DNA of 64,000 nt from Myxococcota bacterium (GTDB taxonomy: Bacteria > Myxococcota_A > UBA9160 > JAFDDA01): positions 2,944,001 through 3,008,000 of the forward strand of contig OZ245817.1 of the NCBI GenBank assembly GCA_965228475.1. Reading direction: 5' to 3'. Shown here piece by piece: positions 1-64,000 of the stretch. Below the pieces are notes generated by a model. The model was given only the letters and a program-made list of their open reading frames with translations, was not told the DNA's origin and searched no databases. Within the stretch, counting starts at the first letter, position 1; each line of letters starts with the position of its first letter. A program made the translations under genes and the position numbers.

Positions 1-97
1 AGGCATTCTCCCTGTCACGCGAGGCCGAACCGCGACCTCCCGCCCCCTCCCCGAAACGGGGCGGGGCGCCACACCCACCACGGACGACCCACCATCC

Positions 98-1768
98 ATG
101 GACGCCCCTGCCACCCAGTACCAGCTGACGAATCCCTTCGACGCGCCCCCGCCCGGCGACGGCGAGACCGACGCCGCGCCCCAGGGCCTCTACGACGCCG
201 CGCTCGAGCTCGGCCACGAGCTGAACGCGAAGCCCGTCGTCGGCGGCGGCCTCGCGCGCGTCCGCGTGCAGCACGCCAAGCAGCGCATGACGGTGTTCGA
301 GCGGATCGACGTCCTCACGCGCGAGACGCCGAACCTGCTCTGGACCAACTGGGGCCCGGCGCTCGACGGCGCCTCGATCGTGACCGGCATCCTGCGCATC
401 GGCGACCGCGACGTCGCGGTCTACGGCCACGACTTCACCCTGCGTGCCGGCTCCATGGACGCGACCAACGGCGACAAGCTCGCGCGCCTGATCTACATGG
501 CCGGCGAGCGCGGCATCCCGCTGATCGGCATGAACGATTCCGCGGGCGCGTTCGTGCCGGCCGGCGTCGGCGGCCTCGACGGCTACAGCGAAGCGTTCAC
601 CGCGCTCCGCAAGATCTCGGGCGTCGTCCCCTCGATCAGCCTGATGTTCGGGTACAACGCCGGCGGCGGCGCGTACCTGCCGCGCCAGGGATCGTTCATG
701 ATCCAGTGCGAAGACACCTTTACCGGCTTGACCGGCCCCGGCGTCGTGAAGAGCGCGCTCGGCGAGGACGTGACGGCCGACGAGCTCGGCGGCCCCGGCG
801 TGCACGGCCTGAACGGCGTCTGCGACCTCACGACGGCCGACGAACTCGCCTCGCTGCGCACCGCGATCCGCCTGCTCAGCTACCTCCCGGACAACCATCA
901 CAAGACGGCGCCCTTCCAGGAGACCTCGGATCCGCTCGATCGCTTCACCGTCGAAGAGGACATCCTGTTCCGGCGCACGTTCAACTCGCCCGCCGGGATG
1001 AACGCGCCGCTCGACATCACGCTGTTCATCCAGCAGATCTGCGACCACGGCGACTTCTTCGAGCTCCAGCCGGCCCGCGCGCGCAACATGGTGACGGCCT
1101 TCGGGCGCATCGGCGGCCACGTCGTCGGCTTCGTGGCGAACAACTCGGCGGTGGCCTCGGGCCAGATCGACGTCGACGCCGCGCGCAAGGCGACGCGCTT
1201 CATCCGCTTCTGCAACGTCTACAACGTTCCGCTGATCTTCCTCGAGGACACGACGGGCTTCCTGCCCGGCACCGAGCAGGAGAGCCGCGGCATCATCCTC
1301 GAGGGTCGGCGCCTGCTCGACGCGATCATCGACGTGCGCGTGCCCTCGATGACGCTGATCATCCGCAACGCCTTCGGCGGCGCCTACGCCGCCTACAACT
1401 CGCACTTCGTCGGGGCCGACCGGGTCTTCGCCATGCCGCACTCGCGGATCGCGGTCATGGGGCCGGGCGGCGGCACGGAATTCGTCTACAAGGGCGAGAT
1501 CCGGGCGCTCGAAGCCGAGTACCGCAAGGCGATAGAGGACGGCACGCCCGAAGCCGACGCCGTCCGCGCGCGTGACGCCGGCCTCGCCAAGCTCCGCGAT
1601 CAGTACGAGCGCGAGCTGATGAACCCGAAGGAAGCGCTCTCGCTGGGCTCGGTGTCCAGCGTCGTCATCCCAGGAACGAGCCGCCGCGTGCTGGCGCAGA
1701 ACCTCGACTTCCTGATGCGCACCTACACCCCCGGCCCGATGGCCGGCCCGCAGCGGGAGTTCGAATAG
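98..1768 (+). CDS. Acyl-CoA carboxylase, carboxyltransferase subunit
   Basis: Carboxyl_trans motifs [41 protein letters not shown]; overlaps the next gene by 1 nt. Confidence 0.92.
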
Positions 1769-4515
1769 TGCTCGACCGAAACCTCACCCCCTCCCGGTTC
1801 CAGGACGCCGCGTCCGAGTGGCAGCGCTCGTTCTCCCTCGAATCGCTGAAGGTGCTCGTGGTGTGCCGCGGCCCCGTGCGGCTCGAGGCCTTCGAGATCT
1901 TCGACCGGATCGGCGTCGGCGAGTACGGGATGCTCCTCTCGGAGAAGGACTCGGTCGTCTACCCGCGCTGCCTCGCGCCGGAGCTGCGCACCCTCCGCTT
2001 CCCGAACAACGTCCACCGCGTGGCGGACTACATGGGCGTGGGCCAGGAGGAGAAGCAGGAGCGCATCGCCGAGATCATCGAGATCGCGAAGAGCGAGGGC
2101 TACACGCACTTCTTCGCCGGCTACGGCTTCATGGCCGAGGACGCCGAGTTCATCCAGGCGATCGAGGACGCGAACCTCGGGTTCCTCGGCCCCTGCTCGG
2201 CGGTGGTCCGCCGCGCCGGCGCCAAGGACGAAGCCAAGAAGCTCGCGCGCGAGCTCGGCAACGCCGTCATCCCCGGCGTCGACGACATCTCCTCCCAGGC
2301 GCTCCTGAAGAAGGTCGAAGGCCGCAAGGGGCTCGAGGCGCTCGCCGCAGAGCACGGGCTCTCGTTCTCCTGGGACGACGCCGTCTCGGAGTCCGAGAAC
2401 GCCGAAGCGCTGCTCCAGGCCGGCTACGGCTCGCGCGTCGAGCTCGTCGGGATTCCGGATCTCCAGGCCCAGGCCGAGGCGATCTGCAGCGAGATGTGGG
2501 CCGAGTATCCGAGCAACCGCATCCGCTTCAAGCACATCGGCGGAGGCGGTGGCAAGGGCCAGCGTGTCGTTGCCTCGCCCGAGGAGATCCCGGCCGCGGT
2601 CATGGACATCCTCGCCGAGTCGAAGGTGGTCGAGCCCGGCTCGAACCGGAACTTCCTCGTCGAGCTGAACATCGAGAGCACCCGCCACAACGAGATCCAG
2701 CTGATCGGCAACGGCAGCTGGTGCCTCTCGCTCGGCGGCCGCGACTGCTCCGTGCAGATGCACGAACAGAAGCTCGTCGAGGTCTCGCTCACGAAGGAGC
2801 TGCTCGAGGCCGAGGCCAAGGCGATCGGCGGCAAGGCCCAGGCCATCCTCGAGGGCGACGTCGGCACGCTCGCGCGCATGGAGAGCGAGGGCGAGCGCTT
2901 CGGCGAAGCGACCGGCCTGAACTCCGTCTCGACCTTCGAGTGCATCGTCGAGGGCTTCAACCACTTCTTCATGGAGATGAACACGCGGATCCAGGTGGAG
3001 CACGGCGTCACCGAGCTCGCCTACCGCCTGAAGTTCACGAACCCCGACGACGCCCAGGACTTCTTCTTCGTCGACGAACTGATCGAGGCCATGGCGCTGC
3101 TCGGCCTCCACGGCGAGCGCGTGCCGAAGCCCGAACGCGTCGTGCGCTCGCTCTCGGGCCTCGAGGTCCGGATCAACGCCACGAACCAGGCACTGCAGCC
3201 CCACGCCGGCGGCATGATCCGCAGCTGGACGCCGCCGATCGAGGGCGAGATCCGCTTCGACCAGGGCATCGGCGTCCCGAACCCGGACACCGGCTCCTTC
3301 GTCTACTACAACCTCGCGGGCGCCTACGACTCGAACGTCGCCCTCGTCCTGACCGACGGCCCGACGCGCCACGAGAACTACGAGCGCATGGCCGAGGTGC
3401 TCCGCCGCATGGAGCTCCGCGGCGACGACCTGCAGACGAACCTCGACGTCCACTACGGGCTCATCAACTGGTTCCTCGGCAAGGGCGTGATGGCCGAGCC
3501 GAACACGCGCTTCATGGCATCGTTCCTGGCGGCGGTCGGCGCCCTCCAGCAGGAGGTGAACGGCCTCGACCTCGACCTCGCGGCGAGCGAGATCCTCGGC
3601 CGCCTCGACCACGCCGAAGCCAAGCAGGCCCTCGCCGCGCAGGAGACCCTGCTCAAGCGCCCGCTCGCGAAGCTCTTCGGGCGCCCGCACAGCCTGGCCG
3701 GCTTCCTCGGCCGGTACGACGGCGTGCTCTGGGAGCGCGAAGGCGAAGACCTCCGCTTCGTGAAGACCCCGATCGCGTTCCTCGACGCGCTCTACCTCTA
3801 CCTCGACATGGAGGAGCGGCCCGACGTCTCCCCCTCGGAGAAGATCTGGGACCACGACGAGGAGATCCTCGCCGCCGGCCGTGCCTTCTACCGCACCGTT
3901 GCCGAGCGCACCGGCGCGGCGGACTGGGCCTCGATCGAAGCCCTCTTCGCCTCCGACGACGGCGCCGCGAAGCTCTGCGAAGGCGACGATGCGCTTTGGC
4001 ACCAGTGCCAGGCCAGCCACCGCGGCTTCAGCGTCGGGGCCCCGCTCCTGCTCCTGATTCCCCGCATCGGCATCCGCAGCGAGTTCCTCGACGTCACCGT
4101 GAACGAGGAGCTCGCCTCGGTCTTCCCGGAGCGCTTCCTCGACGCGGAGCGGATGGAGACGGACGCCCGCGCCCTCGCCCCGGCCCCGAAGGCCAGCGCG
4201 GACGAGATCGTGACGCCCATGGGCGGAAACTTCTACGCCCGCGAGGCGCCGCACCTCCCGCTGCTCGTCGAGGAGGGCCAGCACTTCGAGGAAGGCCAGC
4301 CGCTCTTCATCATCGAGGTGATGAAGATGTTCAACAAGGTGGTCGCGCCCTTCGCCGGGACCGTCACCAAGAACCTGATGGCCGACCGCGACGGCGCCGT
4401 CGTCAAGAAGGGCGAGCCGATCCTCAAGATCGAGCCCGACGAGCGCATCGAAGAAGAGTCGCCCGAGGCCCGCGAAGCGCGCATCCGCGCCGCGACGTTG
4501 GCGCTGCTCGACTGA
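1768..4515 (+). CDS. Biotin carboxylase fused to biotin carrier domain (acyl-CoA carboxylase alpha subunit)
   Basis: GYGFMAE, GGGGKG, RDCSVQ, FMEMNTRIQVEH, EVRIN; C-terminal EVMKM biotinylation motif; GTG start. Confidence 0.92.
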   Translation: MLDRNLTPSRFQDAASEWQRSFSLESLKVLVVCRGPVRLEAFEIFDRIGVGEYGMLLSEKDSVVYPRCLAPELRTLRFPNNVHRVADYMGVGQEEKQERIAEIIEIAKSEGYTHFFAGYGFMAEDAEFIQAIEDANLGFLGPCSAVVRRAGAKDEAKKLARELGNAVIPGVDDISSQALLKKVEGRKGLEALAAEHGLSFSWDDAVSESENAEALLQAGYGSRVELVGIPDLQAQAEAICSEMWAEYPSNRIRFKHIGGGGGKGQRVVASPEEIPAAVMDILAESKVVEPGSNRNFLVELNIESTRHNEIQLIGNGSWCLSLGGRDCSVQMHEQKLVEVSLTKELLEAEAKAIGGKAQAILEGDVGTLARMESEGERFGEATGLNSVSTFECIVEGFNHFFMEMNTRIQVEHGVTELAYRLKFTNPDDAQDFFFVDELIEAMALLGLHGERVPKPERVVRSLSGLEVRINATNQALQPHAGGMIRSWTPPIEGEIRFDQGIGVPNPDTGSFVYYNLAGAYDSNVALVLTDGPTRHENYERMAEVLRRMELRGDDLQTNLDVHYGLINWFLGKGVMAEPNTRFMASFLAAVGALQQEVNGLDLDLAASEILGRLDHAEAKQALAAQETLLKRPLAKLFGRPHSLAGFLGRYDGVLWEREGEDLRFVKTPIAFLDALYLYLDMEERPDVSPSEKIWDHDEEILAAGRAFYRTVAERTGAADWASIEALFASDDGAAKLCEGDDALWHQCQASHRGFSVGAPLLLLIPRIGIRSEFLDVTVNEELASVFPERFLDAERMETDARALAPAPKASADEIVTPMGGNFYAREAPHLPLLVEEGQHFEEGQPLFIIEVMKMFNKVVAPFAGTVTKNLMADRDGAVVKKGEPILKIEPDERIEEESPEAREARIRAATLALLD

Positions 4516-4525
4516 GCGGGGCGGG

Positions 4526-5071
4526 ATGAAGCTCCTCGTCATCCTCGGAAGCCTCCGAGCGGCCGCCTTCAGCCGAAAGCTCGGAGAAGCGGTGGTCTCG
4601 CTCGCGCCGGACGGGACGGAGACCGTAACGACGGACGGCGGCGCCCTCCCCCTCTACAACCAGGACCTCGACGGCGAGGAGAAGCCCGCGCCCGTGGCGA
4701 CGCTGCTCGAGCAGGTGACCACGGCGGACGGCATCGTCTTCGTCACGCCCGAGTTCAACTACGGGATCCCGGGCCCGCTGAAGAACCTCATCGACTGGGC
4801 CTCGCGCCCCGCCTACAACTCCCCGCTCAAGGGAAAGCCCTCCCTGATCCTTGCGCACTCGCTCGCGCCCTCCGGCGGAGCACGCGCGCACGTTCAGCTC
4901 TCGAGCGTCCTCGCAGGGACCCTCACCCCGCTCTTCGTGGCGCCCGGCTTCGTGGTCCCCCAGGTGCACGAGAAGTTCGACGCCGAAGGCACGCTCACGG
5001 ACGAGATCACGAAGGCCCGCCTGCAGGGCACGCTCGCGGAGTTCGCGAAATGGGCCGGGAGCCAGGGCTGA
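4526..5071 (+). CDS. NADPH-dependent FMN reductase
   Basis: GSLR, TPEFNYGIPGPLKNLIDWASR, GGARA motifs. Confidence 0.92.
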   Translation: MKLLVILGSLRAAAFSRKLGEAVVSLAPDGTETVTTDGGALPLYNQDLDGEEKPAPVATLLEQVTTADGIVFVTPEFNYGIPGPLKNLIDWASRPAYNSPLKGKPSLILAHSLAPSGGARAHVQLSSVLAGTLTPLFVAPGFVVPQVHEKFDAEGTLTDEITKARLQGTLAEFAKWAGSQG

Positions 5072-5139
5072 GCCGCAGCCTGCGTGCCCACGAGCGACAC
5101 GGCTGCAGCCAGGAAAGCCGACTCTCGCCGCCCCGCGCT

Positions 5140-5379
5140 TCAGCGCGTGACCGCACCGATCGAGACTTCTCCGTCCGGACTTTCCCACTCGTTCAGGTCA
5201 CAGGCGCCGTCGTCGCAGACCACGACGTAGTCGACGCCCTCGCAGGTGAAGTGGCTACGGTCATCCACGCGCGTCACGAAAGTATCCGGACAGAACTCAT
5301 GGGCCGCCTGGTAGGCCGCCTTCTCGTCGGCGAAGTAAGCGCTCAATCCAAGAAAGAAGATGTCCAAAATCAGGGTCAT
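5140..5379 (-). CDS. Small acidic, 4-Cys hypothetical protein
   Basis: 79-aa ORF with GGAG RBS and an upstream ECF-type promoter; divergent from the ECF gene. Confidence 0.55.
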   Translation of the reverse strand: MTLILDIFFLGLSAYFADEKAAYQAAHEFCPDTFVTRVDDRSHFTCEGVDYVVVCDDGACDLNEWESPDGEVSIGAVTR

Positions 5380-5418
5380 GGGTCGTCTCCCGGGCGATGG
5401 CGCAGGCCGCCCTTTTCC

Positions 5419-5493
5419 CCTGAGACGACCGGACCCGGCTCGAGGTCACACGAAAGATTCTTGTGACCTTTGCCGTTCCTGGACCATCTCAGG
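5419..5493. promoter_or_regulatory. Back-to-back ECF-type promoters (TGTGACC-N16-CRTCTCAGG on both strands)
   Basis: + strand TGTGACC 5462-5468 and CATCTCAGG 5485-5493; - strand TGTGACC 5450-5444 and CGTCTCAGG 5427-5419. Confidence 0.6.
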
Positions 5494-5514
5494 AAACGTC
5501 GAGGGGAGGTCTTC

Positions 5515-6216
5515 ATGACCGGAGAACACGGCCTCGAAGCCCTGCCCGGGCCGACCCTGGCAGACGAGGAAGTCATCGCGAGGGTTCGCCGCGGCGAGAC
5601 GGAGCTCTTCGAGCTGTTGATGCGGCGATACAACCAGCGGGTCTATCGCGCGGTGAGGGCCATCCTTCGCGACGGGCCCGATCTCGAGGACATCCTCCAG
5701 CAGGTGTGGCTGAGCGCCTACCTCCACCTCGACCGCTTCGAGGGACGCTCGCGCTTCTCGACGTGGCTTCATCGCATCGCCCAGAATGCCGCGCTCGATC
5801 GCACCCGGCGTCCGGTCCGGCTGGTCGCCGTCGGCGCATCTCCCGAGGCCGGGGATCCGGTAGGTGCACCCGCGGCCGACCCGGAGCGCAGCCTGCTCGC
5901 CCGCGAGCAGGCGCGCGCCATCGAACGGGCGCTCGATGCGCTGCCCGAGTCGCACCGGCGCGTCTTCGTGCTGCGCGAGGTCGAGGGCCTCTCGACGGCC
6001 GAAGTCGCCGAGGCGCTGGGTGTCGGGGAAGGCGCGGTGAAGACCCGCCTCTACCGCGCCCGCGCCGATCTGCGTGAGCGACTCGGCCGGGACGTCGGCG
6101 ACGCGACTAGCCTGGCCTTCCGATTCGGTGGATCCCGATGCGACGCGCTCGTCCGACGGGTGATGGTCCAGCTACCGGGCCTCGAATCCGGCTCGAACGG
6201 CCAGACGGACGCGTAG
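5515..6216 (+). CDS. ECF RNA polymerase sigma-70 factor with C-terminal RCD extension
   Basis: Region 2 (EDILQQVW, FSTWLHRIAQN), region 4 (VFVLREVEGLSTAEVA, VKTRLYRAR), C-terminal AFRFGGSRCD; GGAGG RBS before ATG 5515. Confidence 0.9.
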   Translation: MTGEHGLEALPGPTLADEEVIARVRRGETELFELLMRRYNQRVYRAVRAILRDGPDLEDILQQVWLSAYLHLDRFEGRSRFSTWLHRIAQNAALDRTRRPVRLVAVGASPEAGDPVGAPAADPERSLLAREQARAIERALDALPESHRRVFVLREVEGLSTAEVAEALGVGEGAVKTRLYRARADLRERLGRDVGDATSLAFRFGGSRCDALVRRVMVQLPGLESGSNGQTDA

Positions 6217-6359
6217 AGTGCGCCCGTCGATCCGCGGAGCGCCCGAGCCCGGAACACTGGAGCGGCCTCACCTCCGCGGGTTCCGGGGCTCTCCGACAGG
6301 CCGCGGCCACCGGAGCCGCCGACGTCGCCCACGAATCGACCCGTCCGAGGGTGTCGCTT

Positions 6360-7067
6360 TCATGGAGAACCTGATGAACCGACGGCGCGGCGCTCGCTCC
6401 CCGGCCGGACGTTCCACGTCACGATCGTCGTGACCAAGAAGAACAAAGTGAAGATCGTGGTGCCCCAGGCCGGGCGGACGTAGGCCCCGTAGGGGCCGGG
6501 CAGCATCTCGGCAAGAGGTTGCGTCGCCGGAGCAAGGATCGGGGACAGAATCGCCATCCACCGGCGATAGTGCGTCTTCCGGAACAGCACGACCGCGACG
6601 AACGCAAGCGATCCGACCGGGGCGCTCCAGGTGATGAGCTGGAGGACGGCTTCGTGGTGCGCGTGCATCCGGTCGACCATCGTCGTGAGGCTGCCGGCGA
6701 GTTCGGCCGAAGCGGCCACCTGGGCCTGAAACCCCGCCGCGTAGAGTGCGTAGGACCCGTGGTAGCCCGGGAAGATCGAGAAGGCGTACGCGAGGAAGAG
6801 AACCGGCGGCAGCGCGAACTTCCTCCCCGCCGGTTCGAGGGCCACGTAGACCGGCCAGAAACCGAGGAGCCAGAACGGGATGGCCGCGTTTCCGAGGATG
6901 CTCCCGAGGAAGACCTGGTCGTAGGGCGCTTCGGCGAGCTGGGCGTACGTATTCACCCCAGGGCCCGGTTCGGGCCCGCCTTGCAGCATGTAGTCGGCCA
7001 CGCCGTTGACGATCCCGCCTGCAACGGCCAGCAGGCCCGCGGCGCGGAGAAGGGTCGTTCCCGTCAC
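6360..7067 (-). CDS. Multi-pass membrane protein (DUF6796-like)
   Basis: About 6 hydrophobic segments; GTG start with GGGAG RBS; family assignment from memory. Confidence 0.65.
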   Translation of the reverse strand: MTGTTLLRAAGLLAVAGGIVNGVADYMLQGGPEPGPGVNTYAQLAEAPYDQVFLGSILGNAAIPFWLLGFWPVYVALEPAGRKFALPPVLFLAYAFSIFPGYHGSYALYAAGFQAQVAASAELAGSLTTMVDRMHAHHEAVLQLITWSAPVGSLAFVAVVLFRKTHYRRWMAILSPILAPATQPLAEMLPGPYGAYVRPAWGTTIFTLFFLVTTIVTWNVRPGSERRAVGSSGSP

Positions 7068-7186
7068 GGATGCGATTCTCCCTTCCCATGTGTGCCGGCC
7101 GGGGCGGTCGAGTTCCGCGAAACGACAAGAGCCGGAGAATCCGGAAGCTCCGGAACTCCACTCGCCTCTCCGGCACCCCATGAGCG

Positions 7187-8230
7187 ATGGCGATCCTTCC
7201 GAACACGACCGGGGACGGCGCTGTGCGTTCTCTTCGCGTGCACCTGCTCACTGGCCTGCCTACAGCGTCGATCCGATGCGCCCTCGAGCAGGCCGCCGAG
7301 GCGGTCCCGACGGTGCCCCTGGCGGATCTCTCCGAGGCCGCAGCGGGAGAACCCGACACGATCGGCGTCGTACTCCCGCCCTTCGCGGAGCCTTCCTCCG
7401 TCGCCGAGAGCTGGGCCGAGTGCGACTTCCTCGCGCACCGCTTCGGGCGCCCCGCGCACGTCGCGAGCGTCTCCGCGTTCGTGGACGTCGACCTCGCGGA
7501 CGAGCACCTCGCCTCGAGTTGCTCGCTCGCCTCGCGCGGCTGGGGCCAGAGCCGCTCCGACTCACGCAGCCTCGCCGACATCCTCGTCGGGCAGATCGAG
7601 TCGGCGACACGGCTCGTACTCGTCGGCGCCGCTCCCCCTTCCGAGGCTCTCACGAGACGGCTCCGACTGCTCAACCCGGGAGCGGCCCACGTTGCGGTCG
7701 GCACGGGATCGACCTCCGACCTCGGACCGGATGCTTCCCCGTTCCAGTCGGTCCGGGTCGCCCCACCCTGGCTCGAGGTGCTGCGAGGCGGAGCCGATCC
7801 GGCGCTCCACCCCGAGCTGTTCGTGTACCTCCGCCGGCGTCCGTTCGACGCGGAACGCCTGCAGGAGTGGCTCGCGGATCCGCCGGGGGACCTTCTCCGA
7901 GGCAAGGGGAACGTCTGGCTCGCCGGCGAGCCCGTTCGGAGCTTCGGTTACTCCTGCGCGGGCTCGGTCCATCGGCTCTTCCCGGCCGGCCGGTGGTGGG
8001 CCAGCTACGCCGAAGGCGATTGGCCTCGGTGCGGCTTCGAGCGACGCCGCTTGCTCGAGCGGTGGCATCCGAGCATCGGCGATCGAAGGCAGGAGATCGT
8101 CTTCCTCGGCGTCGACCTCGACGTCGACCGGCTTTGCGCGGGCCTGGACGCATGCCTGGCGGGCGATGAGGCCGTCCAGGAGTTCGTCAGTCGCGGAGCC
8201 TCCTCGGCGAACGGCGCACGGCTTCAATGA
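7187..8230 (+). CDS. COG0523/CobW-like protein with CobW_C domain and degenerate GTPase domain
   Basis: C-terminal FVYLRRRPFDAERL, LLRGKGNVWLA, GDRRQEIVFLG; ILVGQIESA; no Walker A or CxCC visible. Confidence 0.75.
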   Translation: MAILPNTTGDGAVRSLRVHLLTGLPTASIRCALEQAAEAVPTVPLADLSEAAAGEPDTIGVVLPPFAEPSSVAESWAECDFLAHRFGRPAHVASVSAFVDVDLADEHLASSCSLASRGWGQSRSDSRSLADILVGQIESATRLVLVGAAPPSEALTRRLRLLNPGAAHVAVGTGSTSDLGPDASPFQSVRVAPPWLEVLRGGADPALHPELFVYLRRRPFDAERLQEWLADPPGDLLRGKGNVWLAGEPVRSFGYSCAGSVHRLFPAGRWWASYAEGDWPRCGFERRRLLERWHPSIGDRRQEIVFLGVDLDVDRLCAGLDACLAGDEAVQEFVSRGASSANGARLQ

Positions 8231-9474
8231 CCCTCGACTGGCTGATCGTCGGAGGGGGCCCCCATGGAGTTCATACGGCGCTCCGCCTGATCGGCGAGGG
8301 CGGCGTTCCGCGCAGCCAGATCCGGATCCTGGACGATGAGCCGCATCTCCTGGCACGATGGCGGAGGGCGACACGCAACACCGGGATGAGATTCTTGCGC
8401 TCGCCCAGCGTCCACCACCTCGGGCTCTCCTCGGTATCGCTCAACCGATTCGCCGGAGGCCCGGGCCGAAAGGTGAACCGGCCCTTCACGCGCCCCTATT
8501 CCCGGCCCGCGCTCGAGCTCTTCGACCTTCATTGCGATGCCCTGATCGATCGGTACGAGCTCCAGGACCTTCACGTATGGGGGCGCGTCAACCGTCTGGA
8601 TCTCGTGAGTCCGGGCGCCCGGGTGGGCTTCGAGGATCTGGCGGCGGGCGGGCGAACCGGAGAGATCGCGGCGCGGCGCGTCGTCCTGGCCATCGGTGCG
8701 CCGCGAGAACCGGCGTGGCCCGAGTGGGCGCGGCGCGCTGTCGCCGAAGCGACCGAGCCGGAAGCATGTGATCGCATCGGCCACGTCTTCGACCCGGGCT
8801 TCGTGCTCGAGGACGACCCGGACGATTCCATCGTCGCCGTGGTCGGCGCCGGGATCTCCGGCGCGCAGCTCGCGCTTCGGCTGGCTCGGCCGGGACGGCA
8901 GGTCCTCCTGATCTCCCGGCACGCGCTCCGCGTCGAACAGTTCGACAGCGACCCGGGCTGGCAGGGGCCGAAGCACATGGCGGCCTTCGAGAAACTCGAC
9001 GATCGGAATGATCGCCGCGACCGGATCCGCGCGGCGCGGCATCGCGGCTCCATGCCGCCCGACGTGCACTCGGCGCTACGGCGTGCGACCGGCGATGGGA
9101 CGATCGAGTGCATCGAGGGCGCCGAGAAGCTCTCGGCCAGCCTCCCGGGCCAACGGGTTCTCCTCGAGGTCGATGGGCGGAAGGTCGAAGCCGATCGGGT
9201 TCTGCTCGCGACCGGCTTCCCCGGCCACCGACCGGGCGGGCCCTGGCTCGACGAGACCATCGAGGCGTTCGATCTCCCCTGCGCCGGCTGCGGCTATCCG
9301 ATCGTCGATCGCGGGTTGCGCTGGCACCCGAACCTGCTGGTGACGGGCGCACTCGCGGAACTCGAACTCGGGCCGGTCTCGCGAAACCTCTCGGGGGCGC
9401 AGCGCGCAGGAGACCGCATCCTGGCCGTCGCGCGCAGCCGGCGCGCCCGAAAGGCGGAAGGAGGCGATTCGTGA
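8227..9474 (+). CDS. FAD/NAD(P)-binding oxidoreductase
   Basis: IVGGGPHG, VVGAGISG, LLATGF, GMRFLRSP; ATGA overlap with the previous gene. Confidence 0.85.
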   Translation: MTLDWLIVGGGPHGVHTALRLIGEGGVPRSQIRILDDEPHLLARWRRATRNTGMRFLRSPSVHHLGLSSVSLNRFAGGPGRKVNRPFTRPYSRPALELFDLHCDALIDRYELQDLHVWGRVNRLDLVSPGARVGFEDLAAGGRTGEIAARRVVLAIGAPREPAWPEWARRAVAEATEPEACDRIGHVFDPGFVLEDDPDDSIVAVVGAGISGAQLALRLARPGRQVLLISRHALRVEQFDSDPGWQGPKHMAAFEKLDDRNDRRDRIRAARHRGSMPPDVHSALRRATGDGTIECIEGAEKLSASLPGQRVLLEVDGRKVEADRVLLATGFPGHRPGGPWLDETIEAFDLPCAGCGYPIVDRGLRWHPNLLVTGALAELELGPVSRNLSGAQRAGDRILAVARSRRARKAEGGDS

Positions 9475-10163
9475 CGGACTACCGTGGCCTCTACGAGAAC
9501 GATTCCTTCGTCGACGGCTACGTCAAGAACGGACCGCCCGCGTTCATGCCCGGCCACGCGGGGGTCCTTCAGATGGCGGGTATCCTCCTTCGCGAGCATG
9601 CGCCGGCGGACGCGCACGTACTCGTGGTCGGCGCCGGCGGGGGCCTCGACACGCGGGCCCTCGCCGAAGCCCAGCCGAGGTTCCGATTCCTCGGCGTCGA
9701 CCCGGCGCCGCCGATGCTCGACCTTGCCCGGCAGGTGATCGGCACCGAGCTCGGCTCACGGGTCGAGCTGATCGAAGGCGCGATCGACGACGCACCGGCA
9801 GGTCCGTTCGACGCCGCGACCTGCATCCTGGTGCTCGGCGTGATCCCGGACGACGGCTCGAAGCTCGACACCCTGCGCGCGATCCGCAGCCGGCTCCGGC
9901 CGGGCGCGCCCTTCGTGCTCGTCGACCACTGCCTCGACCGCGAAGCGCCCGAGTTCGAACGAAACCTCGAGCGCTATGCCCACTACGCCGTCGCATCCGG
10001 CGTCGAGCCCGAGGTGGTCGGAAACGCGAAGACCCACCTGCGGACGAATTCCGGCCTCATCCCGTGCGAGCGCGAAGAGGCGCTGATCGACGAGGCGGGC
10101 TTCCGGGATCGGGAACGGTTCTACGCTGGGATGGCCTGGCGGGGATGGATCGCGCTCGCATGA
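9471..10163 (+). CDS. Class I SAM-dependent methyltransferase
   Basis: VLVVGAGGG, GVDPAPPML, FDAAT, LRPGAPFV; GTGA overlap. Confidence 0.85.
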   Translation: MTDYRGLYENDSFVDGYVKNGPPAFMPGHAGVLQMAGILLREHAPADAHVLVVGAGGGLDTRALAEAQPRFRFLGVDPAPPMLDLARQVIGTELGSRVELIEGAIDDAPAGPFDAATCILVLGVIPDDGSKLDTLRAIRSRLRPGAPFVLVDHCLDREAPEFERNLERYAHYAVASGVEPEVVGNAKTHLRTNSGLIPCEREEALIDEAGFRDRERFYAGMAWRGWIALA

Positions 10164-10237
10164 ATTCCGGAACACCCAGGTTGCCGAGACGTCCGGGCTT
10201 GAATGTCCAAAGCCGACGCGTCTCGGGAGGAGACATC

Positions 10238-10522
10238 ATGTCCCGTGTATGCGAACTCACCGGAAAGAAGGTCCACTACGGCCGCAACGTCTCGCACTCG
10301 AACCGGAAGACGAGCCGGACGTTCGAGCCGAACCTTCAGCCGGCCCAGCTCCAGTCGGACGCTCTGGGCCGTTCGCTCCGGCTGCAGGTCTCCACGCGCG
10401 CCCTTCGAACGGTCACCAAGAAGGGCGGCCTGGACCCCTACCTCCTCGCGACCCCGGACGACAAGCTTCCGGAGCGCGCCCTGCGCCTGAAGCGGGAGAT
10501 CCAGAAGAAGCTCCGAAGCTAG
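10238..10522 (+). CDS. rpmB: 50S ribosomal protein L28
   Basis: MSRVCELTGK...GRNVSHSNRKTSRTFEPNLQ...VSTRALRT; GGAGG RBS. Confidence 0.95.
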   Translation: MSRVCELTGKKVHYGRNVSHSNRKTSRTFEPNLQPAQLQSDALGRSLRLQVSTRALRTVTKKGGLDPYLLATPDDKLPERALRLKREIQKKLRS

Positions 10523-10620
10523 GGGCCCAGTCCGGAAGCGACGGCAGCGCTGGGGTGACGCATGCTGCGTCCGCAAGCATTGACGGTGCAGGTATAGTGG
10601 GGCCCCTGACGGAGATCCCC

Positions 10621-13164
10621 ATGCACCGCTTCCTGCTGCGCTCCCCCCGCCTGCCCTCCTTGCTCCTCGCCGCCCTCGTCATCGCTGGGGCCGGCTGCAC
10701 CCCGCGCCCCCGATTCATCGCGCCGACCGACGGCAGCGTGGTCGCCCCGGGCGCGAGTGAGCTGACCTTGGAGATCGCGCTTCCGCCGGGGTTCGATCCG
10801 GGCGTCGGCCGCCTCCGGGTGACGCTGCTGACCGGAATCGACGATCCGCCGGCCTCGCTCGTCGACGTCTCCGACCGCTTCACGATCGACGCGGGCCGGG
10901 CGCACGCCACGCTCGTTCCCGCCGCCGACCTCCGCGAGGGCCGCAGCAGCCTGTTCGCGGCGGTGGATGCGGACGGCGACGGCGAGAGCGACACGGTCGT
11001 CGAGTCGACGATCTCCTACGAACCGGCCATCGACCTCACCGCGGCCGACCGCTGCGATTGGCTCGACCCGAGCGTGTGCCTCTATCCGTTCCCGAACGAC
11101 TTCTTCAGCGTGGCGGACGCCGCGACGGACACCGGCCGCCGCATCGCCTTCCACGAGGCCTCGATGCCCGCGAACCGCAACGGCGCGGGCGTCGACCCCA
11201 CCGAGTGGAACCGCAACGACGGCTTCAGCCCCGGACAGGCCGTGCAGCTCATGGTGCCGGAGATGGCCGTGCTGGCCTCCGGAGACCCCACGGACCCCGC
11301 CGGGCCGCGCCCCGTGCCCCTGCCCGGCACCGCGCCGGAGTGGGACGTGGCCCGCTCGCTCGCGCCGGACGCCCAGGTCGTGCTGGTCGACGCCGCGACC
11401 GGCGAGCGCGTCCCCTACTGGATGGAGCTCTCCGCGCGCACCACGCCGGAAGAGGGCCAGCCGCTGCTGATCCGGCCCGCGGTCAACTTCGCGAGCGGCG
11501 GGCGCTACCTCGTGGCCCTGCGCAATCTGCGGCGCGCGGACGGCTCGGTGATCCCGGCGCCCCGCGCCTTCCGCGTCTACCGCGACGGCGTGCCCACCTT
11601 CCTGCCCGAGGTCGAAGCGCGCCGCCCGCGCATGGAGGCCATCCTCGGCGAACTCGAGGCGCACGGCGTACCGCGCGACGACCTCTACCTCGCCTGGGAC
11701 TTCACGGTGCTCTCGAAGCGCAGCATGGGCGAGCGCATGCTCGCCATCCGCGACGACGCCTTCGCGCGCCTCGGCGAGGCGGCCCCGACCTTCGAAGTCA
11801 CCTCCGTTCAGCAGGCCGACTGGAACCGCGAGCTGCGCGCCCACGAACGCATCCGCGGCACCTTCCGCGTCCCGCTCTACGTCACCAATGGCGGCGAGCC
11901 CGGCGGCCCCGAAGCCGCTACGCGCCTCCACTGCACGGACGAGGAAGGCGCCAGCAAGCCCTTCTGCGAGGGCGACGAGCTGCCCGTCTGGACGGGCGAA
12001 TGGTACGAGGCCGACTTCTTCTGCAACCTGCCGCGCAGCGTGCGCGACGGCGGCGGCCCGGCCCGCATCGCCTTCTACGGCCACGGCCTGCTCGGCAGCG
12101 AGCGGCAGACCGGCGCGAGCTACGTCTCCACCATGGCCAACCGGCACGACATGGTCTTCTGCGGCACGCGCTGGATCGGGATGGGCGAAGACGACCTCGG
12201 CACGGTCGCCTCGATCCTGAACGACTTCTCACGCTTCCCGACGCTTCCGGACCGGTCGCACCAGGGCATCCTGAACTTCCTCTTCCTCGGGCGCCTGATG
12301 CTCCACGCGGACGGCTTCGCGAGCCACCCGGCCTTCCAGGCCTCCGACGGCACCCCGCTCCTCGACCGCAGCGAACTCTTCTACGACGGCAACAGTCAGG
12401 GCGCGATCCTCGGCGGCGCGCTCTCGGCCTTCGCCCAGGACTACACGCGCGCCGTGCTCGGCGTGCCCGGCATGAACTACAGCACCCTGCTCTTCCGCAG
12501 CGTCGACTTCGACCTCTACCTGACGCTCCTCCAGTTCAACTACCTCGAGCAGCAGCTCTACCCGCTCATGTTCGGCCTGGCGCAGATGCTTTGGGATCGC
12601 GGCGAGACCAACGGCCACGCAAACCACCTGACCCACGACCCCTACCCCGGCACGCCGCCGAAGAAGGTGCTGATGCAGGTGGCCTTCGGCGACTTCCAGG
12701 TCTCGGACACCTCCGCCCAGGTCCAGGCGCGCACCCTCGGCGTTCCCATGCATCGGCCGGGATTCGATCCCGCGGCGTTCGCCGACGAGACCCCCGCCGC
12801 CGGCGTGCGCGAGTTCTGGCAGGAGAACCCCTTCTGGGACATCCCGGCCATTCCGCCGAGCGACCCGGGCCCCCTCGCCGGCGTCGACCCGGCCGGCGTG
12901 CTCCCGGGCGCGCCGACCTACCGCTACGACGGCTCGGCCATGATCGTCTTCGACAGCGGCAGCCTGCAATCGACCCAGGCCAACCTCACGCCCGTGGGCG
13001 GCAACCCCGAGCGCTCCCCCTGCGCCATCGACCAGGGCGACGACCCGCACAGCTGCCCGCGCCGCCAGCCCGCCGCGCAGCTCCAGAAGTCCGAGTTCCT
13101 GCGCACGGGAGGGTCCATCCTCGACGTGTGCGCCGGGCAGGCCTGCCTCGCGCCGCTCGAGTGA
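10621..13164 (+). CDS. Large lipoprotein with alpha/beta-hydrolase-like domain
   Basis: Lipobox-like AGAGC; PFPND, DGFSP, GHGLLG, GNSQG nucleophile elbow. Confidence 0.75.
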   Translation: MHRFLLRSPRLPSLLLAALVIAGAGCTPRPRFIAPTDGSVVAPGASELTLEIALPPGFDPGVGRLRVTLLTGIDDPPASLVDVSDRFTIDAGRAHATLVPAADLREGRSSLFAAVDADGDGESDTVVESTISYEPAIDLTAADRCDWLDPSVCLYPFPNDFFSVADAATDTGRRIAFHEASMPANRNGAGVDPTEWNRNDGFSPGQAVQLMVPEMAVLASGDPTDPAGPRPVPLPGTAPEWDVARSLAPDAQVVLVDAATGERVPYWMELSARTTPEEGQPLLIRPAVNFASGGRYLVALRNLRRADGSVIPAPRAFRVYRDGVPTFLPEVEARRPRMEAILGELEAHGVPRDDLYLAWDFTVLSKRSMGERMLAIRDDAFARLGEAAPTFEVTSVQQADWNRELRAHERIRGTFRVPLYVTNGGEPGGPEAATRLHCTDEEGASKPFCEGDELPVWTGEWYEADFFCNLPRSVRDGGGPARIAFYGHGLLGSERQTGASYVSTMANRHDMVFCGTRWIGMGEDDLGTVASILNDFSRFPTLPDRSHQGILNFLFLGRLMLHADGFASHPAFQASDGTPLLDRSELFYDGNSQGAILGGALSAFAQDYTRAVLGVPGMNYSTLLFRSVDFDLYLTLLQFNYLEQQLYPLMFGLAQMLWDRGETNGHANHLTHDPYPGTPPKKVLMQVAFGDFQVSDTSAQVQARTLGVPMHRPGFDPAAFADETPAAGVREFWQENPFWDIPAIPPSDPGPLAGVDPAGVLPGAPTYRYDGSAMIVFDSGSLQSTQANLTPVGGNPERSPCAIDQGDDPHSCPRRQPAAQLQKSEFLRTGGSILDVCAGQACLAPLE

Positions 13165-13222
13165 AGGCGGGCCCGAGGCGGCCACTCGAGACCACGAGGC
13201 GGCGTGAACGCCGACGGAGTCG

Positions 13223-13783
13223 TCAGCCGGCTCCGCGCTTCCGGGCGTGCGGATCCGGCGAGCCGGAAGCCGGCTCGTTCGCTTCGGCCGAGTCCGCCTT
13301 CGCCGGATCGATCGCGCCGGTCTCGAGGATCGGCGCTGCGTCGAGCGCCTCGGCGTCCATCATGCCCGCGAGGCGCTGGAGGATCGAGAGCATCTGCGTC
13401 CGCTCCCACTCCTCGAGCCGCGCCAGCTCCCGCTGGAATCGATCCTGGAGGAGCGAGGGAGCCTCGCGGAGCGTTCGGCCGCCCTGGGGCGTCAGGCTCA
13501 CGAACACGGAGCGGCGATCCTGTTCGCTGCGCTCGCGGCGAACCAGGCCACGCTTCTCGAGGCGCTCGAGGATGCCGCTCACGGTCGGCTGACTCAGGCT
13601 GACGGATCGAGCCAGCGCGCTAATGGATGCGCCACTCAGCCGCCCGACCGCGCGCAACACCACGAGCTGCGGGCCGGTGAGGCCGCAGGCGTCCATCATC
13701 CGCCGCGACTGGAGATCGATGGCGCGAACGATGCGCCGCAGGGCCGAGACGATGTCTTCCTCGATCGGATCCGGCGTCGCCAT
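13223..13783 (-). CDS. MarR-family regulator (EctR-like)
   Basis: LRRIVRAIDLQSR, GLTGPQL, LSQPTVSGILERLE, DRRSV; divergent from the betaine operon. Confidence 0.88.
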   Translation of the reverse strand: MATPDPIEEDIVSALRRIVRAIDLQSRRMMDACGLTGPQLVVLRAVGRLSGASISALARSVSLSQPTVSGILERLEKRGLVRRERSEQDRRSVFVSLTPQGGRTLREAPSLLQDRFQRELARLEEWERTQMLSILQRLAGMMDAEALDAAPILETGAIDPAKADSAEANEPASGSPDPHARKRGAG

Positions 13784-14051
13784 GCTCCTACCTTACCGAA
13801 ACGAGGGCGCCCTTCCGGCGGCGGCCGCGATCGCCGGTTGCGTTCAGCACTATCGATTCCCCCTGGGGGATCCATCTTTTGCGATGAGTCGTTCGGAGTC
13901 AATGAATCGCACAAATATCTGTTTTTCAAAGACTCTATGGCTCTTTTCGACGATATCGGGCGGCGAATCTGCATTGAAGGCAATCCTTTCATGGCATAGC
14001 TTAGGTGCCCGTCGCGACACCCAACGTGCGACGCGAGGGGGCTCGATCGCC

Positions 14052-14877
<826 letters not shown>

Positions 14878-14885
<8 letters not shown>

Positions 14886-15714
14886 CGACGGCAGCTCCGT
14901 TGCCGAGACGACCGAGGCCTACTACGACAGCTCGGAGGCCGACGCGTTCTACGCTGCCATCTGGGGCGGCCACGACATCCACATCGGGATCTACGCGGGA
15001 GAAGACGATTCGGTCCACGAGGCCAGCCGCCGCACCGTGGCGACGATGGCCGATCGCCTGGAGGGCATCGGCGACGGCTCGACCGTCCTCGATCTCGGAT
15101 CCGGCTACGGGGGCTCGGCACGCGCGCTCGCCGAGCGCTTCGGCTGCAGCGTCGCCTGCCTGAACCTCAGCGAGGTCCAGAACGAGCGCAACCGCGCGCT
15201 GTGCCGCACCGCCGGCCTCCAGGAGCGGATCGAGGTGATCCACGGCAGCTTCGAAGCGATCCCCGGTGAGCCGGACCGGTACGACGCCGTCTGGTCCCAG
15301 GACGCCATCCTGCACAGCGGCAATCGCGAGCGCGTGCTCTCCGAGGTCGCCCGCGTCCTCCGGCCCGGCGGCCAGTTCATCTTCACCGACCCGATGCAGA
15401 CCGACGATTGCCCGCCCGACGTGCTTCAGCCGGTACTCGATCGCATCCACCTCGACTCCCTCGCCTCCCCCGGCTTCTACCGCAAGAGCCTCTCGGGGCT
15501 CGGGTTCGAGGAGATCGGCTGGGCCGAGATGCCGGAACAGCTCGGGAGGCACTACGCCACGGTGCGGGCCGAGCTCCTGGCGCGCCGCGAAGAAATGGTG
15601 GCGCGCTGCGGGAGCGACTACGTCACGCGCATGCTCGAGGGGCTCGGCCACTGGGTCGAAGCGGCCGATCGCGGCTACCTGACCTGGGGCATCCACCACT
15701 TCCGCCTCCGATAG
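14878..15714 (+). CDS. Sarcosine/dimethylglycine N-methyltransferase (SDMT)
   Basis: YYDSSEADAFY..IWGGHDIHIG, DLGSGYGG, WSQDAILHSG, FTDPMQ. Confidence 0.92.
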
Positions 15715-15722
15715 ACGCCGCG

Positions 15723-17240
15723 ATGCGGAGCGGGCGCCCGAGAATCGAGCCGGCCGTATTCTTCTCGTCCGCCGCGGTCGTCGTGCTGGTCCTCGGCTTC
15801 GGCGTCGCCGCCCCGGACCTGGCGAAGGCACTCTTCCTCGGCTTGCAGGACGTCGTCGTCTCCCGCCTGGACTGGCTCTTCATCGCGTCGAGCGCGCTGT
15901 TCCTGGCGTTCTCGGCCCTCGTCGCCTGCGCCCCCACCGGAAGGATCCGGCTCGGCCGGGACGACGAGGCCCCGGCCTACGGCTTCGCCTCGTGGTTCGC
16001 GATGCTCTTCAGCGCCGGGATGGGCATCGGCATCATGTTCTACGGCGTCGCCGAGCCCGTCTTGCACTACGCCTCGCCGCCGCGAGGGGACGGCGGAACC
16101 CCCGAAGCCGCCCGCCTGGCGATGACGATCACGTTCTTCCACTGGGGCCTCCACGCCTGGTCGATCTACGTAGTGATGGGCCTCGCCATCGCGTACTTCG
16201 CCCACCGCCGGGGCCTCCCCATGGCCGTGCGCTCGACGCTCGAGCCCCTCCTCGGAGAGCGGATCCACGGCCCGTGGGGCCACGCGGTGGACACGCTCGC
16301 AGTCTTCGGGACGCTCTTCGGCCTCGCGACCTCCCTCGGCCTCGGCTCGATGCAGATCAATGCCGGGCTGGACCGCCTCTTCGACACCGGCGAATCCACC
16401 GCGATCCAGGTCGGACTGATCGCCCTCATCACCGCGTGCGCGACCGCGTCCGTCGTCCTCGGGCTCGACCGTGGAATCCGCCGGCTGTCCGAGCTCAACG
16501 TCTCGCTCGCCATCCTCCTGCTGCTCTTCGTACTGATCGCGGGGCCGACGGGCCGCCTGCTCGAGGCCTACCCGGACCGGCTCTTCGACTACGGCGCCCA
16601 GCTCCTCCCGCTGGCGCTGAGCCTCGATCCGCTCGGCGATCTCGAGTGGAGCAAGTCCTGGACGATCTTCTACTGGGCCTGGTGGATCGCCTGGTCGCCC
16701 TTCGTGGGCACTTTCGTCGCGCGCATCTCACGCGGGCGCACGGTCCGCGAGTTCGTCTTCGGGGTCCTGCTCGTGCCGACTTTGGTGAGCGCGTTCTGGT
16801 TCACCGTGTTCGGGTGGACGGCCATTGCGCTCGACCAGGCCGAGCCCGGGATCGCGGCCGCGGTCCAGGCCAACGTGGCGACCGGGATCTATGCCGTCCT
16901 CGAGAGGCTCCCCCTGGCCGGCGCGACGTCGCTGCTGGCGGCCGGCATCGTCGCGATCTTCTTCGTCACGTCCTCGGACTCGGGCTCTTTCGTCGTCGAC
17001 ATGCTGACCTCGGGCGGACACCCGAGCCCGCCCGTCTGGCAGCGCGTCTTCTGGGCCGTCGGCGAAGGCATCATCGCTGCCGTGCTACTGCTGTCGGGCG
17101 GCCTCGCCGCGCTCCAGTCCGCCGCGATCAACACGGGACTCCCCTTCTGCATCGTCCTTCTTCTCGTCTGCCTGGGACTCGGCCGTGCGCTGTGGAGGGA
17201 GGCGCGCTCGCCTCGGCCCCCCGCGAGAGAAACGCCCTAG
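15723..17240 (+). CDS. BCCT-family betaine/choline/carnitine transporter
   Basis: SWFAMLFSAGMGIG, FFHWGLHAW, WTIFYWAWWIAWSPFVGTFVARISRGRT. Confidence 0.95.
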   Translation: MRSGRPRIEPAVFFSSAAVVVLVLGFGVAAPDLAKALFLGLQDVVVSRLDWLFIASSALFLAFSALVACAPTGRIRLGRDDEAPAYGFASWFAMLFSAGMGIGIMFYGVAEPVLHYASPPRGDGGTPEAARLAMTITFFHWGLHAWSIYVVMGLAIAYFAHRRGLPMAVRSTLEPLLGERIHGPWGHAVDTLAVFGTLFGLATSLGLGSMQINAGLDRLFDTGESTAIQVGLIALITACATASVVLGLDRGIRRLSELNVSLAILLLLFVLIAGPTGRLLEAYPDRLFDYGAQLLPLALSLDPLGDLEWSKSWTIFYWAWWIAWSPFVGTFVARISRGRTVREFVFGVLLVPTLVSAFWFTVFGWTAIALDQAEPGIAAAVQANVATGIYAVLERLPLAGATSLLAAGIVAIFFVTSSDSGSFVVDMLTSGGHPSPPVWQRVFWAVGEGIIAAVLLLSGGLAALQSAAINTGLPFCIVLLLVCLGLGRALWREARSPRPPARETP

Positions 17241-17701
17241 TCGAGGCGGAACCGGAGCTCGAGGGTGATCCAGGACGCAACCGGGCGCCCCCCGCGTCGG
17301 GCCGGCTCGAAGCGCGCCTGGCGAAGCGAATCCCGCACCGCGGCCGTGAAGGCGTCGTCGCTGCTCGATTGGAGCTCCGCCCCGCCGACGGAGCCGTCGG
17401 CCAGGACGATCACGCGGGCCTCGACCTCCCCTTCCCGGCCCATGGCCCGAAGCTCCGGCGGATAGGCTGGCTCGATGGGCGCCAGGGGCCGCGCGGGCAG
17501 ATCCACCTCGTCCTCGGTGAAGTAGCGCGGGCCCGCGTCCTCCTGGACGTCGGATGGACCGGATGCAGCGGGGACGGTGGTGACCGGCGCCGGAGGCGGA
17601 GGCGAAGGCGCGCAACCCGAGACCGCCACGCAGAGGACGGCAAGCGCCCGTGCCGCTTGCCATTGCCCTCTAGAACGCGACGCGCACCCAGCCTCGAACA
17701 T
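17237..17701 (-). CDS. TonB C-terminal domain protein (probable lipoprotein)
   Basis: PAYPPELRAMGREGEV..FEPARRGGRPV..RFRL; lipobox-like VSGC; start uncertain. Confidence 0.8.
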   Translation of the reverse strand: MFEAGCASRSRGQWQAARALAVLCVAVSGCAPSPPPPAPVTTVPAASGPSDVQEDAGPRYFTEDEVDLPARPLAPIEPAYPPELRAMGREGEVEARVIVLADGSVGGAELQSSSDDAFTAAVRDSLRQARFEPARRGGRPVASWITLELRFRLD

Positions 17702-19778
17702 TGCGACCGTTCCCCGGCGTGAAGTGGAAGTCCTCGAAGCCCGCCCCGCCCCCGGCCGCGGGACACGCTGCCACCCGGCCGACCTCGCCCGGCGCGCAGG
17801 ACTCGTAGAAGAACTCCGAGCTCCGCCAGTCCGTATCCGTCAGGTTCTCGAGCGCCAGGCCCAACTCGAAGGGGCCGTATCGATAGCGCATGCCGAGGTC
17901 GAGCACCGTGTAGTCCGAGAGCCGCGGGCTGCGGGAGGCATCGCTGGCGTAGCGCTCGCCCAGGTGGCGCACGGAGAGCTCCGCCGCGAAGCCGCCCTCG
18001 CGCACGCCGAGGGCGCCCTTGGCGACGAAGCGCGGGGACTGGGGCACCGGATCGTCGCCGGAGGTGGAGCGCGCCGAGGTGTAGGCCACGTCCCCGCGCA
18101 GGTAGAGCCATTCCGTCAGGTCGGCCTGGGCGACGAACTCGATGCCGAGGCGCTTGGTCTTCCCGCCCGACTCGGTCGTGCCCTCGTCGCCCACGAAGAC
18201 GAGCTCGTCCTCGAGCTCGAGCCAGAAGCCGTCGATGGCCACCTCGAGCCGCTCGAAGAAGCGCGTGCGCAGCCCGACCTCGGCGCCCGTGGCCCGGGCG
18301 AGGATCTGCCGATCGGCCACGACGGTCCGCGCGTCGTTCGAGTGGAAGCCCTTGCCGAAGTTCAGGAAGAGCTCGAGACCGCGCAGCCAGGAGGCCTCGA
18401 CCGGAACCGGCCCCGAGGCCGAGAACGGCGAGAGGACGAGGTTCGCCTTGGGAAGCCATAGGTGGTCGTCGCCGTCTCCATCGGGCCCACCCGGGATGCG
18501 GTTGTGGACGTCGTAGTCGAAGTACGCCACGCGAAGCCCGCCCACGAAGCGGACCCACGGGAGCGGCAGCAGCTCGGCTTCCAGGTACGGGCCGATCGAG
18601 AGCTCCTCCACGTCGTCGTCGTTCGTGAACCCGGTCGTCCGCCGGCGCGTCTGGGTGCCCAGGCGCACGCGGGCGTCGTCGTAGCGCCACTCGGCCCCCG
18701 CGCGCAGCCGCGTCGGGAGGGACACGTCGAGAACGTGTTCGTACTCGACCCGCCCGCCGGCGTAGAGGCGATCGTCTCGCTGGACGATGCCGTCGCCACG
18801 GGCCGGGTCGTTCAACGCGTAGGTGAAGTTCGAGAAGAGCTCGAGCTCGTAGTCCGCCACGTAGACGTTCGCCACGAGGTGGCCGCGCTCGCTCGGCTGC
18901 CAGTCGAGCTGGAGCTTGCCCTGGAGGCGATGCGTGTCGCCACCCTCGGTCGGGTCGAGCGAACCGAAGCGGGAGAGGCGCCCGTCGTCGACCAGGCGCT
19001 CCGGGATGAGCCCCGAAGCGTCCCAATCCGCCATGTAGCCGAGGACGTGGCCCGAGAGCCGAAGGCCCGGGCGCAGGTCCACCCCGCCGCGGGCGAAGAG
19101 CGAGTAGCGCCAGAGGTCCTCGTCGTCCCGGAAGGGACCGTCCGTGTGGTAGGCCTCGAAGGAGACCAGGGCGTCGGCGCGCGGATCTTCGCCCGCGAAG
19201 GGCCCGAAGCGCGGCGAGGCCACGGCCACGGCGCGCCAGGTATCGAACTCGCCCGCCTCGACCCGCACGAGCGATTCCTCCACCGATTCGTAGGGGACGT
19301 ACTCGATGGCCGCCGCCGTCGCGAAGTCGCCGAAGCGGGCAAAGTACGGCCCCTTGTATGCGTCGAGGCGCTCGATCGCCTCCTTCGTCACGAAGTGGAG
19401 GTCGAGGAAGCCCTGGCCGTGGGCGTGACTGCGCAGGTTGATGGGCACGCCGTCGAAGTAGACCGCGAGGTCCGTGCCGTGATCCGCGTCGAACCCGCGG
19501 ATGAAGTACTGCTCGGCCTTTCCGCCGCCCGTGTGCTGGGCGGTGATCGCGTTGGGCACGGCCTCGATCATCTGCCCGCCGCTCTCGAGCGGGCGAAGCT
19601 CGAAGTCCTCGGCGGGCACCGTGAGCGTCGAGGACGCGGTCACGGGTTTGCGCTCGGTCACGGTGAACTGATAGGTGGAGCCGCCCGGATCCGGTGCGGT
19701 TGGATCGGCGGCATGGGCGCAGGGCACCCACAGTGTGAGAATGCAGCACAGGATCCACGCGCGACGTCCGAATTCCAT
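17670..19778 (-). CDS. TonB-dependent receptor
   Basis: Signal peptide, plug QHTGGGKAEQYFIRGFDADHGTD, ENLTD, C-terminal Phe. Confidence 0.93.
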   Translation of the reverse strand: MEFGRRAWILCCILTLWVPCAHAADPTAPDPGGSTYQFTVTERKPVTASSTLTVPAEDFELRPLESGGQMIEAVPNAITAQHTGGGKAEQYFIRGFDADHGTDLAVYFDGVPINLRSHAHGQGFLDLHFVTKEAIERLDAYKGPYFARFGDFATAAAIEYVPYESVEESLVRVEAGEFDTWRAVAVASPRFGPFAGEDPRADALVSFEAYHTDGPFRDDEDLWRYSLFARGGVDLRPGLRLSGHVLGYMADWDASGLIPERLVDDGRLSRFGSLDPTEGGDTHRLQGKLQLDWQPSERGHLVANVYVADYELELFSNFTYALNDPARGDGIVQRDDRLYAGGRVEYEHVLDVSLPTRLRAGAEWRYDDARVRLGTQTRRRTTGFTNDDDVEELSIGPYLEAELLPLPWVRFVGGLRVAYFDYDVHNRIPGGPDGDGDDHLWLPKANLVLSPFSASGPVPVEASWLRGLELFLNFGKGFHSNDARTVVADRQILARATGAEVGLRTRFFERLEVAIDGFWLELEDELVFVGDEGTTESGGKTKRLGIEFVAQADLTEWLYLRGDVAYTSARSTSGDDPVPQSPRFVAKGALGVREGGFAAELSVRHLGERYASDASRSPRLSDYTVLDLGMRYRYGPFELGLALENLTDTDWRSSEFFYESCAPGEVGRVAACPAAGGGAGFEDFHFTPGNGRNVRGWVRVAF

Positions 19779-19853
19779 GGAGTCGCACCCTACGGCCTCG
19801 GCACAAGACCGACCATGGATCGGTTTTCCGGTTCCTCAGTGCGCTCCGAGCCC

Positions 19854-20858
19854 TCAGTGGACTCCCAGAAGCAGCCCGAGGGCGTGCTCCGTGGCGTGGT
19901 GAAGGGGCTCCGCCAGGAGGATGCAGACCCCGAGCACGCCGCATGCCACCCACCCCGCCGCGGGCCGCCGATCGGCGACGGGCTCGGCGAGCAGACCGCG
20001 TACGCGGGCCGGGACCGAGCTTCCCCCGAAGGCCAGCAGCGGGCTCCCGAGCAACGAGTTCCGGCGAGGCGCCGAGGCGACGAGACGTTCCGCAGCGAGA
20101 ATCGCCTCGGCCACGACGAGGCGGTCTCCGACCTCCTGCCCGGCCTGCTCATCGCAGGCCCGCTCCATCGAGAGCTCCAGCTCGGCCAGGATCGATCGGC
20201 GGACCCAGGGGAGATGGGGCCAGGAGAGCACGCGCGCGGCGAGGGTCTTCAAGCCGTCCCGGCTTCGCACGTGAGCCCGCTCATGTGAGACGACCGCCGT
20301 GAGATGCGTGGGCGCCAGCGCCTCGGCCAGAGCGGTCGAGAGGAAGATCCCGCTCCGCCCGAGGCCGGCCGTCAGCGAGAAGGCCCGGTCCGATTCGACG
20401 AGGTAGACGCCCGGCTCCGTGCACCGTGACGCTGCGCTGCGAAGCCGCGCCAGCGATCGGCGCCCGCTTGCCACGCGAACGACGATCTGGACGAGCGCCG
20501 CACCCAGCAGCGTGGCCGCGAAGGCCGCGACCCCCTGCAACACCACCGCCGTCGGGAGCATCGCGGAGGGGTGGACGAGGCAGAGATGGGGGTGGGACGG
20601 ATGTTCGAGACAGTGATCCCCGTGGAGCCCGAGCCAGACCAGGACGCCCGGAGCCAGGCACAGCCCGACCCCGACGAGAGGTGCGATGGCCGGAGCGACC
20701 GCCGCCCCGAACGCAAAGCGAGCCCGCGCGGCCGGGTGCCGGCGGCTGGCTCCTCGTTGCAAGAGCGGCCAGAAGGCCCCCACCAGGAGGGACGTCCCCG
20801 CCGCGAAGGCGATCGCGGCCGCGGCGGACAGCGCCAGGGTCCCGAACACGGCACTCAC
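19854..20858 (-). CDS. M56 (BlaR1/MecR1-like) membrane metallopeptidase
   Basis: HERAH zinc motif, ERACDE, TM segments; GTGA overlap with the BlaI-like gene. Confidence 0.85.
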   Translation of the reverse strand: MSAVFGTLALSAAAAIAFAAGTSLLVGAFWPLLQRGASRRHPAARARFAFGAAVAPAIAPLVGVGLCLAPGVLVWLGLHGDHCLEHPSHPHLCLVHPSAMLPTAVVLQGVAAFAATLLGAALVQIVVRVASGRRSLARLRSAASRCTEPGVYLVESDRAFSLTAGLGRSGIFLSTALAEALAPTHLTAVVSHERAHVRSRDGLKTLAARVLSWPHLPWVRRSILAELELSMERACDEQAGQEVGDRLVVAEAILAAERLVASAPRRNSLLGSPLLAFGGSSVPARVRGLLAEPVADRRPAAGWVACGVLGVCILLAEPLHHATEHALGLLLGVH

Positions 20859-21259
20859 GAAGGGTCCTCCTCCCGGCGGGTGCGACGGGCCTGGACGAGC
20901 CGCTCCAGTTCCTCGAGCTGCTCGGTGCCGGCGCGCTCGGCCAGGTCGACGAAGGCCGAGAGCAGCAGGTCCGGCGCGCGCTGCGGAACGTCCCCCAGGA
21001 CCGCCTCGAGCGTGCGGAACACCCACTCCTGCTGCGAGACCCGCGCCCGGTAGACGTAGGCCCGGCCCACCTTCTCCCGCTCGGCCAGCCCCTTGCGATG
21101 GAGGCGGTCGAGCGTCGATTGGATCGTGTTCGGCTGGACCCCGCGCAGCTCGCCGACGGCGCGCTGCATGGCCTTCACGTCGGCCGGCCCGTGCGACCAG
21201 AGGCGGCCGAGGACGGCACGCTCCAGATCTCCGAGCTGCGGCAACCCGCGACGACGCAT
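20855..21259 (-). CDS. BlaI/MecI/CopY-family repressor
   Basis: LGDLERAVLGRLW, NTIQSTLDRLHRKGL, GRAYVY. Confidence 0.9.
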   Translation of the reverse strand: MRRRGLPQLGDLERAVLGRLWSHGPADVKAMQRAVGELRGVQPNTIQSTLDRLHRKGLAEREKVGRAYVYRARVSQQEWVFRTLEAVLGDVPQRAPDLLLSAFVDLAERAGTEQLEELERLVQARRTRREEDPS

Positions 21260-21387
21260 GTTCGGCCCCCACCCTTCGAGACGGCCCGAGAGTAACCGGC
21301 ACGCCCCCGGAAGGGCCACCGCATCGTAAAATGGGGCGGAGGCTCCCATCCAGGCACTCACCCACTCCGGAGAGAAAGGCCACCGAC

Positions 21388-22151
21388 ATGTCCGACCCGC
21401 AAGACGCCGCAGGCGAGAAGCCGACCCTGCACCCCGAGTTCGTGAAGAACCTGGTGCGCACCTTCGACGATCCGGACGAGCACGGCGTCCATCTGCTCTT
21501 CAACGAGTGGTGGCCCTTTGCACCGGACGCGACGATCGAGCGCTACCTCGAGAACGTCCGCGCGGCGCCCGGCGCAGGCCGCTTTCTCTCCGAGCGCTAC
21601 TTCGCCCCCCAACGACGCTCGAAGACCTCGCCGCGATGCCGGACGGGTCGCTCGGCCGCGACTACCACGCCTTCCTCACCGAGAACGGCCTCGAGAAGAA
21701 CCTCGCCACCGACTACAAGAGGCTCCACGACTTCATGGCCCGCTCGGGCCAGCTCGATCGCATGCCCGAGGATCTCAAGTACGCGATCATCCGTGGCTTC
21801 CAGATCCACGACATCCTGCACGTCATCACGGGCTACACGCCGAGCCGGCTCCACGAGCTCGGCCTCCAGGCCTTCTGCCTCGCCCAGCTCCAGTTTCCGT
21901 ACTTCGGGATGTGGATGGCGACGACCACCTCCCGCATGACCTTCCTCCAACCGGACGCCATCGTCCCCGTGATGGACGCGATCAGCGGGGGCTGGCAGCT
22001 CGGCCGGCACGTCGAGAACCTGCAGTTCGAGCGCTGGGAGGCGATGTTCGCGGAACCGCTCTCCGACGTCCGGCTCCGGTATGGCATTCCGCCGGAAGGG
22101 CTCGAGCTCTCGCGGAGCCGCGGGGAAGCAGGCCGGCAAAGCGCGGGATAA
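21388..22151 (+). pseudogene. Coq4-family protein, frameshifted at the C6 run 21605-21610 (or sequencing error)
   Basis: N-terminal frame from ATG 21388 (..ERYFAP) switches to the frame TLEDLAAMPDGSLG..HDILHVITGY..E; adding one C restores a single ORF. Confidence 0.7.
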
Positions 22152-22273
22152 CCCGCCGTCGCCATGGAAAAAAGGCGAGAGGAGTCGCCCGAGCGAGGCC
22201 CCCGTTCGGGCAAGTTTCTGCGCAACCTTCGGCCAGTCCGCGTATACCTACCGGGTGGAGGACGGAGGTGCCG

Positions 22274-22996
22274 ATGGCGCGTCGGGGCGCTGGCCGAGAC
22301 CGAGACCGTCCGATGCTGCGGACGTTGCTGTGGTGGGTCGCTCTCGCGTCGATCCTCGCCCCGGCCGGGGCTCAGGCCGAGCCCGTCGACCTCGCCAACG
22401 CGACACCGCGCTGGGTGTGGGTTCGCTTCGAGATCTCGCCGCCCGAGCTGCCCGGCCAGACCGACGCCCAGTACACGAGCCCCCAGGCAGCTTGGTTCGA
22501 GCCCAGCGACGACGGCGCCGAGGTCCGCATGACCGTCTCGGGCTCGACGGTCGAGTCGGATCTCCTCGCGCACCAGGACCCCGTGGCCGGAAGCTTCAGC
22601 GACTTCCGATGGTCGATCGACCCGCGCACCGGCCACGTGCTCTCGGCCACGCTCGAGGGCGAGGTCGTGCGGCATCTCGATTTCGGCGTCGCCAAGGCCA
22701 AGGTTCCCGCGAAGGTCCGGTTCGAGATGAGCACGCTGCGCGCGGCCGGCTTCCGGTCGACACGCCGCATCCTCGGCGAGACCGTGAACCGCTACTGCAC
22801 CCCGCCCGGCGCGCGCAGCTGCACCGCGGTCGAGCCGCGCCAGTACGACCCGGAGACCGGCTACGTGAACGCCGTCGGCTCGGTGCAGGTCGACTCGCGC
22901 ATCATGCGCCTCAAGACCTTCTCGACCCTCGGCGAGGCGCGCCTCAGCGAGATGGATCCGAGCGAAGCCGGCCCCACCCTGGCGGCGGCGCCCTGA
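22274..22996 (+). CDS. Secreted hypothetical protein
   Basis: GGAGG RBS, signal peptide ending AQA, host-like codon use; alternative start 22313. Confidence 0.65.
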   Translation: MARRGAGRDRDRPMLRTLLWWVALASILAPAGAQAEPVDLANATPRWVWVRFEISPPELPGQTDAQYTSPQAAWFEPSDDGAEVRMTVSGSTVESDLLAHQDPVAGSFSDFRWSIDPRTGHVLSATLEGEVVRHLDFGVAKAKVPAKVRFEMSTLRAAGFRSTRRILGETVNRYCTPPGARSCTAVEPRQYDPETGYVNAVGSVQVDSRIMRLKTFSTLGEARLSEMDPSEAGPTLAAAP

Positions 22997-23092
22997 GCGC
23001 GGCGCGGCGCTAGAAGCGATCCTGCGAGCTTCCACCACCACGGCAAGCCCCGGCGCCGCCCGGCTCCGGCTACGACACGTCGACCGGCGGAT

Positions 23093-24193
23093 CTACGCTC
23101 GCGCTCCGGGCGCGAGCTGCGCGTAGCTCGCTTCCAGGACCTCGACGAACCGCGGCCACAGCTTCGCGATCCATGCCGGGTCGTCGTCTGCGAATGCGGC
23201 GCGCACCTGCCGCCGCACGTCCTCCGCCGCACTCCCATGGGGATCGCCGTGACTGTGCAGCCAAGCGTCCGCGCGCAGCGATTGCAGCACGGCCACGAGG
23301 TCGACGGTGCCGTACTCGAGCGCCGCGGACGTGACCTCGGTCCCCGCCATCCAGTGGTCGAAGCGTTCGAGCCAGTCCCCGTGGAGACGCGCAGAAACGC
23401 TCTCGCCATCCACCATGGAGCGGACGCCCTTCCACCACCGTGCCGCGCGCTGGTAGCCCGCGGACTCCATGGCGTGGTGGCTGATCATCTCGCCGTATCC
23501 CCAATCTCCGAGCCCGGTGTGCACATCGATCACCGCCACCCGCTCGAGCCCGGCCAGCTCGCGCTTCGTGATCTCGTGCATCCGGCGATGGGACCAGGTC
23601 GGCCCGGACCCGCCGTAGAACACGCCACCCGGGTGCGCGTACTGCCCCTGGCTGATGTGCGCCTGCATCTTCGCCGTGCCGGACTCGGCGGCGTAGTCGA
23701 GCAGCGCCTTCGTCGAGCTGCTTTGGGACGCCTCGCTCCAATCCGCCGGCACGAGCAGGTCGGCCAGCTCGTCGTAGCCGGGGTTCGGGACCGGCTCCCC
23801 CGACCAGTCGATGTAGTTGCGATTGAGATCGACGTTGTCCTCGTTCACGCGGCGCGTCCAGGCGAACCCGTAGGGGTTGTGGGCGTGGAGCCAGACGCTG
23901 CGAACACCCTGGGGCTGCGAGGCGGAGTGATTCAGGAGCCAATGGGTCTGCAACGGCGAGCCCGCGTACCCCTCCACGCCATGGGTGCCGCTCACGACGA
24001 AGACCGCGCGCGTCGCACTCGCCGGCCCGAGCGATGCCACGTCCATCGCGATCTCGCCGTCCGGCCCGGCCTCCGGGTGGACGACGCTGCGGACCGTGGC
24101 ACCGGCCGCCTCGCAGGCCGCAAGGAACTCACGTCGGGCGACTGCGTAGCTGCCGGGCAGCCCGGCCGGCGGGGACGAGGTGCGTGTGCTCAA
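23093..24193 (-). CDS. M14-like metallocarboxypeptidase (DUF2817-like)
   Basis: SGTHGVEG, NPYGF, NVDLNRN, IDVHTGLG, LEYGT. Confidence 0.85.
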   Translation of the reverse strand: MSTRTSSPPAGLPGSYAVARREFLAACEAAGATVRSVVHPEAGPDGEIAMDVASLGPASATRAVFVVSGTHGVEGYAGSPLQTHWLLNHSASQPQGVRSVWLHAHNPYGFAWTRRVNEDNVDLNRNYIDWSGEPVPNPGYDELADLLVPADWSEASQSSSTKALLDYAAESGTAKMQAHISQGQYAHPGGVFYGGSGPTWSHRRMHEITKRELAGLERVAVIDVHTGLGDWGYGEMISHHAMESAGYQRAARWWKGVRSMVDGESVSARLHGDWLERFDHWMAGTEVTSAALEYGTVDLVAVLQSLRADAWLHSHGDPHGSAAEDVRRQVRAAFADDDPAWIAKLWPRFVEVLEASYAQLAPGARA

Positions 24194-24257
24194 AGGAGCA
24201 TCCGTAGCAGTGGGCGCATCGGGCAGACAGGGTACAACGCGCCCGGCACCCTTTCTC

Positions 24258-24362
24258 CTAGCGAGCGCGGAGGCGGAGGAGGCCGAGCAGTCCGGGCGCC
24301 ACGAGCCACGCCAGCCGCGGCTCGGGAACCGCGGTGACCTCGAGGCTCGTCAGATTCCAGCG
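24258..24362 (-). pseudogene. Orphan PEP-CTERM-like C-terminal tail fragment
   Basis: Reads RWNLTSLEVTAVPEPRLAWLVAPGLLGLLRLRAR*; in-frame TGA upstream at 24423-24425 and no ATG start. Confidence 0.55.
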
Positions 24363-24433
24363 AGGCTCGTGCGGCGAAGTGATCCTCGGCGCCCTGGCGG
24401 CATGGGACGGGCGAAGCTGCCTTCAACCCGCTC

Positions 24434-24474
24434 TTGATCCACGGCCTAGAATCTTCTAGGCTCTTGATCAAGAG
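24434..24474 (+). promoter_or_regulatory. Sigma70-like promoter and palindromic operator of tetR
   Basis: TTGATC-N17-TAGGCT; perfect palindrome CTCTTGATCAAGAG 24461-24474 abuts the ATG; second IR GCCTAGAA-TC-TTCTAGGC 24444-24461. Confidence 0.55.
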
Positions 24475-25050
24475 ATGCCTGCCAATCGACCCGACCGCAG
24501 CCGAGACGAGAAATCCGGCGAACTCCTGGAGATCGCCCAACAGCTCTTCCTCGAGCGTGGCTACGCCGGCACCACTCTGGCCGCGATCGCCACGAGAGGA
24601 GGGGTCTCGTCCAACGTCGTGCACTGGTACTTCGCGTCGAAGGACGAGCTGTTCGCAGCGGCCCTGGAAGCCCTGCAGGTCGCAGCGTTGAGCGCCCTGG
24701 GCGAGGACTTCGACGAGAGCGGGGCACCCGACGAGCCGAAGCGCCTCCAAGAACTATTGGTAGACCTGACACAACGAGCGGTAGCGGCGCACAGCCTCAT
24801 CAGCACCGTTCACGAACGTGCGAGCCACTCCGCTCCGATCGCCAGCCTCCATGAACGTGCGCACGAACGGTATGAGGCGTTCCTGCGCGGGCTTCTTTCG
24901 CGAAGCGGAGAGCGAGACGAGGACGTGGATCTCGTAGCTTCAGCTTTGCTGAGCGCGATCGAGGGCCTCGTCATGCACCAAGCGACGGAGGCGGAGAGTC
25001 GGCGAATGCTCTCGTTCCTGGTCAGCCGTCTGTGTCGTACCGAAGGATAG
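24475..25050 (+). CDS. TetR-family regulator
   Basis: LFLERGYAGTTLAAIA..GVS..HWYFASKDELF HTH. Confidence 0.9.
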   Translation: MPANRPDRSRDEKSGELLEIAQQLFLERGYAGTTLAAIATRGGVSSNVVHWYFASKDELFAAALEALQVAALSALGEDFDESGAPDEPKRLQELLVDLTQRAVAAHSLISTVHERASHSAPIASLHERAHERYEAFLRGLLSRSGERDEDVDLVASALLSAIEGLVMHQATEAESRRMLSFLVSRLCRTEG

Positions 25051-25063
25051 AGGGAGGGCAACA

Positions 25064-26233
25064 GTGACCCCCGGCTACATGGACATCCATCCGAACCCTG
25101 GGTTCAACTTCTTCATGAATCGACTGGCGTGGACGAACACTCCCGACGAGCTGCGAGAAGTCGGCGCACGCATCACGACGATGGAAGATTGGATCCGAGA
25201 AATGCTCAAGGCTGCAAAGACGGCCGAGGCCGAGGGCCGTTCACTCGAAGCCGCGAACTACTGGCGCGCCGCCGAGTTCTACATGGGCATCGAGGAACAG
25301 GGAAAAGCCGAAGCGTACGACCGGTTCCTCGAACTGCACGACAAGGCTCTTCCTGAGCTCGCGGCAAAGCGCACCACCGTTTCCTTCCGCGGTGGTGAAC
25401 TGCCCGTGATCGACCTCGCCCCCGAGGGCGAGGCTCGTGGCACGATCCTCGCGCACAGCGGGTTCGACGGGCTCGTCGAGGAGATGGTCACGGCTTTGGG
25501 CCCGCTCGTCGAAGCCCAGTATCGAGTGATCGCCTTCGAAGGTCCGGGACAGGGAGCGGCACTTCGCCACAGCGGTCTCCATATGGGGCACGACTGGGAG
25601 AAGCCCGTGGGTGCCGTTCTCGATCACTTCGACGTGCACGACTGCACGCTCATCGGTATGTCATTCGGCGGCTATCTGGCACCGCGTGCCAGCGCCTTCG
25701 AGCCCCGCATCAGCCGCGTCGTCGCTTGGGGGGCGATGTACGACTTCATCGAGTGTTTCGCGCGAGGCATGGGAAGAGCGAAGTTCGCCGCCCTCTCCGC
25801 CCTGCTCCGTGTGGGTGCAAGAAGACAGGTGAACTCTGCGATCGCCCGTGTGGGGCGCTCGAATCCTGTCGGAAAGTGGGCAGTGGGTCACGGGATGCAT
25901 GTGAGCGGTTCCGCGGACCCGTTCGAGTTCTTCCGGTGGCTCACCCACATGAATCTTCGAGATGTCAGTAGCCAGATTCACCAGGACGTACTGATCGTCA
26001 TGGGTACGGAAGACCACCTCGTCCCGTTCGAGCAGGTCCATGCGCAGACCCGGGCACTCACCAGCGCCCGGTCCATTTCCATCCGCATCGCGACCGCCGA
26101 GGAGCAAGGCGCCCAGCACTGCCAGATCGGAAATCCAGGACTCGTCGTCGACGAGATCCTCCGTTGGCTGGAGGGCTTGGAGCGTCGAGACGAGGCACTC
26201 ACTGCTGCAGGCCCCAAGCCCGGGACGCCGTAG
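25064..26233 (+). CDS. Alpha/beta hydrolase (esterase-like)
   Basis: GFDG, EGPGQG, GMSFGG, EDHLVP, HCQIGN. Confidence 0.88.
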   Translation: MTPGYMDIHPNPGFNFFMNRLAWTNTPDELREVGARITTMEDWIREMLKAAKTAEAEGRSLEAANYWRAAEFYMGIEEQGKAEAYDRFLELHDKALPELAAKRTTVSFRGGELPVIDLAPEGEARGTILAHSGFDGLVEEMVTALGPLVEAQYRVIAFEGPGQGAALRHSGLHMGHDWEKPVGAVLDHFDVHDCTLIGMSFGGYLAPRASAFEPRISRVVAWGAMYDFIECFARGMGRAKFAALSALLRVGARRQVNSAIARVGRSNPVGKWAVGHGMHVSGSADPFEFFRWLTHMNLRDVSSQIHQDVLIVMGTEDHLVPFEQVHAQTRALTSARSISIRIATAEEQGAQHCQIGNPGLVVDEILRWLEGLERRDEALTAAGPKPGTP

Positions 26234-26456
26234 CTCGGTCGTTGCCCTCGCCGGTCCCGCGGCCTGCTCCTTCTCCATCTGCGTCCGTCGACTGCGAAGG
26301 CCGAATGGCCACCCGATCCCGAGCGTTGGCGCCTGGTCTATGACTAGAGGCCCTCACTCGGGACGATTGGCTCCGAGCACCTGCTGCGGAAGCAGAAGTC
26401 GTTGGGCTTCTTGGTTCCGGACGCGGGAGCCTGAACGCAACCAATCCCGAGGAAGA

Positions 26457-26482
26457 TGGTGGAGGCGGGGGAATCGAGCCCG
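26457..26482 (-). repeat. Degenerate copy of the tmRNA 3' end (att-like junction J1)
   Basis: TGGTGGAGGCGG-GGGAATCGAGCCCG vs ssrA TGGTGGAGGCGGCGGGAATCGAACCCG (1 deletion, 1 mismatch). Confidence 0.8.
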
Positions 26483-26591
26483 ACCTAGAGCGATCTTTTC
26501 TTAAATTTTTTCAGCTACTTGGAGCGCGATAGACCTGGCTCCGAGTTGGCTCCGCCAGCGGCTGATATACCCAGTCCGTATATTTTTCGGC

Positions 26592-27485
26592 ATGGATATA
26601 CGCGATCTGGAAGACTTCCTCGCTGTGCTGACTCACGGCAGCATCCTCGGTGCCGCCGACGAGCTGGGCGTCGCGCAGCCCGCTTTGAGCCGCCGGATCC
26701 GGGCGCTCGAGTCGTCGCTCGGCGTCCCCCTCCTGACCCGCGGCAGTCGCGGCGTGACCCCGACCGTCTACGGCCAGCTGCTCGAGCGGCACGCGCGGCT
26801 CGTCCTCCGCGACCGACAGCAGGCCGTCGATGAACTGCATGCGCTTCGGGACGGTGTCGAGGGGCACGCACGCATCGGGGTCGCCCCGGCGCTTTCCGGC
26901 CTTCTGCCGACCGTCATCGATCGCCTCTGCTCGGAGCGGCCGCGATTGACGTTCAGCGTCGTCGAGGGGACGTACCTCTCCCTCGCGGAAGACCTTCGAG
27001 CCGGCGAGATCGACGGGGCCTTCTCCTTGGTCCCACCCGGCGCAACGCACGAAGGGCTCGCCATTCGCACGCTCGCGCCGGATCCGCTCGTGATCGTCTG
27101 CAACCCGAAACACCCGCTGCTTCGCAAGAAGCGACTTCGGCTCTCCGACCTTCGGGACACTCCGTGGGCCCTCATGAGGGAGCCGCGCTCGTTGGTCGAT
27201 GCCTTCCTGGACCTCGCGGCGGCGCGCGGCCTCCAATCGCCCCGCATCTCGGTCCGGACGGACTCTCTCGACGTCCTGAAATCACTGGTCCTTCGCGGGA
27301 GCTTCCTCACCGCGCTCCCGCGCGGCGCCGTCCGGCCCGAGCTCGGCGAGAAACGCGCCGCCCTCCTCGAGACGGTCGAACGGCTCCCCAGGCCCTCTGC
27401 CGCGTTCCTTCATCGCCAGGAGATCCTCCCGCCCGCCGTCGGACTGCTCGTCGACGAGGTCTCCGCTTCGCTCGAGACCACCTGA
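26592..27485 (+). CDS. LysR-family regulator
   Basis: MDIRDLEDF..GSILGAADELGVAQPALSRRIRALE. Confidence 0.93.
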   Translation: MDIRDLEDFLAVLTHGSILGAADELGVAQPALSRRIRALESSLGVPLLTRGSRGVTPTVYGQLLERHARLVLRDRQQAVDELHALRDGVEGHARIGVAPALSGLLPTVIDRLCSERPRLTFSVVEGTYLSLAEDLRAGEIDGAFSLVPPGATHEGLAIRTLAPDPLVIVCNPKHPLLRKKRLRLSDLRDTPWALMREPRSLVDAFLDLAAARGLQSPRISVRTDSLDVLKSLVLRGSFLTALPRGAVRPELGEKRAALLETVERLPRPSAAFLHRQEILPPAVGLLVDEVSASLETT

Positions 27486-27509
27486 GGCCCCCGCCGAGCG
27501 GCCCGGTCG

Positions 27510-27528
27510 GTATGCCGGGGCTGCATAC
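27510..27528. promoter_or_regulatory. Putative LysR box GTATGC-N7-GCATAC
   Basis: Inverted repeat of the kind LysR regulators bind, upstream of the amidohydrolase. Confidence 0.45.
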
Positions 27529-27606
27529 GCAATGACACCCCGGGACATACGCCGGGTCTCGTGAGCGCCATATCCTCGCGCTCGTCATGAGGACGGGGAG
27601 AAGGCC

Positions 27607-28836
27607 ATGAAGACGACCCGAAGAGAGGTTCTCCAATCCACACTCTGGCTCGCCGCGGCCCTCGGCGCCGGCGCTCCGGGAGCGGTGGCGCGCGCGGCGA
27701 GCGGCCGGCCGAAGTTCAAGCGCATCGCCGTGGAAGAGTCGTTCATGACCCGGGAGGTCTTCGGCGGCTTCCTCGAGCTCCTGGCCGAGGATCCCGGATC
27801 GGAGCCGGGCTTCGCTCACTTCTTCGAGACGGCCCTCGGAAAGCCGGGGGAGCTCGTCGCGGGTCTGTCTTCGGTCGTGGGCGGCGAGAACACGGCCGAC
27901 CTCGTGAACTGGATCAGCCGAAGCGCCGCCGCGCTGGGCAGCGAGGCCTCCATCACGGCCCTCGCTCGCCAGTTCGACCTCGGCGCGGAGCGGCTGCGCA
28001 TCATGGACGAGACCGGCGTGGCCATGCAGGTCGTCTCGCTCGGGTCTCCCGGCGTCCAGGTGTTCGAAGCCGAGAAGGCGACGGCGCTCGCCCGCGCGGC
28101 GAACGACCAACTCGCGGCAGCGGTCCGCGCGAATCCCGATCGCCTGGCCGGTCTCGCGGCGATCGCGCCCCAGGCCCCGGCCGAGGCGGCCAAGGAGCTC
28201 GAGCGCGCGGTCACCGAGCTCGGCCTCTCGGGCGTGATGATCAACTCCCACACGAAGGGCGAGTACCTGGATGAGGAGAAGTTCCGGCCGATCCTCGCGA
28301 AGTGCGAGGCGCTCGGCGTCCCCCTCTACCTTCACCCCCGCACACCGTCCCCCGGAATGCTCGAGCCCTTCACCCGGTACCCAGGGCTCGCTGCGGCGAC
28401 CTTCGGGTTCAGCGTCGAGACGGCCCTCCATGCGCTGCGGCTCATCCTCGGCGGCGTCTTCGACGATTTCCCGGGCCTGACCGTCATCCTCGGCCACATG
28501 GGCGAGGGCCTGCCGTTCTGGATCGACCGGGTCGACAACCGCACCGCCTTCATCCAGACGGGCCCGGGCCCGAAGCCCCGGAAGCTCCGCAAGAAACCGA
28601 GCGACTACCTGCGCGAGAACTTCTACGTCGCGACGAGCGGGATGGACTTCGAACCCGCGCTCCTGCTGGCACACCGGGTCGTCGGCCCCGACCGGATCCT
28701 GTTCGCCATCGACTACCCGATGGAGGACGGCGCGCACCCCGTCCGCGTGATCGACGAGGCGCCGATCAGCGACGACGACAAGACCCAGATCTACCAGACC
28801 AACGCCGAGCGGGTCTTCGGGCTCTCGTCGGCCTGA
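27607..28836 (+). CDS. Amidohydrolase_2-family aromatic-acid decarboxylase (LigW-like) with Tat signal
   Basis: IAVEESF, GVMINSHT, YLHPR, GHMGEG, FAIDYP; N-terminal TRREVL plus hydrophobic stretch and ARA. Confidence 0.85.
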   Translation: MKTTRREVLQSTLWLAAALGAGAPGAVARAASGRPKFKRIAVEESFMTREVFGGFLELLAEDPGSEPGFAHFFETALGKPGELVAGLSSVVGGENTADLVNWISRSAAALGSEASITALARQFDLGAERLRIMDETGVAMQVVSLGSPGVQVFEAEKATALARAANDQLAAAVRANPDRLAGLAAIAPQAPAEAAKELERAVTELGLSGVMINSHTKGEYLDEEKFRPILAKCEALGVPLYLHPRTPSPGMLEPFTRYPGLAAATFGFSVETALHALRLILGGVFDDFPGLTVILGHMGEGLPFWIDRVDNRTAFIQTGPGPKPRKLRKKPSDYLRENFYVATSGMDFEPALLLAHRVVGPDRILFAIDYPMEDGAHPVRVIDEAPISDDDKTQIYQTNAERVFGLSSA

Positions 28837-28947
28837 CGCCTAGCGCCGTTCCGAAGCTGGCGCTGGGACTCGGCACGCAGCGGCCCTCAAACGCGGGCCG
28901 GTTGGCTCCACGCTCGCTCCGATCATAAGCATCTGATTCAATTGATA

Positions 28948-28976
28948 AAATTGGTGGAGGCGGCGGGAATCGAACC
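28948..28976 (-). repeat. Exact 29-bp copy of the tmRNA 3' end (att-like junction J2)
   Basis: AAATTGGTGGAGGCGGCGGGAATCGAACC identical to 31620-31648. Confidence 0.92.
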
Positions 28977-29087
28977 TGACGTCCCGGAGAAATTCATTAG
29001 CAAAAGCAGGCACTTGGATTCAGGCGACCTGGCTCCAAGCTGGCTCCGACGACCTCTGTTCGAAGGCTCCGAGCACAGCGTCAGCGA

Positions 29088-30188
29088 CTAGCCGTCGCCT
29101 GCGCGGACGGAAACGACGCGCCTTCCGAGCAGGTTGAGTTTGAAGCGACGGATGGTCTCCGGCTCGATGCGATGCCCGGTCTCGTCCTCGAAGGAGAGCG
29201 CATCCACGGGGCATTGCACGACGCAGGCACCGCAGCGGATGCAGCGCTCGTCGTGAGCGAGTTCGACCTTGCGTTCGGTCTCCCGCTTCTCGAAACAGGC
29301 CTCCGGACAGACCGCCCAGCACGAGTACACGCCCTTGCATCGCTCGAGGTCGAGTGCAATGCGCCAGTCGGCACCGTCGTGGCCCGCGGGCGCGCGGGTC
29401 GGTGAGGAGCCGTCGAAGTCGAAGGTGATCACGGCCGCCAGGCATGCCGCGGCCAGCGGAGCGGTGGCCAGCCCCAACCCCTCGGCGCCCAGGACCCACG
29501 CCACAAGGAACGCACCCAGCGTTCCCCCGCCCACGATGATCCAGCGCCTGGGCTCGGGCAGTCGGTCGTAGAAGCCGAAGGCACTGAGCGCCAGCGCCCA
29601 GACGAACACGACGGCCGCCAGCCCCCAGCCCGCCTGCACCAGCCAACCGATCGCGCCCGCGACGACGGACACCGGTGCAGCCCACGCAGCGGCCATCTCC
29701 AGGCGCTCGCCGAGCGAGAACCGGGCCCGTCGCATGGAATCGGTCTTCTTCTCGCCAGCGTCCAGGTAGGCAGGCAGATCCTCGGCATAGACAGGCCCGA
29801 AGCGCGCCTTCCAACCGCAGCGACGCGAAAGGTCGACGGCTCGCACACCCGTTGCCGCGAGCTGGGGAAGGATGACGCGGCGGTGCGTGACCCGGCCCTC
29901 GACTCCGCTGGTCTTGAGCGCCGTCACGACTTGGGGCGTAGAGAGCAGACCTCCCGCTGCAGCGCACCAGACGTTGATGCCTCCGCTCGGAGCCACGACG
30001 AGCCAGGCATCGACACCCCGCAACGCTCGCGTCACCCGGCGAACGGTCAGGTCGTAGTTCCCGGTGACGAGCACGGGACTCCCGGCCCCCGGAGAGCCGA
30101 TGGCGCGAAGCCCCGGCTCGGTCGGCCAGGGGAGCATCCGGAAAGCGGTCTGCAGCCCTTCTCGTATCAGCTCGGTGAGCGGCATCAT
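29088..30188 (-). CDS. Fused HgcAB-like protein (CdhD-type corrinoid domain + TM region + ferredoxin)
   Basis: SPVLVTGNYDLT, GINVWCAAAGG cap helix, ILPQLAATGV, FGPVYAEDLPAYL, TM helices, CKGVYSCWAVCP and CIRCGACVVQCP. Confidence 0.88.
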   Translation of the reverse strand: MMPLTELIREGLQTAFRMLPWPTEPGLRAIGSPGAGSPVLVTGNYDLTVRRVTRALRGVDAWLVVAPSGGINVWCAAAGGLLSTPQVVTALKTSGVEGRVTHRRVILPQLAATGVRAVDLSRRCGWKARFGPVYAEDLPAYLDAGEKKTDSMRRARFSLGERLEMAAAWAAPVSVVAGAIGWLVQAGWGLAAVVFVWALALSAFGFYDRLPEPRRWIIVGGGTLGAFLVAWVLGAEGLGLATAPLAAACLAAVITFDFDGSSPTRAPAGHDGADWRIALDLERCKGVYSCWAVCPEACFEKRETERKVELAHDERCIRCGACVVQCPVDALSFEDETGHRIEPETIRRFKLNLLGRRVVSVRAGDG

Positions 30189-30853
30189 GGGCCCGACTCG
30201 GTGCGCCGTCCGACGAGAACGCCCAGGCTTCCCCACAACCAACGGCGGTCGCTCTCGTCGATCAGCCCGCTGCTGCGGATCTCCGCGGCGAGGTCGTCCA
30301 GTGGCCGGCTCAGCGAACCTGCGAGGAGCCAGGCCACCAGCGCCTGCGGCCCTCGGAGCAGACGCAAGACGGTCCGGGGGAGGAGCGAGCTAGGGCGCAG
30401 CTCGTCGGCCACCACGAGAGCGCCTCCAGGCCGAAGGCGGTCCGCAGCCTGCTTCACGACGAAGGCGCGCTCGGCGCGGCCCATCTCCGAGAGCACGAAG
30501 CTCGCTGCGACCGCATCGAACCCCCGCACTGGAAGCGAATCGATCTCGGCGGCTGCGCGCTCGAGGAGGACCACCTGCCATCCCGGACCCTTGCGCAGGC
30601 GCTGTTCGCATTGTTCGAGCATCGCGGCGTTCGAGTCGAGGGCGGTGACTCGGGCTCCCCGAACCAGAAGGCGCTCCGTGAGAGCGCCTGTCCCGCATCC
30701 AATTTCCAGGACCTCGGCACCAGGTCGGGGCGCCGCCACTGCGGCCACCGCATCGAGGACGGCGTGCACTCGGCCGAGCGTCATGAGGTGCATCCCCGCG
30801 TCGTAGCGCTCGGGCGTCGACTCGAGCCATCGCATGAGGGCGAGAGAGCTCAC
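30185..30853 (-). CDS. Class I SAM methyltransferase, corrinoid-protein-associated (CpaM-like)
   Basis: LESTPERYDAGM, VLEIGCGTG, LRPGGALVVADE; 4-nt overlaps with both neighbours. Confidence 0.85.
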   Translation of the reverse strand: MSSLALMRWLESTPERYDAGMHLMTLGRVHAVLDAVAAVAAPRPGAEVLEIGCGTGALTERLLVRGARVTALDSNAAMLEQCEQRLRKGPGWQVVLLERAAAEIDSLPVRGFDAVAASFVLSEMGRAERAFVVKQAADRLRPGGALVVADELRPSSLLPRTVLRLLRGPQALVAWLLAGSLSRPLDDLAAEIRSSGLIDESDRRWLWGSLGVLVGRRTESGP

Positions 30854-31431
30854 GCTTCCAAGGCTCGCTCGGCGAGGCGTTCCATTTGACGACGAAGGGC
30901 CTCGCGATCGGGAAACGCGTCGGGCTCCAAGAAGAACTGAAAGAGCAGGCCGTCGACGGCTCCGATGAGCGAAGCCGCTGCGAGGTCGGGGTCGAAGTCA
31001 CCCGATAGCTCGCCTTCGCTCTGACCGGTTCGAAGTACGCCGGACAACTCGGCGCGAACCTCTCGAAAGAAGCGGCGAAAGCGCGCCGTGTCGCTGAGGC
31101 GGAAGTCGTAGAGCATCCGCCCGAGGGCGGCCCACTCGTCGAAGAGGGTCAGAAGGGAGTCGAGCAGGTGGCGCACCCGCTCCTTCGCAGAGCCCTCGGC
31201 GCGCAGGCACGCGCGGAAGACCGCGCGTTCGTTCTCGAGCGCACCGCGAACGAGATCGCGCAGCAGCGTGTCCTTGTCCGGGTAGTAGTGGTAGAGGGTC
31301 GAGCGCCCGATCCCGGCGGCCTTCGCCACGTGGGCGAGCCCCGTGCCGCGGACGCCGCGTCTGGAGAACGTGCGCCGCGCGGCCCTTCGGATCTCGTCTC
31401 GCTGGCTCTCGGGATCGACGATCTTGGGCAC
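30850..31431 (-). CDS. TetR-family regulator
   Basis: MPKIVD..GTGLAHVAKAAGIGRSTLYHYYPDKDTLL. Confidence 0.92.
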   Translation of the reverse strand: MPKIVDPESQRDEIRRAARRTFSRRGVRGTGLAHVAKAAGIGRSTLYHYYPDKDTLLRDLVRGALENERAVFRACLRAEGSAKERVRHLLDSLLTLFDEWAALGRMLYDFRLSDTARFRRFFREVRAELSGVLRTGQSEGELSGDFDPDLAAASLIGAVDGLLFQFFLEPDAFPDREALRRQMERLAERALEA

Positions 31432-31437
31432 TCGTCT

Positions 31438-31480
31438 TTTATAGACATGATTGTCGATAAAGACAACGATGTCGATAAAA
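31438..31480. promoter_or_regulatory. Tandem operator-like inverted repeats (GACA-N4-TGTC twice)
   Basis: TTTATAGACA-TGAT-TGTCGATAAA followed by AAAGACA-ACGA-TGTCGATAAA just upstream of tetR. Confidence 0.55.
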
Positions 31481-31623
31481 GCTCAACGCAATCTGGCGCC
31501 GAGGGCCGGATCCACACGAGGCCGCCCGAGCCGCAAGCCCTTGGATTCGCTCAGGTCTTCCGAACCGGACGCGGGAGCGCAGCCGCAACTAGCGGCACAA
31601 CCAACTGATTTCGTTCGAGAAAT

Positions 31624-31989
31624 TGGTGGAGGCGGCGGGAATCGAACCCGCGTCCGCATGGGATCCACCGACAGCGTCTACGTGCGTAGTTCCCGATCGA
31701 TCTCGGCGGCGCCAGGCTCGGGGACGGGCGAAGCGCAACCCAGGCAGACTTGTGTCTCGCTCCCGGATGCGGCCTGCCAGCGGCCGGGAGCCAGCTTCCT
31801 GATGACGGCCGCGACCCGCTAGGAAGCGTCACGGACGGCCGTCGCTAGTTCCTAGGTGTTAGCTAGGCAGCGAGTGCGTAATTATCGTCGGCAATTATCA
31901 TTACCAACATGCCAGCTAGTTAACGAGGTGGCTGACGACCTCGGCACGCAGCTCCCAGCTTCCACCACCCGTCGAAGCCAGTCGCCCCC
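31624..31989 (-). ncRNA. ssrA: Transfer-messenger RNA
   Basis: 5' GGGGGCGACTGGCTTCGAC; 3' T-arm GGTTCGATTCC and CGCCTCCACCA; tag ORF ADDNYALAA* at 31892-31863. Confidence 0.97.
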
Positions 31990-31999
31990 TTGAACCCCA

Positions 32000-32027
32000 A
32001 GGGTAGGCACGATCCCGCCCCTGGCAA
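32000..32027 (-). promoter_or_regulatory. Putative ssrA sigma70 promoter
   Basis: TTGCCA-N16-TACCCT about 10 nt upstream of the mature 5' end. Confidence 0.45.
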
Positions 32028-32089
32028 CCCGCCTCCCAAAAAGCCTCAGTTCGGCGCGGCGTACTGGAGCGTCTTGCGGTTGTCGTGCT
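32019..32089. repeat. 71-bp direct repeat, copy 1
   Basis: 69/71 identical to 34844-34914. Confidence 0.92.
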
Positions 32090-32180
32090 GGGAACCAGCG
32101 ACGGTTGACCTTGCCGGCCAGTCTTTGAGATGGTGATGGGAGTGTCTAGAGGAACCACACGCTAACAAGGGAGCCTAGGG

Positions 32181-32756
32181 ATGCTGGTCCGACTGTACCT
32201 CGCTCTCGCATCAGCGCTCGCAGGCGCTACTGCGGAGGCCACCGACGTTGGCCAGATCTACGCAAAGTGCCACCAGTCCAGGAGCGGACATGTGTCGGTC
32301 GTGAGCTTTCAGCCATACGCTGAGGGGCCGGGCGCCCCAACGACTACCGGCTGGACGCTGGAGGGGATGAGCAACAATATCCACGCGTGCTACGCGCCCA
32401 GCTATCAAGAAGCGACGGACCTCGCCTACCAGATCTGCAGGGAACACCGACGCCAAGCCCTCGCACGGACTCAGAGGCGGGGGTTTGGAACGTACCTCGC
32501 GCTTGAGTGTTCGGTCAGGGGCTCGACTACCCACGCTGGCGAGGTCGGAGGCTGCGTTGTCGCTCACTCGCGAAAAGGCTTTCACGGGGTCAACTGCTAT
32601 CAAGGGCGCAGCGACTGGGCGAAACTCGCGGAAGCGGAGGCGCGCCAGGAGTGCGCTTCAGCGGCGATGGCCCAAGCCACGAAAGTAGACACGTCGTCTG
32701 CCAGCAAGGACTGCGGAACCCTCGACCTCTGGTTGCTGCCCCTAGACGTTCCCTAG
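32181..32756 (+). CDS. Secreted Cys-rich hypothetical protein
   Basis: AAGGGAG RBS, signal peptide, 8 Cys. Confidence 0.6.
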   Translation: MLVRLYLALASALAGATAEATDVGQIYAKCHQSRSGHVSVVSFQPYAEGPGAPTTTGWTLEGMSNNIHACYAPSYQEATDLAYQICREHRRQALARTQRRGFGTYLALECSVRGSTTHAGEVGGCVVAHSRKGFHGVNCYQGRSDWAKLAEAEARQECASAAMAQATKVDTSSASKDCGTLDLWLLPLDVP

Positions 32757-32981
32757 CGCGCCAATCGCACGTCTCCGCTGTCGAGACAGCTCGAACGCAT
32801 GACTTCGAGGGTTCTCATCAGACCAAGACTGTCGGCACCGGAGTCACGCCGAGGCAGAGAGAAGTTCGGCGGCGACGGTCGCCACTACTAGGAGGCTTGC
32901 CAGTAGCATCGCGCTACTCTCAGGAAAGACTGTGGCGGGCTGTCCGAGGAAGCGCAGCCCTAGCTGCGAACAGGAGAGTAG

Positions 32982-34157
32982 GTGGCCAGAGGCAAGAACA
33001 AGGCTGCTCGCGATTCGGTACTTCGCTTTACCAATCTACGGCTGGAAAACTGGAAGAACTTCACATCAATCGATGTTGAACTCCAACGTCGCGTCTTTCT
33101 GGTCGGGCCCAACGCATCCGGAAAATCGAATCTATTCGACGCACTTCGCTTCCTCAGAGATGTCGCTTCCGTCGGCGGAGGACTCGCTAAGGCAGTCGAG
33201 CACAGAGGTGGAATCAGCTCAATACGCTCGCTCTCAGCTCGCAGGTACTCGGATATCGTGGTTGTTGCTGAGCTCTCGAGCGCACGAGGTGACGAACACT
33301 GGAAGTACGAACTGGCTCTCACCCAAGACAACCAGCGCAGGCCAAGAGTCAAGCGAGAGATCGTAACAAAGGGCCAACGGGTCTTACTCAAGCGACCTGA
33401 CTCAGACGACGACAACGACTCAGAAAGACTAACGCAGACCCACCTGGAACAGGTTCAAGTAAACAAGGCCTTCCGTGATCTCGGCTCGTTTTTTTCCTCT
33501 ATCCAATACCTCCACATCGTTCCGCAACTAGTACGGGAACCTGACAGGTCGGTTGGAAAGACGGATGACCCCTTCGGAGGGGACTTCTTGGAGCAGGTTG
33601 CACGAACACCGGCGCGCTCACAAGAAGCGCGCCTTCGTCGAATTGCAGATGCGTTGAAGGTAGCCGTTCCGCAACTGAGCAAGCTGGAACTCTGGAAGGA
33701 CGAGGCCGGCGTTCCTCACTTGCGAGGTCGATATCAGCACTGGCGCCCGCAGGGCGCGTGGCAAGGAGAGGACCAGTTCTCGGACGGGACCTTGCGCCTT
33801 ATGGGGCTTCTCTGGGCCGCGCAGGGAGGGCGAGGACCGCTGCTCCTTGAGGAGCCCGAGCTCTCTCTCCATCCGGGTGTCGTCCGCTACCTACCCCAAC
33901 TGTTCGCGCGACTCCAGCGCAAGAGCGGACGGCAGCTCTTCATCAGCAGCCATTCCCCGGAGCTCTTCCTAGACCCTGGGATTGGGCTTGACGAGGTACT
34001 CTTGTTGTCTCCCCTCGCAGAGGGAACCATCGTCAACACGGCTTCGACCGTCAGCGAGGTGAAAGACCTGCTGGAGGGCGGCGCGAGCCTTGCCGACGTA
34101 CTCATGCCGATCACGAGACCTAGGCGAGCCGATCAACTCGTACTGTTCGACCTCTAG
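32982..34157 (+). CDS. ABC-type (AAA_21/AAA_15-like) ATPase
   Basis: Walker A GPNASGKS, signature FSDGTLR, Walker B LLLEEPE, H-loop SSHSP. Confidence 0.9.
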   Translation: MARGKNKAARDSVLRFTNLRLENWKNFTSIDVELQRRVFLVGPNASGKSNLFDALRFLRDVASVGGGLAKAVEHRGGISSIRSLSARRYSDIVVVAELSSARGDEHWKYELALTQDNQRRPRVKREIVTKGQRVLLKRPDSDDDNDSERLTQTHLEQVQVNKAFRDLGSFFSSIQYLHIVPQLVREPDRSVGKTDDPFGGDFLEQVARTPARSQEARLRRIADALKVAVPQLSKLELWKDEAGVPHLRGRYQHWRPQGAWQGEDQFSDGTLRLMGLLWAAQGGRGPLLLEEPELSLHPGVVRYLPQLFARLQRKSGRQLFISSHSPELFLDPGIGLDEVLLLSPLAEGTIVNTASTVSEVKDLLEGGASLADVLMPITRPRRADQLVLFDL

Positions 34158-34168
34158 GACCCCCGAGA

Positions 34169-34774
34169 GTGCCCAGGAAGGTCGTGAATGCAGCAGTTGA
34201 AGGTGTCGTAGACGAGGCTGTGGCAAGCCGCCTAATCGCTGATGCCGGCGGTGAGATGGGCCAAGTCTTCGGAAAGTGTGGACGACCGGCGGTAGTCGAC
34301 AAGGTCCTTTCCTACAATAGTGCAGCGAGGCACCGACCCTGGTTCATCCTAATGGACCTTGATCGCGATGAGTGCGCACCCTCTCTCCTAGCAGACTGCC
34401 TGCCACCAGAAAACCACGCACGCGGCCTGTGTTTCCGCATCGCGGTTCGAGAGGTTGAGTCATGGCTGCTCGCCGACCGAGACACGATCGCGCGCTACCT
34501 CTCAGTGAGTAGGGACTTGATACCACCTGACCCCGAGTCACTTGCGGACCCCAAGGCCACCCTGGTAGCTCTCGCGAGCAGGTCTCGGGCACGTACGGTC
34601 AAGGACGACATGGTACCAACCCCTGCGTCCGGGCGGCGAGTAGGACGGCTATACGTCGCCAGGCTGGTCGAATTCGTCCGAGACAAGTGGGACCTAACAG
34701 CAGCGTCGAAGGGCAGCCAAAGCCTTCGCCAATGTCGCCGACGTCTCCGCGAACTAGTTCTATCGCCTCCGTGA
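34169..34774 (+). CDS. TOPRIM-like putative nuclease (DUF4276-like)
   Basis: VEGVVDE, DLD (DxD), EVESWLLAD, DPK; 11 nt after the ATPase. Confidence 0.78.
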   Translation: MPRKVVNAAVEGVVDEAVASRLIADAGGEMGQVFGKCGRPAVVDKVLSYNSAARHRPWFILMDLDRDECAPSLLADCLPPENHARGLCFRIAVREVESWLLADRDTIARYLSVSRDLIPPDPESLADPKATLVALASRSRARTVKDDMVPTPASGRRVGRLYVARLVEFVRDKWDLTAASKGSQSLRQCRRRLRELVLSPP

Positions 34775-34843
34775 AACCCGAGAGCTAGCTGCCCAGTCTC
34801 TGGTGCTTCGGCTGTGCCAGGCTCGGGGACGAGCGCAGCGAAA

Positions 34844-34914
34844 CCCTGGCAACCCGCCTCCCAAAAAGCCTCACTCCGGCGCGGCGTACTGGAGCGTCTT
34901 GCGGTTGTCGTGCT
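34844..34914. repeat. 71-bp direct repeat, copy 2 (includes the 3' end of the CARDB-like gene)
   Basis: Matches 32019-32089. Confidence 0.92.
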
Positions 34915-35503
34915 CGTTGGGCTCCGGGACGAGGTTCCCGGGGTCGATCGTCGCCGTGACCGTGTAGAAGCAGTCCGGCGGGTTCCGCCACTCCTCGCCG
35001 TCGTCCGGCAGGACGTCGAGCGTCTTCACGCGCTCTTCCGAGTGGGGCGGGAAGATCGCCTGGGGCCACTGGTAGACCGACGGCTTGATCTCGACGATCT
35101 TCGTCGCATCGCAGGTGAGGGTGATGCGGAGCTTCAGGATGCCCGGGGCGAAGGTCGAGACGCCCGCGCGGCGCGCGGTCACGCGGACCGGATCGCGCGC
35201 GTGGGCGGGCCGGGAGAGCTCGACGGAGAAGTCCGTGGGAATCACCGCGAGGCCTCCGCGACCGGGCTGCACGGTGTGCCGCTCGAGGACCCCGCCCGGG
35301 CCCGGCGCGGGCGGCGGCGGGTCCGGGTTGAAGCCCGGCCCGTCGACCTTGCGCTCGATCACGGAGGTCTTCGGCTCCGCCGTCGGCGACGCCTTCTTCT
35401 CGATCGTGCGCGAGGGCGCAACCCCCATGGAAGGCCGTTCGGCCTTCGCGGAAACGGGTGCGAAGCCGCAAGCCAGGAGGATCACGAGAGCGAAGCGACT
35501 CAT
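34871..35503 (-). CDS. Secreted protein with CARDB-like C-terminus
   Basis: GAGGAGG RBS, signal peptide MSRFALVILLAC, VTATIDPGNLVPEPNEHDN motif. Confidence 0.7.
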   Translation of the reverse strand: MSRFALVILLACGFAPVSAKAERPSMGVAPSRTIEKKASPTAEPKTSVIERKVDGPGFNPDPPPPAPGPGGVLERHTVQPGRGGLAVIPTDFSVELSRPAHARDPVRVTARRAGVSTFAPGILKLRITLTCDATKIVEIKPSVYQWPQAIFPPHSEERVKTLDVLPDDGEEWRNPPDCFYTVTATIDPGNLVPEPNEHDNRKTLQYAAPE

Positions 35504-36402
35504 TCCTCCTCGCCTCCCACGCGCGTCGGCGGTGCGACCTTCCAGCTCTGCGAGCCCCCGGGCACCCGCACCTTCTGTCCGACCGCATCCTGCTTCTGCG
35601 GATCCGCCGGTCGGACCTTCCAGCTCTGGCTCGCAGCCGGGTTCCCCGGCGCGTCGGACGGCGCGACCTTCCAACTCTGCGCGCCGCCCGGCAGGCGAAC
35701 CTTCTGCTCGCCCGTCGACGGCTGGTAGCGCTTCCCCTGCGGGACGGCGGGGACCGTGTTCGCCGCGCCCGGCGTCGCGAGCCCCTTCGCACCGCCGAGG
35801 ATGCCGACGCTCGTCAACTGGCACGTCACCGCCGTCGAGGGGTTCGTGAGGCCCTCGTACACCTGGTGCAGGCTCGAATCGTTCGGCGCGTGGTTCGCCG
35901 CGCAGTGGGCCGAGAACGTGATCGCGTCGCCGTAGAACTCCCCGTCGGAGACGAGCGTGACCTGCGCCGTCGACTTGAAGCTCCCGTCCGGGTTCGTGAG
36001 CGCCGCGGCGCACTGGGACTCCACGTTGTCGAGATCCCACGGCTCCGCGGTGAAGGCCTTCGTCGCCGTGCCCTGACCGGGCATCGCGCCGCCGAGGACT
36101 TCCTCGTAGGTCCCACCCTGCATGCCCCAGGCATCGCTGTAGCTGTAGACGGTGAAGGACGACGGATGGAAGCTCTGCGGACAGGTGAGCTTGGCGAGGA
36201 AGGGCACCGTCTCGTTCACGTTGTGGTGGGCGAGCACGAGGCCGCTCGGCCCCTGGGTCATCGGGACGTGCCCGCCGGTGCCCCCGGTCTGGGTGACCGT
36301 GGCGCCGGGCGCCGTCTGCTGCTGATAGGCTTCCTGCTGGGCCTGGGCCGGTGTGGCGCCGAGGGCGGCGCAGGCCGCGATCGAGGCGATCCATCGAGTC
36401 AT
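35500..36402 (-). CDS. Secreted hypothetical protein with C-terminal QSWKV repeats
   Basis: AGGAGG RBS, signal peptide ending AQA, ATGA overlap with the next gene. Confidence 0.72.
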   Translation of the reverse strand: MTRWIASIAACAALGATPAQAQQEAYQQQTAPGATVTQTGGTGGHVPMTQGPSGLVLAHHNVNETVPFLAKLTCPQSFHPSSFTVYSYSDAWGMQGGTYEEVLGGAMPGQGTATKAFTAEPWDLDNVESQCAAALTNPDGSFKSTAQVTLVSDGEFYGDAITFSAHCAANHAPNDSSLHQVYEGLTNPSTAVTCQLTSVGILGGAKGLATPGAANTVPAVPQGKRYQPSTGEQKVRLPGGAQSWKVAPSDAPGNPAASQSWKVRPADPQKQDAVGQKVRVPGGSQSWKVAPPTRVGGEEE

Positions 36403-36528
36403 GGTGCTCCTCCTGGTCTCCGAGCATGGGTGCCCGGAGCCGGCGATTCGGTATCACAGCTTCGACGCCCGGCGCCCGGGAAGATTCGCTGGGCCCTCGC
36501 CCCCACGCCCCAAGGGCATCCTCGGCCC

Positions 36529-37368
36529 CTAGGGGCACCCTCCGCCGTCGCAGAGGTTCCCGCCCAGGTTCACGCCGCCCGATACGGTGCCCCCGTTGGA
36601 ATTCAGAACGTTCCCCCGGTAGCCCGAGGTCCCGCCGAGCGAAATGCCGAAGCCGCCGTTCACGCCGAAGACCGAGCCCTCGACGAGGGAAGTGACCAGA
36701 ACGACCACGCCTTCGTCTTCGTTGTCGAGGGCGGAACAGCGGCTGACGACGGATCCGCCTCCGGCGTCGATCCCGTCGTCGGCGTTCGAGTTGGCCACGG
36801 AGTCCACGATCACCACGGTGTTCGCATCGATGCCGTCGCCCCCGTTCCGGGAGGCGTTGACGCGCGTGAGGATGCTCCCGCCGCCCGCCGTGATCCCGGA
36901 GCCACCGTTGCTCACGGCCCGGACGTCGGTCACCGAGCCGTCGTTGCCGACCGCGACGCCGTGGCGTCCGGCCCCGGAGACGACGCCTCCGAAGACCACC
37001 ACGCCCCGCTGCTCGAAGACCGAATCGACGGCGATGCCGTCCCCCGTGCCCGAGGCGGAACACACGGTCGTGTTGCCCTCGCAGACCACGGGGCCAAAGA
37101 TCCCGTGCCCGCCGAGGTCGATCGTGACGTTGCCTGCGGTGACCTGGATCCCGGTGGTGTTCACGGTCGCGAGCCGGAGATCGCTCGTCAGGCGGTAGCT
37201 GCGCCCCGCACGGCCATTGATGGTGACGGGGTAGCCCGCGGCGTCCCCCTCGAAACACCCCGTCGCCGCGCAGGCCTCGTTGATCTCGACCTGTCCGTCC
37301 ACCGCGTGCAGCGCGCCTCCAGAGAGGGCCAGCCCGACGATTCCCGTGAGAAGTGCAGCTCCGCGCAT
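36529..37368 (-). CDS. Secreted parallel beta-helix repeat protein
   Basis: Signal peptide; GYPVTI..SYRLTSDL, VTIDLGG, repeated N-G-x-x-G-I motifs. Confidence 0.8.
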   Translation of the reverse strand: MRGAALLTGIVGLALSGGALHAVDGQVEINEACAATGCFEGDAAGYPVTINGRAGRSYRLTSDLRLATVNTTGIQVTAGNVTIDLGGHGIFGPVVCEGNTTVCSASGTGDGIAVDSVFEQRGVVVFGGVVSGAGRHGVAVGNDGSVTDVRAVSNGGSGITAGGGSILTRVNASRNGGDGIDANTVVIVDSVANSNADDGIDAGGGSVVSRCSALDNEDEGVVVLVTSLVEGSVFGVNGGFGISLGGTSGYRGNVLNSNGGTVSGGVNLGGNLCDGGGCP

Positions 37369-37428
37369 TCTGATTCCTCCGCTCGACCTACCGATTATGC
37401 ACCGGCGCGAAGCCGCTAGCATGACTCC

Positions 37429-38322
37429 GTGCTGACCGTCGACCAGATCGCCGCCTTCCGCGAAGAGGGCGTCCTCCGGGTGGAGGAGCCGTTCCTCGCC
37501 GACGCCCTGGCGCCGCTCCAGGCCGACCTCGAGGCCTGGATCGACCGCCGCGCGCGCGAGGTCCAGGCCGGCGGCCACCTCGACGACCTCTGCGAGGGCC
37601 TCCCCTTCGAGCGCCGCTTCGCCGCGCTCTACGCGCAGTCGGGCTTCATGGCGGCGGGGCTCGACGTCCACCTGATGCGGACCCCGGCGCTGTTCGCGTT
37701 CCTCCGCAACGAAGCGCTCCTCGACGCCGTCGAGTGCCTGCTCGGCCCGGAGATCGTGCTGAACCCGATCCACCACCTGCGCGCGAAGCTGCCCCAGCCG
37801 CTCGTCCACGAGGTCATGGAGACCTACTTCAACGTCCCGTGGCACCAGGACTCGGGCGTCATGTGGGAGGAGGCCGACCCGGTCCCCGTGGTCGGCGTGT
37901 GGATCCCGCTCGTCGATGCAAACGAGGACAACGGCTGCATGCAGGTCATGCCCGGCGCGTTCCGCAGCGGACACCTCCCGCACCAGGCCGAGGGCGGAAC
38001 GACCCTCCGGCCCGACGTGCTCCCGGACGTCCCGCCGCGCACCCTGCCCTGCCCGCGCGGCGGCGCGATCTTCCAGGACAAGTTCACGCCCCACCGCTCG
38101 ACGCCGAACCGCACCGAGGGCGTGCGCTGGAGCCTCGACGTCCGCTTCCAGCCCGCGGGCACGCCGACCGGGCGGCCCTTCCACCCGGCCTTCTGCCTGC
38201 GCAGCCGGCGCGATCCCGCCGCCGAGGTGCGCGACCCGGCCGTCTGGGACGCGGGCTGGCGCGATGCGCTCGCGGCGCTCGAAGGCCAGCCGGAACCCAT
38301 GGCCCACCGGGTGGCGAGCTAG
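37429..38322 (+). CDS. Phytanoyl-CoA dioxygenase (PhyH) family 2OG-Fe(II) oxygenase
   Basis: PWHQD, WIPLVDANEDNGCMQVMPG, HRS..N..RWSLDVRF. Confidence 0.88.
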   Translation: MLTVDQIAAFREEGVLRVEEPFLADALAPLQADLEAWIDRRAREVQAGGHLDDLCEGLPFERRFAALYAQSGFMAAGLDVHLMRTPALFAFLRNEALLDAVECLLGPEIVLNPIHHLRAKLPQPLVHEVMETYFNVPWHQDSGVMWEEADPVPVVGVWIPLVDANEDNGCMQVMPGAFRSGHLPHQAEGGTTLRPDVLPDVPPRTLPCPRGGAIFQDKFTPHRSTPNRTEGVRWSLDVRFQPAGTPTGRPFHPAFCLRSRRDPAAEVRDPAVWDAGWRDALAALEGQPEPMAHRVAS

Positions 38323-38341
38323 CCGCAGTGGAACGAACGCG

Positions 38342-38803
38342 ATGATCGCGATCTTCATCGACGGGGATGCCTGCCCGGTCAAGGACGAGGTTTACGTCGT
38401 CGCCACGCGCTACGGGCTCGGCGTCGCGCTCGTCGCGAACCGCCGGCTCTACGTCCCGGAAGGCATGGGCATCGACATGGTGGTCGTGCCCGAGGGGCCC
38501 GACGCCGCGGACGACTGGATCGCCGAGCGCGTCGAGCCGGGCGACGTGGTCATCACCGCGGACCTGCCCCTCGCCGCACGCTGCATCGAAGCCGGCGGCT
38601 ACGTGCTCGGTTCGACCGGCCGCGAGTTCGACGAGAACTCGATCGGGGGGCTGCTCGCGACCCGGGATCTGAAGGAACACCTGCGCGGCGCCGGCATGGC
38701 GACGGGCGGCCCGCCCCCGCTCTCGGACCGGGATCGTTCACGCTTCGCCTCGAAGCTCGACGGGATCGTGCAGAAGAGCCTGCGCGCGCACGGCTTCCGC
38801 TAG
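38342..38803 (+). CDS. YaiI/YqxD (UPF0178) family protein
   Basis: IFIDGDACPVK, DAADDWI, VITADLPLA. Confidence 0.92.
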   Translation: MIAIFIDGDACPVKDEVYVVATRYGLGVALVANRRLYVPEGMGIDMVVVPEGPDAADDWIAERVEPGDVVITADLPLAARCIEAGGYVLGSTGREFDENSIGGLLATRDLKEHLRGAGMATGGPPPLSDRDRSRFASKLDGIVQKSLRAHGFR

Positions 38804-38827
38804 CGGCAGAACGGGATCGCTCCGGGA

Positions 38828-39796
38828 TCAGCCCCAGGCGAGCGCGCGTTCGAGCACGGCCGTCGCCGCGCGCAGCGGGCGGCGCGCCACCTTGCGCTCG
38901 CCCGAGAGCAGCGTCACGCCGCACCCGCCGGGTTCCCCCGGCTTGCCCAGGCCGACGACGCGGCCGCCGGCGCCGCCGTTGCAATCGACCCGGGCTCCGC
39001 CCGGATCGAAGATGCCCGCGGGCGCCGTCACGCCGAGGATGAAGCCGCCCGAGCCGCCGCCGCCGCCGTTCGCGCCGCACCGGCCCTCGCCGCCGCGTCC
39101 GCCCCGGGCAGAGAGCCGGGTCTCGCGGTCGAGCCGGACTTCGCTGCCGTGGAGGACGATCGAGCCGCCGCTTCCGCCGCCTCCGGCCGTTCCCTGCTCT
39201 GCGGCACGCGCCGCGAACCCGTCGACGCGGACGCTCGCGCCGCCGAGCACCAGCGATCCACGCGCTCCGATCTGGAGTCCGCCGCCGCCGAGGCCGCCGG
39301 TCGAATCGCCGCTCTGGCCGCCGGAGCCCGTCTCGAAGGCTTCGTTCAGGCCGTAGCGCGTGCCGCCCGTCGCCGCGGCGCTCGCGCCGCCCGGTGCGGC
39401 GAAACCGCCGCCGCCGCCGGGGTGCGCACCGAGGCCGGCGCCTCCGGCCCGCGCGCCCGCCGCCCGCGCATCGATGCGCGCGGAGACGAAGCCATCGTTC
39501 GCGAAAAGGATCGCCGCCGGGCGCGAGCCGCGCACGACCACGTTCCCGGCGAGCTCGCCGCCGCTGAAGCAGAAGACCGCGATCTCCGGCGACTGCGCGT
39601 CCTGGCGGTGCACGGTGCCGCGGGAGCCTCCCGTCGCCTCGAGGCTGCACGTGTCGAGAGTGATCGACCCGGCGCCGCGCGGCGCGGGGCCGATCGGGCG
39701 GAACCACTCGGGCCGAAGCGCCGCGCCGACCGGCGGCGTCCAGGCAGGCGCATCGAGCAGCATGTCCACGGTCGGCCAGAACAGTCGCATCGGCAT
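38828..39796 (-). CDS. Glycine-rich hypothetical protein
   Basis: Repeated GGGGSGG-x-I motifs; GAGGGA RBS; start uncertain. Confidence 0.6.
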   Translation of the reverse strand: MPMRLFWPTVDMLLDAPAWTPPVGAALRPEWFRPIGPAPRGAGSITLDTCSLEATGGSRGTVHRQDAQSPEIAVFCFSGGELAGNVVVRGSRPAAILFANDGFVSARIDARAAGARAGGAGLGAHPGGGGGFAAPGGASAAATGGTRYGLNEAFETGSGGQSGDSTGGLGGGGLQIGARGSLVLGGASVRVDGFAARAAEQGTAGGGGSGGSIVLHGSEVRLDRETRLSARGGRGGEGRCGANGGGGGSGGFILGVTAPAGIFDPGGARVDCNGGAGGRVVGLGKPGEPGGCGVTLLSGERKVARRPLRAATAVLERALAWG

Positions 39797-39912
39797 TCCC
39801 TCTTCGGGTGGCGCGGGGTAGTGAGGAGGGAGCCACACCCCCTCGGCGACTCCCTCCCCAAACGAGAACGCGAACGCTCCCGTTAACTCCGCGCGAACTC
39901 CTCTTCAGGCAC

Positions 39913-40365
39913 TCAACTTCCCAGGGGCCGGAACGACGAGAGCAGGAGCACCTCGCGTCCGTCCTTGCGCTGCGAAACCACACCCGTCGCGGAGACGCGT
40001 TCGCCGGCGTGCTTGGAGAGCGCACGCCCGGCGCCGACTTCGTCCACGATCAACTTGCGCCGCCGTTCGGTGTCGACGATCTGGACCAGGCGGCCTTCGC
40101 TGGCGCCGCCCGGCCGGACTTCGACGTGGCCGATCACGGTGATGGCGGCCGAGACCCCTCCGCTCGCGGCAGGCGGCGCGGCCCCGACGGGCGGAGGCGG
40201 ACCGGCTGCCGGTTCCGAGGGTTTGGCTGCCGGTTCCACGGGTCTCGCGGAAGGGTCCGCGGCCTCCGGCGGCGCGCCGACGGCACCGCCGCCCGCGGAC
40301 AGCACGAGGCCCAGGGCGGCACATGCCAGCCAACCTGCCCAGAACCGTCCCGATACCCGCTCCAT
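39913..40365 (-). CDS. Exported hypothetical protein (Pro/Ala linker + small beta domain)
   Basis: Signal peptide; upstream sigma54 promoter. Confidence 0.65.
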   Translation of the reverse strand: MERVSGRFWAGWLACAALGLVLSAGGGAVGAPPEAADPSARPVEPAAKPSEPAAGPPPPVGAAPPAASGGVSAAITVIGHVEVRPGGASEGRLVQIVDTERRRKLIVDEVGAGRALSKHAGERVSATGVVSQRKDGREVLLLSSFRPLGS

Positions 40366-40398
40366 GGCCGCCCCCCGCTCTCGATGCCCTCCTGCTAG

Positions 40399-40414
40399 AG
40401 CAGCAATCGTGCCA
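40399..40414 (-). promoter_or_regulatory. Sigma54 (-24/-12) promoter
   Basis: Minus-strand TGGCACGATTGCTGCT with GG-N10-GC spacing. Confidence 0.65.
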
Positions 40415-40538
40415 GCGGACTGCGCACGGAACGCGCGCTGACGGCCTCCCGGCGTTCCCGGCCGGGAGTGGCGGCAATTCCGACTCGGTAAGAAAGGTGT
40501 CCCCGGAGGGATCTGGCCACCCTGGGCCCGCGGCGCTC

Positions 40539-41882
40539 CTAGCCCTCTTCGCGGTACGCCTTCAGGCGGTTGTAGAGGGTCTTCGGGCTGATGCCGAGGG
40601 CCGCCGCGGCGTGGGTCCGGTTGCCGCCGTGGCGCTCGAGCGTCGCGAGGATCAGGCGCCGCTCGGCGTCGTCGAGCGGCGTGCCGACGCGGATGCGCAG
40701 GTACGGATCCTCGCTGGCCTCGCCCGGGCCGGCGGCATCGGGATAGAAGACGTTCTCGTCGAGGTCGCCACCGGCCAGGATGAAGGCGCGCTGCAGCGCG
40801 TTCTTCAGCTCGCGGACGTTGCCCGGCCACGGCCGCTTGCGCAGCGCATCGAGGGCCGAACCGGTGAGCCGGCGGCTCGTGCCGTGTTCGCGGTTCAAGC
40901 GCTCGAGGAAGGCCTGGGCCAGCAGCTCGACGTCGCGCCCCCGCTGGCGCAGCGGCGGCAGCGCGACCGGGAAGACGCTGATGCGGTAGAGCAGATCCTC
41001 GCGCAGGCGGCCCTCGGCGACGCACGCCGCCGGGTCGCGGTTGGTCGCGCTCACGATGCGCACGTCCACGGGAATGGACGTGTCCGCGCCGAGACGCTGC
41101 ACGGTGCGGCTCTCGAGTACGCGCAGGAGGTTCACCTGCGCCTCGAGGGGCATCTCGGTGATCTCGTCGAGGAACAGCGTGCCGCCGGAGGCGCGCTCGA
41201 AGACGCCGGGGCGGGCCCGCTCGGCGCCGGTGAAGCTCCCCTTCTCGTGGCCGAACAGTTCGCTCTCGAGCAGGCTCGAAGCGATCGCGCCGCAGTTGAC
41301 CGCGACGAACGGGTGGTCCCGCCGCGCGCTCATGTCGTGCACGGCCTGGGCGACGAGTTCCTTGCCCGTGCCGCTCTCGCCCGTCACGAGCACCGGCGCA
41401 TCCGTCGGCGCCACGCGCGCCACGAGGTCGTAGACGTGCTGCATCGGTTCGGAGGAGCCGATCAGCGGGCCGAAGCGGCCGAGGGAGCGCAGCTCCGTGC
41501 GCAGGCTGCCGATCTCTCGCTTCAGGGCCCGGGTGCGCATCACGCTCGCGAGCGTCGCCTTCAGCCGGGCGCCGTCGAGGGGTTTCGTCAGGTAGTCGGT
41601 CACGCCGTGGCGGAGCGCTCCGACGGCGGTCTCCACCGTCGCGTGGCCCGTCACCACGACCACCTCGGCGTCCCAGGAGCGGTCGGCGTCGAGCAGGGCG
41701 AGGCCCGGGCCGTCGCCCAGCTCGAGATCGAGGAGCACGAGATCGGGTTCGTACTCCTGGAGTTCCTTGCGCGCCTCGGCCAGCGACCCGACCACGCGGC
41801 ACTCGCAGCCCTCGCGCTCGACCCAATCCGCCTGGCGGATCCGGAAGCGCTCGTCGTCGTCGACGATCAACACCCTAAGCAT
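40539..41882 (-). CDS. Sigma54-dependent NtrC/AtoC-family response regulator
   Basis: Receiver domain, GESGTGKE, ESELFGHEKGSFTGA, WPGNVRELKN, Fis HTH. Confidence 0.95.
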   Translation of the reverse strand: MLRVLIVDDDERFRIRQADWVEREGCECRVVGSLAEARKELQEYEPDLVLLDLELGDGPGLALLDADRSWDAEVVVVTGHATVETAVGALRHGVTDYLTKPLDGARLKATLASVMRTRALKREIGSLRTELRSLGRFGPLIGSSEPMQHVYDLVARVAPTDAPVLVTGESGTGKELVAQAVHDMSARRDHPFVAVNCGAIASSLLESELFGHEKGSFTGAERARPGVFERASGGTLFLDEITEMPLEAQVNLLRVLESRTVQRLGADTSIPVDVRIVSATNRDPAACVAEGRLREDLLYRISVFPVALPPLRQRGRDVELLAQAFLERLNREHGTSRRLTGSALDALRKRPWPGNVRELKNALQRAFILAGGDLDENVFYPDAAGPGEASEDPYLRIRVGTPLDDAERRLILATLERHGGNRTHAAAALGISPKTLYNRLKAYREEG

Positions 41883-43368
41883 GGCGCTCACCCCCACTGC
41901 TGCCATTGCCCCCGACGCGCGGGAAGCGCATCACCACCGCCGCCCCGCCGCGCGGGGCATCTTCCACGGCCACGGAGCCGCCGCAAGACTCGACCACGGC
42001 ACGGACCACCGTGAGCCCGATTCCCGAGCCCTCCTCCTTCGTCGAGTAGTGCAGGCCGAAGACCGCCTCGCGCTCGTCCGCGGGGATGCCCGGCCCGGCG
42101 TCCTCGACGCGCAGCTCGGCCCGCTCCTCCTCGGCCGAGACGCCGATCCCGACGCTTCCGCCGCCCGGCTGCACCTCGAAGGCGTTCATCACGGCGTTCA
42201 GGAGCGCCTGCTTCACGCGGTTGCGGTGCGCGTGGATCTTCACGACCGCGCCCGGAAGCGAGGTCTCGAGCTTCACGCCCTGGCCGTGGGCCTTCGCCGT
42301 GAGCAGATCCTCCACCTCGATGACGAGGGCGCGCAGGTCGAACTCGCTCGTCTCCTCGCGCTCGTGGGTCGTCTCGGACATCACCGCCATGAGCGACTGG
42401 TCGAGCCTGCGGAGCTCGGTCGCGAGGGTCTCGACGTCGCGCGCGGAGCCCTCCCCTTCGCCGAGCTTCTCGCGCATGGAATCGACGTGGAGTGCCATGG
42501 CCTGGAGCGGCGTGCGCACCTCGTGGGCGAGCGCGCGGTAGATCGAGGTGAGCGTGCGAAGCCGTGTCGCGGAGGTGAGGTCCTCGAGGTTCGCCGGCGT
42601 CGCCACGCCCGACTCGCCCTCCTTGCGCATGCGGTCGAGCTCGCGGCCGAGGGTCCCGGCCATCTCGAGCGCTTCGGAGAATTCGTCCCGGTTGCGCGTG
42701 ATGGCGGGGTCCGGGGAGCGGCCCTGACGGATCGCTTCGAGGGTCTTCGTCAACGTGTGGCCGCGCTGGCGGAGTTCGCGATGCAGGGCGAAGCCGAGCA
42801 GCGCCACGAACAGGAGGCCGCCGATCGCGGCGACCATCAGCTCGCGGTAGGCGTCGCGGTAGAGCCCCTCGAGCCCGCTGTCCGCGAGGGTCAGGCGCAG
42901 GTAGCCCGCCAGGTGATCGTTGCGCACGAGGGGGACGAGCACGGTGTGGCTCGCGTCGGAGCCGGCGGCGGGCTCCTCCTCGTCGAAGTGCGTGTAACGG
43001 ATCTCGGGCTCCTCCCCGAACAGCTCGTCCGGGAGGCTCTCCGTGGTGCCCACGGGCACGTTGTCGCTCGCCACGACGGTGCCGAGCTCGTTCACCACGG
43101 TCACCGAGGCCAGCAGCGAGGACTCGGCGGTCAGGCCGTCGATCAGGCGCCGCAGGTGGGTCCGGGTCGGCAGGTCCTTGCGGATGATGCGGGCGAGGCT
43201 CGCCTCGGAGAGCGCCGCCGCGATCTCGTGGCCGACGAGGTTCGCCGCGCGCTGGGCGACCTCCTCCTCGCGGCGGCCGATGCGCTCGTGCACGAGCACG
43301 GCGAGGGCACAGACGGTGAGCAGGTAGCCCGTCCCCACCCAAAGCGTGGCTTTGGCGGCAATCCGCAC
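41875..43368 (-). CDS. Sensor histidine kinase
   Basis: Two TMs, AHEVRTPL, NAVMNA, DAGPGI, GSGIGL. Confidence 0.92.
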   Translation of the reverse strand: MRIAAKATLWVGTGYLLTVCALAVLVHERIGRREEEVAQRAANLVGHEIAAALSEASLARIIRKDLPTRTHLRRLIDGLTAESSLLASVTVVNELGTVVASDNVPVGTTESLPDELFGEEPEIRYTHFDEEEPAAGSDASHTVLVPLVRNDHLAGYLRLTLADSGLEGLYRDAYRELMVAAIGGLLFVALLGFALHRELRQRGHTLTKTLEAIRQGRSPDPAITRNRDEFSEALEMAGTLGRELDRMRKEGESGVATPANLEDLTSATRLRTLTSIYRALAHEVRTPLQAMALHVDSMREKLGEGEGSARDVETLATELRRLDQSLMAVMSETTHEREETSEFDLRALVIEVEDLLTAKAHGQGVKLETSLPGAVVKIHAHRNRVKQALLNAVMNAFEVQPGGGSVGIGVSAEEERAELRVEDAGPGIPADEREAVFGLHYSTKEEGSGIGLTVVRAVVESCGGSVAVEDAPRGGAAVVMRFPRVGGNGSSGGERHA

Positions 43369-43538
43369 GCGATCCCTCCTGGCGCAAAGCGTAGCCCGCG
43401 CCCCGAAACGGTGCGAAAGCCGCCCAACGCCGCGTGGGCGCAGAGCGGACGAACGCCCCGCATGGGACGGTGGACGCTACGAACGGTTTGCCGGTTCTCG
43501 GGGGTGAGGAACGAGCGTTTTCGCCGACCGGGCGGCGA

Positions 43539-43901
43539 CTAGGGCGAGACTTCTGCCGGAGCGGTCTCGGCTTCGATCGGCTGCCCCGTCGGCCGCAGGG
43601 CGTCATAGTACGGCGCCAGGCGCGCGACCGCGAGGAAGAGGCCGGCCACGAGCAGGTCCGCGACGATCCAGATTTCCCGGGTGATCTGCACCTTCACGAT
43701 CGGGTTGAAGAAGACGCCGGCCGCGAGGAAGGAAACGGCCATCCAGGCGTGATTCTCGCGCAGGGAGACGTAGGCGCCGAACGCACACGTCGCGCAGATG
43801 TAGAAGCGCAGCATCGTGTAGTACTCGTCGAAGGGCCAAGGCGCGATGGCCAGGACCAACAGGCCGGCACCGACGTACAGCATCATCCGCAGCGAACTCA
43901 T
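43539..43901 (-). CDS. Small membrane protein (DUF6804-like)
   Basis: YYTMLR, FNPIVKV..R..W...D; 4 TM. Confidence 0.72.
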   Translation of the reverse strand: MSSLRMMLYVGAGLLVLAIAPWPFDEYYTMLRFYICATCAFGAYVSLRENHAWMAVSFLAAGVFFNPIVKVQITREIWIVADLLVAGLFLAVARLAPYYDALRPTGQPIEAETAPAEVSP

Positions 43902-44029
43902 CGGGTCTCCTCGGGCCGCGCGTTTCCCAGGGCGCGTACGCCACGGCTCATCGGGGAGTTTGTCCGCCCCGGCCCCGGGTGTCGGTGACCCTTGTCACAG
44001 GCAGGCTTCCCCGGGGGCATCGGTCGGGT

Positions 44030-45454
44030 TCAGGCCGTCTCGTCGTCCGGCGGGTCGAGCTCCGAGGTCACGAGACGCTTCTTCTGCCGCTCGGTCCGCG
44101 GGATCTCCTCGACGGTCTCGTGGCGGACGCGCACCTCGCCGGCAAGTTCCTCGTGGAGGAGCCGGCAGAAGTTCTCCACGTCCTCGGGGTGGTAGTGGTT
44201 GCCGGGCACCACGCGGACGATCACCTCGTCGATCGCGGTCTGCACGATCTGGAGGTCGGCGAAGCGGTCGCGGCCGTCGAGCAGCACGCGGTCCATGAGG
44301 AACTCGATCAGGATCGGCGAGTGCCGCGCGCCGGAGGGCGTCCGGATGAAGTCACCCTTCCGCCCGACGATCTGCTCGACCAGCGGATACTGCCGTCCGC
44401 AGTCGCAGCGGCCCGCGGCCGGCTCGGCCATGTCGCCCGTGCGGTAGCGCACGAGCGGCAGCGCACGGTTTCCGAAGTTCGTCGCCACCACCTCGCCGAC
44501 CTGGCCGGGCCGGGCGTGGGTTCCGTCGTCCTTCAGGAACTCGGTGAAGCCGTATTCCATCTGCACGTGGTACACGTTCGAGTGTTCGCAGTAGCCGAAC
44601 AGCGTGCACGACTCGATGTGGCCGTAGTGGATCCGCACGGTCGCCTGGAACACCTCTTCGAGCGACTTGCGCTGGAACTCGTACAGGGTCTCCGAACCGA
44701 GGATCACCAGGTCGAAGAGCTTCTCGTGGAAGCCCGCCTCCTTCAGGTGGCTCGCGAACAGGTACGCCAGCGACGGATACGCGATCAGGACGCGCGGGCG
44801 CTTCTCGAGCAGGACCTCGACGTAGCGATCCACGGTGGCGGGCGAGAGCCGGTGCGCCGAGAGCACCACCGCGTTCGACGGCTTGTCCATGTACCAGATG
44901 CCGTCGTTCAGGTCCGCCGGGCAGTCGCGATGCTGCAGGATCGCCGCCGTCATGTTGTGGCGATATCCGATGCGCTCCCAGAGATGCCACATGAACGCGC
45001 GCGAGCGGTTGCGATAGGACTCCTCGAAGGGAATCACGACGCCGGGCCCCGTCGTCCCGCCGGTGCAGAACTCGATCAGCGTCCGGCGGTCGACCTCGGG
45101 CGAGATCATGCGGTCGATGTGCTCGCGCAGGTCGTTCTTGTCGATGGTCGGGAAGCGGCGGATGTCGTCGAGGCTGCGAAGGCGGTCCGGCTTCACGCCG
45201 GCACGATCGTAGAGGTCCTTGTAGAAGGGACTCATGTGGTACGCGTGCTCGACGGTCTTCTTCAGCTCCTGGAACTGGTAGGCCTCGAGCTGCTCGTGGC
45301 TCCACCACTGGCTCTTCTCGAGCATGCGCCGGGTCTTGCGGTAGTCCGAGCCGTGGCGCACGGAGAGCGGGACGTGGCGCGCGACCGTTCCCACCAGACC
45401 GGTCATCAGGTGGGGGTAGCGGTTGAAGACTGCGCGTCCGATCCGGTAGAGCAT
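44030..45454 (-). CDS. Phenylacetate-CoA ligase/CapK-family AMP-binding enzyme
   Basis: TGGTTG, YGHIE, PLVRYRTGD, IVGRKGD. Confidence 0.88.
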   Translation of the reverse strand: MLYRIGRAVFNRYPHLMTGLVGTVARHVPLSVRHGSDYRKTRRMLEKSQWWSHEQLEAYQFQELKKTVEHAYHMSPFYKDLYDRAGVKPDRLRSLDDIRRFPTIDKNDLREHIDRMISPEVDRRTLIEFCTGGTTGPGVVIPFEESYRNRSRAFMWHLWERIGYRHNMTAAILQHRDCPADLNDGIWYMDKPSNAVVLSAHRLSPATVDRYVEVLLEKRPRVLIAYPSLAYLFASHLKEAGFHEKLFDLVILGSETLYEFQRKSLEEVFQATVRIHYGHIESCTLFGYCEHSNVYHVQMEYGFTEFLKDDGTHARPGQVGEVVATNFGNRALPLVRYRTGDMAEPAAGRCDCGRQYPLVEQIVGRKGDFIRTPSGARHSPILIEFLMDRVLLDGRDRFADLQIVQTAIDEVIVRVVPGNHYHPEDVENFCRLLHEELAGEVRVRHETVEEIPRTERQKKRLVTSELDPPDDETA

Positions 45455-45473
45455 GGTTCGCGGCGCCCGCCGG

Positions 45474-46928
45474 CTAGCGAGCGCCCGCCTCCCCCGCCGC
45501 CCGGACCCCGGCCCGGATGGCGTCGAGGAGCCCGTCGAGCTCCGCTTCCCCCGTGAAGGGGTTCTGGAACGTACAGCGCAGCCAGTTCTTGCCTGCGAGG
45601 TCCACGGAGACGACGTAGTGGCTGCCGCCGTCGATGATGCCGCGCCGCACGCGCTCGTGGAGCCCGTCGCCGTGGGCGCCGCCGTCGCGCAGGTGCCGGA
45701 AGCAGACGATGTTGGCGTCCGGCTCCATGAAGAGCTCGAACTCCGGCGCCGCGTTGATCTTGTCCGCGAACAGGCGCGCGACGTCGAAGCAGCGCGTCAC
45801 GTAGTCCCGGAAGACGCCGACGCCGTGGACACGCAGGGCCGTGTAGAGCAGCACGGCGGCCCCTGGCCGGGTGCACTCGACGGTGCGGTTGCCCGGGTTG
45901 TACCACTCCTCGTCCGGGCGCTCCTCGAAGAGGTACGTCGCCTCCTGCCGGAAGGTCTCGTAGGAGCGCCGCCCGTCGCGGAAGAGCACCGCGGTCAGGA
46001 CCGCGGGCATCATCATCATCTTGTGGCAGTCCCAGACGATCGAGTCCGCGCGCTCGAGCCCGGCGGCGCGATCGCGATACTTCTTCGAGAGCACGACGCT
46101 CCCGCCGTGGGCCGCATCGACGTGGAACCACAGGCCGTGCTCGGCGCAGAAGTCGGCGATCGCCTCGAGGGGGTCGTAGCTGCCGGTCGCCGTCGTGCAG
46201 GCGCTTCCGACCACCGCGATCGTCCGCCGCCCGGCCGCGTGCGCCTGCTCGAGGACGCCCGGCAGCGCCGCGGCGTCGAGCCGGAGGTTCTCGTCGACGG
46301 GCACCTTGAAGACGCCCGCGTCGCCCCAGCCCATGATGCGCGCGGCGCGCGAGACGCAGTAGTGCGCCTGCTCGGAGACGAGCACGCACAGATCGTCGCC
46401 GGCGGTCTGCCCCCGGCTCCAGAGGTCGAACCCGGCGAGGCTCTGGCGCGCGGCGAGCAGCGCCGTCAGGTTCCCGAGCGAGCCGCCGTTGGTGATGATG
46501 CCCTCGCTCTCCTGGGGCAGGCCGATCTCGTCGCTCATCCAGCGCAGGACGCGGAACTCGATCGGAACGACCGCCGGGCCGGTCTCGTAGACCGACGGGT
46601 CGTTGTTCATCAGCGACGTCAGCATCCCGGCGAGCGCGGCGGAGGGCATCGGGAAGCCGTCCTGGTGCCCCATCGTTCCCGGATGATGCAGATGGAACCC
46701 GCGGCGCAGGAGATCCTCGGCGACCTCCTTCACGAGCGAGCCCGGCTCCTCCCCGAACATCGGCGTGGCGGCGAGCTGTTCGTCGGGCTCGACCCAGGGC
46801 AGCACGGAAGGCGTGCGCCCGGCGAGCGCGGTCTCGAGGTAGTCGGCGAGGCGATCCACGAGATCGTGGCCGCTCTCGCGAAACCGGGCGGTGTCGAAGG
46901 CGGCCTTGAGGCGGCCCAGCTCATCCAT
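45474..46928 (-). CDS. Group II PLP-dependent amino-acid decarboxylase
   Basis: GGSLGNL, HYCV, HVDAAHGG, DSIVWDCHK. Confidence 0.9.
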   Translation of the reverse strand: MDELGRLKAAFDTARFRESGHDLVDRLADYLETALAGRTPSVLPWVEPDEQLAATPMFGEEPGSLVKEVAEDLLRRGFHLHHPGTMGHQDGFPMPSAALAGMLTSLMNNDPSVYETGPAVVPIEFRVLRWMSDEIGLPQESEGIITNGGSLGNLTALLAARQSLAGFDLWSRGQTAGDDLCVLVSEQAHYCVSRAARIMGWGDAGVFKVPVDENLRLDAAALPGVLEQAHAAGRRTIAVVGSACTTATGSYDPLEAIADFCAEHGLWFHVDAAHGGSVVLSKKYRDRAAGLERADSIVWDCHKMMMMPAVLTAVLFRDGRRSYETFRQEATYLFEERPDEEWYNPGNRTVECTRPGAAVLLYTALRVHGVGVFRDYVTRCFDVARLFADKINAAPEFELFMEPDANIVCFRHLRDGGAHGDGLHERVRRGIIDGGSHYVVSVDLAGKNWLRCTFQNPFTGEAELDGLLDAIRAGVRAAGEAGAR

Positions 46929-47056
46929 GTTCTCGATCACTCCCGCATCGGCGGCCGCCGCCCCGGACCGACATTCCCGTTCGAACGGCCCTTCAGTGTA
47001 CCGGATGCCCCCGGGGGCCGCCTCGCCCGAGCGCCATCCCCTGCCAGCTGGAGCGG

Positions 47057-47542
47057 CTAGAAGCGCAGCCGCGAGGCCTCCATCCGGACAAGATCGACCA
47101 CGCCGACGGCGTTCCAGCCCGCCACGTGCCCCGCGCACTCCCCCGGGTTGAAGACCAGACAGCCGGCTCGGCGCTCTTCTACGTACTCATGGTTGTGGCC
47201 ATGAAGTGCCAGTTGGTGATGGCCTCCGAGGGCCGCCTCGAGATCCTGCGGGTCGTGGACGACGACGATGTTCCGCCCGGCGAAGCAGAGTTCGAGGGGC
47301 GGCTCTGCCAGCGTCATGCCGACGCGTTGCGCAGCGGCTGCCAGCGGGTCGCGCTCGAGATCGTTGTTCCCGTAGACGCCGAAGACCGGCGCCTCGAGCC
47401 CTGCCAGCGCCTCGACCGTCTTGGCCTGGGTGATGTCGCCCGTGTGGACGACCCGCTCGACCCGCGCCTCGTTGAAGAGCTCGACGATCCGCCGCACGTT
47501 CGGCAGGTGGTTGTGCGTGTCGCTCACGACGCCGATGCGCAT
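47057..47542 (-). CDS. YfcE-like metallophosphoesterase
   Basis: VSDTH, HTGD, GNND, HGHNH, NPGE. Confidence 0.9.
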   Translation of the reverse strand: MRIGVVSDTHNHLPNVRRIVELFNEARVERVVHTGDITQAKTVEALAGLEAPVFGVYGNNDLERDPLAAAAQRVGMTLAEPPLELCFAGRNIVVVHDPQDLEAALGGHHQLALHGHNHEYVEERRAGCLVFNPGECAGHVAGWNAVGVVDLVRMEASRLRF

Positions 47543-47583
47543 CTCGATCTTTCTCTCTCGCTCACGACGCCGATGCGCATCTC
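47520..47583. repeat. 26-bp direct repeat duplicating the phosphoesterase start region
   Basis: TCGCTCACGACGCCGATGCGCATCTC at 47520-47545 and 47558-47583. Confidence 0.85.
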
Positions 47584-48934
47584 ACTCCTCGCCCAGCCCG
47601 GTCGGTGACGCCGGAACCGCGAACTCGAGGGACGCGACGGCGGCCTCGAACCAGCCCTCGTAGCGCGGGAACTGCTCGCTCGCACAGTCGGCGATCACGA
47701 TGAGCACCCGCCCGTCGCCCACCTCGAGGAAGCTCAGCAGCTCCGTCGCTCCGGGCAGCCGGTTGCGGACGACCCAGCGCAGGCCCGGCCGCCCCGCGAC
47801 CTCGAAGCGATCCTGGTCCACGAGCACGCCGCCGCGCAGGTGCGCCGCCGCGTGGCGCTGGAGGTACGAGTCGATGCTCGGGTGCCGGCGGACGATCACC
47901 TGGAACGAGGCGTCGTAGTCCCAGGCCACGCCGTGCACCGCGATCACGCCGTGGGAGGTCTCGATCCGCGTCCAACCGCGCGGGAGGTGGATCTCGTACC
48001 CGAAGCGCGGGTCGACGTGGGGCGCGACGGAGAGCGCCGGGTGGTCGCCCGCCGGCCCCGCCGGTGCGGGCGACGCCTCGGCGCTGCCCACCTGCGCCAT
48101 GCGCATGTAGACCGTCCCGCTCTCCAGGCGGTAGAGCGAGACGAAGGAGTTGATGTCCTCGTTCGAGAGCACCTCGCCGACGGCCCCGTCCCGCGCCACC
48201 GGGTACATGAGGTCGCCGGGAATCGGGCTGTGGCGGCTCATCCCGAGCACGTGTCCGAGTTCGTGGAGCGCCAGCCGCTCGACCTGGCCCGGCTCGAGCA
48301 GGCCGTTCTCGTCGGCCACGAACACGCGGAAGGTCGCGACGTCGAACTCCGTGACCAGGCGCTCGGCGTCCGGGTCCCAGTTGCGGACGCGGCAGGCGCC
48401 GCCGAGCGGGGTCGCGCCGAGCACGCGTACGTCGGCCTCGGGGACCGGGCCGACCTCTCCGCGGAGCTCGACCCGGACGTCCGCTTCCTCCGGCGTATCC
48501 ACGTAGCGGAAGCGCACGAGCCCCTCGAGGTTGCGCTCCCAGGTCTCCACCGCGACGCGCACGGCCGTCACGTAGTGCTCCGGCGGCTTCGGATGGAATT
48601 CGTCCTGGAGCGCCTCGGGAATCACCGGCGCCGCGATGTAGACGCGGAGCGGGAAGCGCTCCTCGGCCCAGCGGCAGAAGACCATCGCGTCCCCGCCGGC
48701 GTCGTCGATGGGGAAACGATGGACCATGAACGGGAGGTAGTTCGGATCGAGGATCTCGGGGTAGGCCGCGCGGAAGGCCGCGTAGTCGCGCCGGTCGGGC
48801 TGGTAGTCACCCCAGGCGATCGACGCCGGGCTGCCCGTCGACAGCGAGGGCGTTGCGCAGCCGAGGGTCGCCGCGAGCCCGGCCCCCGCGGCGCACGAAA
48901 GCAGCGCCCGCACCGCCCGGCGGCCCCGGCTCAC
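47582..48934 (-). CDS. Matrixin/metzincin-like metalloprotease lipoprotein
   Basis: HELGHVLGMSRH, Met-turn DLMYP, lipobox-like TLGC; start uncertain. Confidence 0.82.
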   Translation of the reverse strand: MSRGRRAVRALLSCAAGAGLAATLGCATPSLSTGSPASIAWGDYQPDRRDYAAFRAAYPEILDPNYLPFMVHRFPIDDAGGDAMVFCRWAEERFPLRVYIAAPVIPEALQDEFHPKPPEHYVTAVRVAVETWERNLEGLVRFRYVDTPEEADVRVELRGEVGPVPEADVRVLGATPLGGACRVRNWDPDAERLVTEFDVATFRVFVADENGLLEPGQVERLALHELGHVLGMSRHSPIPGDLMYPVARDGAVGEVLSNEDINSFVSLYRLESGTVYMRMAQVGSAEASPAPAGPAGDHPALSVAPHVDPRFGYEIHLPRGWTRIETSHGVIAVHGVAWDYDASFQVIVRRHPSIDSYLQRHAAAHLRGGVLVDQDRFEVAGRPGLRWVVRNRLPGATELLSFLEVGDGRVLIVIADCASEQFPRYEGWFEAAVASLEFAVPASPTGLGEE

Positions 48935-49413
48935 CCCCGGCGGCCCCTTCGCATGGCGCGATCCACCTCGCGTTTCTCCTCGCGTTGGCGGATCGTCTGC
49001 CGCTTGTCGTAGCGGCGCTTGCCGCGGGCCAGGGCGAGCTCGCACTTGGCGCGGCCGTTCTTGAAGTAGAGCGAGACCGGGACGAGCGTCAGCCCCTTCT
49101 CGGCGATCTTGCCGTGCAGCTTCGCGATCTCGCGCTTGTGCAGGAGGAGCTTCCGCTCCCGGCGCGGCTCGACGTTGTCGCGGTGGGCCTGGGTGTAGGG
49201 GCTGATGTGGGCGCTCATCAGCCAGAGCTCCCCCTTGCGCACGACGGCGTAGGCATCGGAGAGGTTCGCTTTGCCTTCGCGCAGCGACTTCACCTCGGGC
49301 CCGACGAGCACGAGCCCCGCCTCGAAGTGATCGAGGAGCTCGTAGTCGAAGCGCGCGCGGCGGTTGGTCGCGATGAGCTTCTTCCCGCCGGTCTTTCCCG
49401 CATCGTCGGCCAT
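48931..49413 (-). CDS. smpB: SsrA-binding protein
   Basis: NRRARFDY, EAGLVLVGPEVKSLR, RKLLLHKREI, GKRRYDKR. Confidence 0.97.
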   Translation of the reverse strand: MADDAGKTGGKKLIATNRRARFDYELLDHFEAGLVLVGPEVKSLREGKANLSDAYAVVRKGELWLMSAHISPYTQAHRDNVEPRRERKLLLHKREIAKLHGKIAEKGLTLVPVSLYFKNGRAKCELALARGKRRYDKRQTIRQREEKREVDRAMRRGRRG

Positions 49414-49450
49414 GGCGGCCAAGGCTAGCGGACCCGCCCCGCGGGACCGC

Positions 49451-49816
49451 CTAGTAGGCCGAGATGTCTTCCTTGATCCGGTTCTGCGGGTCGCAGAAGA
49501 CGCGCTTGGCGTGGAAGCCCTTGGCCTCCTCGGGCGTCATCTGCGCCCAGCTCGCGATGATCACGAGGTCGCCGGGCTTGTTCAGATGCGCCGCGGCGCC
49601 GTTGATGCAGATCTCGCCGCTCCCCTCTTCCCCGAGGATCGCGTAGGTCTCGAGCCGCGCGCCGTTCGTGCAGTTCCAGATCGAGACCTTCTCGTAGGGC
49701 TGGATCTCGGAGGCGCGCAGAAGGATCGGATCGATGGCGACCGACCCCTCGTACTCGACGTTGGCTTCGGTCACCGTGGCACGGTGGATCTTCGACTTCA
49801 TGAAGGTCAGCAACAC
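49451..49816 (-). CDS. panD: Aspartate 1-decarboxylase
   Basis: [29 protein letters not shown]. Confidence 0.95.
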
Positions 49817-50781
49817 GGGGGCGTCTCCGGAAGGTTCTCGGGGGTGGAACTTCTCTCGCCGCGGCCCTGCCCGGGGGCGAGCACGCGGTTGTCGATCAGG
49901 CGGACCGGGCCGTTCTCCGTCTCGAACTTCATGGCCAGGGCCAGGAGCGTCGGGCCGGAGAGGGGCTCGGTGACGGGCGCGAGGGTCTCGGGATCCCGCA
50001 GCTCGGCGTAGTCGATGCGGCCGCGCGTCGCCTTTTCGAGCTCGACGCGGACGAGGTGGAGCAGCGCGGCGGGTGCGGTCTCGCCCGAGCCGACGGCCGC
50101 CTCGGCGGCGGCAAGGCCGCGCGAGAGCACCCGGGCTTCCTTGCGGCACTCGGCGTCGAGCAGGCGGTTGCGGCTCGAGCGCGCGACGCCGTCGTCCTCC
50201 CGGGCGATCGGGGCGCCGAGGATCTCGACGTCGAAGCACAGGTCCCGCGCCATGCGCCGGATCACGGCGAGCTGCTGGAAGTCCTTCTCGCCGAAGACCG
50301 CGACGTGGGGTTTCGTGGCCAGGAAGAGCTTCGTCACGACGGTCGTCACGCCCTGGAAGTGCCCCGGGCGATCCTTTCCGCACAGCGGGAGCGAGAGGTC
50401 CGAGACGTCCACCCAGGTCTGGGCGCCCTCCGGGTACATCTCCGCCACCAGCGGGAGGAAGACGGCGTCGGCGCCCGCTTCGGTGCAGGCGGCGAGGTCC
50501 GCCTCGAGGGTCCGCGGGTAGCGCTCGAAGTCCTCCCCCGGACCGAACTGGGTCGGGTTCACGAAGATCGTGACCCACACCACGTCCGCGTGCCGGCGCG
50601 CTTCGCGCACGAGCGAGAGATGGCCTTCGTGCAGGCAGCCCATGGTCGGCACGACGGCCAGCCGCCGGCCCGCACCGCGCAGCGCGTCCGCATGGGACTG
50701 CGCCTCCGCCACGGACTCGATGCAGCGGATCGTCGCGTTCTCCGCGCGGACCGCCGCGAGGCTACTCGTAGGCATGCTCAT
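49807..50781 (-). CDS. panC: Pantoate-beta-alanine ligase
   Basis: [37 protein letters not shown]. Confidence 0.95.
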
Positions 50782-51589
50782 CGCCCGGGAACTTCCGGTT
50801 GGCGACGTCGTCCGCGAAGGCCCGCGCCGCCTGGGAGGCCAGCGAGCCGAGGTTCGCGTACTGCTTCACGAAGCTCGGGGTCCAGTCCGAGAGCCCGAGC
50901 ATGTCGTGCATCACGAGCACCTGACCGTCGCAGCCGACGCCCGCGCCGATGCCGATGGTCGGGATCGAGAGCTCGGCCGTGATCTCGCGGGCCAGGGCCT
51001 TCGGCATGCCCTCGAGCACGACCGCGAAGGCGCCGGCCTCCTCGACCGCGCGCGCGTCGGCGAGCACGCGCTCGCGCGCCTCCTCCGTGCGCCCCTGCAC
51101 CCGGAACCCGCCCATGCGGTGGACGGCCTGGGGAGTCAGCCCGACGTGGCCCATCACCGGGATCTCGGCCGCGACGATGCGCGCGATGGACGGGGCGACG
51201 GCGGTCCCGCCCTCGAGCTTCACGGCGTGGGCGCCGCCCTCCTTCACGAGGCGGATGGCGTTGCGGACGGCGTCCTCCGGGCCGACCTGGTAGCTCCCGA
51301 AGGGCATGTCCCCGACCAGCAGCGAGCGCCGGATCCCGCGGGCGACCATGCGCGTGTGGTAGACGACCTCGTCCATGGTCACGGGCAGCGTCGTCGCGGC
51401 CCCCTGGACGACGTTCCCGAGCGAGTCGCCGACGAGCAGGACGTCGATCCCGGCCTCGTCGAAGATGCGCGCGAAGGTGCAGTCGTAGGCCGTCAGCATC
51501 GAGATCGGCTGGGCCTTGCGCTTGCGGCTCTGGAGCGTGCGGACGGTGACGCGGTGCTCGCGCACCGCTTCCTGGGTGACGGTCGACAT
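50762..51589 (-). CDS. panB: 3-methyl-2-oxobutanoate hydroxymethyltransferase
   Basis: MLTAYD, LVGDSLG, VKLEGG, GHVGLTPQ, DGQVLV. Confidence 0.96.
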   Translation of the reverse strand: MSTVTQEAVREHRVTVRTLQSRKRKAQPISMLTAYDCTFARIFDEAGIDVLLVGDSLGNVVQGAATTLPVTMDEVVYHTRMVARGIRRSLLVGDMPFGSYQVGPEDAVRNAIRLVKEGGAHAVKLEGGTAVAPSIARIVAAEIPVMGHVGLTPQAVHRMGGFRVQGRTEEARERVLADARAVEEAGAFAVVLEGMPKALAREITAELSIPTIGIGAGVGCDGQVLVMHDMLGLSDWTPSFVKQYANLGSLASQAARAFADDVANRKFPGDEHAYE

Positions 51590-51628
51590 GAGGGGGGACT
51601 CCGTCGGCCCGTTCGCCTCATCCACTGG

Positions 51629-51668
51629 AAACAAAAGCGCGCCTGCCGGTCTTGAAACCGGAGGCGCG
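51629..51668 (-). terminator. Intrinsic terminator in the panB leader (attenuator)
   Basis: CGCGCCTCCGGT-TTCAAG-ACCGGCAGGCGCG followed by CTTTTGTTT, 40 nt upstream of the panB ATG. Confidence 0.75.
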
Positions 51669-51731
51669 TCGGGTGGGGGATGGCCGCGCCCGGAGGCTCG
51701 CCATCCGCTCGATCCCACCTGGCTCGAGCCT

Positions 51732-51759
51732 CCGTCTCGCTCCCGAGGGATACGAGCTT
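51732..51759 (-). promoter_or_regulatory. pan-motif-like leader hairpin
   Basis: AAGCTCGTATCCCTCGGGAGCGAGACGG, a bulged hairpin upstream of the terminator and panB; resemblance to the pan RNA motif is from memory. Confidence 0.45.
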
Positions 51760-51926
51760 TGCTCTTGCAGGATCGGCGTCACTCTCGTTCCGGACGGATG
51801 TGGCGTCCGGTTGGGTTGTGTCGATGAAGTTCGCACCGTGCGAGACCTCTCGACTTCGGAAGGTTAGGCCGATTTTCGGGCTTGGGTCAAGGGCCGGCCG
51901 GAACTCGGCCTGGGGCGCTCCCCGGC

Positions 51927-52217
51927 TCAGCCCTCCGCCCCGGCGTTCGGCCCTTCGAGCAGATCCCGAATGGCCGGGGGCAGGTAGCGCTCCGCCAGCG
52001 CAGGGCCTGCGTGTTCGCGCAGCGCTTCGCTGAGGACCCGGATGCGATCCGCGACGAGGTCTCCCTCCGAGAGCACGACCCAGACCTCGCCGCGCACGCG
52101 GCAGACGGCCGAGGCCGGCGCAGCGTCGGTGCCGGGCGTCCGCGCCAGCACGCGAACGTCGATGCCCACCTCCCGGGCGAGGTCAGCGAGCTGGTCGAGC
52201 AGGGTCGCCGCGTCCAT
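51927..52217 (-). CDS. Hypothetical protein
   Basis: 96-aa ORF directly after rsmA; host codon use. Confidence 0.65.
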   Translation of the reverse strand: MDAATLLDQLADLAREVGIDVRVLARTPGTDAAPASAVCRVRGEVWVVLSEGDLVADRIRVLSEALREHAGPALAERYLPPAIRDLLEGPNAGAEG

Positions 52218-52226
52218 CGCGAGAGG

Positions 52227-53090
52227 CTAGCGGCTCGCCTCGGTACCCGCGGGCAAGGCGCGGGCGAGTGCCAGGAAGTCGTCCGGAGAGAGCCGCTCGG
52301 CGCGCACGTCCGCGGGATGGCCGAGCGCCTCGAGCACGGCGCGCACGGCATCGGGCTCGACCGCCGGCGAGAGCCCCCCGCCGCGCAGGGCGTTCACGAG
52401 CGTCTTGCGTCGCTGGCCGAAGGCGGCCCGCACCACGCGCTCGAAGCCCGCCAGCTCGCCGCTCCGGAGCGGCGAGTCCGTTCGCGGTTCGAGGCAGAGG
52501 AAGGTCGAGGTCACCTTCGGCGCAGGGTGGAAGCAGCGGGGGGCCAGGTCGCGGACGCGGCGGACGTGGGCCGTCTGCGCATGGAGGACGGCCAGGGAGC
52601 CGTAGTCCCGCTCGCCCGGCGCGGCGGCAACGCGGGCCGCCACCTCCTTCTGCACCATCACGGACCAGCCCGCGAGCCGCTCCCGCAGGTCGAGGACCCG
52701 GCGCAGCACGACCGAGCCGACCGAGTACGGCAGGTTCGCGACCACGCGAACCCGGCCGGGCAGCTCGTCGACGAGCGCCGCGAGATCCTGGGCCAGCACG
52801 TCGCCGTGACGGAGCGAGACGTTGCCGGGCAGCGCGCCCTCCGCCTCGAGCAGGCGAACGAGACCCGAATCGATCTCGAGGCTCGTGACCTGCTCGGCCA
52901 CCTCGGCGAGCGCCCGGGACAGGATGCCGAGCCCCGCGCCGACCTCGAGCACCGACTCCCCCGGCGAGACGCCGGCGGCGCGCACGAGGGATCGGGCGAG
53001 GTCCGGGTCGACGAGGAAGTTCTGGCCGAGGTCGCGGCGGGGCGCGAGGCCGTGGCGCTCGAGCAGGCCGCGCACTTCGGAGACGCTCAA
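52227..53090 (-). CDS. rsmA: 16S rRNA adenine dimethyltransferase
   Basis: LGQNFL, LEVGAGLG, VANLPY, MVQKEVA, FGQRRKTL; start uncertain (TTG 53090 or ATG 53165). Confidence 0.93.
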   Translation of the reverse strand: MSVSEVRGLLERHGLAPRRDLGQNFLVDPDLARSLVRAAGVSPGESVLEVGAGLGILSRALAEVAEQVTSLEIDSGLVRLLEAEGALPGNVSLRHGDVLAQDLAALVDELPGRVRVVANLPYSVGSVVLRRVLDLRERLAGWSVMVQKEVAARVAAAPGERDYGSLAVLHAQTAHVRRVRDLAPRCFHPAPKVTSTFLCLEPRTDSPLRSGELAGFERVVRAAFGQRRKTLVNALRGGGLSPAVEPDAVRAVLEALGHPADVRAERLSPDDFLALARALPAGTEASR

Positions 53091-53130
53091 CGCCTGGACT
53101 CCCGGCCCACGCTCACGCGGACGGAGACGC

Positions 53131-54165
53131 TCACGCGGAGGCTTCGGCTTCGGTCCACGGTGCATCCCCGAGCGGGACGCGCGAGAAGGCGGTCAGGTCG
53201 AGGGCGTGTCGCTCGCCCCGGGCGAGCAGCTGCGAGCCGGCGGCCGCGATCATGACGGCGTTGTCGGTGCACAGCGAGAGCGGCGGGAAACACGCCTCGA
53301 ACCCCTCCGCCTCGGCCGCCGCCGCCATCTGCGCCCGCAGGCGGCGATTCGCAGCGACGCCGCCCACGACCGCGAGCCGGGCCAGGCCCTCCTGGTCGAG
53401 CGCGCGACGCGCCTTCGCGACGAGCACGTCCGTGGCCGCCGCCTGGAAGGAGGCGGCGATGTCCGAAACGGTCTCGGGCGTGAGCGAAGGTGCGCGTTCC
53501 GCCGCCAGCGCCACCGCGGTCTTCAGCCCGCTGTAGGAGAAGTCGAGGCCGGGCCCGTCGAGCATCGGCCGGGGAAACTCGATGGCGGCTTCGTCCCCCG
53601 CCTCGGCGGCCGCCGCCACGGCCGGACCGCCGGGGAACCCGAGGCCGAGCAGCTTCGCGACCTTGTCGAAGGCTTCGCCCACGGCGTCGTCCCGCGTCTG
53701 GCCGAGTAGCCGCGGCGGCGCATCGTCCTCGATCCGGTAGAGCGCCGTGTGCCCGCCGGAGACGACGAGGCCGACGAAGGGCGTCTCGAGCGGCGCATCG
53801 CCGAGCTGCGCCGAAGCCAGGTGACCGGCCAGGTGATGCACGCCCACGTGCGGAATGCCGAGCCGCCACGCCAGGGCCTTCCCGAAGGAGAGCCCCACGA
53901 GCAGGGATCCGATCAGCCCCGGCCCCGCCGTCAGCGCCACCCCGTCGAGCTCGCTCTCCGCGATCCCCGCCGCGGCGAGCGCCCGCTCGACCACACCCGA
54001 AACCGCCCGAACGTGATCCCGAGAAGCCAGCTCCGGCACCACCCCGCCATAGGGCGCATGCACGTCCCGCTGCTCGTGGATCACGGACGAAACGATGCCC
54101 CGCCCATCCCGAACCACGGCAGCGGCCATCTCGTCACAAGAACTCTCAATCCCGAGAACGAGCAT
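53131..54165 (-). CDS. tsaD: tRNA N6-adenosine threonylcarbamoyltransferase
   Basis: LGIESSCDE, GGVVPELASRDH, HHLAGH, VSGGHT, GEAFDK, DNAVMIA. Confidence 0.96.
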   Translation of the reverse strand: MLVLGIESSCDEMAAAVVRDGRGIVSSVIHEQRDVHAPYGGVVPELASRDHVRAVSGVVERALAAAGIAESELDGVALTAGPGLIGSLLVGLSFGKALAWRLGIPHVGVHHLAGHLASAQLGDAPLETPFVGLVVSGGHTALYRIEDDAPPRLLGQTRDDAVGEAFDKVAKLLGLGFPGGPAVAAAAEAGDEAAIEFPRPMLDGPGLDFSYSGLKTAVALAAERAPSLTPETVSDIAASFQAAATDVLVAKARRALDQEGLARLAVVGGVAANRRLRAQMAAAAEAEGFEACFPPLSLCTDNAVMIAAAGSQLLARGERHALDLTAFSRVPLGDAPWTEAEASA

Positions 54166-54202
54166 GGGTGCGTTTTCCAAAAGAAGGGCGAATCACCGAG
54201 GA

Positions 54203-54322
54203 GGCGCGGGCCGAGGGGAACCCTTCGGCGAAGTAAAGCGCAGCCCGCACTCGGATGTTCAATCGGTGTCGGCTGCCCGAGCGGGCGAGCCATGAGCCGA
54301 AGGGTTCCCCTCGGCCCGCGCC
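54203..54322. repeat. Perfect 27-bp inverted repeat forming a ~120-nt rod-like hairpin
   Basis: GGCGCGGGCCGAGGGGAACCCTTCGGC (54203-54229) and its exact reverse complement (54296-54322). Confidence 0.85.
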
Positions 54323-54332
54323 GGAGCCGGCG

Positions 54333-54698
54333 CTACCCGCCCATGCTCCGTTCGAGCTTCTCCTGCTCCGACTTACACTCGATACAAAGCCGAGCCACGG
54401 GCCGAGCCTCGAGCCGCTTCAGCCCGATCTCCTCCCCGCAGTTCTCGCACTCCCCGTACTCCCCGTCCTCGATCTTCTCGAGCGCCGCCTCGATCTTCGA
54501 GAGCAGTCCGCGTTCGCGCTCGCGCAAGCGGCCGATGAACGCCAGGCCCACCTCGGAAGAGGCGGTGTCGATCTCGTCGGGGAAATCGTCGGGGTCGAGG
54601 TGGATGTCGCCCGAGAGGGCCTTCTGGGCGCGGCCCAGGACCTCGTCGCGCTGCCCTTGCAAGATCTTCCGGAACTTCTCGAGCTCCCGCTTTCTCAT
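54333..54698 (-). CDS. dksA: DksA/TraR C4 zinc-finger protein
   Basis: DEIDTA coiled-coil tip, YGECENCG..RLEARP..LCIECK. Confidence 0.9.
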   Translation of the reverse strand: MRKRELEKFRKILQGQRDEVLGRAQKALSGDIHLDPDDFPDEIDTASSEVGLAFIGRLRERERGLLSKIEAALEKIEDGEYGECENCGEEIGLKRLEARPVARLCIECKSEQEKLERSMGG

Positions 54699-54775
54699 CG
54701 CTGTCCCGTCTCCACTTCGGTTCGAACCCGGTCCGCATCCGGCTCGAGTCGCCCCGGTTCGTCGCGCCGCCGGCT

Positions 54776-55711
54776 CTAGCCCGTGCCCAGGATCTCGAGC
54801 TGACGTCGCGCTTCGATCGCGCGGTCCGACTCCGGGTACTCCCGCAACACCCGCTCGAAGGCCTTGCCCGCCGCCTTCGTGTAACCCGGGCCCAACCGCA
54901 GGAGCGCTTCGCCCTGGCGATAGAGCGCGTCCGCTGCCTTGTTGCCCGTGGGATAGCGTGAAACCACGTCGTCGAAACGCAGGATGGCCGTCTTGTAGTC
55001 CCCCTGCTTGAAGTAGCAGTCCGCCATCCAATACGACGCGTCGTCGGCGAAGGGCGAGGACGCGTTAGTCTGCAAGAACTGCCGGAACTGGTCAATGCAG
55101 GCCCGGGTATCGTCGTTTCGCCACGCGGCGTAGGCCGAGCGGTAGGCCTCGATCACGCCCGTCCCGCCCGGCGTGCCCGGGCCCGGCGCCGAGGCGGGCA
55201 CCGAACTCAGCGGATCCGCCGTCGGCGCGCCCGGAATCGAGAGCGCCGGGTCCGGCGAGACCTCGGGCACCGGTGCGACCGCCACGGACGGGCCGGGTGC
55301 CGGCGCCGTCGACGCCCCCTGCCCCGCCGCGTCGCGCGCTTCGCTCGCCGTGCGCGCGGCTTCGCTGGCTTCCCGCCGGGCGGTGTCCGCGTCGCCCCGC
55401 GCCTCGGCGGCTTCCGAGCGCGCGGCGGTGGCTTCTTCGAGCGCCCGCTCGCTGCGGTGTTCGATCTGCTCGAGCTGACCCTGGATCTCGTTCAGCCGCG
55501 CTTCGATCTCGTCGAGCCGGACGCCCAGGTCCGCCGCCTCACGGGCGGCCACGTTGCTGCCGGCTCCGGTAGCGCGCAGCTCGCGCACGTCGCGCTCGAG
55601 CGCACGGTACTCTGCCGTGGTGGCGCAGCCCGTCGCGAACAGGGCGACGAAGCCTGCGCCGAGCGCAGCGCGCAGGGCGCGCGCACTTCTCCGATTCTTC
55701 GTGCGATGCAT
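54776..55711 (-). CDS. cpoB: Tol-Pal system TPR lipoprotein CpoB/YbgF
   Basis: Lipobox ATGC, coiled coil, TPRs ending YPESDRA; follows tolB. Confidence 0.85.
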   Translation of the reverse strand: MHRTKNRRSARALRAALGAGFVALFATGCATTAEYRALERDVRELRATGAGSNVAAREAADLGVRLDEIEARLNEIQGQLEQIEHRSERALEEATAARSEAAEARGDADTARREASEAARTASEARDAAGQGASTAPAPGPSVAVAPVPEVSPDPALSIPGAPTADPLSSVPASAPGPGTPGGTGVIEAYRSAYAAWRNDDTRACIDQFRQFLQTNASSPFADDASYWMADCYFKQGDYKTAILRFDDVVSRYPTGNKAADALYRQGEALLRLGPGYTKAAGKAFERVLREYPESDRAIEARRQLEILGTG

Positions 55712-55787
55712 GGGCAACCTCCCCTTCCAGACCCGGCCCGCATCCCTGCGGCCGAGGCCCCCCGCGCGAAACGGTACCGCGCCGCCC

Positions 55788-57092
55788 CTAGCGGGGATAG
55801 GGGCCCCAGGACGGGCTCTTCTCGTCGCCGCGGCCCCGCGTGAGCCGCACCAGGTTCTTCCCGCTCACGTCGACCCGGTAGAGATCGTGGCTTCCCCGCC
55901 GGGACGAGCTGAACACGACCTTCCTGCCGTCCGGAGACCAGGAGGGTCCTTCGTCACTCCGCGGGTGCGACACGAGCGGAACGTTCGTCCCTTCTTCGGG
56001 ATCGATCAGCCAGATGTCGAACTGGCCGCCCACGCGCGCCTCGTAGGCGATCCAGCGGCCGTCCGGCGACCAGGCGGGCGACGTGTTGTAGCGGCCGTTG
56101 AAGGTGATCCGGCGCACACCGACACCCTCGCGCGTCATCACGTAGATCTGGGGCGAACCCGAGCGATCCGAGACGAAGGCGATCTTGCGGCCGTCGGGCG
56201 ACCAGGCGGGCGAGACGTCGATGGCGCGGTTGTTCGTCAGCCGGTTCAGGGAGCGTCCGCTCCGGGCCACCGTGAAGATCTCCGCCGCGGGGCCCTCCTT
56301 CGCGACCAGGGCCAGGCGCGGGCCGTCGGGCTCGAACACCGCGCGGTAGTGGGACTGGGCGGGGCTGAGCGCGCGCAGGATCCGGCCCGAGCGGCCCACC
56401 CGCGCGAGGACGAAGATGTGGGGCCGGCCTCCGTCGCGGTACGACGTGTAGACGATCTCGTTGCCCTTCGGGTGCCAGGACGGGAACTGGTTGATCGAGC
56501 CGCTCTTGGTGATCGCGCGCTCGTTCCCGCCGATCGCGTCCATGACGTGGATCTCGGGAACCCCGCTGCGGTTCGAAACGAAGACGATCTCGGTGCTCGA
56601 CACCCCGGCCTTCCCGGTGAAGGCGGCCACGACGTCGTCGGCCACGCGCCGGGCGAGCGTCTTCGAATCCCCGGGGCTCGCCCGGTAGCGGTGGCGGCGC
56701 AGGCTCCGGCACGCGCGCGCCACGTCGATCACGCGGTACTCGACGACGAGCTTGCCGCGCTCGCTCTGGATCGCGCCCTGGACGAGCGCGTCGGCCCGGA
56801 TCTGCGACCAGTCCGTGCAGGCCACGCGGTCGTCGAAGGAGCCCGTCGCGACGGGGCCGAGGAAGGCCTCCTCATCCAGGACCTGGAAGAGGCCCGAGAA
56901 CTCGAGCGCCGCGGCGATCTCCTTGTGGAGCGCTTCCACCTTCCCGCGTTCCCCGGGGCCGGGGGCGAAGCGCTGGAGCGCGACGCGGTAGGCCGCCGCG
57001 GAAGGATCGGTCACGACCACGGCGGGGCGGTCCTGGGCGGCCGCGGCCGTCGCCAGCAAGACCGGGAGCAGAACGAGAAGCCTCGGCAGCAT
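55788..57092 (-). CDS. tolB: Tol-Pal beta-propeller protein
   Basis: PD40 repeats SPAWSPDG, FVSDRSGSPQIY. Confidence 0.92.
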   Translation of the reverse strand: MLPRLLVLLPVLLATAAAAQDRPAVVVTDPSAAAYRVALQRFAPGPGERGKVEALHKEIAAALEFSGLFQVLDEEAFLGPVATGSFDDRVACTDWSQIRADALVQGAIQSERGKLVVEYRVIDVARACRSLRRHRYRASPGDSKTLARRVADDVVAAFTGKAGVSSTEIVFVSNRSGVPEIHVMDAIGGNERAITKSGSINQFPSWHPKGNEIVYTSYRDGGRPHIFVLARVGRSGRILRALSPAQSHYRAVFEPDGPRLALVAKEGPAAEIFTVARSGRSLNRLTNNRAIDVSPAWSPDGRKIAFVSDRSGSPQIYVMTREGVGVRRITFNGRYNTSPAWSPDGRWIAYEARVGGQFDIWLIDPEEGTNVPLVSHPRSDEGPSWSPDGRKVVFSSSRRGSHDLYRVDVSGKNLVRLTRGRGDEKSPSWGPYPR

Positions 57093-57892
57093 CAATCATC
57101 CTCCGGCCGGAACACGAACGGCCACTTTCCCGCTTCCGGCGGCGCCGGCAGCGGGCTCGACTTCTCGATCGCCCTTACGACGGACTCGTCGTACCAGGGG
57201 TTCCCCGATCGCCGCGTGATCTTCGGCTCGCCCTGGACGTGCCCGCCGGAGTCGAGGGTGACCTCGACGTGGGTCTCGAGGGGCTCGCGCCGGAATCCCG
57301 CCTCGAGCACCCACTCGCGCCGAACGTGGATCCGGGCGTCGCGCAGCCAGGCCACGACCTCCGGCGGAGCCGGCCGGCCGGGGCCGCTGGCCTGGGGTGC
57401 GGGGACCGCTTTGGGTTGGGGGCGAGCCGGGGCCCGGGGAGCGGGCGTGGGCGGAGGCGTCGTGCGGCGGCGCACCATCTCGATCGGATCCGGGCGGGCT
57501 TCCCCGGCATCGGCGCGCAGGGACTCGAGGAGATCGTCGTACTCCGCCTCCGCGGGCTTGGGCGGCGGCTTCGCGATCTCGCGGGGCTCGACCTTCCGCG
57601 TCGGCCGCGTCGGCAGCACCACCTTGCGCGGCACCGGCTTCGGCGCGGGAGCCGGCGCCGGGGCGGCCTTCGGGGCGGGCGCCGGCTTCGGAGCCGGCCG
57701 CGGCGCGGGAGCCGGTGCGGCGGCCACGAGCTCGACGGTGACGACGCTCGGCAACTCGATCCGGCGCTTCGGGAAGCCCGGCTGGATCACGAAGAAGGCG
57801 ACGATGGCCGCGTGGAAGAGCGCCGAGAACGCGAATGCCTTGCGGAAGCCGCGCCGTCGGGCCTCGTCCCAACCGGCGAGGGCCGCGCTCAC
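57092..57892 (-). CDS. tolA: TolA/TonB-family protein
   Basis: TM with S-x3-H, Pro/Ala/Lys linker, SGNPWYDESVVRAIEKSSPLP. Confidence 0.8.
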   Translation of the reverse strand: MSAALAGWDEARRRGFRKAFAFSALFHAAIVAFFVIQPGFPKRRIELPSVVTVELVAAAPAPAPRPAPKPAPAPKAAPAPAPAPKPVPRKVVLPTRPTRKVEPREIAKPPPKPAEAEYDDLLESLRADAGEARPDPIEMVRRRTTPPPTPAPRAPARPQPKAVPAPQASGPGRPAPPEVVAWLRDARIHVRREWVLEAGFRREPLETHVEVTLDSGGHVQGEPKITRRSGNPWYDESVVRAIEKSSPLPAPPEAGKWPFVFRPEDD

Positions 57893-57938
57893 GAGGCCTC
57901 GCCGGGGGCAGCACCGCGCGGCGGACGCGCGCCGGCCA

Positions 57939-58355
57939 TCAGCGGCCTTCGGGCTCGGTCACCATCCCGAGCTTCTTCGCCCCGGCGCCGCGGGCGGCGG
58001 CCATGGCCTGGGCCACGAGGCCGTAGGGCGCCGCCGCGTCCGCCCGCAGGAAGACCTCGGGCTCGTCCTGGCCCTCGAAGATCGCCGTGAGCTTCTTCTC
58101 GAGATCGCCGGGCTTCACCTCGGACCGACCGACGTGAACCGTGCCGTCCTTCTTCACCGTCAGGATCAGCGGCTCGTTCTTCACGCGCAGGGCCTGGGTC
58201 GTCGTGTCGGGCAGATCGACGTCGATGCCCTGCTGCATCATCGGCGCCGTCACCATGAAGATGATCAGCAGCACGAGCATCACGTCGACGAGCGGCGTGA
58301 CGTTGATCTCGGAGAGCGGCTGGCCGTAGCCGCCTCGGCCGGAGCTGGCGCCCAT
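57939..58355 (-). CDS. tolR: TolR
   Basis: EINVTPLVDVMLVLLIIFMVTAP, LRAD. Confidence 0.92.
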   Translation of the reverse strand: MGASSGRGGYGQPLSEINVTPLVDVMLVLLIIFMVTAPMMQQGIDVDLPDTTTQALRVKNEPLILTVKKDGTVHVGRSEVKPGDLEKKLTAIFEGQDEPEVFLRADAAAPYGLVAQAMAAARGAGAKKLGMVTEPEGR

Positions 58356-59056
58356 CAGGCCTTGGCCACGCGGGCCGTCCGGGGCCCGCTCGTCGCGCGG
58401 TTGCGCAGGTCGTCCTTGAGCTCGGTCGCGAACAGGTCGACCGTGCCGACGACGTCGCGCAGCTGGCCGACGAACTGGTTGTAGAAGATCGTCGCGGGGA
58501 TGGCGGCGACCAGACCGACGGCCGTGGCCACGAGCGCCTCCGCGATACCCGGGGCGACCACGGCGAGGCTCGCCGTCCCGGTGGCCGCGATGCCGGTGAA
58601 GGCGTCGATGATGCCGATCACGGTTCCGAACAGGCCGATGAAGGGCGTCGCGCTGCCGGTCGTCGCGAGGAACGGCAGGCCGCGCTCGAGGCCCGAGATC
58701 GCGCGCGCCGCGGTCCAATCGACGTGACGGCAGATCCCGGTGATCTGCTCCTCGGAGATCTCCCGGCCGGGCCCGGTGGCGTACTTGGCCAACCGGTTCA
58801 GCTGGACGTAGCCCTGGAGATAGGTCGCCGCGGCGGGCGAGCGCTCGAGCCGCCGGGCCGCCTCGTAGGCCGATTCGAAGGCCCCTTCGTGATAGACCCC
58901 GACGAAGGCCTCGCTATCCTGCTGCGCGCGGCGAAGCTCGCGCCACTTGTAGAGGATCAGTGCCCAGGACGTGACGGAGAACAACGCCAGCAGGACCAGC
59001 ACGAGCTTAACGATGAGAGACGCCTGGAGAACCAGGTCGACGATGTCCAGGCTCAC
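58355..59056 (-). CDS. tolQ: TolQ
   Basis: PFIGLFGTVIGI, VAPGIAEALVATAVGLVAAIPA. Confidence 0.92.
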   Translation of the reverse strand: MSLDIVDLVLQASLIVKLVLVLLALFSVTSWALILYKWRELRRAQQDSEAFVGVYHEGAFESAYEAARRLERSPAAATYLQGYVQLNRLAKYATGPGREISEEQITGICRHVDWTAARAISGLERGLPFLATTGSATPFIGLFGTVIGIIDAFTGIAATGTASLAVVAPGIAEALVATAVGLVAAIPATIFYNQFVGQLRDVVGTVDLFATELKDDLRNRATSGPRTARVAKA

Positions 59057-59268
59057 GAGACGGCCCCCCACACAGGCGTCGGCCGGTACTCTTCGAGCCC
59101 GGGAGCGACGCGCCATCACCCATGGCCTCGCGAAGCGAGCAAATTAGGCAAGCCCCTAGGTGACTTCAACCGATCCCCGGATCGATGGAGAGTGCTCAGT
59201 AGAACCGATCGGCCCGCGGTGGCGATCGCAGTCAAACCGGGAAGGATCCCGGACAAGAGAGGAATCCC

Positions 59269-60804
59269 ATGAAGGTCTCGGTCGCCCGTCAGACGGCGAA
59301 GAAGCTCGGCAGCATCGCGGTGGACGTCCTGGCCCTGCCCGTCCCGGAACTGCCCGAGAAGGGCTGGCGGCTGCCGGCCGCCGTGGCGGCTCTCGACAAG
59401 GCCCTCGGCGGCACCCTGACCGCCGCCGTGGCGGCGGGCGACTTCCGCGGCAAGCGCGGGCAGAGCCACCTGGCCTACGGCACCGGGCGGGTGAAGGCCA
59501 AGCGCGTGCTGCTCGTGGGCCTGGGCGGCGCCGACCGGCCCGACACCGAGAGCCTGCGCGGCATCGGTGGCGAAGCCGTGCGCACCGCCTTGCGCAACGG
59601 CGGAACCCGCGTGGCCGCCCTCTCGCCCCAGGGCCGCGGCCTCGAGCCCGGCGCCGTGGCCCAGGCCCTCGCCGAAGGCGCGACCCTCGGCCACTACCGC
59701 TTCGACCGCTACCAGACGCTCGGGGCGAAGAAGAAGAGCAAGGGCGTCGCGGCCTGCACGCTCTACTTCGAGAACGAGAAGGGCATCGCCAAGGCCAAGG
59801 CCGGCGCGAAGGCCGGCCAGGTGATCGGCGAGAGCCAGAACGTCGCCCGCGACCTCTCGAACGAGCCCGGCGGCGACCTGCCGCCCGAGGCGCTCGCCAA
59901 GGAAGCGGGACGCGTCGCCAAGGAGGCCGGCCTGCGCTTCAAGGCCTTCGGCGTCCCGGAGCTCAAGAAGCGCAAGATGGGCGGCATCCTGGCCGTCGGT
60001 GGCGGAAGCTCGCGCCCCCCGCGCCTGATCGTCATGGAGCACGGCCGCAAGGCCAAGGGGAGCCGGGGCCGGCCCACCGTCGTCCTCGTCGGCAAGGGCA
60101 TCACCTTCGACTCGGGCGGCATCTCGATCAAGCCGAGCGCGGCCATGGACGAGATGAAGCACGACATGGGCGGCGCCGCAGCCGTCGTGGGCGCCATGCG
60201 GGCCGTGGGGCTCCTCGACCTGCCCCTCCACGTGGTTGGGCTGATTCCGGCCGCCGAGAACCTCCCGAGCGCCACCGCCTACCGCCCCGGGGACGTCGTG
60301 AAGACTTCCGCCGGAACCACCATCGAAGTCCTGAATACGGACGCCGAAGGGCGCGTCGTACTCTCGGATGCCCTCCACTACGGGCGGACGGAGTTCGAGC
60401 CGGACGCCATGGTGGACCTGGCGACCCTGACCGGGGCCGCCGTGATCGGCCTCGGGCCGTGGGCGACGGCGATGATGGGCAGTGACGAAAAGCTGGCCGA
60501 GCGCATTCATCTGGCAGGGGAGTCCTGCGGAGAACGCGTCTGGCAGCTGCCCTTGTGGGAGGAGCACCGGGAGCACATCCGGAGCCAGGTGGCGGACATC
60601 AAGAACACGGGGGGCCGCGAAGGCGGAACCATCACGGCCGCCGCGTTCCTGTCGTACTTCACCGAGGGCACGCCCTGGGTGCACCTCGACATCGCCGCCA
60701 CCGCCTGGACCAAGAAGAGCACGCCCACCCAGCCCTTCGGGGCGACGGGCGTCGGGGTCCGGCTGCTCGTGGAGTTCCTCCGCCACTACCGCTCGGGGCG
60801 CTAG
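59269..60804 (+). CDS. pepA: Leucyl aminopeptidase (M17)
   Basis: GKGITFDSGG, MKHDMGG, NTDAEGR, DLATLTGA, HLDIA. Confidence 0.96.
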   Translation: MKVSVARQTAKKLGSIAVDVLALPVPELPEKGWRLPAAVAALDKALGGTLTAAVAAGDFRGKRGQSHLAYGTGRVKAKRVLLVGLGGADRPDTESLRGIGGEAVRTALRNGGTRVAALSPQGRGLEPGAVAQALAEGATLGHYRFDRYQTLGAKKKSKGVAACTLYFENEKGIAKAKAGAKAGQVIGESQNVARDLSNEPGGDLPPEALAKEAGRVAKEAGLRFKAFGVPELKKRKMGGILAVGGGSSRPPRLIVMEHGRKAKGSRGRPTVVLVGKGITFDSGGISIKPSAAMDEMKHDMGGAAAVVGAMRAVGLLDLPLHVVGLIPAAENLPSATAYRPGDVVKTSAGTTIEVLNTDAEGRVVLSDALHYGRTEFEPDAMVDLATLTGAAVIGLGPWATAMMGSDEKLAERIHLAGESCGERVWQLPLWEEHREHIRSQVADIKNTGGREGGTITAAAFLSYFTEGTPWVHLDIAATAWTKKSTPTQPFGATGVGVRLLVEFLRHYRSGR

Positions 60805-60973
60805 CGCGGCCCGGGCCATCCGCGCGAAGGCCGCGCGGGGTTTCGACGGTCCGTTCCGTGCCCGCCCGGCACGAGGCGTTCCGCCACGTTTGACGCGAAA
60901 ACGGCTGGAGCTACAGTCCGGCCGCCTCTAACCCGGTGCCACGAGAACAAGCCGGGAGACCCAAGGAGACCTC

Positions 60974-61357
60974 ATGACTCGTTCCATTGCTCGCTCCGCG
61001 CTCTTCGCCCTCGCCGCCGGCGCCTTCCTCGCGGCCCCCGCGGCCCTGGCTGGCGATGCGGCCGCCGGCAAGGCCAAGTACGACATGTTCTGCGGCTCGT
61101 GCCACGGCGCCACCGGCAAGGGCGACGGCCCCGTCGGCGGCTCCTTGAACCCGAAGCCCCGCGACTTCTCCATCGGCGACTTCAAGATCGACGCCGACAA
61201 GGACGGCAAGGCCGGCACCGACGCCGACCTCACCCTCGTCATCAAGAACGGCGCCGGCGCCTACGGCGGCTCGCCGATGATGGCGCCCTGGGGTGCGACG
61301 CTCTCCGAGGCCGACCTCGACAACATGGTCGCCTTCGTCCGCAGCCTGAAGAAGTAG
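60974..61357 (+). CDS. Monoheme cytochrome c
   Basis: Signal peptide, CGSCH, distal Met (MMAPW). Confidence 0.9.
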   Translation: MTRSIARSALFALAAGAFLAAPAALAGDAAAGKAKYDMFCGSCHGATGKGDGPVGGSLNPKPRDFSIGDFKIDADKDGKAGTDADLTLVIKNGAGAYGGSPMMAPWGATLSEADLDNMVAFVRSLKK

Positions 61358-61380
61358 CGACGCCTTCGTCGCGAAACCCG

Positions 61381-61414
61381 AACGGGGCCGGCGCGCTGCG
61401 CTGGCCCCGTTTTT
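61381..61414 (+). terminator. Intrinsic terminator after the cytochrome c gene
   Basis: AACGGGGCCGGCGC-GCT-GCGCTGGCCCCGTT followed by a T run. Confidence 0.7.
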
Positions 61415-61436
61415 CGTTGCTACCCTCCCCCCTCGC

Positions 61437-62429
61437 GTGAGTGATCCCAAGCCCGAGGGCGACGCCGAAGACCCCACCGACGCCACGGACGCTGCGGAGG
61501 CGCTGCCCGCCGTCCCCGAGCGCGGCTTCACCCTGCCCGCCCGGCCGACGAGCGACGAGTCCGGCCTCGAGCGCGTCGACGCGCTCACACGCTACACGGC
61601 GGAGCTCGCGAACCACCCGCCGATCTCCCGCGAGGAAGAGCACGCCCTCGCCGTCCGCTTCCAGGATCACGGCGACGCGGAGGCCGGCCAGCGCCTCGTG
61701 CTCTCGAACCTGCGGCTCGTCGTGAAGATCGCCATGGAGTACCGGCGCGCCTGGACCCAGGTGCTCGACTTGATCCAGGAGGGCAACGTCGGCCTCGTGA
61801 AGGCCGTCGAGCGCTTCGACCCCTACGCCGGAACCAAGCTCTCGACCTACGCGGCGTACTGGATCCGCGCCTACGTCCTGAAGTACCTGCTCGACAACAT
61901 CCGCATGGTGCGGCTCGGGACGACCCGCGCCCAGCGCAAGCTCTTCTTCCGCCTGAACAAGGAGAAGCGCGCCCTCGAAGCCGAGGGGTTCAAGGTCGAG
62001 CCGAAGATGATCGCCGAGCGGCTCGACGTGAGCGAAGAAGACGTCATCGAGATGGAGCAGCGGCTCTCGGGCTCGGACCTCTCGATGGAAGCGCCGGCGC
62101 GACGCGACGACGAGGGCGGCGCGAGCTTCGGCGACTTCGTGCGCGCCGAGTCCGTCAGCGCGGAGGACGCCGTCGGCGATGCGGAGCTCCGGCAGGTCTT
62201 CCTCGAGCAGGTCGACGCCTTCCGCGAGACCCTGGACGAACGCGAGCAGAAGATCGTCACCGAGCGGCTGCTCTCCGACGAGCCGCGCACCCTCGCCGAG
62301 ATCGGCGAGGACCTCGGCGTCACCCGGGAACGCGTCCGCCAGCTCGAGGCGCGCATCGTCGAGCGGCTGCGCGAGCACCTGCGCGAGAAGCTCGTCGACT
62401 TCGAGATCTACGCCCCTGAAGCGGACTGA
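61437..62429 (+). CDS. rpoH: RNA polymerase sigma factor, RpoH/sigma-32 family
   Basis: NLRLVVKIA, DLIQEGNVGL, RpoH box AQRKLFFRL, TRERVRQLE. Confidence 0.88.
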   Translation: MSDPKPEGDAEDPTDATDAAEALPAVPERGFTLPARPTSDESGLERVDALTRYTAELANHPPISREEEHALAVRFQDHGDAEAGQRLVLSNLRLVVKIAMEYRRAWTQVLDLIQEGNVGLVKAVERFDPYAGTKLSTYAAYWIRAYVLKYLLDNIRMVRLGTTRAQRKLFFRLNKEKRALEAEGFKVEPKMIAERLDVSEEDVIEMEQRLSGSDLSMEAPARRDDEGGASFGDFVRAESVSAEDAVGDAELRQVFLEQVDAFRETLDEREQKIVTERLLSDEPRTLAEIGEDLGVTRERVRQLEARIVERLREHLREKLVDFEIYAPEAD

Positions 62430-62773
62430 GGGCCGGCAGACGCCGCGGGAGCCGGGCGCCCGAGACCGTCATGGGCCTCCGCGTGGAGTGCGGCGAGCCA
62501 GGCGGCGTCGTCCGAGGAAAGCGACGCGAGCCGCGCCTTGCGCTCGAGACGGGGCAGCGCGGAGAAGGCCTGGGCCTTCCAGCCCCGGAGCGGCCGCTTC
62601 TCGAGGCGGCCGAGGATCCCGAGCAGGCGCCGCACGGCCCCTTCCCCCCGGCGTGCGAGGCAAGCCTCCAGGGCCGGCGCGATGTCTGCGACGGGCGCGC
62701 CGGCGGCCGGCGGACAGAGGGCATCGGCCACGTTGTAGAAAGCCCGATGCGCGGCGGCCGGGAGCCGGTTCAT
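62408..62773 (-). CDS. Hypothetical protein
   Basis: MNRLPAAAH..; ATGA overlap with the upstream gene. Confidence 0.55.
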   Translation of the reverse strand: MNRLPAAAHRAFYNVADALCPPAAGAPVADIAPALEACLARRGEGAVRRLLGILGRLEKRPLRGWKAQAFSALPRLERKARLASLSSDDAAWLAALHAEAHDGLGRPAPAASAGPQSASGA

Positions 62774-63657
62774 CCGTTTCCCCTCGAGAGTCTTGCCCGG
62801 ATCGCCTCGGCCCAGGCCGGGTCGAAGGTGAAGGCGTGCATCACGAGCATACCGACCGTGAGGCCCGGGAACGCGAACAGTGCCAGGAGGGCGAGCTGCA
62901 GACCGACCCCCATGGCCCATGCCAGGGGCCGCGTCGCCCGGAAGAGCGCGAGCAGCGGGAAGACCAGCTCGACGCCGAGACCGGCCCACGTCGCCGCGCG
63001 CTGGAGACCGCGCGGGAGGGCGAACAGGAGCTGGGCCGCCCACTCCCGCGCGTACGGCAGCCCCGCGGCGGCCGAGAGGGCATCGCCCTGGCGCCAGCCC
63101 GGGCTCGCGAGCTTGTCGAACCCCGCGAGCCCATAGCCCGCGGCGAGCACCACCCAGGCCCCGACGAAGAGCGCTCGGGGGACCCGCCCGCCTTCGGGCC
63201 GCGCCGGGCTCCGCCCGAACGGACGCCAGGGTTCCCCGGGCGGAACGAGTGCCGACGCCAGCAGGAGCCAGCCGAGAAACGGCGCCGCCACGGTCTGGGT
63301 CTGCGGCGCCGCGTGCCCGAGGCAGACCCAGCCGTACCAGAGGAGGACGGCGGCCGTCGGCCGCCAGACGCCGGCGGCCAGAGCCAGGGAGAGAACCCCC
63401 ATTCCGGCGAGCCAGGCCCGGGCGACCGCCGGCTCCGCCGGGAAGGGGCTCGGCAGCACCCCGGCAAGGCCCCCCGCGCCGAGGCTCGGAATCCCGTCCT
63501 TCGAGAAGAGCTCCGCCGCGTGGGGGAACCAGGCGGCGAGCTGGAGCGCGAGAGCCAAGCCCAGGAGGATCCGGAAGGCCGCGAACGCGTGGGGCCCGGA
63601 GCGGCCGGCCAGCGCGACCCCGGGAGCCGGGACCGACGTCTCCCTCACGGCGCGCAC
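62770..63657 (-). CDS. HTTM-like multi-pass membrane protein
   Basis: AFRILLG, YGLAGFDKL..WRQGDAL, several TMs. Confidence 0.7.
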   Translation of the reverse strand: MRAVRETSVPAPGVALAGRSGPHAFAAFRILLGLALALQLAAWFPHAAELFSKDGIPSLGAGGLAGVLPSPFPAEPAVARAWLAGMGVLSLALAAGVWRPTAAVLLWYGWVCLGHAAPQTQTVAAPFLGWLLLASALVPPGEPWRPFGRSPARPEGGRVPRALFVGAWVVLAAGYGLAGFDKLASPGWRQGDALSAAAGLPYAREWAAQLLFALPRGLQRAATWAGLGVELVFPLLALFRATRPLAWAMGVGLQLALLALFAFPGLTVGMLVMHAFTFDPAWAEAIRARLSRGNG

Positions 63658-64000
63658 ACGAGGAAGGCCTCGCCGAGGGGCTCGTCGTTGGCGAGCGCGC
63701 TCTGGTTCACGACGCGAACGCGAACCACCTCCTCCTCGACGCCGAGGGCGCGCGCAGCGGGCCCACGGCGGCAGAAACCGAAGCGCAGCAGCCCGTGGTC
63801 GGGGTCGGTGCCCGGGAGGCCCGCATACATCGCCGCGTGGGCGTAGGCGGCCATGCGGACGACGGGGCCGTCGAATGCGGCGCCGAAGTTCCGATCGATC
63901 GCGAACTCGCGAACGCTGCCGTCGGCCAGCACGAGCTCGACGCGCGCGCGCCGCGCGAAGGTGTCGATGCCCTGACTGTTGCGAAAAACGCGGGGCAGTG
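63645..64000 (-). CDS. Hypothetical protein, 5'-truncated by the window edge
   Basis: Open frame running to the end of the window, co-directional with the HTTM-like gene. Confidence 0.5.
   Translation of the reverse strand, partial: LPRVFRNSQGIDTFARRARVELVLADGSVREFAIDRNFGAAFDGPVVRMAAYAHAAMYAGLPGTDPDHGLLRFGFCRRGPAARALGVEEEVVRVRVVNQSALANDEPLGEAFLVCAP

Follow-up and report, generated by a model that had tools for sequence, protein, structure and literature searches.

Downstream of the tmRNA gene (ssrA) of this Myxococcota bacterium lie two small gene units that are bounded by co-oriented copies of the ssrA 3′ end and encode no recombinase. Site-specific accretion at ssrA is supported, and with roughly even confidence units 1 and 2 are read here as integrase-less, att-flanked islets of the CIME type, belonging to a family of ssrA-specific tyrosine-integrase islands in this bacterial order. 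The window analysed is a stretch of 64,000 nucleotides of contig OZ245817.1 (positions 2,944,001 to 3,008,000), and coordinates are those of the window unless given as genome positions.

Copies of the ssrA 3′ end and their arms

The ssrA gene (31624–31989, minus strand) is intact and encodes the tag ADDNYALAA; it was identified using ARAGORN and Rfam (RF00023, 169.5 bits, model positions 1–374 of 374). The last 25 nt of the gene, with 4 nt beyond them, form a repeated 29-nt block, J1 (31620–31648, minus strand). An exact 29-nt copy, J2, is located at 28948–28976 and a decayed copy with one substitution and one deletion, J3, at 26457–26480, both on the minus strand. The threefold occurrence of the ssrA 3′ end in one orientation, and the stronger decay of the copy farthest from the gene, had been noted in a first-pass annotation of the window and were confirmed. 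When the 25-nt core was searched against the whole genome (5.0 Mb) with up to two edits, J1, J2 and J3 were the only matches; a reversed control pattern gave none, and 100 shuffles of the window gave no match to the repeat. The start-to-start spacings of the core copies are 2672 and 2495 bp for unit 1 (2.7 kb) and unit 2 (2.5 kb), respectively. The locus has the arrangement by which islands are recognized, the target gene being intact and its 3′ end recurring, displaced and in the same orientation, at the far boundary (J1–J3), and the units stand in tandem downstream of ssrA between direct repeats of the ssrA 3′ end.

The assembly is supported by a Logan contig from run X2, 8533 nt long, which matches 23121–31653 with 0 differences, spans two of the junctions and reaches the third; this run may be the source sample. 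The stretch is present in three sequencing runs from two studies, and for run X1 the word share was 1.00 for the cassette region. Neither the circular junctions nor the empty sites suggested in the first-pass annotation were seen in the run contigs (contigs only), and nor was any att-to-att joint. Two long skips in the run contigs, with sides of 20–21 nt, are not joints between att copies.

Similarity between the junctions reaches past the core at J1, J2 and J3. Between J1 and J2 the similarity covers 53 nt with 81% identity, J2 and J3 have in common CAGnnACTTGGA plus GACCTGGCTCCnAGnTGGCTCCG, 50 nt inside the unit, and J1 and J3 have in common CCGGACGCGGGAGC..CGCAAC. The J1 flank, a P′-type arm of unit 1 (31565–31623, minus strand), resembles the J2 flank over its first 28 nt and the J3 flank over 31565–31589, and is without GGAGCCA repeats. 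At the far end of unit 1, the P-type arm (28995–29048, plus strand) consists of AAAAGCAGGCACTTGG followed by GACCTGGCTCCAAGCTGGCTCCG, which includes two CTGGCTCC repeats 11 nt apart. Unit 2 has a P′-type arm (28900–28947, minus strand) with the AATCAGATGCTTATGA motif and GGAGCGAGCGTGGAGCCAA (two repeats) and, at its far end, a P-type arm (26501–26554, plus strand) with TTTTTTCAGCTACTTGGA and then GACCTGGCTCCGAGTTGGCTCCG. At J3 an indel is present and the AATCAG motif is absent. In each unit, 110–190 nt of arm sequence lies on either side of the operon; units 1 and 2 have no common sequence except these arms.

At a distance of 1.8 Mb from the ssrA locus is a third island that has the same arm and no integrase; its arm site, K2 (the third such site), lies at genome positions 4784847–4784941 (nhmmer profile E-value 2.3e-7). 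The blocks conserved at J2, J3 and K2 are the core, AAAAGCAGGCACTTGG or CAGCTACTTGG, and GA(C/A)CTGGCT(T)CC(A/G)AG(C/T)T, and the spacers between them are unrelated. The P-arm block AAGTGCCnGnTTT is common to this genome and to relatives G040, G013 and G027. Conserved P-arm blocks with unconserved spacers fit selected, putative binding sites better than neutral leftovers. Decay is visible at J3, at K1 and in the J1 arm, and the lack of two well-kept sites in either unit suggests decay and not maintained mobility. A scan of the genome contigs with the arm pattern gave 56 loci, about the estimated chance number, none of which lies beside an ssrA core; no cognate integrase was identified anywhere.

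Cargo and surroundings of the units

Unit 1, with all of its genes on the minus strand, encodes a TetR-family regulator (30850–31431; Pfam TetR_N, 4.6e-14), a corrinoid-protein-associated SAM methyltransferase of the CpaM type (30185–30853; NCBIfam NF043040, 233 bits, cut-off 180) and an HgcAB-like fusion protein (29088–30242; NF043039, 388 bits, cut-off 285; Pfam CdhD and Fer4) that comprises a corrinoid domain, a membrane part and a 2×[4Fe–4S] ferredoxin. Unit 2, on the plus strand, encodes a LysR-family regulator (26592–27485; Pfam HTH_1 and LysR_substrate) and a LigW-like amidohydrolase-2 (27607–28836; Pfam Amidohydro_2, 6.6e-45), for which the best solved relative is the 5-carboxyvanillate decarboxylase LigW (PDB entry 4icm; E = 7e-78). 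The two units are in opposite orientations, each with its own regulator; their gene contents, as initially proposed from the translations, were upheld by the Pfam, NCBIfam and PDB matches. By eye, the N-terminus of the LigW-like protein resembles a twin-arginine signal.

In G+C content, GC3 and codon bias, the units resemble the host. The distribution of the cargo is patchy: of 40 relatives, one was matched by the LigW-like query at E ≤ 1e-40 and 13 by the HgcAB-like query, none of the latter in the same genus or family. The TetR–CpaM–HgcAB operon is located elsewhere in relatives, where TetR homologues (56–60% identical) head the same operon at four of seven loci, and no att core was found within 1.5 kb on either side at any of the seven. 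As the operon is only about 60% identical to the copies in relatives, nothing points to recent transfer. Accretion of the two units would explain the gain, at a known hot spot, of two predicted accessory metabolic modules, a LysR/LigW-type aromatic decarboxylase and a TetR-controlled CpaM/HgcAB-like corrinoid methyl-transfer pair.

A TetR and α/β-hydrolase gene pair just beyond J3 (24475–26233, plus strand), with a lower G+C content (62–65%), is possibly an older third unit; in relative G033 the pair is present without an att site. A fourth decayed copy was considered at 24262–24284, where the sequence is core-like by eye and a GACCT..GGCTC arm lies 52 nt off, and was set aside as unsupported after the nhmmer profile of J2 and J3 failed to detect it at E < 100. 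A segment on the minus strand to the 5′ side of ssrA (32019–34914) is delimited by a 71-nt direct repeat (32019–32089 and 34844–34914; 97%). The block between the repeats is 2.75 kb in length, low in G+C and recombinase-free; it contains genes for an AAA_21 ATPase (32982–34157) and a DUF4276-like protein (34169–34774) and a tmRNA-interior remnant of about 48 nt (34795–34842).

Recombinases in this genome and in related islands

The first-pass annotation had recognized no mobility gene in the window. In agreement with this, the window ORFs (sets of 27, 6 and 40) gave no integrase, transposase, relaxase or phage family in Pfam, and the window was free of matches in a six-frame search of the genome with PF00589. 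When all genes of the units were scanned with Pfam and NCBIfam, no recombination or transfer genes were found, an absence characteristic of CIMEs. The possibility that integrase remnants persist inside the cassettes, raised at the same time, found no support from PF00589 or from tblastn with seven ssrA integrases of relatives, which matched nothing inside units 1 and 2, the tmRNA antisense itself being the only match. One candidate remnant in the J1 flank, a weak alignment of residues 424–458 of the G040 integrase with 31520–31623, was rejected as the match is carried by the tmRNA antisense. Neither unit has an integrase gene inside it beside the regenerated target.

Against the whole genome, tblastn with the same seven integrases matched only the four tyrosine recombinases of this organism, which are unrelated (23–32% identity): two Xer-type enzymes, one integron integrase and one integrase adjacent to a tRNA-Thr gene. 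The integron integrase (TIGR02249, 419 bits, cut-off 265) is encoded at 4.384 Mb, 1.4 Mb from ssrA at 2.976 Mb. Serine recombinases (PF00239 and PF07508) had no match in the whole genome. The earlier proposal that an integrase is supplied in trans finds no support in a genome without an ssrA-type integrase or a serine recombinase.

All ssrA-linked copies listed in relatives show the same core, and many of them carry, about 45 nt past the core, two lineage-specific direct repeats of 8–10 nt that are one helical turn apart; those of the G014 and G012 types are GGAGC- or GGAGG-like. In G012 (two islands), G027 (two islands), G014 and G040, the core flank is directly adjoined by the 3′ end of a tyrosine integrase gene that lies on the opposite strand; the pairing of a tyrosine integrase with this type of junction was found in these relatives and not in the present genome. 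The seven ssrA integrases of the relatives are of the PF00589 tyrosine type and are 34–91% identical to each other. The core, spacing and arm layout of units 1 and 2 match those of the integrase-bearing islands of G012, G014, G027 and G040, as the att sites of CIMEs do those of an integrative element.

The cargo behind ssrA differs between related genomes, as had been anticipated. Among units that have both boundaries on a single contig, and with a single family model (PF00589, E ≤ 0.001) applied to kin genomes that are not independent, 15 of 20 in this genome and nine relatives are integrase-less (12 of 17 in the relatives alone). They comprise all three units here, seven of the eight in G013, which has one integrase, one of two in G040 and the only unit in each of G006, G019, G030 and G009; the single units in G012, G027 and G014 all match PF00589. 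The relatives were annotated from a mixed ORF set, in which small genes may be missed. G001, from the same genus, has a tmRNA gene that is only 78% identical, flanks that share almost no DNA with those here and ssrA fragments on five contigs; partial PF00589 matches lie near the ssrA fragment on its contig C9, in open frames of 219 and 159 aa.

Origin of the units and comparison with known systems

If the units are CIME-type islets, a circular form with an attP (P arm, ssrA-identical core of 25–29 nt, P′ arm) would have recombined with the ssrA 3′ end, and each insertion would have restored ssrA and displaced the earlier 3′ end outward. From the restored gene and the outward displacement we infer that unit 2 (LysR, LigW-like) was inserted first and unit 1 (TetR, CpaM, HgcAB-like) second. 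Each unit would amount to about one self-regulated operon between arms. Since no recombinase is encoded in either, integration and any later movement would have relied on an integrase from elsewhere, encoded either by an adjacent island (accretion) or by an element since lost. Today, with no such integrase in the genome and with the outermost sites decaying, the units are most likely to be fixed.

A realistic but lesser possibility is that these are ordinary decayed islands, each unit having once been a larger autonomous ssrA island, with an integrase gene of its own beside the P′ arm, that deletions reduced to a single useful operon and its att arms. G012, G027, G014 and G040 have integrase-bearing islands whose core and flanks are laid out alike, which makes integrase loss by deletion a live alternative, and the partial PF00589 matches near the ssrA fragment in G001, the visible decay of J3, K1 and the J1 arm, and a host-like cargo composition that suggests age are all consistent with it. 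Three independent deletions would, however, be needed in this genome, each leaving no integrase trace (tblastn) and no junk in the 110–190 nt between the arms and the intact operons; the 12 relatives' units that are equally free of PF00589 matches, and the conservation of the P-arm blocks but not of the spacers, also argue against it. More doubtful still is a broader proposal, that the ssrA 3′ end in this order is a site of gene capture used in common, with cargo that comes mainly not as autonomous islands but as 2–14 kb arm-bearing recombinase-less units, often a single self-regulated operon each. Such units would form through recombination, by an ssrA integrase, between the core and arm-like sites round ssrA-adjacent operons, and any integrase-bearing island that happens to be present would then transfer them between genomes. 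This would explain the frequency of integrase-less units, the block-wise conservation of the arms and the presence of unit 1 as a chromosomal operon elsewhere in relatives.

We regard it as improbable that an integron-like platform dedicated to capture operates at ssrA to this day, with an integrase acting in trans to load cassettes and shuffle them. Three arm-bearing integrase-less units with unrelated cargo in one genome would suit such a platform, as would the predominance of integrase-less units in the arrays of relatives such as G013 and the genuine integron integrase at 4.384 Mb, though nothing ties the latter to ssrA; but there is no integrase at or near the site and none of the ssrA type in the genome, no joints were seen in the contigs and the outer sites have decayed. 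Resemblance to integrons, which the first-pass annotation had proposed, is limited to the stacking of small gene units at a single recombination site and to a recombinase encoded outside these units: here no intI, attI or Pc lies beside the array, the boundaries are ssrA copies and apparently not attC, and the units are complete operons with their own regulators in both orientations and not promoterless co-oriented cassettes. An origin without site-specific recombination is very improbable; in this case the repeats would stem from a segmental duplication, or from imported DNA that used the conserved ssrA sequence as an anchor for homologous or illegitimate recombination. Such an origin would account for the 5′ side of the gene, where the 71-nt repeat and the tmRNA-interior remnant bracket a recombinase-free block and the join is at a CCAGGG/CCTGGG microhomology, unlike the classic 3′-end integration footprint. 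It would also suit a metagenome contig (L172, with the same sequence in L154) in which a tmRNA gene is followed by two near-duplicate cyclase–STAND units of about 3 kb with no match to the seven ssrA integrases. In contrast, the 3′-side junctions share core boundaries and arm layout with integrase-bearing islands, the same P arm recurs at the distant K2, and units 1 and 2 share only arms.

For the CIMEs of Streptococcus thermophilus ICESt1 and ICESt3, Pavlovic et al. in 2004 reportedly showed mobilization by accretion experimentally, with a known partner ICE. These elements are flanked by the att sites of an integrative element, contain no recombination or transfer genes and lie in tandem with related elements, as do the units here, which are without a partner element or integrase and are known from sequence alone. 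The Islander database covers genomic islands in tRNA and tmRNA genes, integrated by tyrosine integrases (PMC4383910). Such islands share with the units an intact target gene and a displaced 3′ fragment marking the ends, ssrA as a classic target and tandem arrays; the units differ in having no tyrosine integrase.

Dehalococcoides has 15 ssrA islands that lack an integration module and hold the gene for a catabolic enzyme along with its regulators; they have been proposed to be cis-mobilizable elements that move through accretion with their neighbours (McMurdie et al., 2011; PMC3146451). Going by that account, recombinase-less units with an enzyme and a regulator at ssrA are not a new kind of element. 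The Dehalococcoides system it describes has a large serine recombinase (DsiB, CcrB-like), a 20-bp repeat and reductive dehalogenase cargo, whereas here the tyrosine integrases of relatives abut the core, the repeat is 25–29 nt with P and P′ arms, and a DsiB-type module is lacking, the genome having no serine recombinase and the ssrA-adjacent enzymes of relatives belonging to PF00589. With the present units, what is known of integrase-less ssrA islands from Dehalococcoides may extend to another lineage, in which the system is of the tyrosine-integrase type; for testing trans-mobilization directly, the conserved arm blocks offer concrete substrates and the integrases of the relatives concrete enzymes.

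A scan of metagenome contigs with the core plus motif gave 58 loci, nearly all of which are attributable to chance. At one of them (L124) a similar layout is seen at an apparent tRNA 3′ end, where ARAGORN called no gene. At another (L155, a 1.1-kb contig) the same P arm directly follows the 3′ end of an ORF; this ORF had no match in tblastn, and its C-terminus appears to be amidohydrolase-like by eye.

Repeated tmRNA 3′ ends and the units between them

The window (bases 2,944,001–3,008,000) lies in a single contig of 5.0 Mb with a G+C content of 70%. One intact tmRNA gene (ssrA) was located in it using ARAGORN and Rfam, at 31624–31989 on the minus strand. The 29 nt block at 31620–31648 (J1), consisting of the final 25 nt of ssrA and 4 nt past the gene end, has an exact second copy at 28948–28976 (J2), and a third copy of the 3′ end, with one substitution and one deletion, is present at 26457–26480 (J3). 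A genome-wide search with the 25 nt core, allowing up to two edits, returned J1, J2 and J3 only, and the reversed control pattern gave no match in the genome. An 8533 nt contig from a public run corresponds to 23121–31653 with zero differences; the arrangement is therefore not specific to one assembly, although this run may itself be the source sample.

Unit 1 (28977–31619, between J1 and J2) encodes a TetR regulator together with two proteins that exceed the NCBIfam cut-offs, a CpaM-type methyltransferase and an HgcAB-like fusion protein. Unit 2 (26481–28947, between J2 and J3) encodes a LysR regulator alongside an amidohydrolase-2 enzyme, the top solved-structure relative of which is the 5-carboxyvanillate decarboxylase LigW (E = 7e-78). 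The distance from junction to outermost ORF is only 110–190 nt in either unit. No ORF in the window matched an integrase, transposase, relaxase or phage family. The description in the first-pass annotation was correct at every point that could be checked.

Similarity between the junctions reaches outside the ssrA-derived core. On the unit-interior side of both J2 and J3, CAGnnACTTGGA lies about 25–45 nt off the core, followed exactly 50 nt off the core by GACCTGGCTCCnAGnTGGCTCCG, in which CTGGCTCC occurs twice at a spacing of 11 nt. The opposite side has an AATCAG..CTTnTG motif common to J1 and J2, and a pair of GGAGC(G/C)A repeats in J2 as well. Between these blocks, the junctions have unrelated spacers. 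Such a combination fits protein-binding sites better than a duplication of recent date.

One extra site in the genome, K2 (genome 4,784,847–4,784,941, E = 2.3e-7), was identified with a profile built from J2 and J3; it has both core and arm, together with an identical AAAAGCAGGCACTTGG. K2 and K1, a 36 nt tmRNA 3′ fragment (92%; genome 4,777,596–4,777,631), enclose a low-G+C island of 7.2 kb (genome 4,777,596–4,784,941; L118:7596–14942 in our locus numbering) that carries a ThiF-JAB and multi-ubiquitin system and adjoins obg. No integrase was found in this island, and no tRNA or tmRNA gene beside K1; the locus is one without ssrA.

Rearrangement is seen on the 5′ side of ssrA as well. A 71 nt direct repeat (97%; 32019–32089 and 34844–34914), combining the terminal 44 nt of the upstream gene with 27 nt of spacer sequence, lies immediately 5′ of ssrA and encloses a 2.75 kb low-G+C block with an AAA_21 ATPase gene and a DUF4276-like gene. 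At a CCAGGG/CCTGGG microhomology, the outer copy is joined to a stretch of about 48 nt that resembles tmRNA positions 244–287 (86%). This structure does not fit 3′-end integration and may be what is left of an older tmRNA allele, or of an element targeting the 5′ side. In the public run X2, unitig depth over 21000–38000 falls stepwise across ssrA, from about 212 (23121–31653) to 168 (tmRNA piece), 129 (AAA_21 block) and 75 upstream; the steps could reflect strain mixture or bias, and the depth readings carry a tool warning. The gene for the tmRNA partner, smpB, is on the same strand as ssrA, about 17 kb upstream (48931–49422). An ARAGORN 'tRNA-???' with a four-base anticodon (cgcc) at 9628–9703 is probably a false call; Rfam at the gathering score gave no tRNA there.

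Islands and recombinases in relatives and in this genome

A tmRNA match was obtained in 36 of 40 genomes of the same order, many having additional 3′-end fragments near the tmRNA gene. All ssrA 3′-end copies compared share the same core, and in many of them two lineage-specific direct repeats of 8–10 nt, one helical turn apart, follow about 45 nt past it. G012 and G027 (two islands each), G014 and G040 have a tyrosine integrase gene there, encoded on the opposite strand and abutting this flank of the core with its 3′ end. These integrases form one family (mutual identity 34–91%).

The count took in units with both boundaries on the same contig, an integrase being defined as a PF00589 match (single family model, E ≤ 0.001). 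Such a match was absent from 12 of 17 units in relatives, and from 15 of 20 when the three units of the present genome were included, kin genomes in this count not being independent. By genome, the units without a match were 7/8 in G013, 1/2 in G040, 0/1 each in G012, G027 and G014, and 1/1 each in G006, G019, G030 and G009. The cargo of the integrase-less units in relatives consists of enzymes and regulators: an alpha/beta-hydrolase, P450, flavin monooxygenase, short-chain dehydrogenase and esterase in G019; in G013, a metallo-beta-lactamase-fold protein accompanied by SnoaL and an amidohydrolase, an AcrB unit, and oxidoreductases with HTH regulators in a unit of 14 kb. Among the other cargo are surface proteins, in G006.

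Two metagenome contigs were also inspected. In L172 (2613–9070), two units of about 3 kb come after a tmRNA gene (tag ANINTDDMALAA); in each, a single adenylate-cyclase/STAND-NTPase gene (about 890 aa) lies between near-identical core-plus-arm copies. This looks like a duplicated integrase-less unit. The 1.1 kb contig L155 has the same P-arm type (CAGACACTTGGA .. CCAGCTCCGAGCTGGCTCC) and a truncated core directly past an ORF stop codon, with a second core, inverted and decayed, about 850 nt off. By eye, the C-terminus of this ORF resembles an amidohydrolase; tblastn gave no match.

The present genome has four PF00589 matches. Two score like Xer-type recombinases, one of them being named an XerD-like tyrosine recombinase by NCBIfam. 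The third, at 4.384 Mb (genome ~4,384,362–4,385,320; L119), is an integron integrase by TIGR02249, scoring 419 bits (cut-off 265). The fourth, a tyrosine integrase of 419 aa (genome 1,040,397–1,041,787; L120:6398–7788), directly adjoins a tRNA-Thr(CGT) gene and probably belongs to a separate tRNA-targeted island. No serine recombinase was found in the genome. Seven ssrA integrases of relatives matched only these four PF00589 genes (23–32% identity); in the window their sole match was the tmRNA antisense, into which their own reading frames extend.

Origin of the units

The anatomy of the junctions links the units to ssrA-specific tyrosine-integrase islands. Taking all versions together, site-specific insertion in tandem, with the newest unit adjoining ssrA, is very probably the origin. 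We give an even chance to the units being of the cis-mobilizable type (att-flanked without their own recombinase), in which an integrase would never have been present: neither the three units of this genome nor twelve units of relatives contain any remnants or junk, and the arms are conserved block by block. Loss of an integrase that the units once had is appreciably less probable; it would agree with the existence of integrase-bearing versions in relatives and with the decay of the sites (a J1 flank without arm repeats, an indel in J3 and three mismatches in K1). The first-pass annotation had proposed an integron-like cassette array, but an active platform of this kind is improbable and was not supported: the site lacks an integrase and the genome lacks one of the ssrA type, contigs show no att joints, and the units are regulated operons in both orientations.

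McMurdie et al. (2011; PMC3146451) describe tandem ssrA islands of Dehalococcoides bounded by a 20 bp repeat. Sixteen carry a serine-recombinase integration module; fifteen, holding 38 dehalogenase genes, are without it and were proposed to be cis-mobilizable elements moved by accretion. On this account, the idea of the first-pass annotation has therefore already been published, albeit for a different phylum and with a recombinase of a different class. The present case adds an order-wide view of arms and integrases.

Distribution of the cargo

The LigW-like query matched in one of 40 relatives (E ≤ 1e-40) and the HgcAB-like query in 13 of 40, the searched same-genus and same-family genomes both being without an HgcAB-like match. 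The methyltransferase adjoins the HgcAB-like gene in all seven relatives' loci fetched, and TetR in four of them. These loci are all distant from ssrA, with no core-like sequence within 1.5 kb on each side. Unit 1 can thus be taken as a complete, conserved operon that in this genome happens to lie between att arms. Identities to relatives of about 60% and the host-like composition of the units argue against a recent event. Operator-like repeats precede the two TetR genes, at 31437–31480 and 24431–24474; TGTCGATAAA is present twice ahead of the unit 1 TetR gene, and a 21 nt palindrome (CTCTTGATC..) lies ahead of the TetR gene at 24475.

Follow-up and report, generated by a model that had tools for sequence, protein, structure and literature searches.

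A described relative of the system is HgcAB, which, according to PMC11588087, methylates Co(I) from SAM with cobalt-thiolate ligation and obtains this methyl group without a separate methyltransferase. PMC7305189 describes HgcA with five membrane helices and cysteines 73, 94 and 95 of HgcB as important for mercury. The standard high-stringency motif for hgcA is N[VI]WC[AS][AGS]GK (bioRxiv 2022.03.14.484253). A form named fused HgcAB, which is also treated in bioRxiv 2022.11.21.517362, has been assayed in two carriers, and neither made methylmercury (PMC5893877, PMC4646819). The pairing of an HgcAB-like protein with the methyltransferase CpaM is not new; it is already curated by NCBI as the families NF043039 ('HgcAB-like fusion protein') and NF043040 (CpaM), the latter typed hypoth_equivalog and hence with no assigned function. 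A literature search on CpaM or on the cysteine-lacking, tailed subtype described below found no paper, and among the matches listed the name 'CpaM' had only unrelated uses.

Three-gene operon in an ssrA cassette

The analysed window, 64,000 nucleotides of a Myxococcota contig, contains three minus-strand genes in the order tetR, cpaM and HgcAB-like fusion gene, adjoining the tmRNA gene. The features of the locus are:

31624..31989, minus strand: tmRNA gene (ssrA) encoding the tag ADDNYALAA; the cassette borders on its 3' end
31457..31478, unstranded: predicted operator 2, in tandem; score 20.3, barely above background; overlaps a sigma-70-like -35 box
31439..31460, unstranded: predicted TetR operator 1, consensus TTTCGACA-N4-TGTCGAAA; score 30.1, the best site of the genome
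30850..31431, minus strand: TetR-family regulator, 193 aa, without a conserved Cys
30185..30853, minus strand: CpaM, class I SAM methyltransferase, 222 aa, with weak likeness to UbiE/MenG
29088..30188, minus strand: HgcAB-like fusion protein, 366 aa
28990..29055, unstranded: cassette-end 'arm', common to the second cassette and in part to a 7.3-kb element elsewhere in the genome
28952..28976, minus strand: exact, att-like duplicate of the ssrA 3' end, 25 nt
27607..28836: amidohydrolase gene, cargo of the second cassette
26592..27485: lysR, cargo of the second cassette
26457..26480, minus strand: third, degenerate copy of the ssrA 3' end, bounding the second, integrase-free cassette

The coordinates, lengths and motifs agree with those of the original prediction, as do the 4-nt overlaps between the three genes (ATGA and GTGA). 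Pfam assigns CdhD and Fer4 domains to the fusion protein, a class I methyltransferase domain to CpaM and a TetR domain to the regulator, which supports the proposed self-contained module of a regulator, a SAM methyltransferase and a corrinoid/Fe-S membrane protein. Together with about 300 nt of flank, the genes occupy the 2.65 kb between the ssrA copies and, as had been claimed, fill one cassette, the first of two in tandem. The 25-nt ssrA 3' sequence has two matches in the window, with none expected from 100 shuffles.

Genomic islands occur at the 3' end of ssrA, including integrase-free tandem accretions. The features of such islands found here are the duplicated 3' end and the tandem cassettes with common end sequences; the differences are the size of the cassettes, 2.5–2.7 kb each, their content of cargo only and the lack of a tyrosine recombinase nearby. 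The operon cassette contains no integrase, the four PF00589 matches lying elsewhere in the genome, and none of these matches falls within the second ssrA-like element of the genome. The contigs of two runs, possibly of the source samples, contain no excision joint and include one contig at flank depth, contigs being prone to drop rare variants. A tmRNA gene is present in none of the 80 loci of relatives, and the location at ssrA is thus particular to this genome. The description of the operon as mobile is half right: the ssrA 3' end is duplicated, but the cassette lacks an integrase and the relatives are located elsewhere than at ssrA. The cassette is likely to have entered ssrA via an integrase acting in trans, and may now be fixed.

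Fusion protein and its relationship to HgcA and HgcB

The fusion protein can be divided into the following parts and motifs:

Residues 1–145 (approximate): predicted corrinoid-binding domain
Residues 159–261: four predicted membrane helices
Residues 276–335: dicluster ferredoxin, followed by a conserved C-terminal tail
29949..29981, minus strand: cap-helix motif GINVWCAAAGG, without the 'GK' of HgcA; Cys75 is the predicted cobalt ligand
29304..29339, minus strand: cluster motif 1, CKGVYSCWAVCP, in which Val287 replaces the second Cys
29208..29243, minus strand: cluster motif 2, CIRCGACVVQCP, a complete CxxCxxCxxxCP
29118..29171, minus strand: conserved C-terminal tail, residues 340–357, which goes together with the Cys loss

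The AlphaFold model of the protein has a mean pLDDT of 91.7 and contains four long helices in the membrane region. The corrinoid domain can be superimposed onto CFeSP (PDB: 2h9a_A) with a Z-score of 19.1 and an rmsd of 1.5 for 123 aligned residues; the corrinoid-binding fold is the only domain shared with the large CFeSP subunit (AcsC/CdhE). In the AlphaFold model, which lacks the cofactor, the cap-helix region does not form a helix (block pLDDT of 70). Residues Gly70, Asn72, Trp74, Cys75, Ala76 and Gly79 are invariant in 60 of 60 sequences. A fold search with the membrane domain of the model returned generic helical bundles only, with Z-scores under 9, and a sequence search for a solved HgcA-type structure found none.

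The fusion protein scores 388.2 bits against NF043039 (cut-off 285), and its partner methyltransferase 233.2 bits against NF043040 (cut-off 180). In contrast, the fusion protein remains below the cut-offs of both NF040863 (HgcA; 166.4 versus 275) and NF040864 (HgcB; 49.5 versus 99). It shares with HgcA and HgcB homologous corrinoid, membrane and ferredoxin domains, a predicted cobalt-thiolate bond and SAM as the likely donor. It differs from them in being a single chain with a dedicated methyltransferase, in having four predicted membrane helices instead of five, and in containing NVWCAAAG instead of NVWCAAGK and CIRCGA instead of C(M/I)ECGA, so that the high-stringency HgcA motif is absent. 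The HgcB residue Cys73 and the C-terminal cysteines are also missing: the last cysteine is residue 326, and none follows the second cluster motif. The cap helix, the incomplete first and complete second cluster motifs, and the lack of an HgcB-type C-terminal Cys pair had all been described correctly.

The proteins with the GK motif form their own branch, with SH-aLRT values of 100 and 88 in two quick trees of 155 columns, in which the HgcA rows come mostly from one query; the fusion protein is outside this branch in both. The nesting of HgcA within the CpaM-associated family is seen in the first tree (support 91, unstarred) and absent from the second. The trees and profiles thus place the protein apart from canonical HgcA, as anticipated. 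The concern that it could be a false positive in hgcA surveys applies only to screens based on bit score alone, which might count it; for mercury surveys, it is a known decoy, already removed by motif filters such as the high-stringency motif.

The protein agrees with the other NF043039 members in domain order, cap-helix cysteine and above-cut-off score. It is distinguished from them as a member of a Cys-lacking, tailed subtype, with its own TetR and operator, in a host with heme-copper oxidase-family proteins. The profile detected the tail in 68 of the 70 Cys-lacking proteins of the family and in 4 of 58 others; a strict rule suggested by a first pattern was rejected, since four proteins have both the tail and the cysteine and two have neither. 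Valine occupies the position of the lost cysteine in 39 of the 70. In a hand-picked sample of hosts, the Cys loss goes with the presence of oxidases, and the two quick trees are compatible with one origin of the loss or with several. The non-Cys residue at the second motif position is common to the fusion protein (Val287) and 7Fe ferredoxins ([3Fe-4S] and [4Fe-4S]), and the cluster at motif 1 is predicted to be [3Fe-4S] or an open-site [4Fe-4S]. By the cluster potentials given in PMC6237146, a [3Fe-4S] cluster is usually too positive, relative to Co(II)/Co(I), to make Co(I) itself. PMC6237146 also provides a precedent for a motif with a replaced cluster cysteine.

The host genome encodes MetH and five B12-binding domains above the cut-off. 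The fusion gene is its only CdhD-family match (one PF03599 match), and no CFeSP subunit was found in the genome. CobS was not found in the 96% complete genome, and the cofactor would therefore have to be salvaged.

Pairing with CpaM and predicted control by TetR

The pairing of the two genes is nearly obligate. The cpaM gene is located directly upstream of the corrinoid gene in 75 of 80 loci, which confirms that the methyltransferase is conserved together with the fusion protein in other genomes. Four of the five misses are at contig edges, and the remaining locus (L034) has no cpaM despite 6 kb of upstream sequence. Of 41 genomes of the same order, 13 pass NF043039; 12 of these, and no others, also pass NF043040, and the remaining one has a fragment of cpaM at its contig edge. 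The pair is common: 22 of the 201 genomes in a sample of the phylum have it, and anaerobic lineages such as Dehalococcoidia show just as tight a pairing. The methyltransferase of this operon agrees with NF043040 in score and in its position directly upstream, and no difference was found.

Natural one-chain fusions of CpaM and the corrinoid protein occur in 15 of 150 representatives, and 8 of 26 representatives picked by length pass both cut-offs. A genomic triple fusion of 589 aa was also found, as were six fusions of 540 aa that lack the ferredoxin. The real fusions are restricted to distant relatives; candidate in-frame fusions in close relatives were rejected, because the long upstream frames are GC-rich alternative frames. 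The predicted complex of CpaM with the fusion protein has a score of 0.58 (best control 0.01), with at least 49% of contacts in common between runs and a partner pLDDT of at least 78. This lends weak support to an interaction. No interface was obtained, and while 116 of 157 solved complexes but just 2 of 215 mismatches attained the mark, those that did so with 0.60 or under were only 18 of the 157 solved complexes and both mismatches. Solved relatives of CpaM provided generic matches only with respect to its substrate.

A palindrome is located upstream of tetR. Its core is present upstream of 22 of 34 tetR genes and of 1 of 33 cpaM genes without tetR, and the conserved palindromic operator marks predicted autoregulation by TetR. 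The sites used for training scored 18.1–43.4. A wider regulon in the host was rejected: the best outside site scores 19.8, and no clear connection is evident for the highest-scoring sites elsewhere. The regulator is optional, found in 33 of the 67 loci whose upstream sequence is long enough, and its solved relatives gave generic matches only for a ligand. No conserved fourth gene was found among the flanking ORFs, which were called crudely and scanned for 90 of the 99 selected; the recurring neighbours are lipid or acyl-CoA enzymes or genes of one clade.

Candidate reactions and their implications

We tentatively favour a reading in which the catalogued CpaM and HgcAB-like pair, under its own TetR, forms a methyl relay at the membrane, handing the group from SAM via cobalamin to an acceptor that is not mercury and is probably lipophilic. 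The ferredoxin domain would reduce the cobalamin bound by Cys75 to Co(I), and CpaM would dock onto the fusion protein and present SAM to generate methyl-Co(III). An electrophilic acceptor held by the four-helix membrane domain could then receive the methyl group in the form of a radical or carbanion equivalent; such an acceptor is proposed because the mercury-handling cysteines of HgcB are absent. The acceptor or a relative of it may release TetR from the operator. The missing cluster cysteine and the tail would provide a [3Fe-4S]/[4Fe-4S] form likely to suit oxygen-respiring hosts. A more specific version, with a rather small chance of being right, is that the tailed Cys-lacking proteins are B12 methyltransferases of the membrane that have adapted to oxygen and use methyl-cobalamin to methylate a lipid, a quinone or a lipophilic toxin, a chemistry without a characterised example.

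Since HgcAB needs no separate methyltransferase (PMC11588087), loading of the cobalt is not necessarily the task of CpaM, whose substrate could instead be a small molecule. There is accordingly a modest probability that the corrinoid/Fe-S protein is a reductase or dehalogenase working via Co(I), and that CpaM is an ordinary methyltransferase which, at the membrane, caps the thiol, hydroquinone, phenol or chalcogenide left by the reduction. Heterologous HgcAB dechlorinates CCl4, according to bioRxiv 10.64898/2026.04.26.720869, and the best named non-CpaM matches of CpaM are quinone methyltransferases, far under their cut-offs. A gene of the F420H2-dependent quinone reductase family follows the pair in six related loci, but these loci all belong to a single small clade, the flanking ORFs include no conserved gene for transport or catabolism, and the cysteine ligand that marks methyl transfer in HgcA is invariant here. 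It is quite unlikely that CpaM is instead a reactivase that rescues oxidised cobalamin in the manner of the SAM domain of methionine synthase, the working methyl group coming from demethylation of a methylated substrate. Cobalamin methyltransferases generally undergo SAM-dependent reductive reactivation (established knowledge and PMC11588087), and the heme-copper oxidase-family proteins of the host make cobalamin oxidation likely; nevertheless, the pairing is as tight in anaerobes, and the neighbourhood has no conserved gene for a substrate-specific methyltransferase or a folate acceptor.

A role in metal or metalloid stress, in which the pair methylates or reduces a soft non-mercury element or guards against copper-driven redox damage, is unlikely. 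Canonical hgcAB is often near arsenic genes, and P. furiosus has a fused HgcAB, AAL80853. By its accession numbering, AAL80853 is probably PF0729, and the P. furiosus pair is hence a probable one. In the RNA-seq data of PMC7830388, copper induces PF0728 (SAM methyltransferase) and PF0729 ('Ferredoxin'), with log2FC of 5.0 and 3.4; both genes follow PF0727 (6.7), which encodes a copper chaperone. This is a pointer to metal or redox stress for at least one family member. Many genes of that 28-kb region were induced, though, so that read-through from the copZ promoter is possible, and lateral acquisition has been proposed for the P. furiosus gene. Metal-resistance families are absent from the 90 flanking ORFs scanned (of 99 picked by crude ORF calling), and a P-type ATPase motif is present in 1 of 95 loci in a crude scan. 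TetR has no conserved cysteine, and its conserved histidines are confined to the DNA-binding part. The lack of a conserved cysteine fits the organic TetR ligand that had been proposed in place of a metal, but the copper induction of the probable P. furiosus pair cautions against a solely organic one. That the protein is a genuine mercury methylase, with an activity overlooked in culture, is highly improbable. The Cys-bearing cap helix is kept, and Podar et al. state that a negative culture is no proof of an inactive enzyme; against this stand the failed HgcA and HgcB profiles and GK and C(M/I)ECGA motifs, the position outside the HgcA branch, and the two negative carriers. The original prediction was right that fused HgcAB is not known to methylate mercury, but the activity had in fact been assayed.

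As a 2.65-kb unit of three genes that includes a predicted repressor with a sharply delimited operator, the operon lends itself to an inducer screen, and the copper induction in P. furiosus offers an initial physiological lead in an organism that can be cultured and genetically manipulated. If the more specific version with an oxygen-adapted methyltransferase is correct, the conserved TetR-operator pair would be a biosensor able to name the substrate, and this substrate would point by homology to the native role that has long been sought for the HgcAB lineage. The mercury methylases would then be a derived branch that has lost CpaM. The subtype with the changed cluster suggests that such B12 chemistry may operate in oxygen-respiring bacteria.

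Identity of the operon and its relation to HgcA

The operon is a real, intact and ordinary member of a catalogued, unstudied two-gene family in which TetR control is optional. The three open reading frames of the original prediction, with their lengths, ATGA and GTGA overlaps and quoted motifs, are all present in the sequence, and the genes have a host-like GC content (0.68–0.70, host 0.705). On the NCBIfam model NF043039 'HgcAB-like fusion protein', the 366-aa protein reaches 388 bits (cut-off 285), and it falls below the cut-offs of the HgcA (166 bits, cut-off 275) and HgcB (49.5 bits, cut-off 99) models. The 222-aa protein scores 233 bits on NF043040 'corrinoid protein-associated methyltransferase CpaM' (cut-off 180), which means that NCBI curation already covers the family as well as the pairing. 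In the AlphaFold model of the 366-aa protein (mean pLDDT 91.7), the corrinoid domain is followed by four long helices (residues 159–261), a ferredoxin, and a short helix in the tail. The predicted corrinoid domain matches CFeSP with a Z of 19.1 and an rmsd of 1.5 over 123 residues.

HgcA has a GK-ending cap-helix motif, whereas the 366-aa protein lacks the GK. In two quick corrinoid-domain trees (131 and 67 rows, subsets of 228 pieces, with HgcA rows mostly from one query), HgcA proteins with the 'GK' group in a single branch and the 366-aa protein lies outside it; the position of HgcA relative to the NF043039 family differs between the trees. Fused HgcAB was described in PMC4646819. The representatives P0114 and P0140 are true HgcA–HgcB fusions with the GK motif, scores above the HgcA cut-off, and positions inside the HgcA branch, and 'fused' by itself therefore cannot tell the two families apart. 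The phylum sample that yielded the HgcAB-like operon also contains canonical GK-motif hgcA genes, at loci L015 and L143. The suggestion that the protein could be a false positive in hgcA surveys may hold in part: the consensus protocol cautions about fused HgcAB proteins, but it also demands the GK-ending motif that this protein lacks (bioRxiv 2022.03.14.484253). Published work on HgcAB describes direct use of SAM via a Co-thiolate intermediate (PMC11588087), a requirement for HgcB Cys73 plus one C-terminal Cys (PMC7305189), and, in a 2026 preprint, halomethane dehalogenation (bioRxiv 10.64898/2026.04.26.720869).

Partnership with CpaM and predicted control by TetR

The methyltransferase is co-conserved with the fusion: cpaM lies directly upstream in 75 of 80 loci (the best 80 of 135), and the five exceptions comprise four contig edges and one real absence. 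The two families co-occur among 41 order-level genomes, with NF043039 over its cut-off in 13 and NF043040 in 12. In the phylum sample, 22 of 201 genomes pass, and cpaM is upstream in all 15 loci fetched from it, some from genomes counted before. The CpaM domain is within the corrinoid chain in 15 of the 150 best representatives, and one genomic locus encodes a 589-aa triple fusion. The predicted complex of CpaM and the fusion protein scored 0.58, versus 0.01 for the best control, with a contact agreement of at least 49% and a partner pLDDT of at least 78. The tool rates it weak; its mark is reached by 116/157 solved complexes and 2/215 mismatches, but among those reaching it, only 18 solved complexes scored ≤0.60, as did both mismatches. 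No fourth conserved gene was found beside the pair in related loci.

Loci L085, L089, and L093–L096, mostly from Anaerolineales, encode 540-aa CpaM–HgcA-like fusions without ferredoxin. Upstream of these fusions lie a divergent tetR and the gene of a DsbA-like thioredoxin; the genes downstream encode a member of the F420H2-dependent quinone reductase family and an ABC exporter. Representatives P0060, P0067, P0078, P0083, and P0104 form a branch of NF043039 proteins that carry an extra hydrophobic N-terminal region of 120–185 aa with no Pfam match at E 1e-5, and several have a divergent cap helix. In a same-genus genome (L098:8358-8501, G001:C9), the HgcAB-like gene is reduced to an N-terminal fragment of ~48 aa, 54% identical.

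Among the 67 loci that extend far enough upstream, 33 have a related tetR ahead of cpaM; in Anaerolineales and at two further loci, this position is taken by more distant TetR types. Of 34 tetR genes, 29 have a palindrome with the consensus TTTCGACA-N4-TGTCGAAA upstream, and the five without it encode the divergent regulators; the strict core of the palindrome occurs in 22/34 tetR upstream regions versus 1/33 regions preceding tetR-less cpaM. A matrix built without the window's own sites was scanned over the 5-Mb genome, and the two best sites are in front of the operon:

31439–31460, predicted operator 1, rank 1 in the 5-Mb genome, score 30.1
31457–31478, predicted operator 2, rank 2 in the 5-Mb genome, score 20.3 (next site 19.8)

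The predicted operators overlie a sigma-70-like promoter (9/12 matches), and we infer that TetR autoregulates the operon. No Cys is conserved across the aligned TetR proteins, and this speaks against a metal sensor of the thiol type.

The ssrA-flanked cassette

The operon had been called mobile. Copies of the ssrA 3' end do flank it, but the cassette contains no integrase, the four tyrosine recombinases of the genome all being elsewhere, and no joint was seen in two sequencing runs (X1 and X2), in whose assembled contigs, which drop rare variants, the cassette is continuous with the left flank at equal depth.

31624–31989, minus strand, tmRNA (ssrA)
28952–28976, exact 25-nt copy of the tmRNA 3' end (0 in shuffled sequence)
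26457, degenerate third ssrA copy, bounding a second cassette

No tmRNA was found in 80 related loci or 16 further regions, nor an operon homologue in the stretches fetched around ssrA from four relatives; two of these stretches reach a contig edge near the gene. The cassette was likely delivered once, in trans, and ssrA is no part of the system.

The second cassette (26457–28951), integrase-free and also between ssrA 3' copies, holds lysR and an amidohydrolase gene; its end sequences are like those of the HgcAB-like cassette, and the two cassettes stand in a tandem array, each a small regulator-plus-enzyme unit. Just upstream of ssrA, a 71-nt direct repeat (97% identical) surrounds a 2.85-kb low-GC insert (32019–34914) with an AAA_21 ATPase and a weak DUF4276 match. 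The insert's contig depth is ~60% of the flank in X1 and X2, and the population therefore likely varies here. At 34808–34851, beside the second 71-nt repeat, 44 nt from inside the tmRNA gene (31703–31746) recur with 86% identity. A second X1 contig over 31628–31690, in the tmRNA 3' part, with 9 differences and about one-quarter of the depth, possibly represents another ssrA allele or a related organism. Elsewhere in the host genome, a 7.3-kb lower-GC element (L097, G000:C1:4777596-4784938) has degenerate ssrA-3'-like flanking sites and shares the arm motif of the cassette ends; its ORFs resemble, by eye, a prokaryotic ubiquitin-type system and a sigma-factor-like protein, with no tyrosine recombinase match inside. 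The tyrosine recombinase at G000:C1:4384407-4385012 is, by eye, integron integrase-like. The same-genus genome G001 has several ssrA-3'-like sites, on contigs other than that of the HgcAB-like fragment.

Incomplete cluster motif and possible functions

The missing second Cys of cluster motif 1 (Val287) is a subfamily trait, not decay. Two cluster motifs are present in 128 non-HgcA proteins, a set that includes close kin. The Cys is lacking in 70 of these, of which 68 carry the conserved C-terminal tail (residues 340–357), and kept in 58, of which four are tailed. Equivalent substitutions in studied ferredoxins yield [3Fe-4S] clusters, according to PMC6237146. Heme-copper oxidase-family genes occur in 12/13 tailed-type hosts versus 4/11 intact-type hosts (10/13 and 2/11 at E <1e-100) in a hand-picked sample of 24 loci from 23 genomes, one of them in both classes. 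The association of the tailed type with oxidase-bearing hosts is suggestive only, as the hosts are relatives with incomplete genomes and NO reductases fall in the same Pfam family. The host genome has three heme-copper oxidase-family matches, MetH, and five B12-binding domains; a search of it for CobS and CFeSP found neither.

Our tentative preference is that the pair forms a methyl relay from SAM through cobalamin to an acceptor. That it reduces and then methylates its substrate we consider doubtful. We take PF0729 of P. furiosus, with high confidence and by accession numbering, to be the fused HgcAB AAL80853. PMC7830388 places the copper chaperone gene PF0727 ahead of PF0728 (SAM methyltransferase) and PF0729 ('Ferredoxin'), and its supplementary Table_3 has copper raising PF0728 ~32-fold and PF0729 ~11-fold. 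This induction speaks for a function in metal stress, but read-through from the copper promoter could account for it, and the 90 flanking ORFs of related loci include no metal-resistance gene; such a function is improbable. A role as a reactivase is less probable again. Least credible is a true mercury methylase, since the fused-HgcAB carriers P. furiosus and Methanococcoides methylutens produced no methylmercury, according to PMC4646819 and PMC5893877.

Among the matches listed in the literature search, none dealt with CpaM, with the tailed subtype, or with the operator. The worth of the finding lies in the operator, the tailed subtype, and the copper lead, more than in the particular copy in the window.
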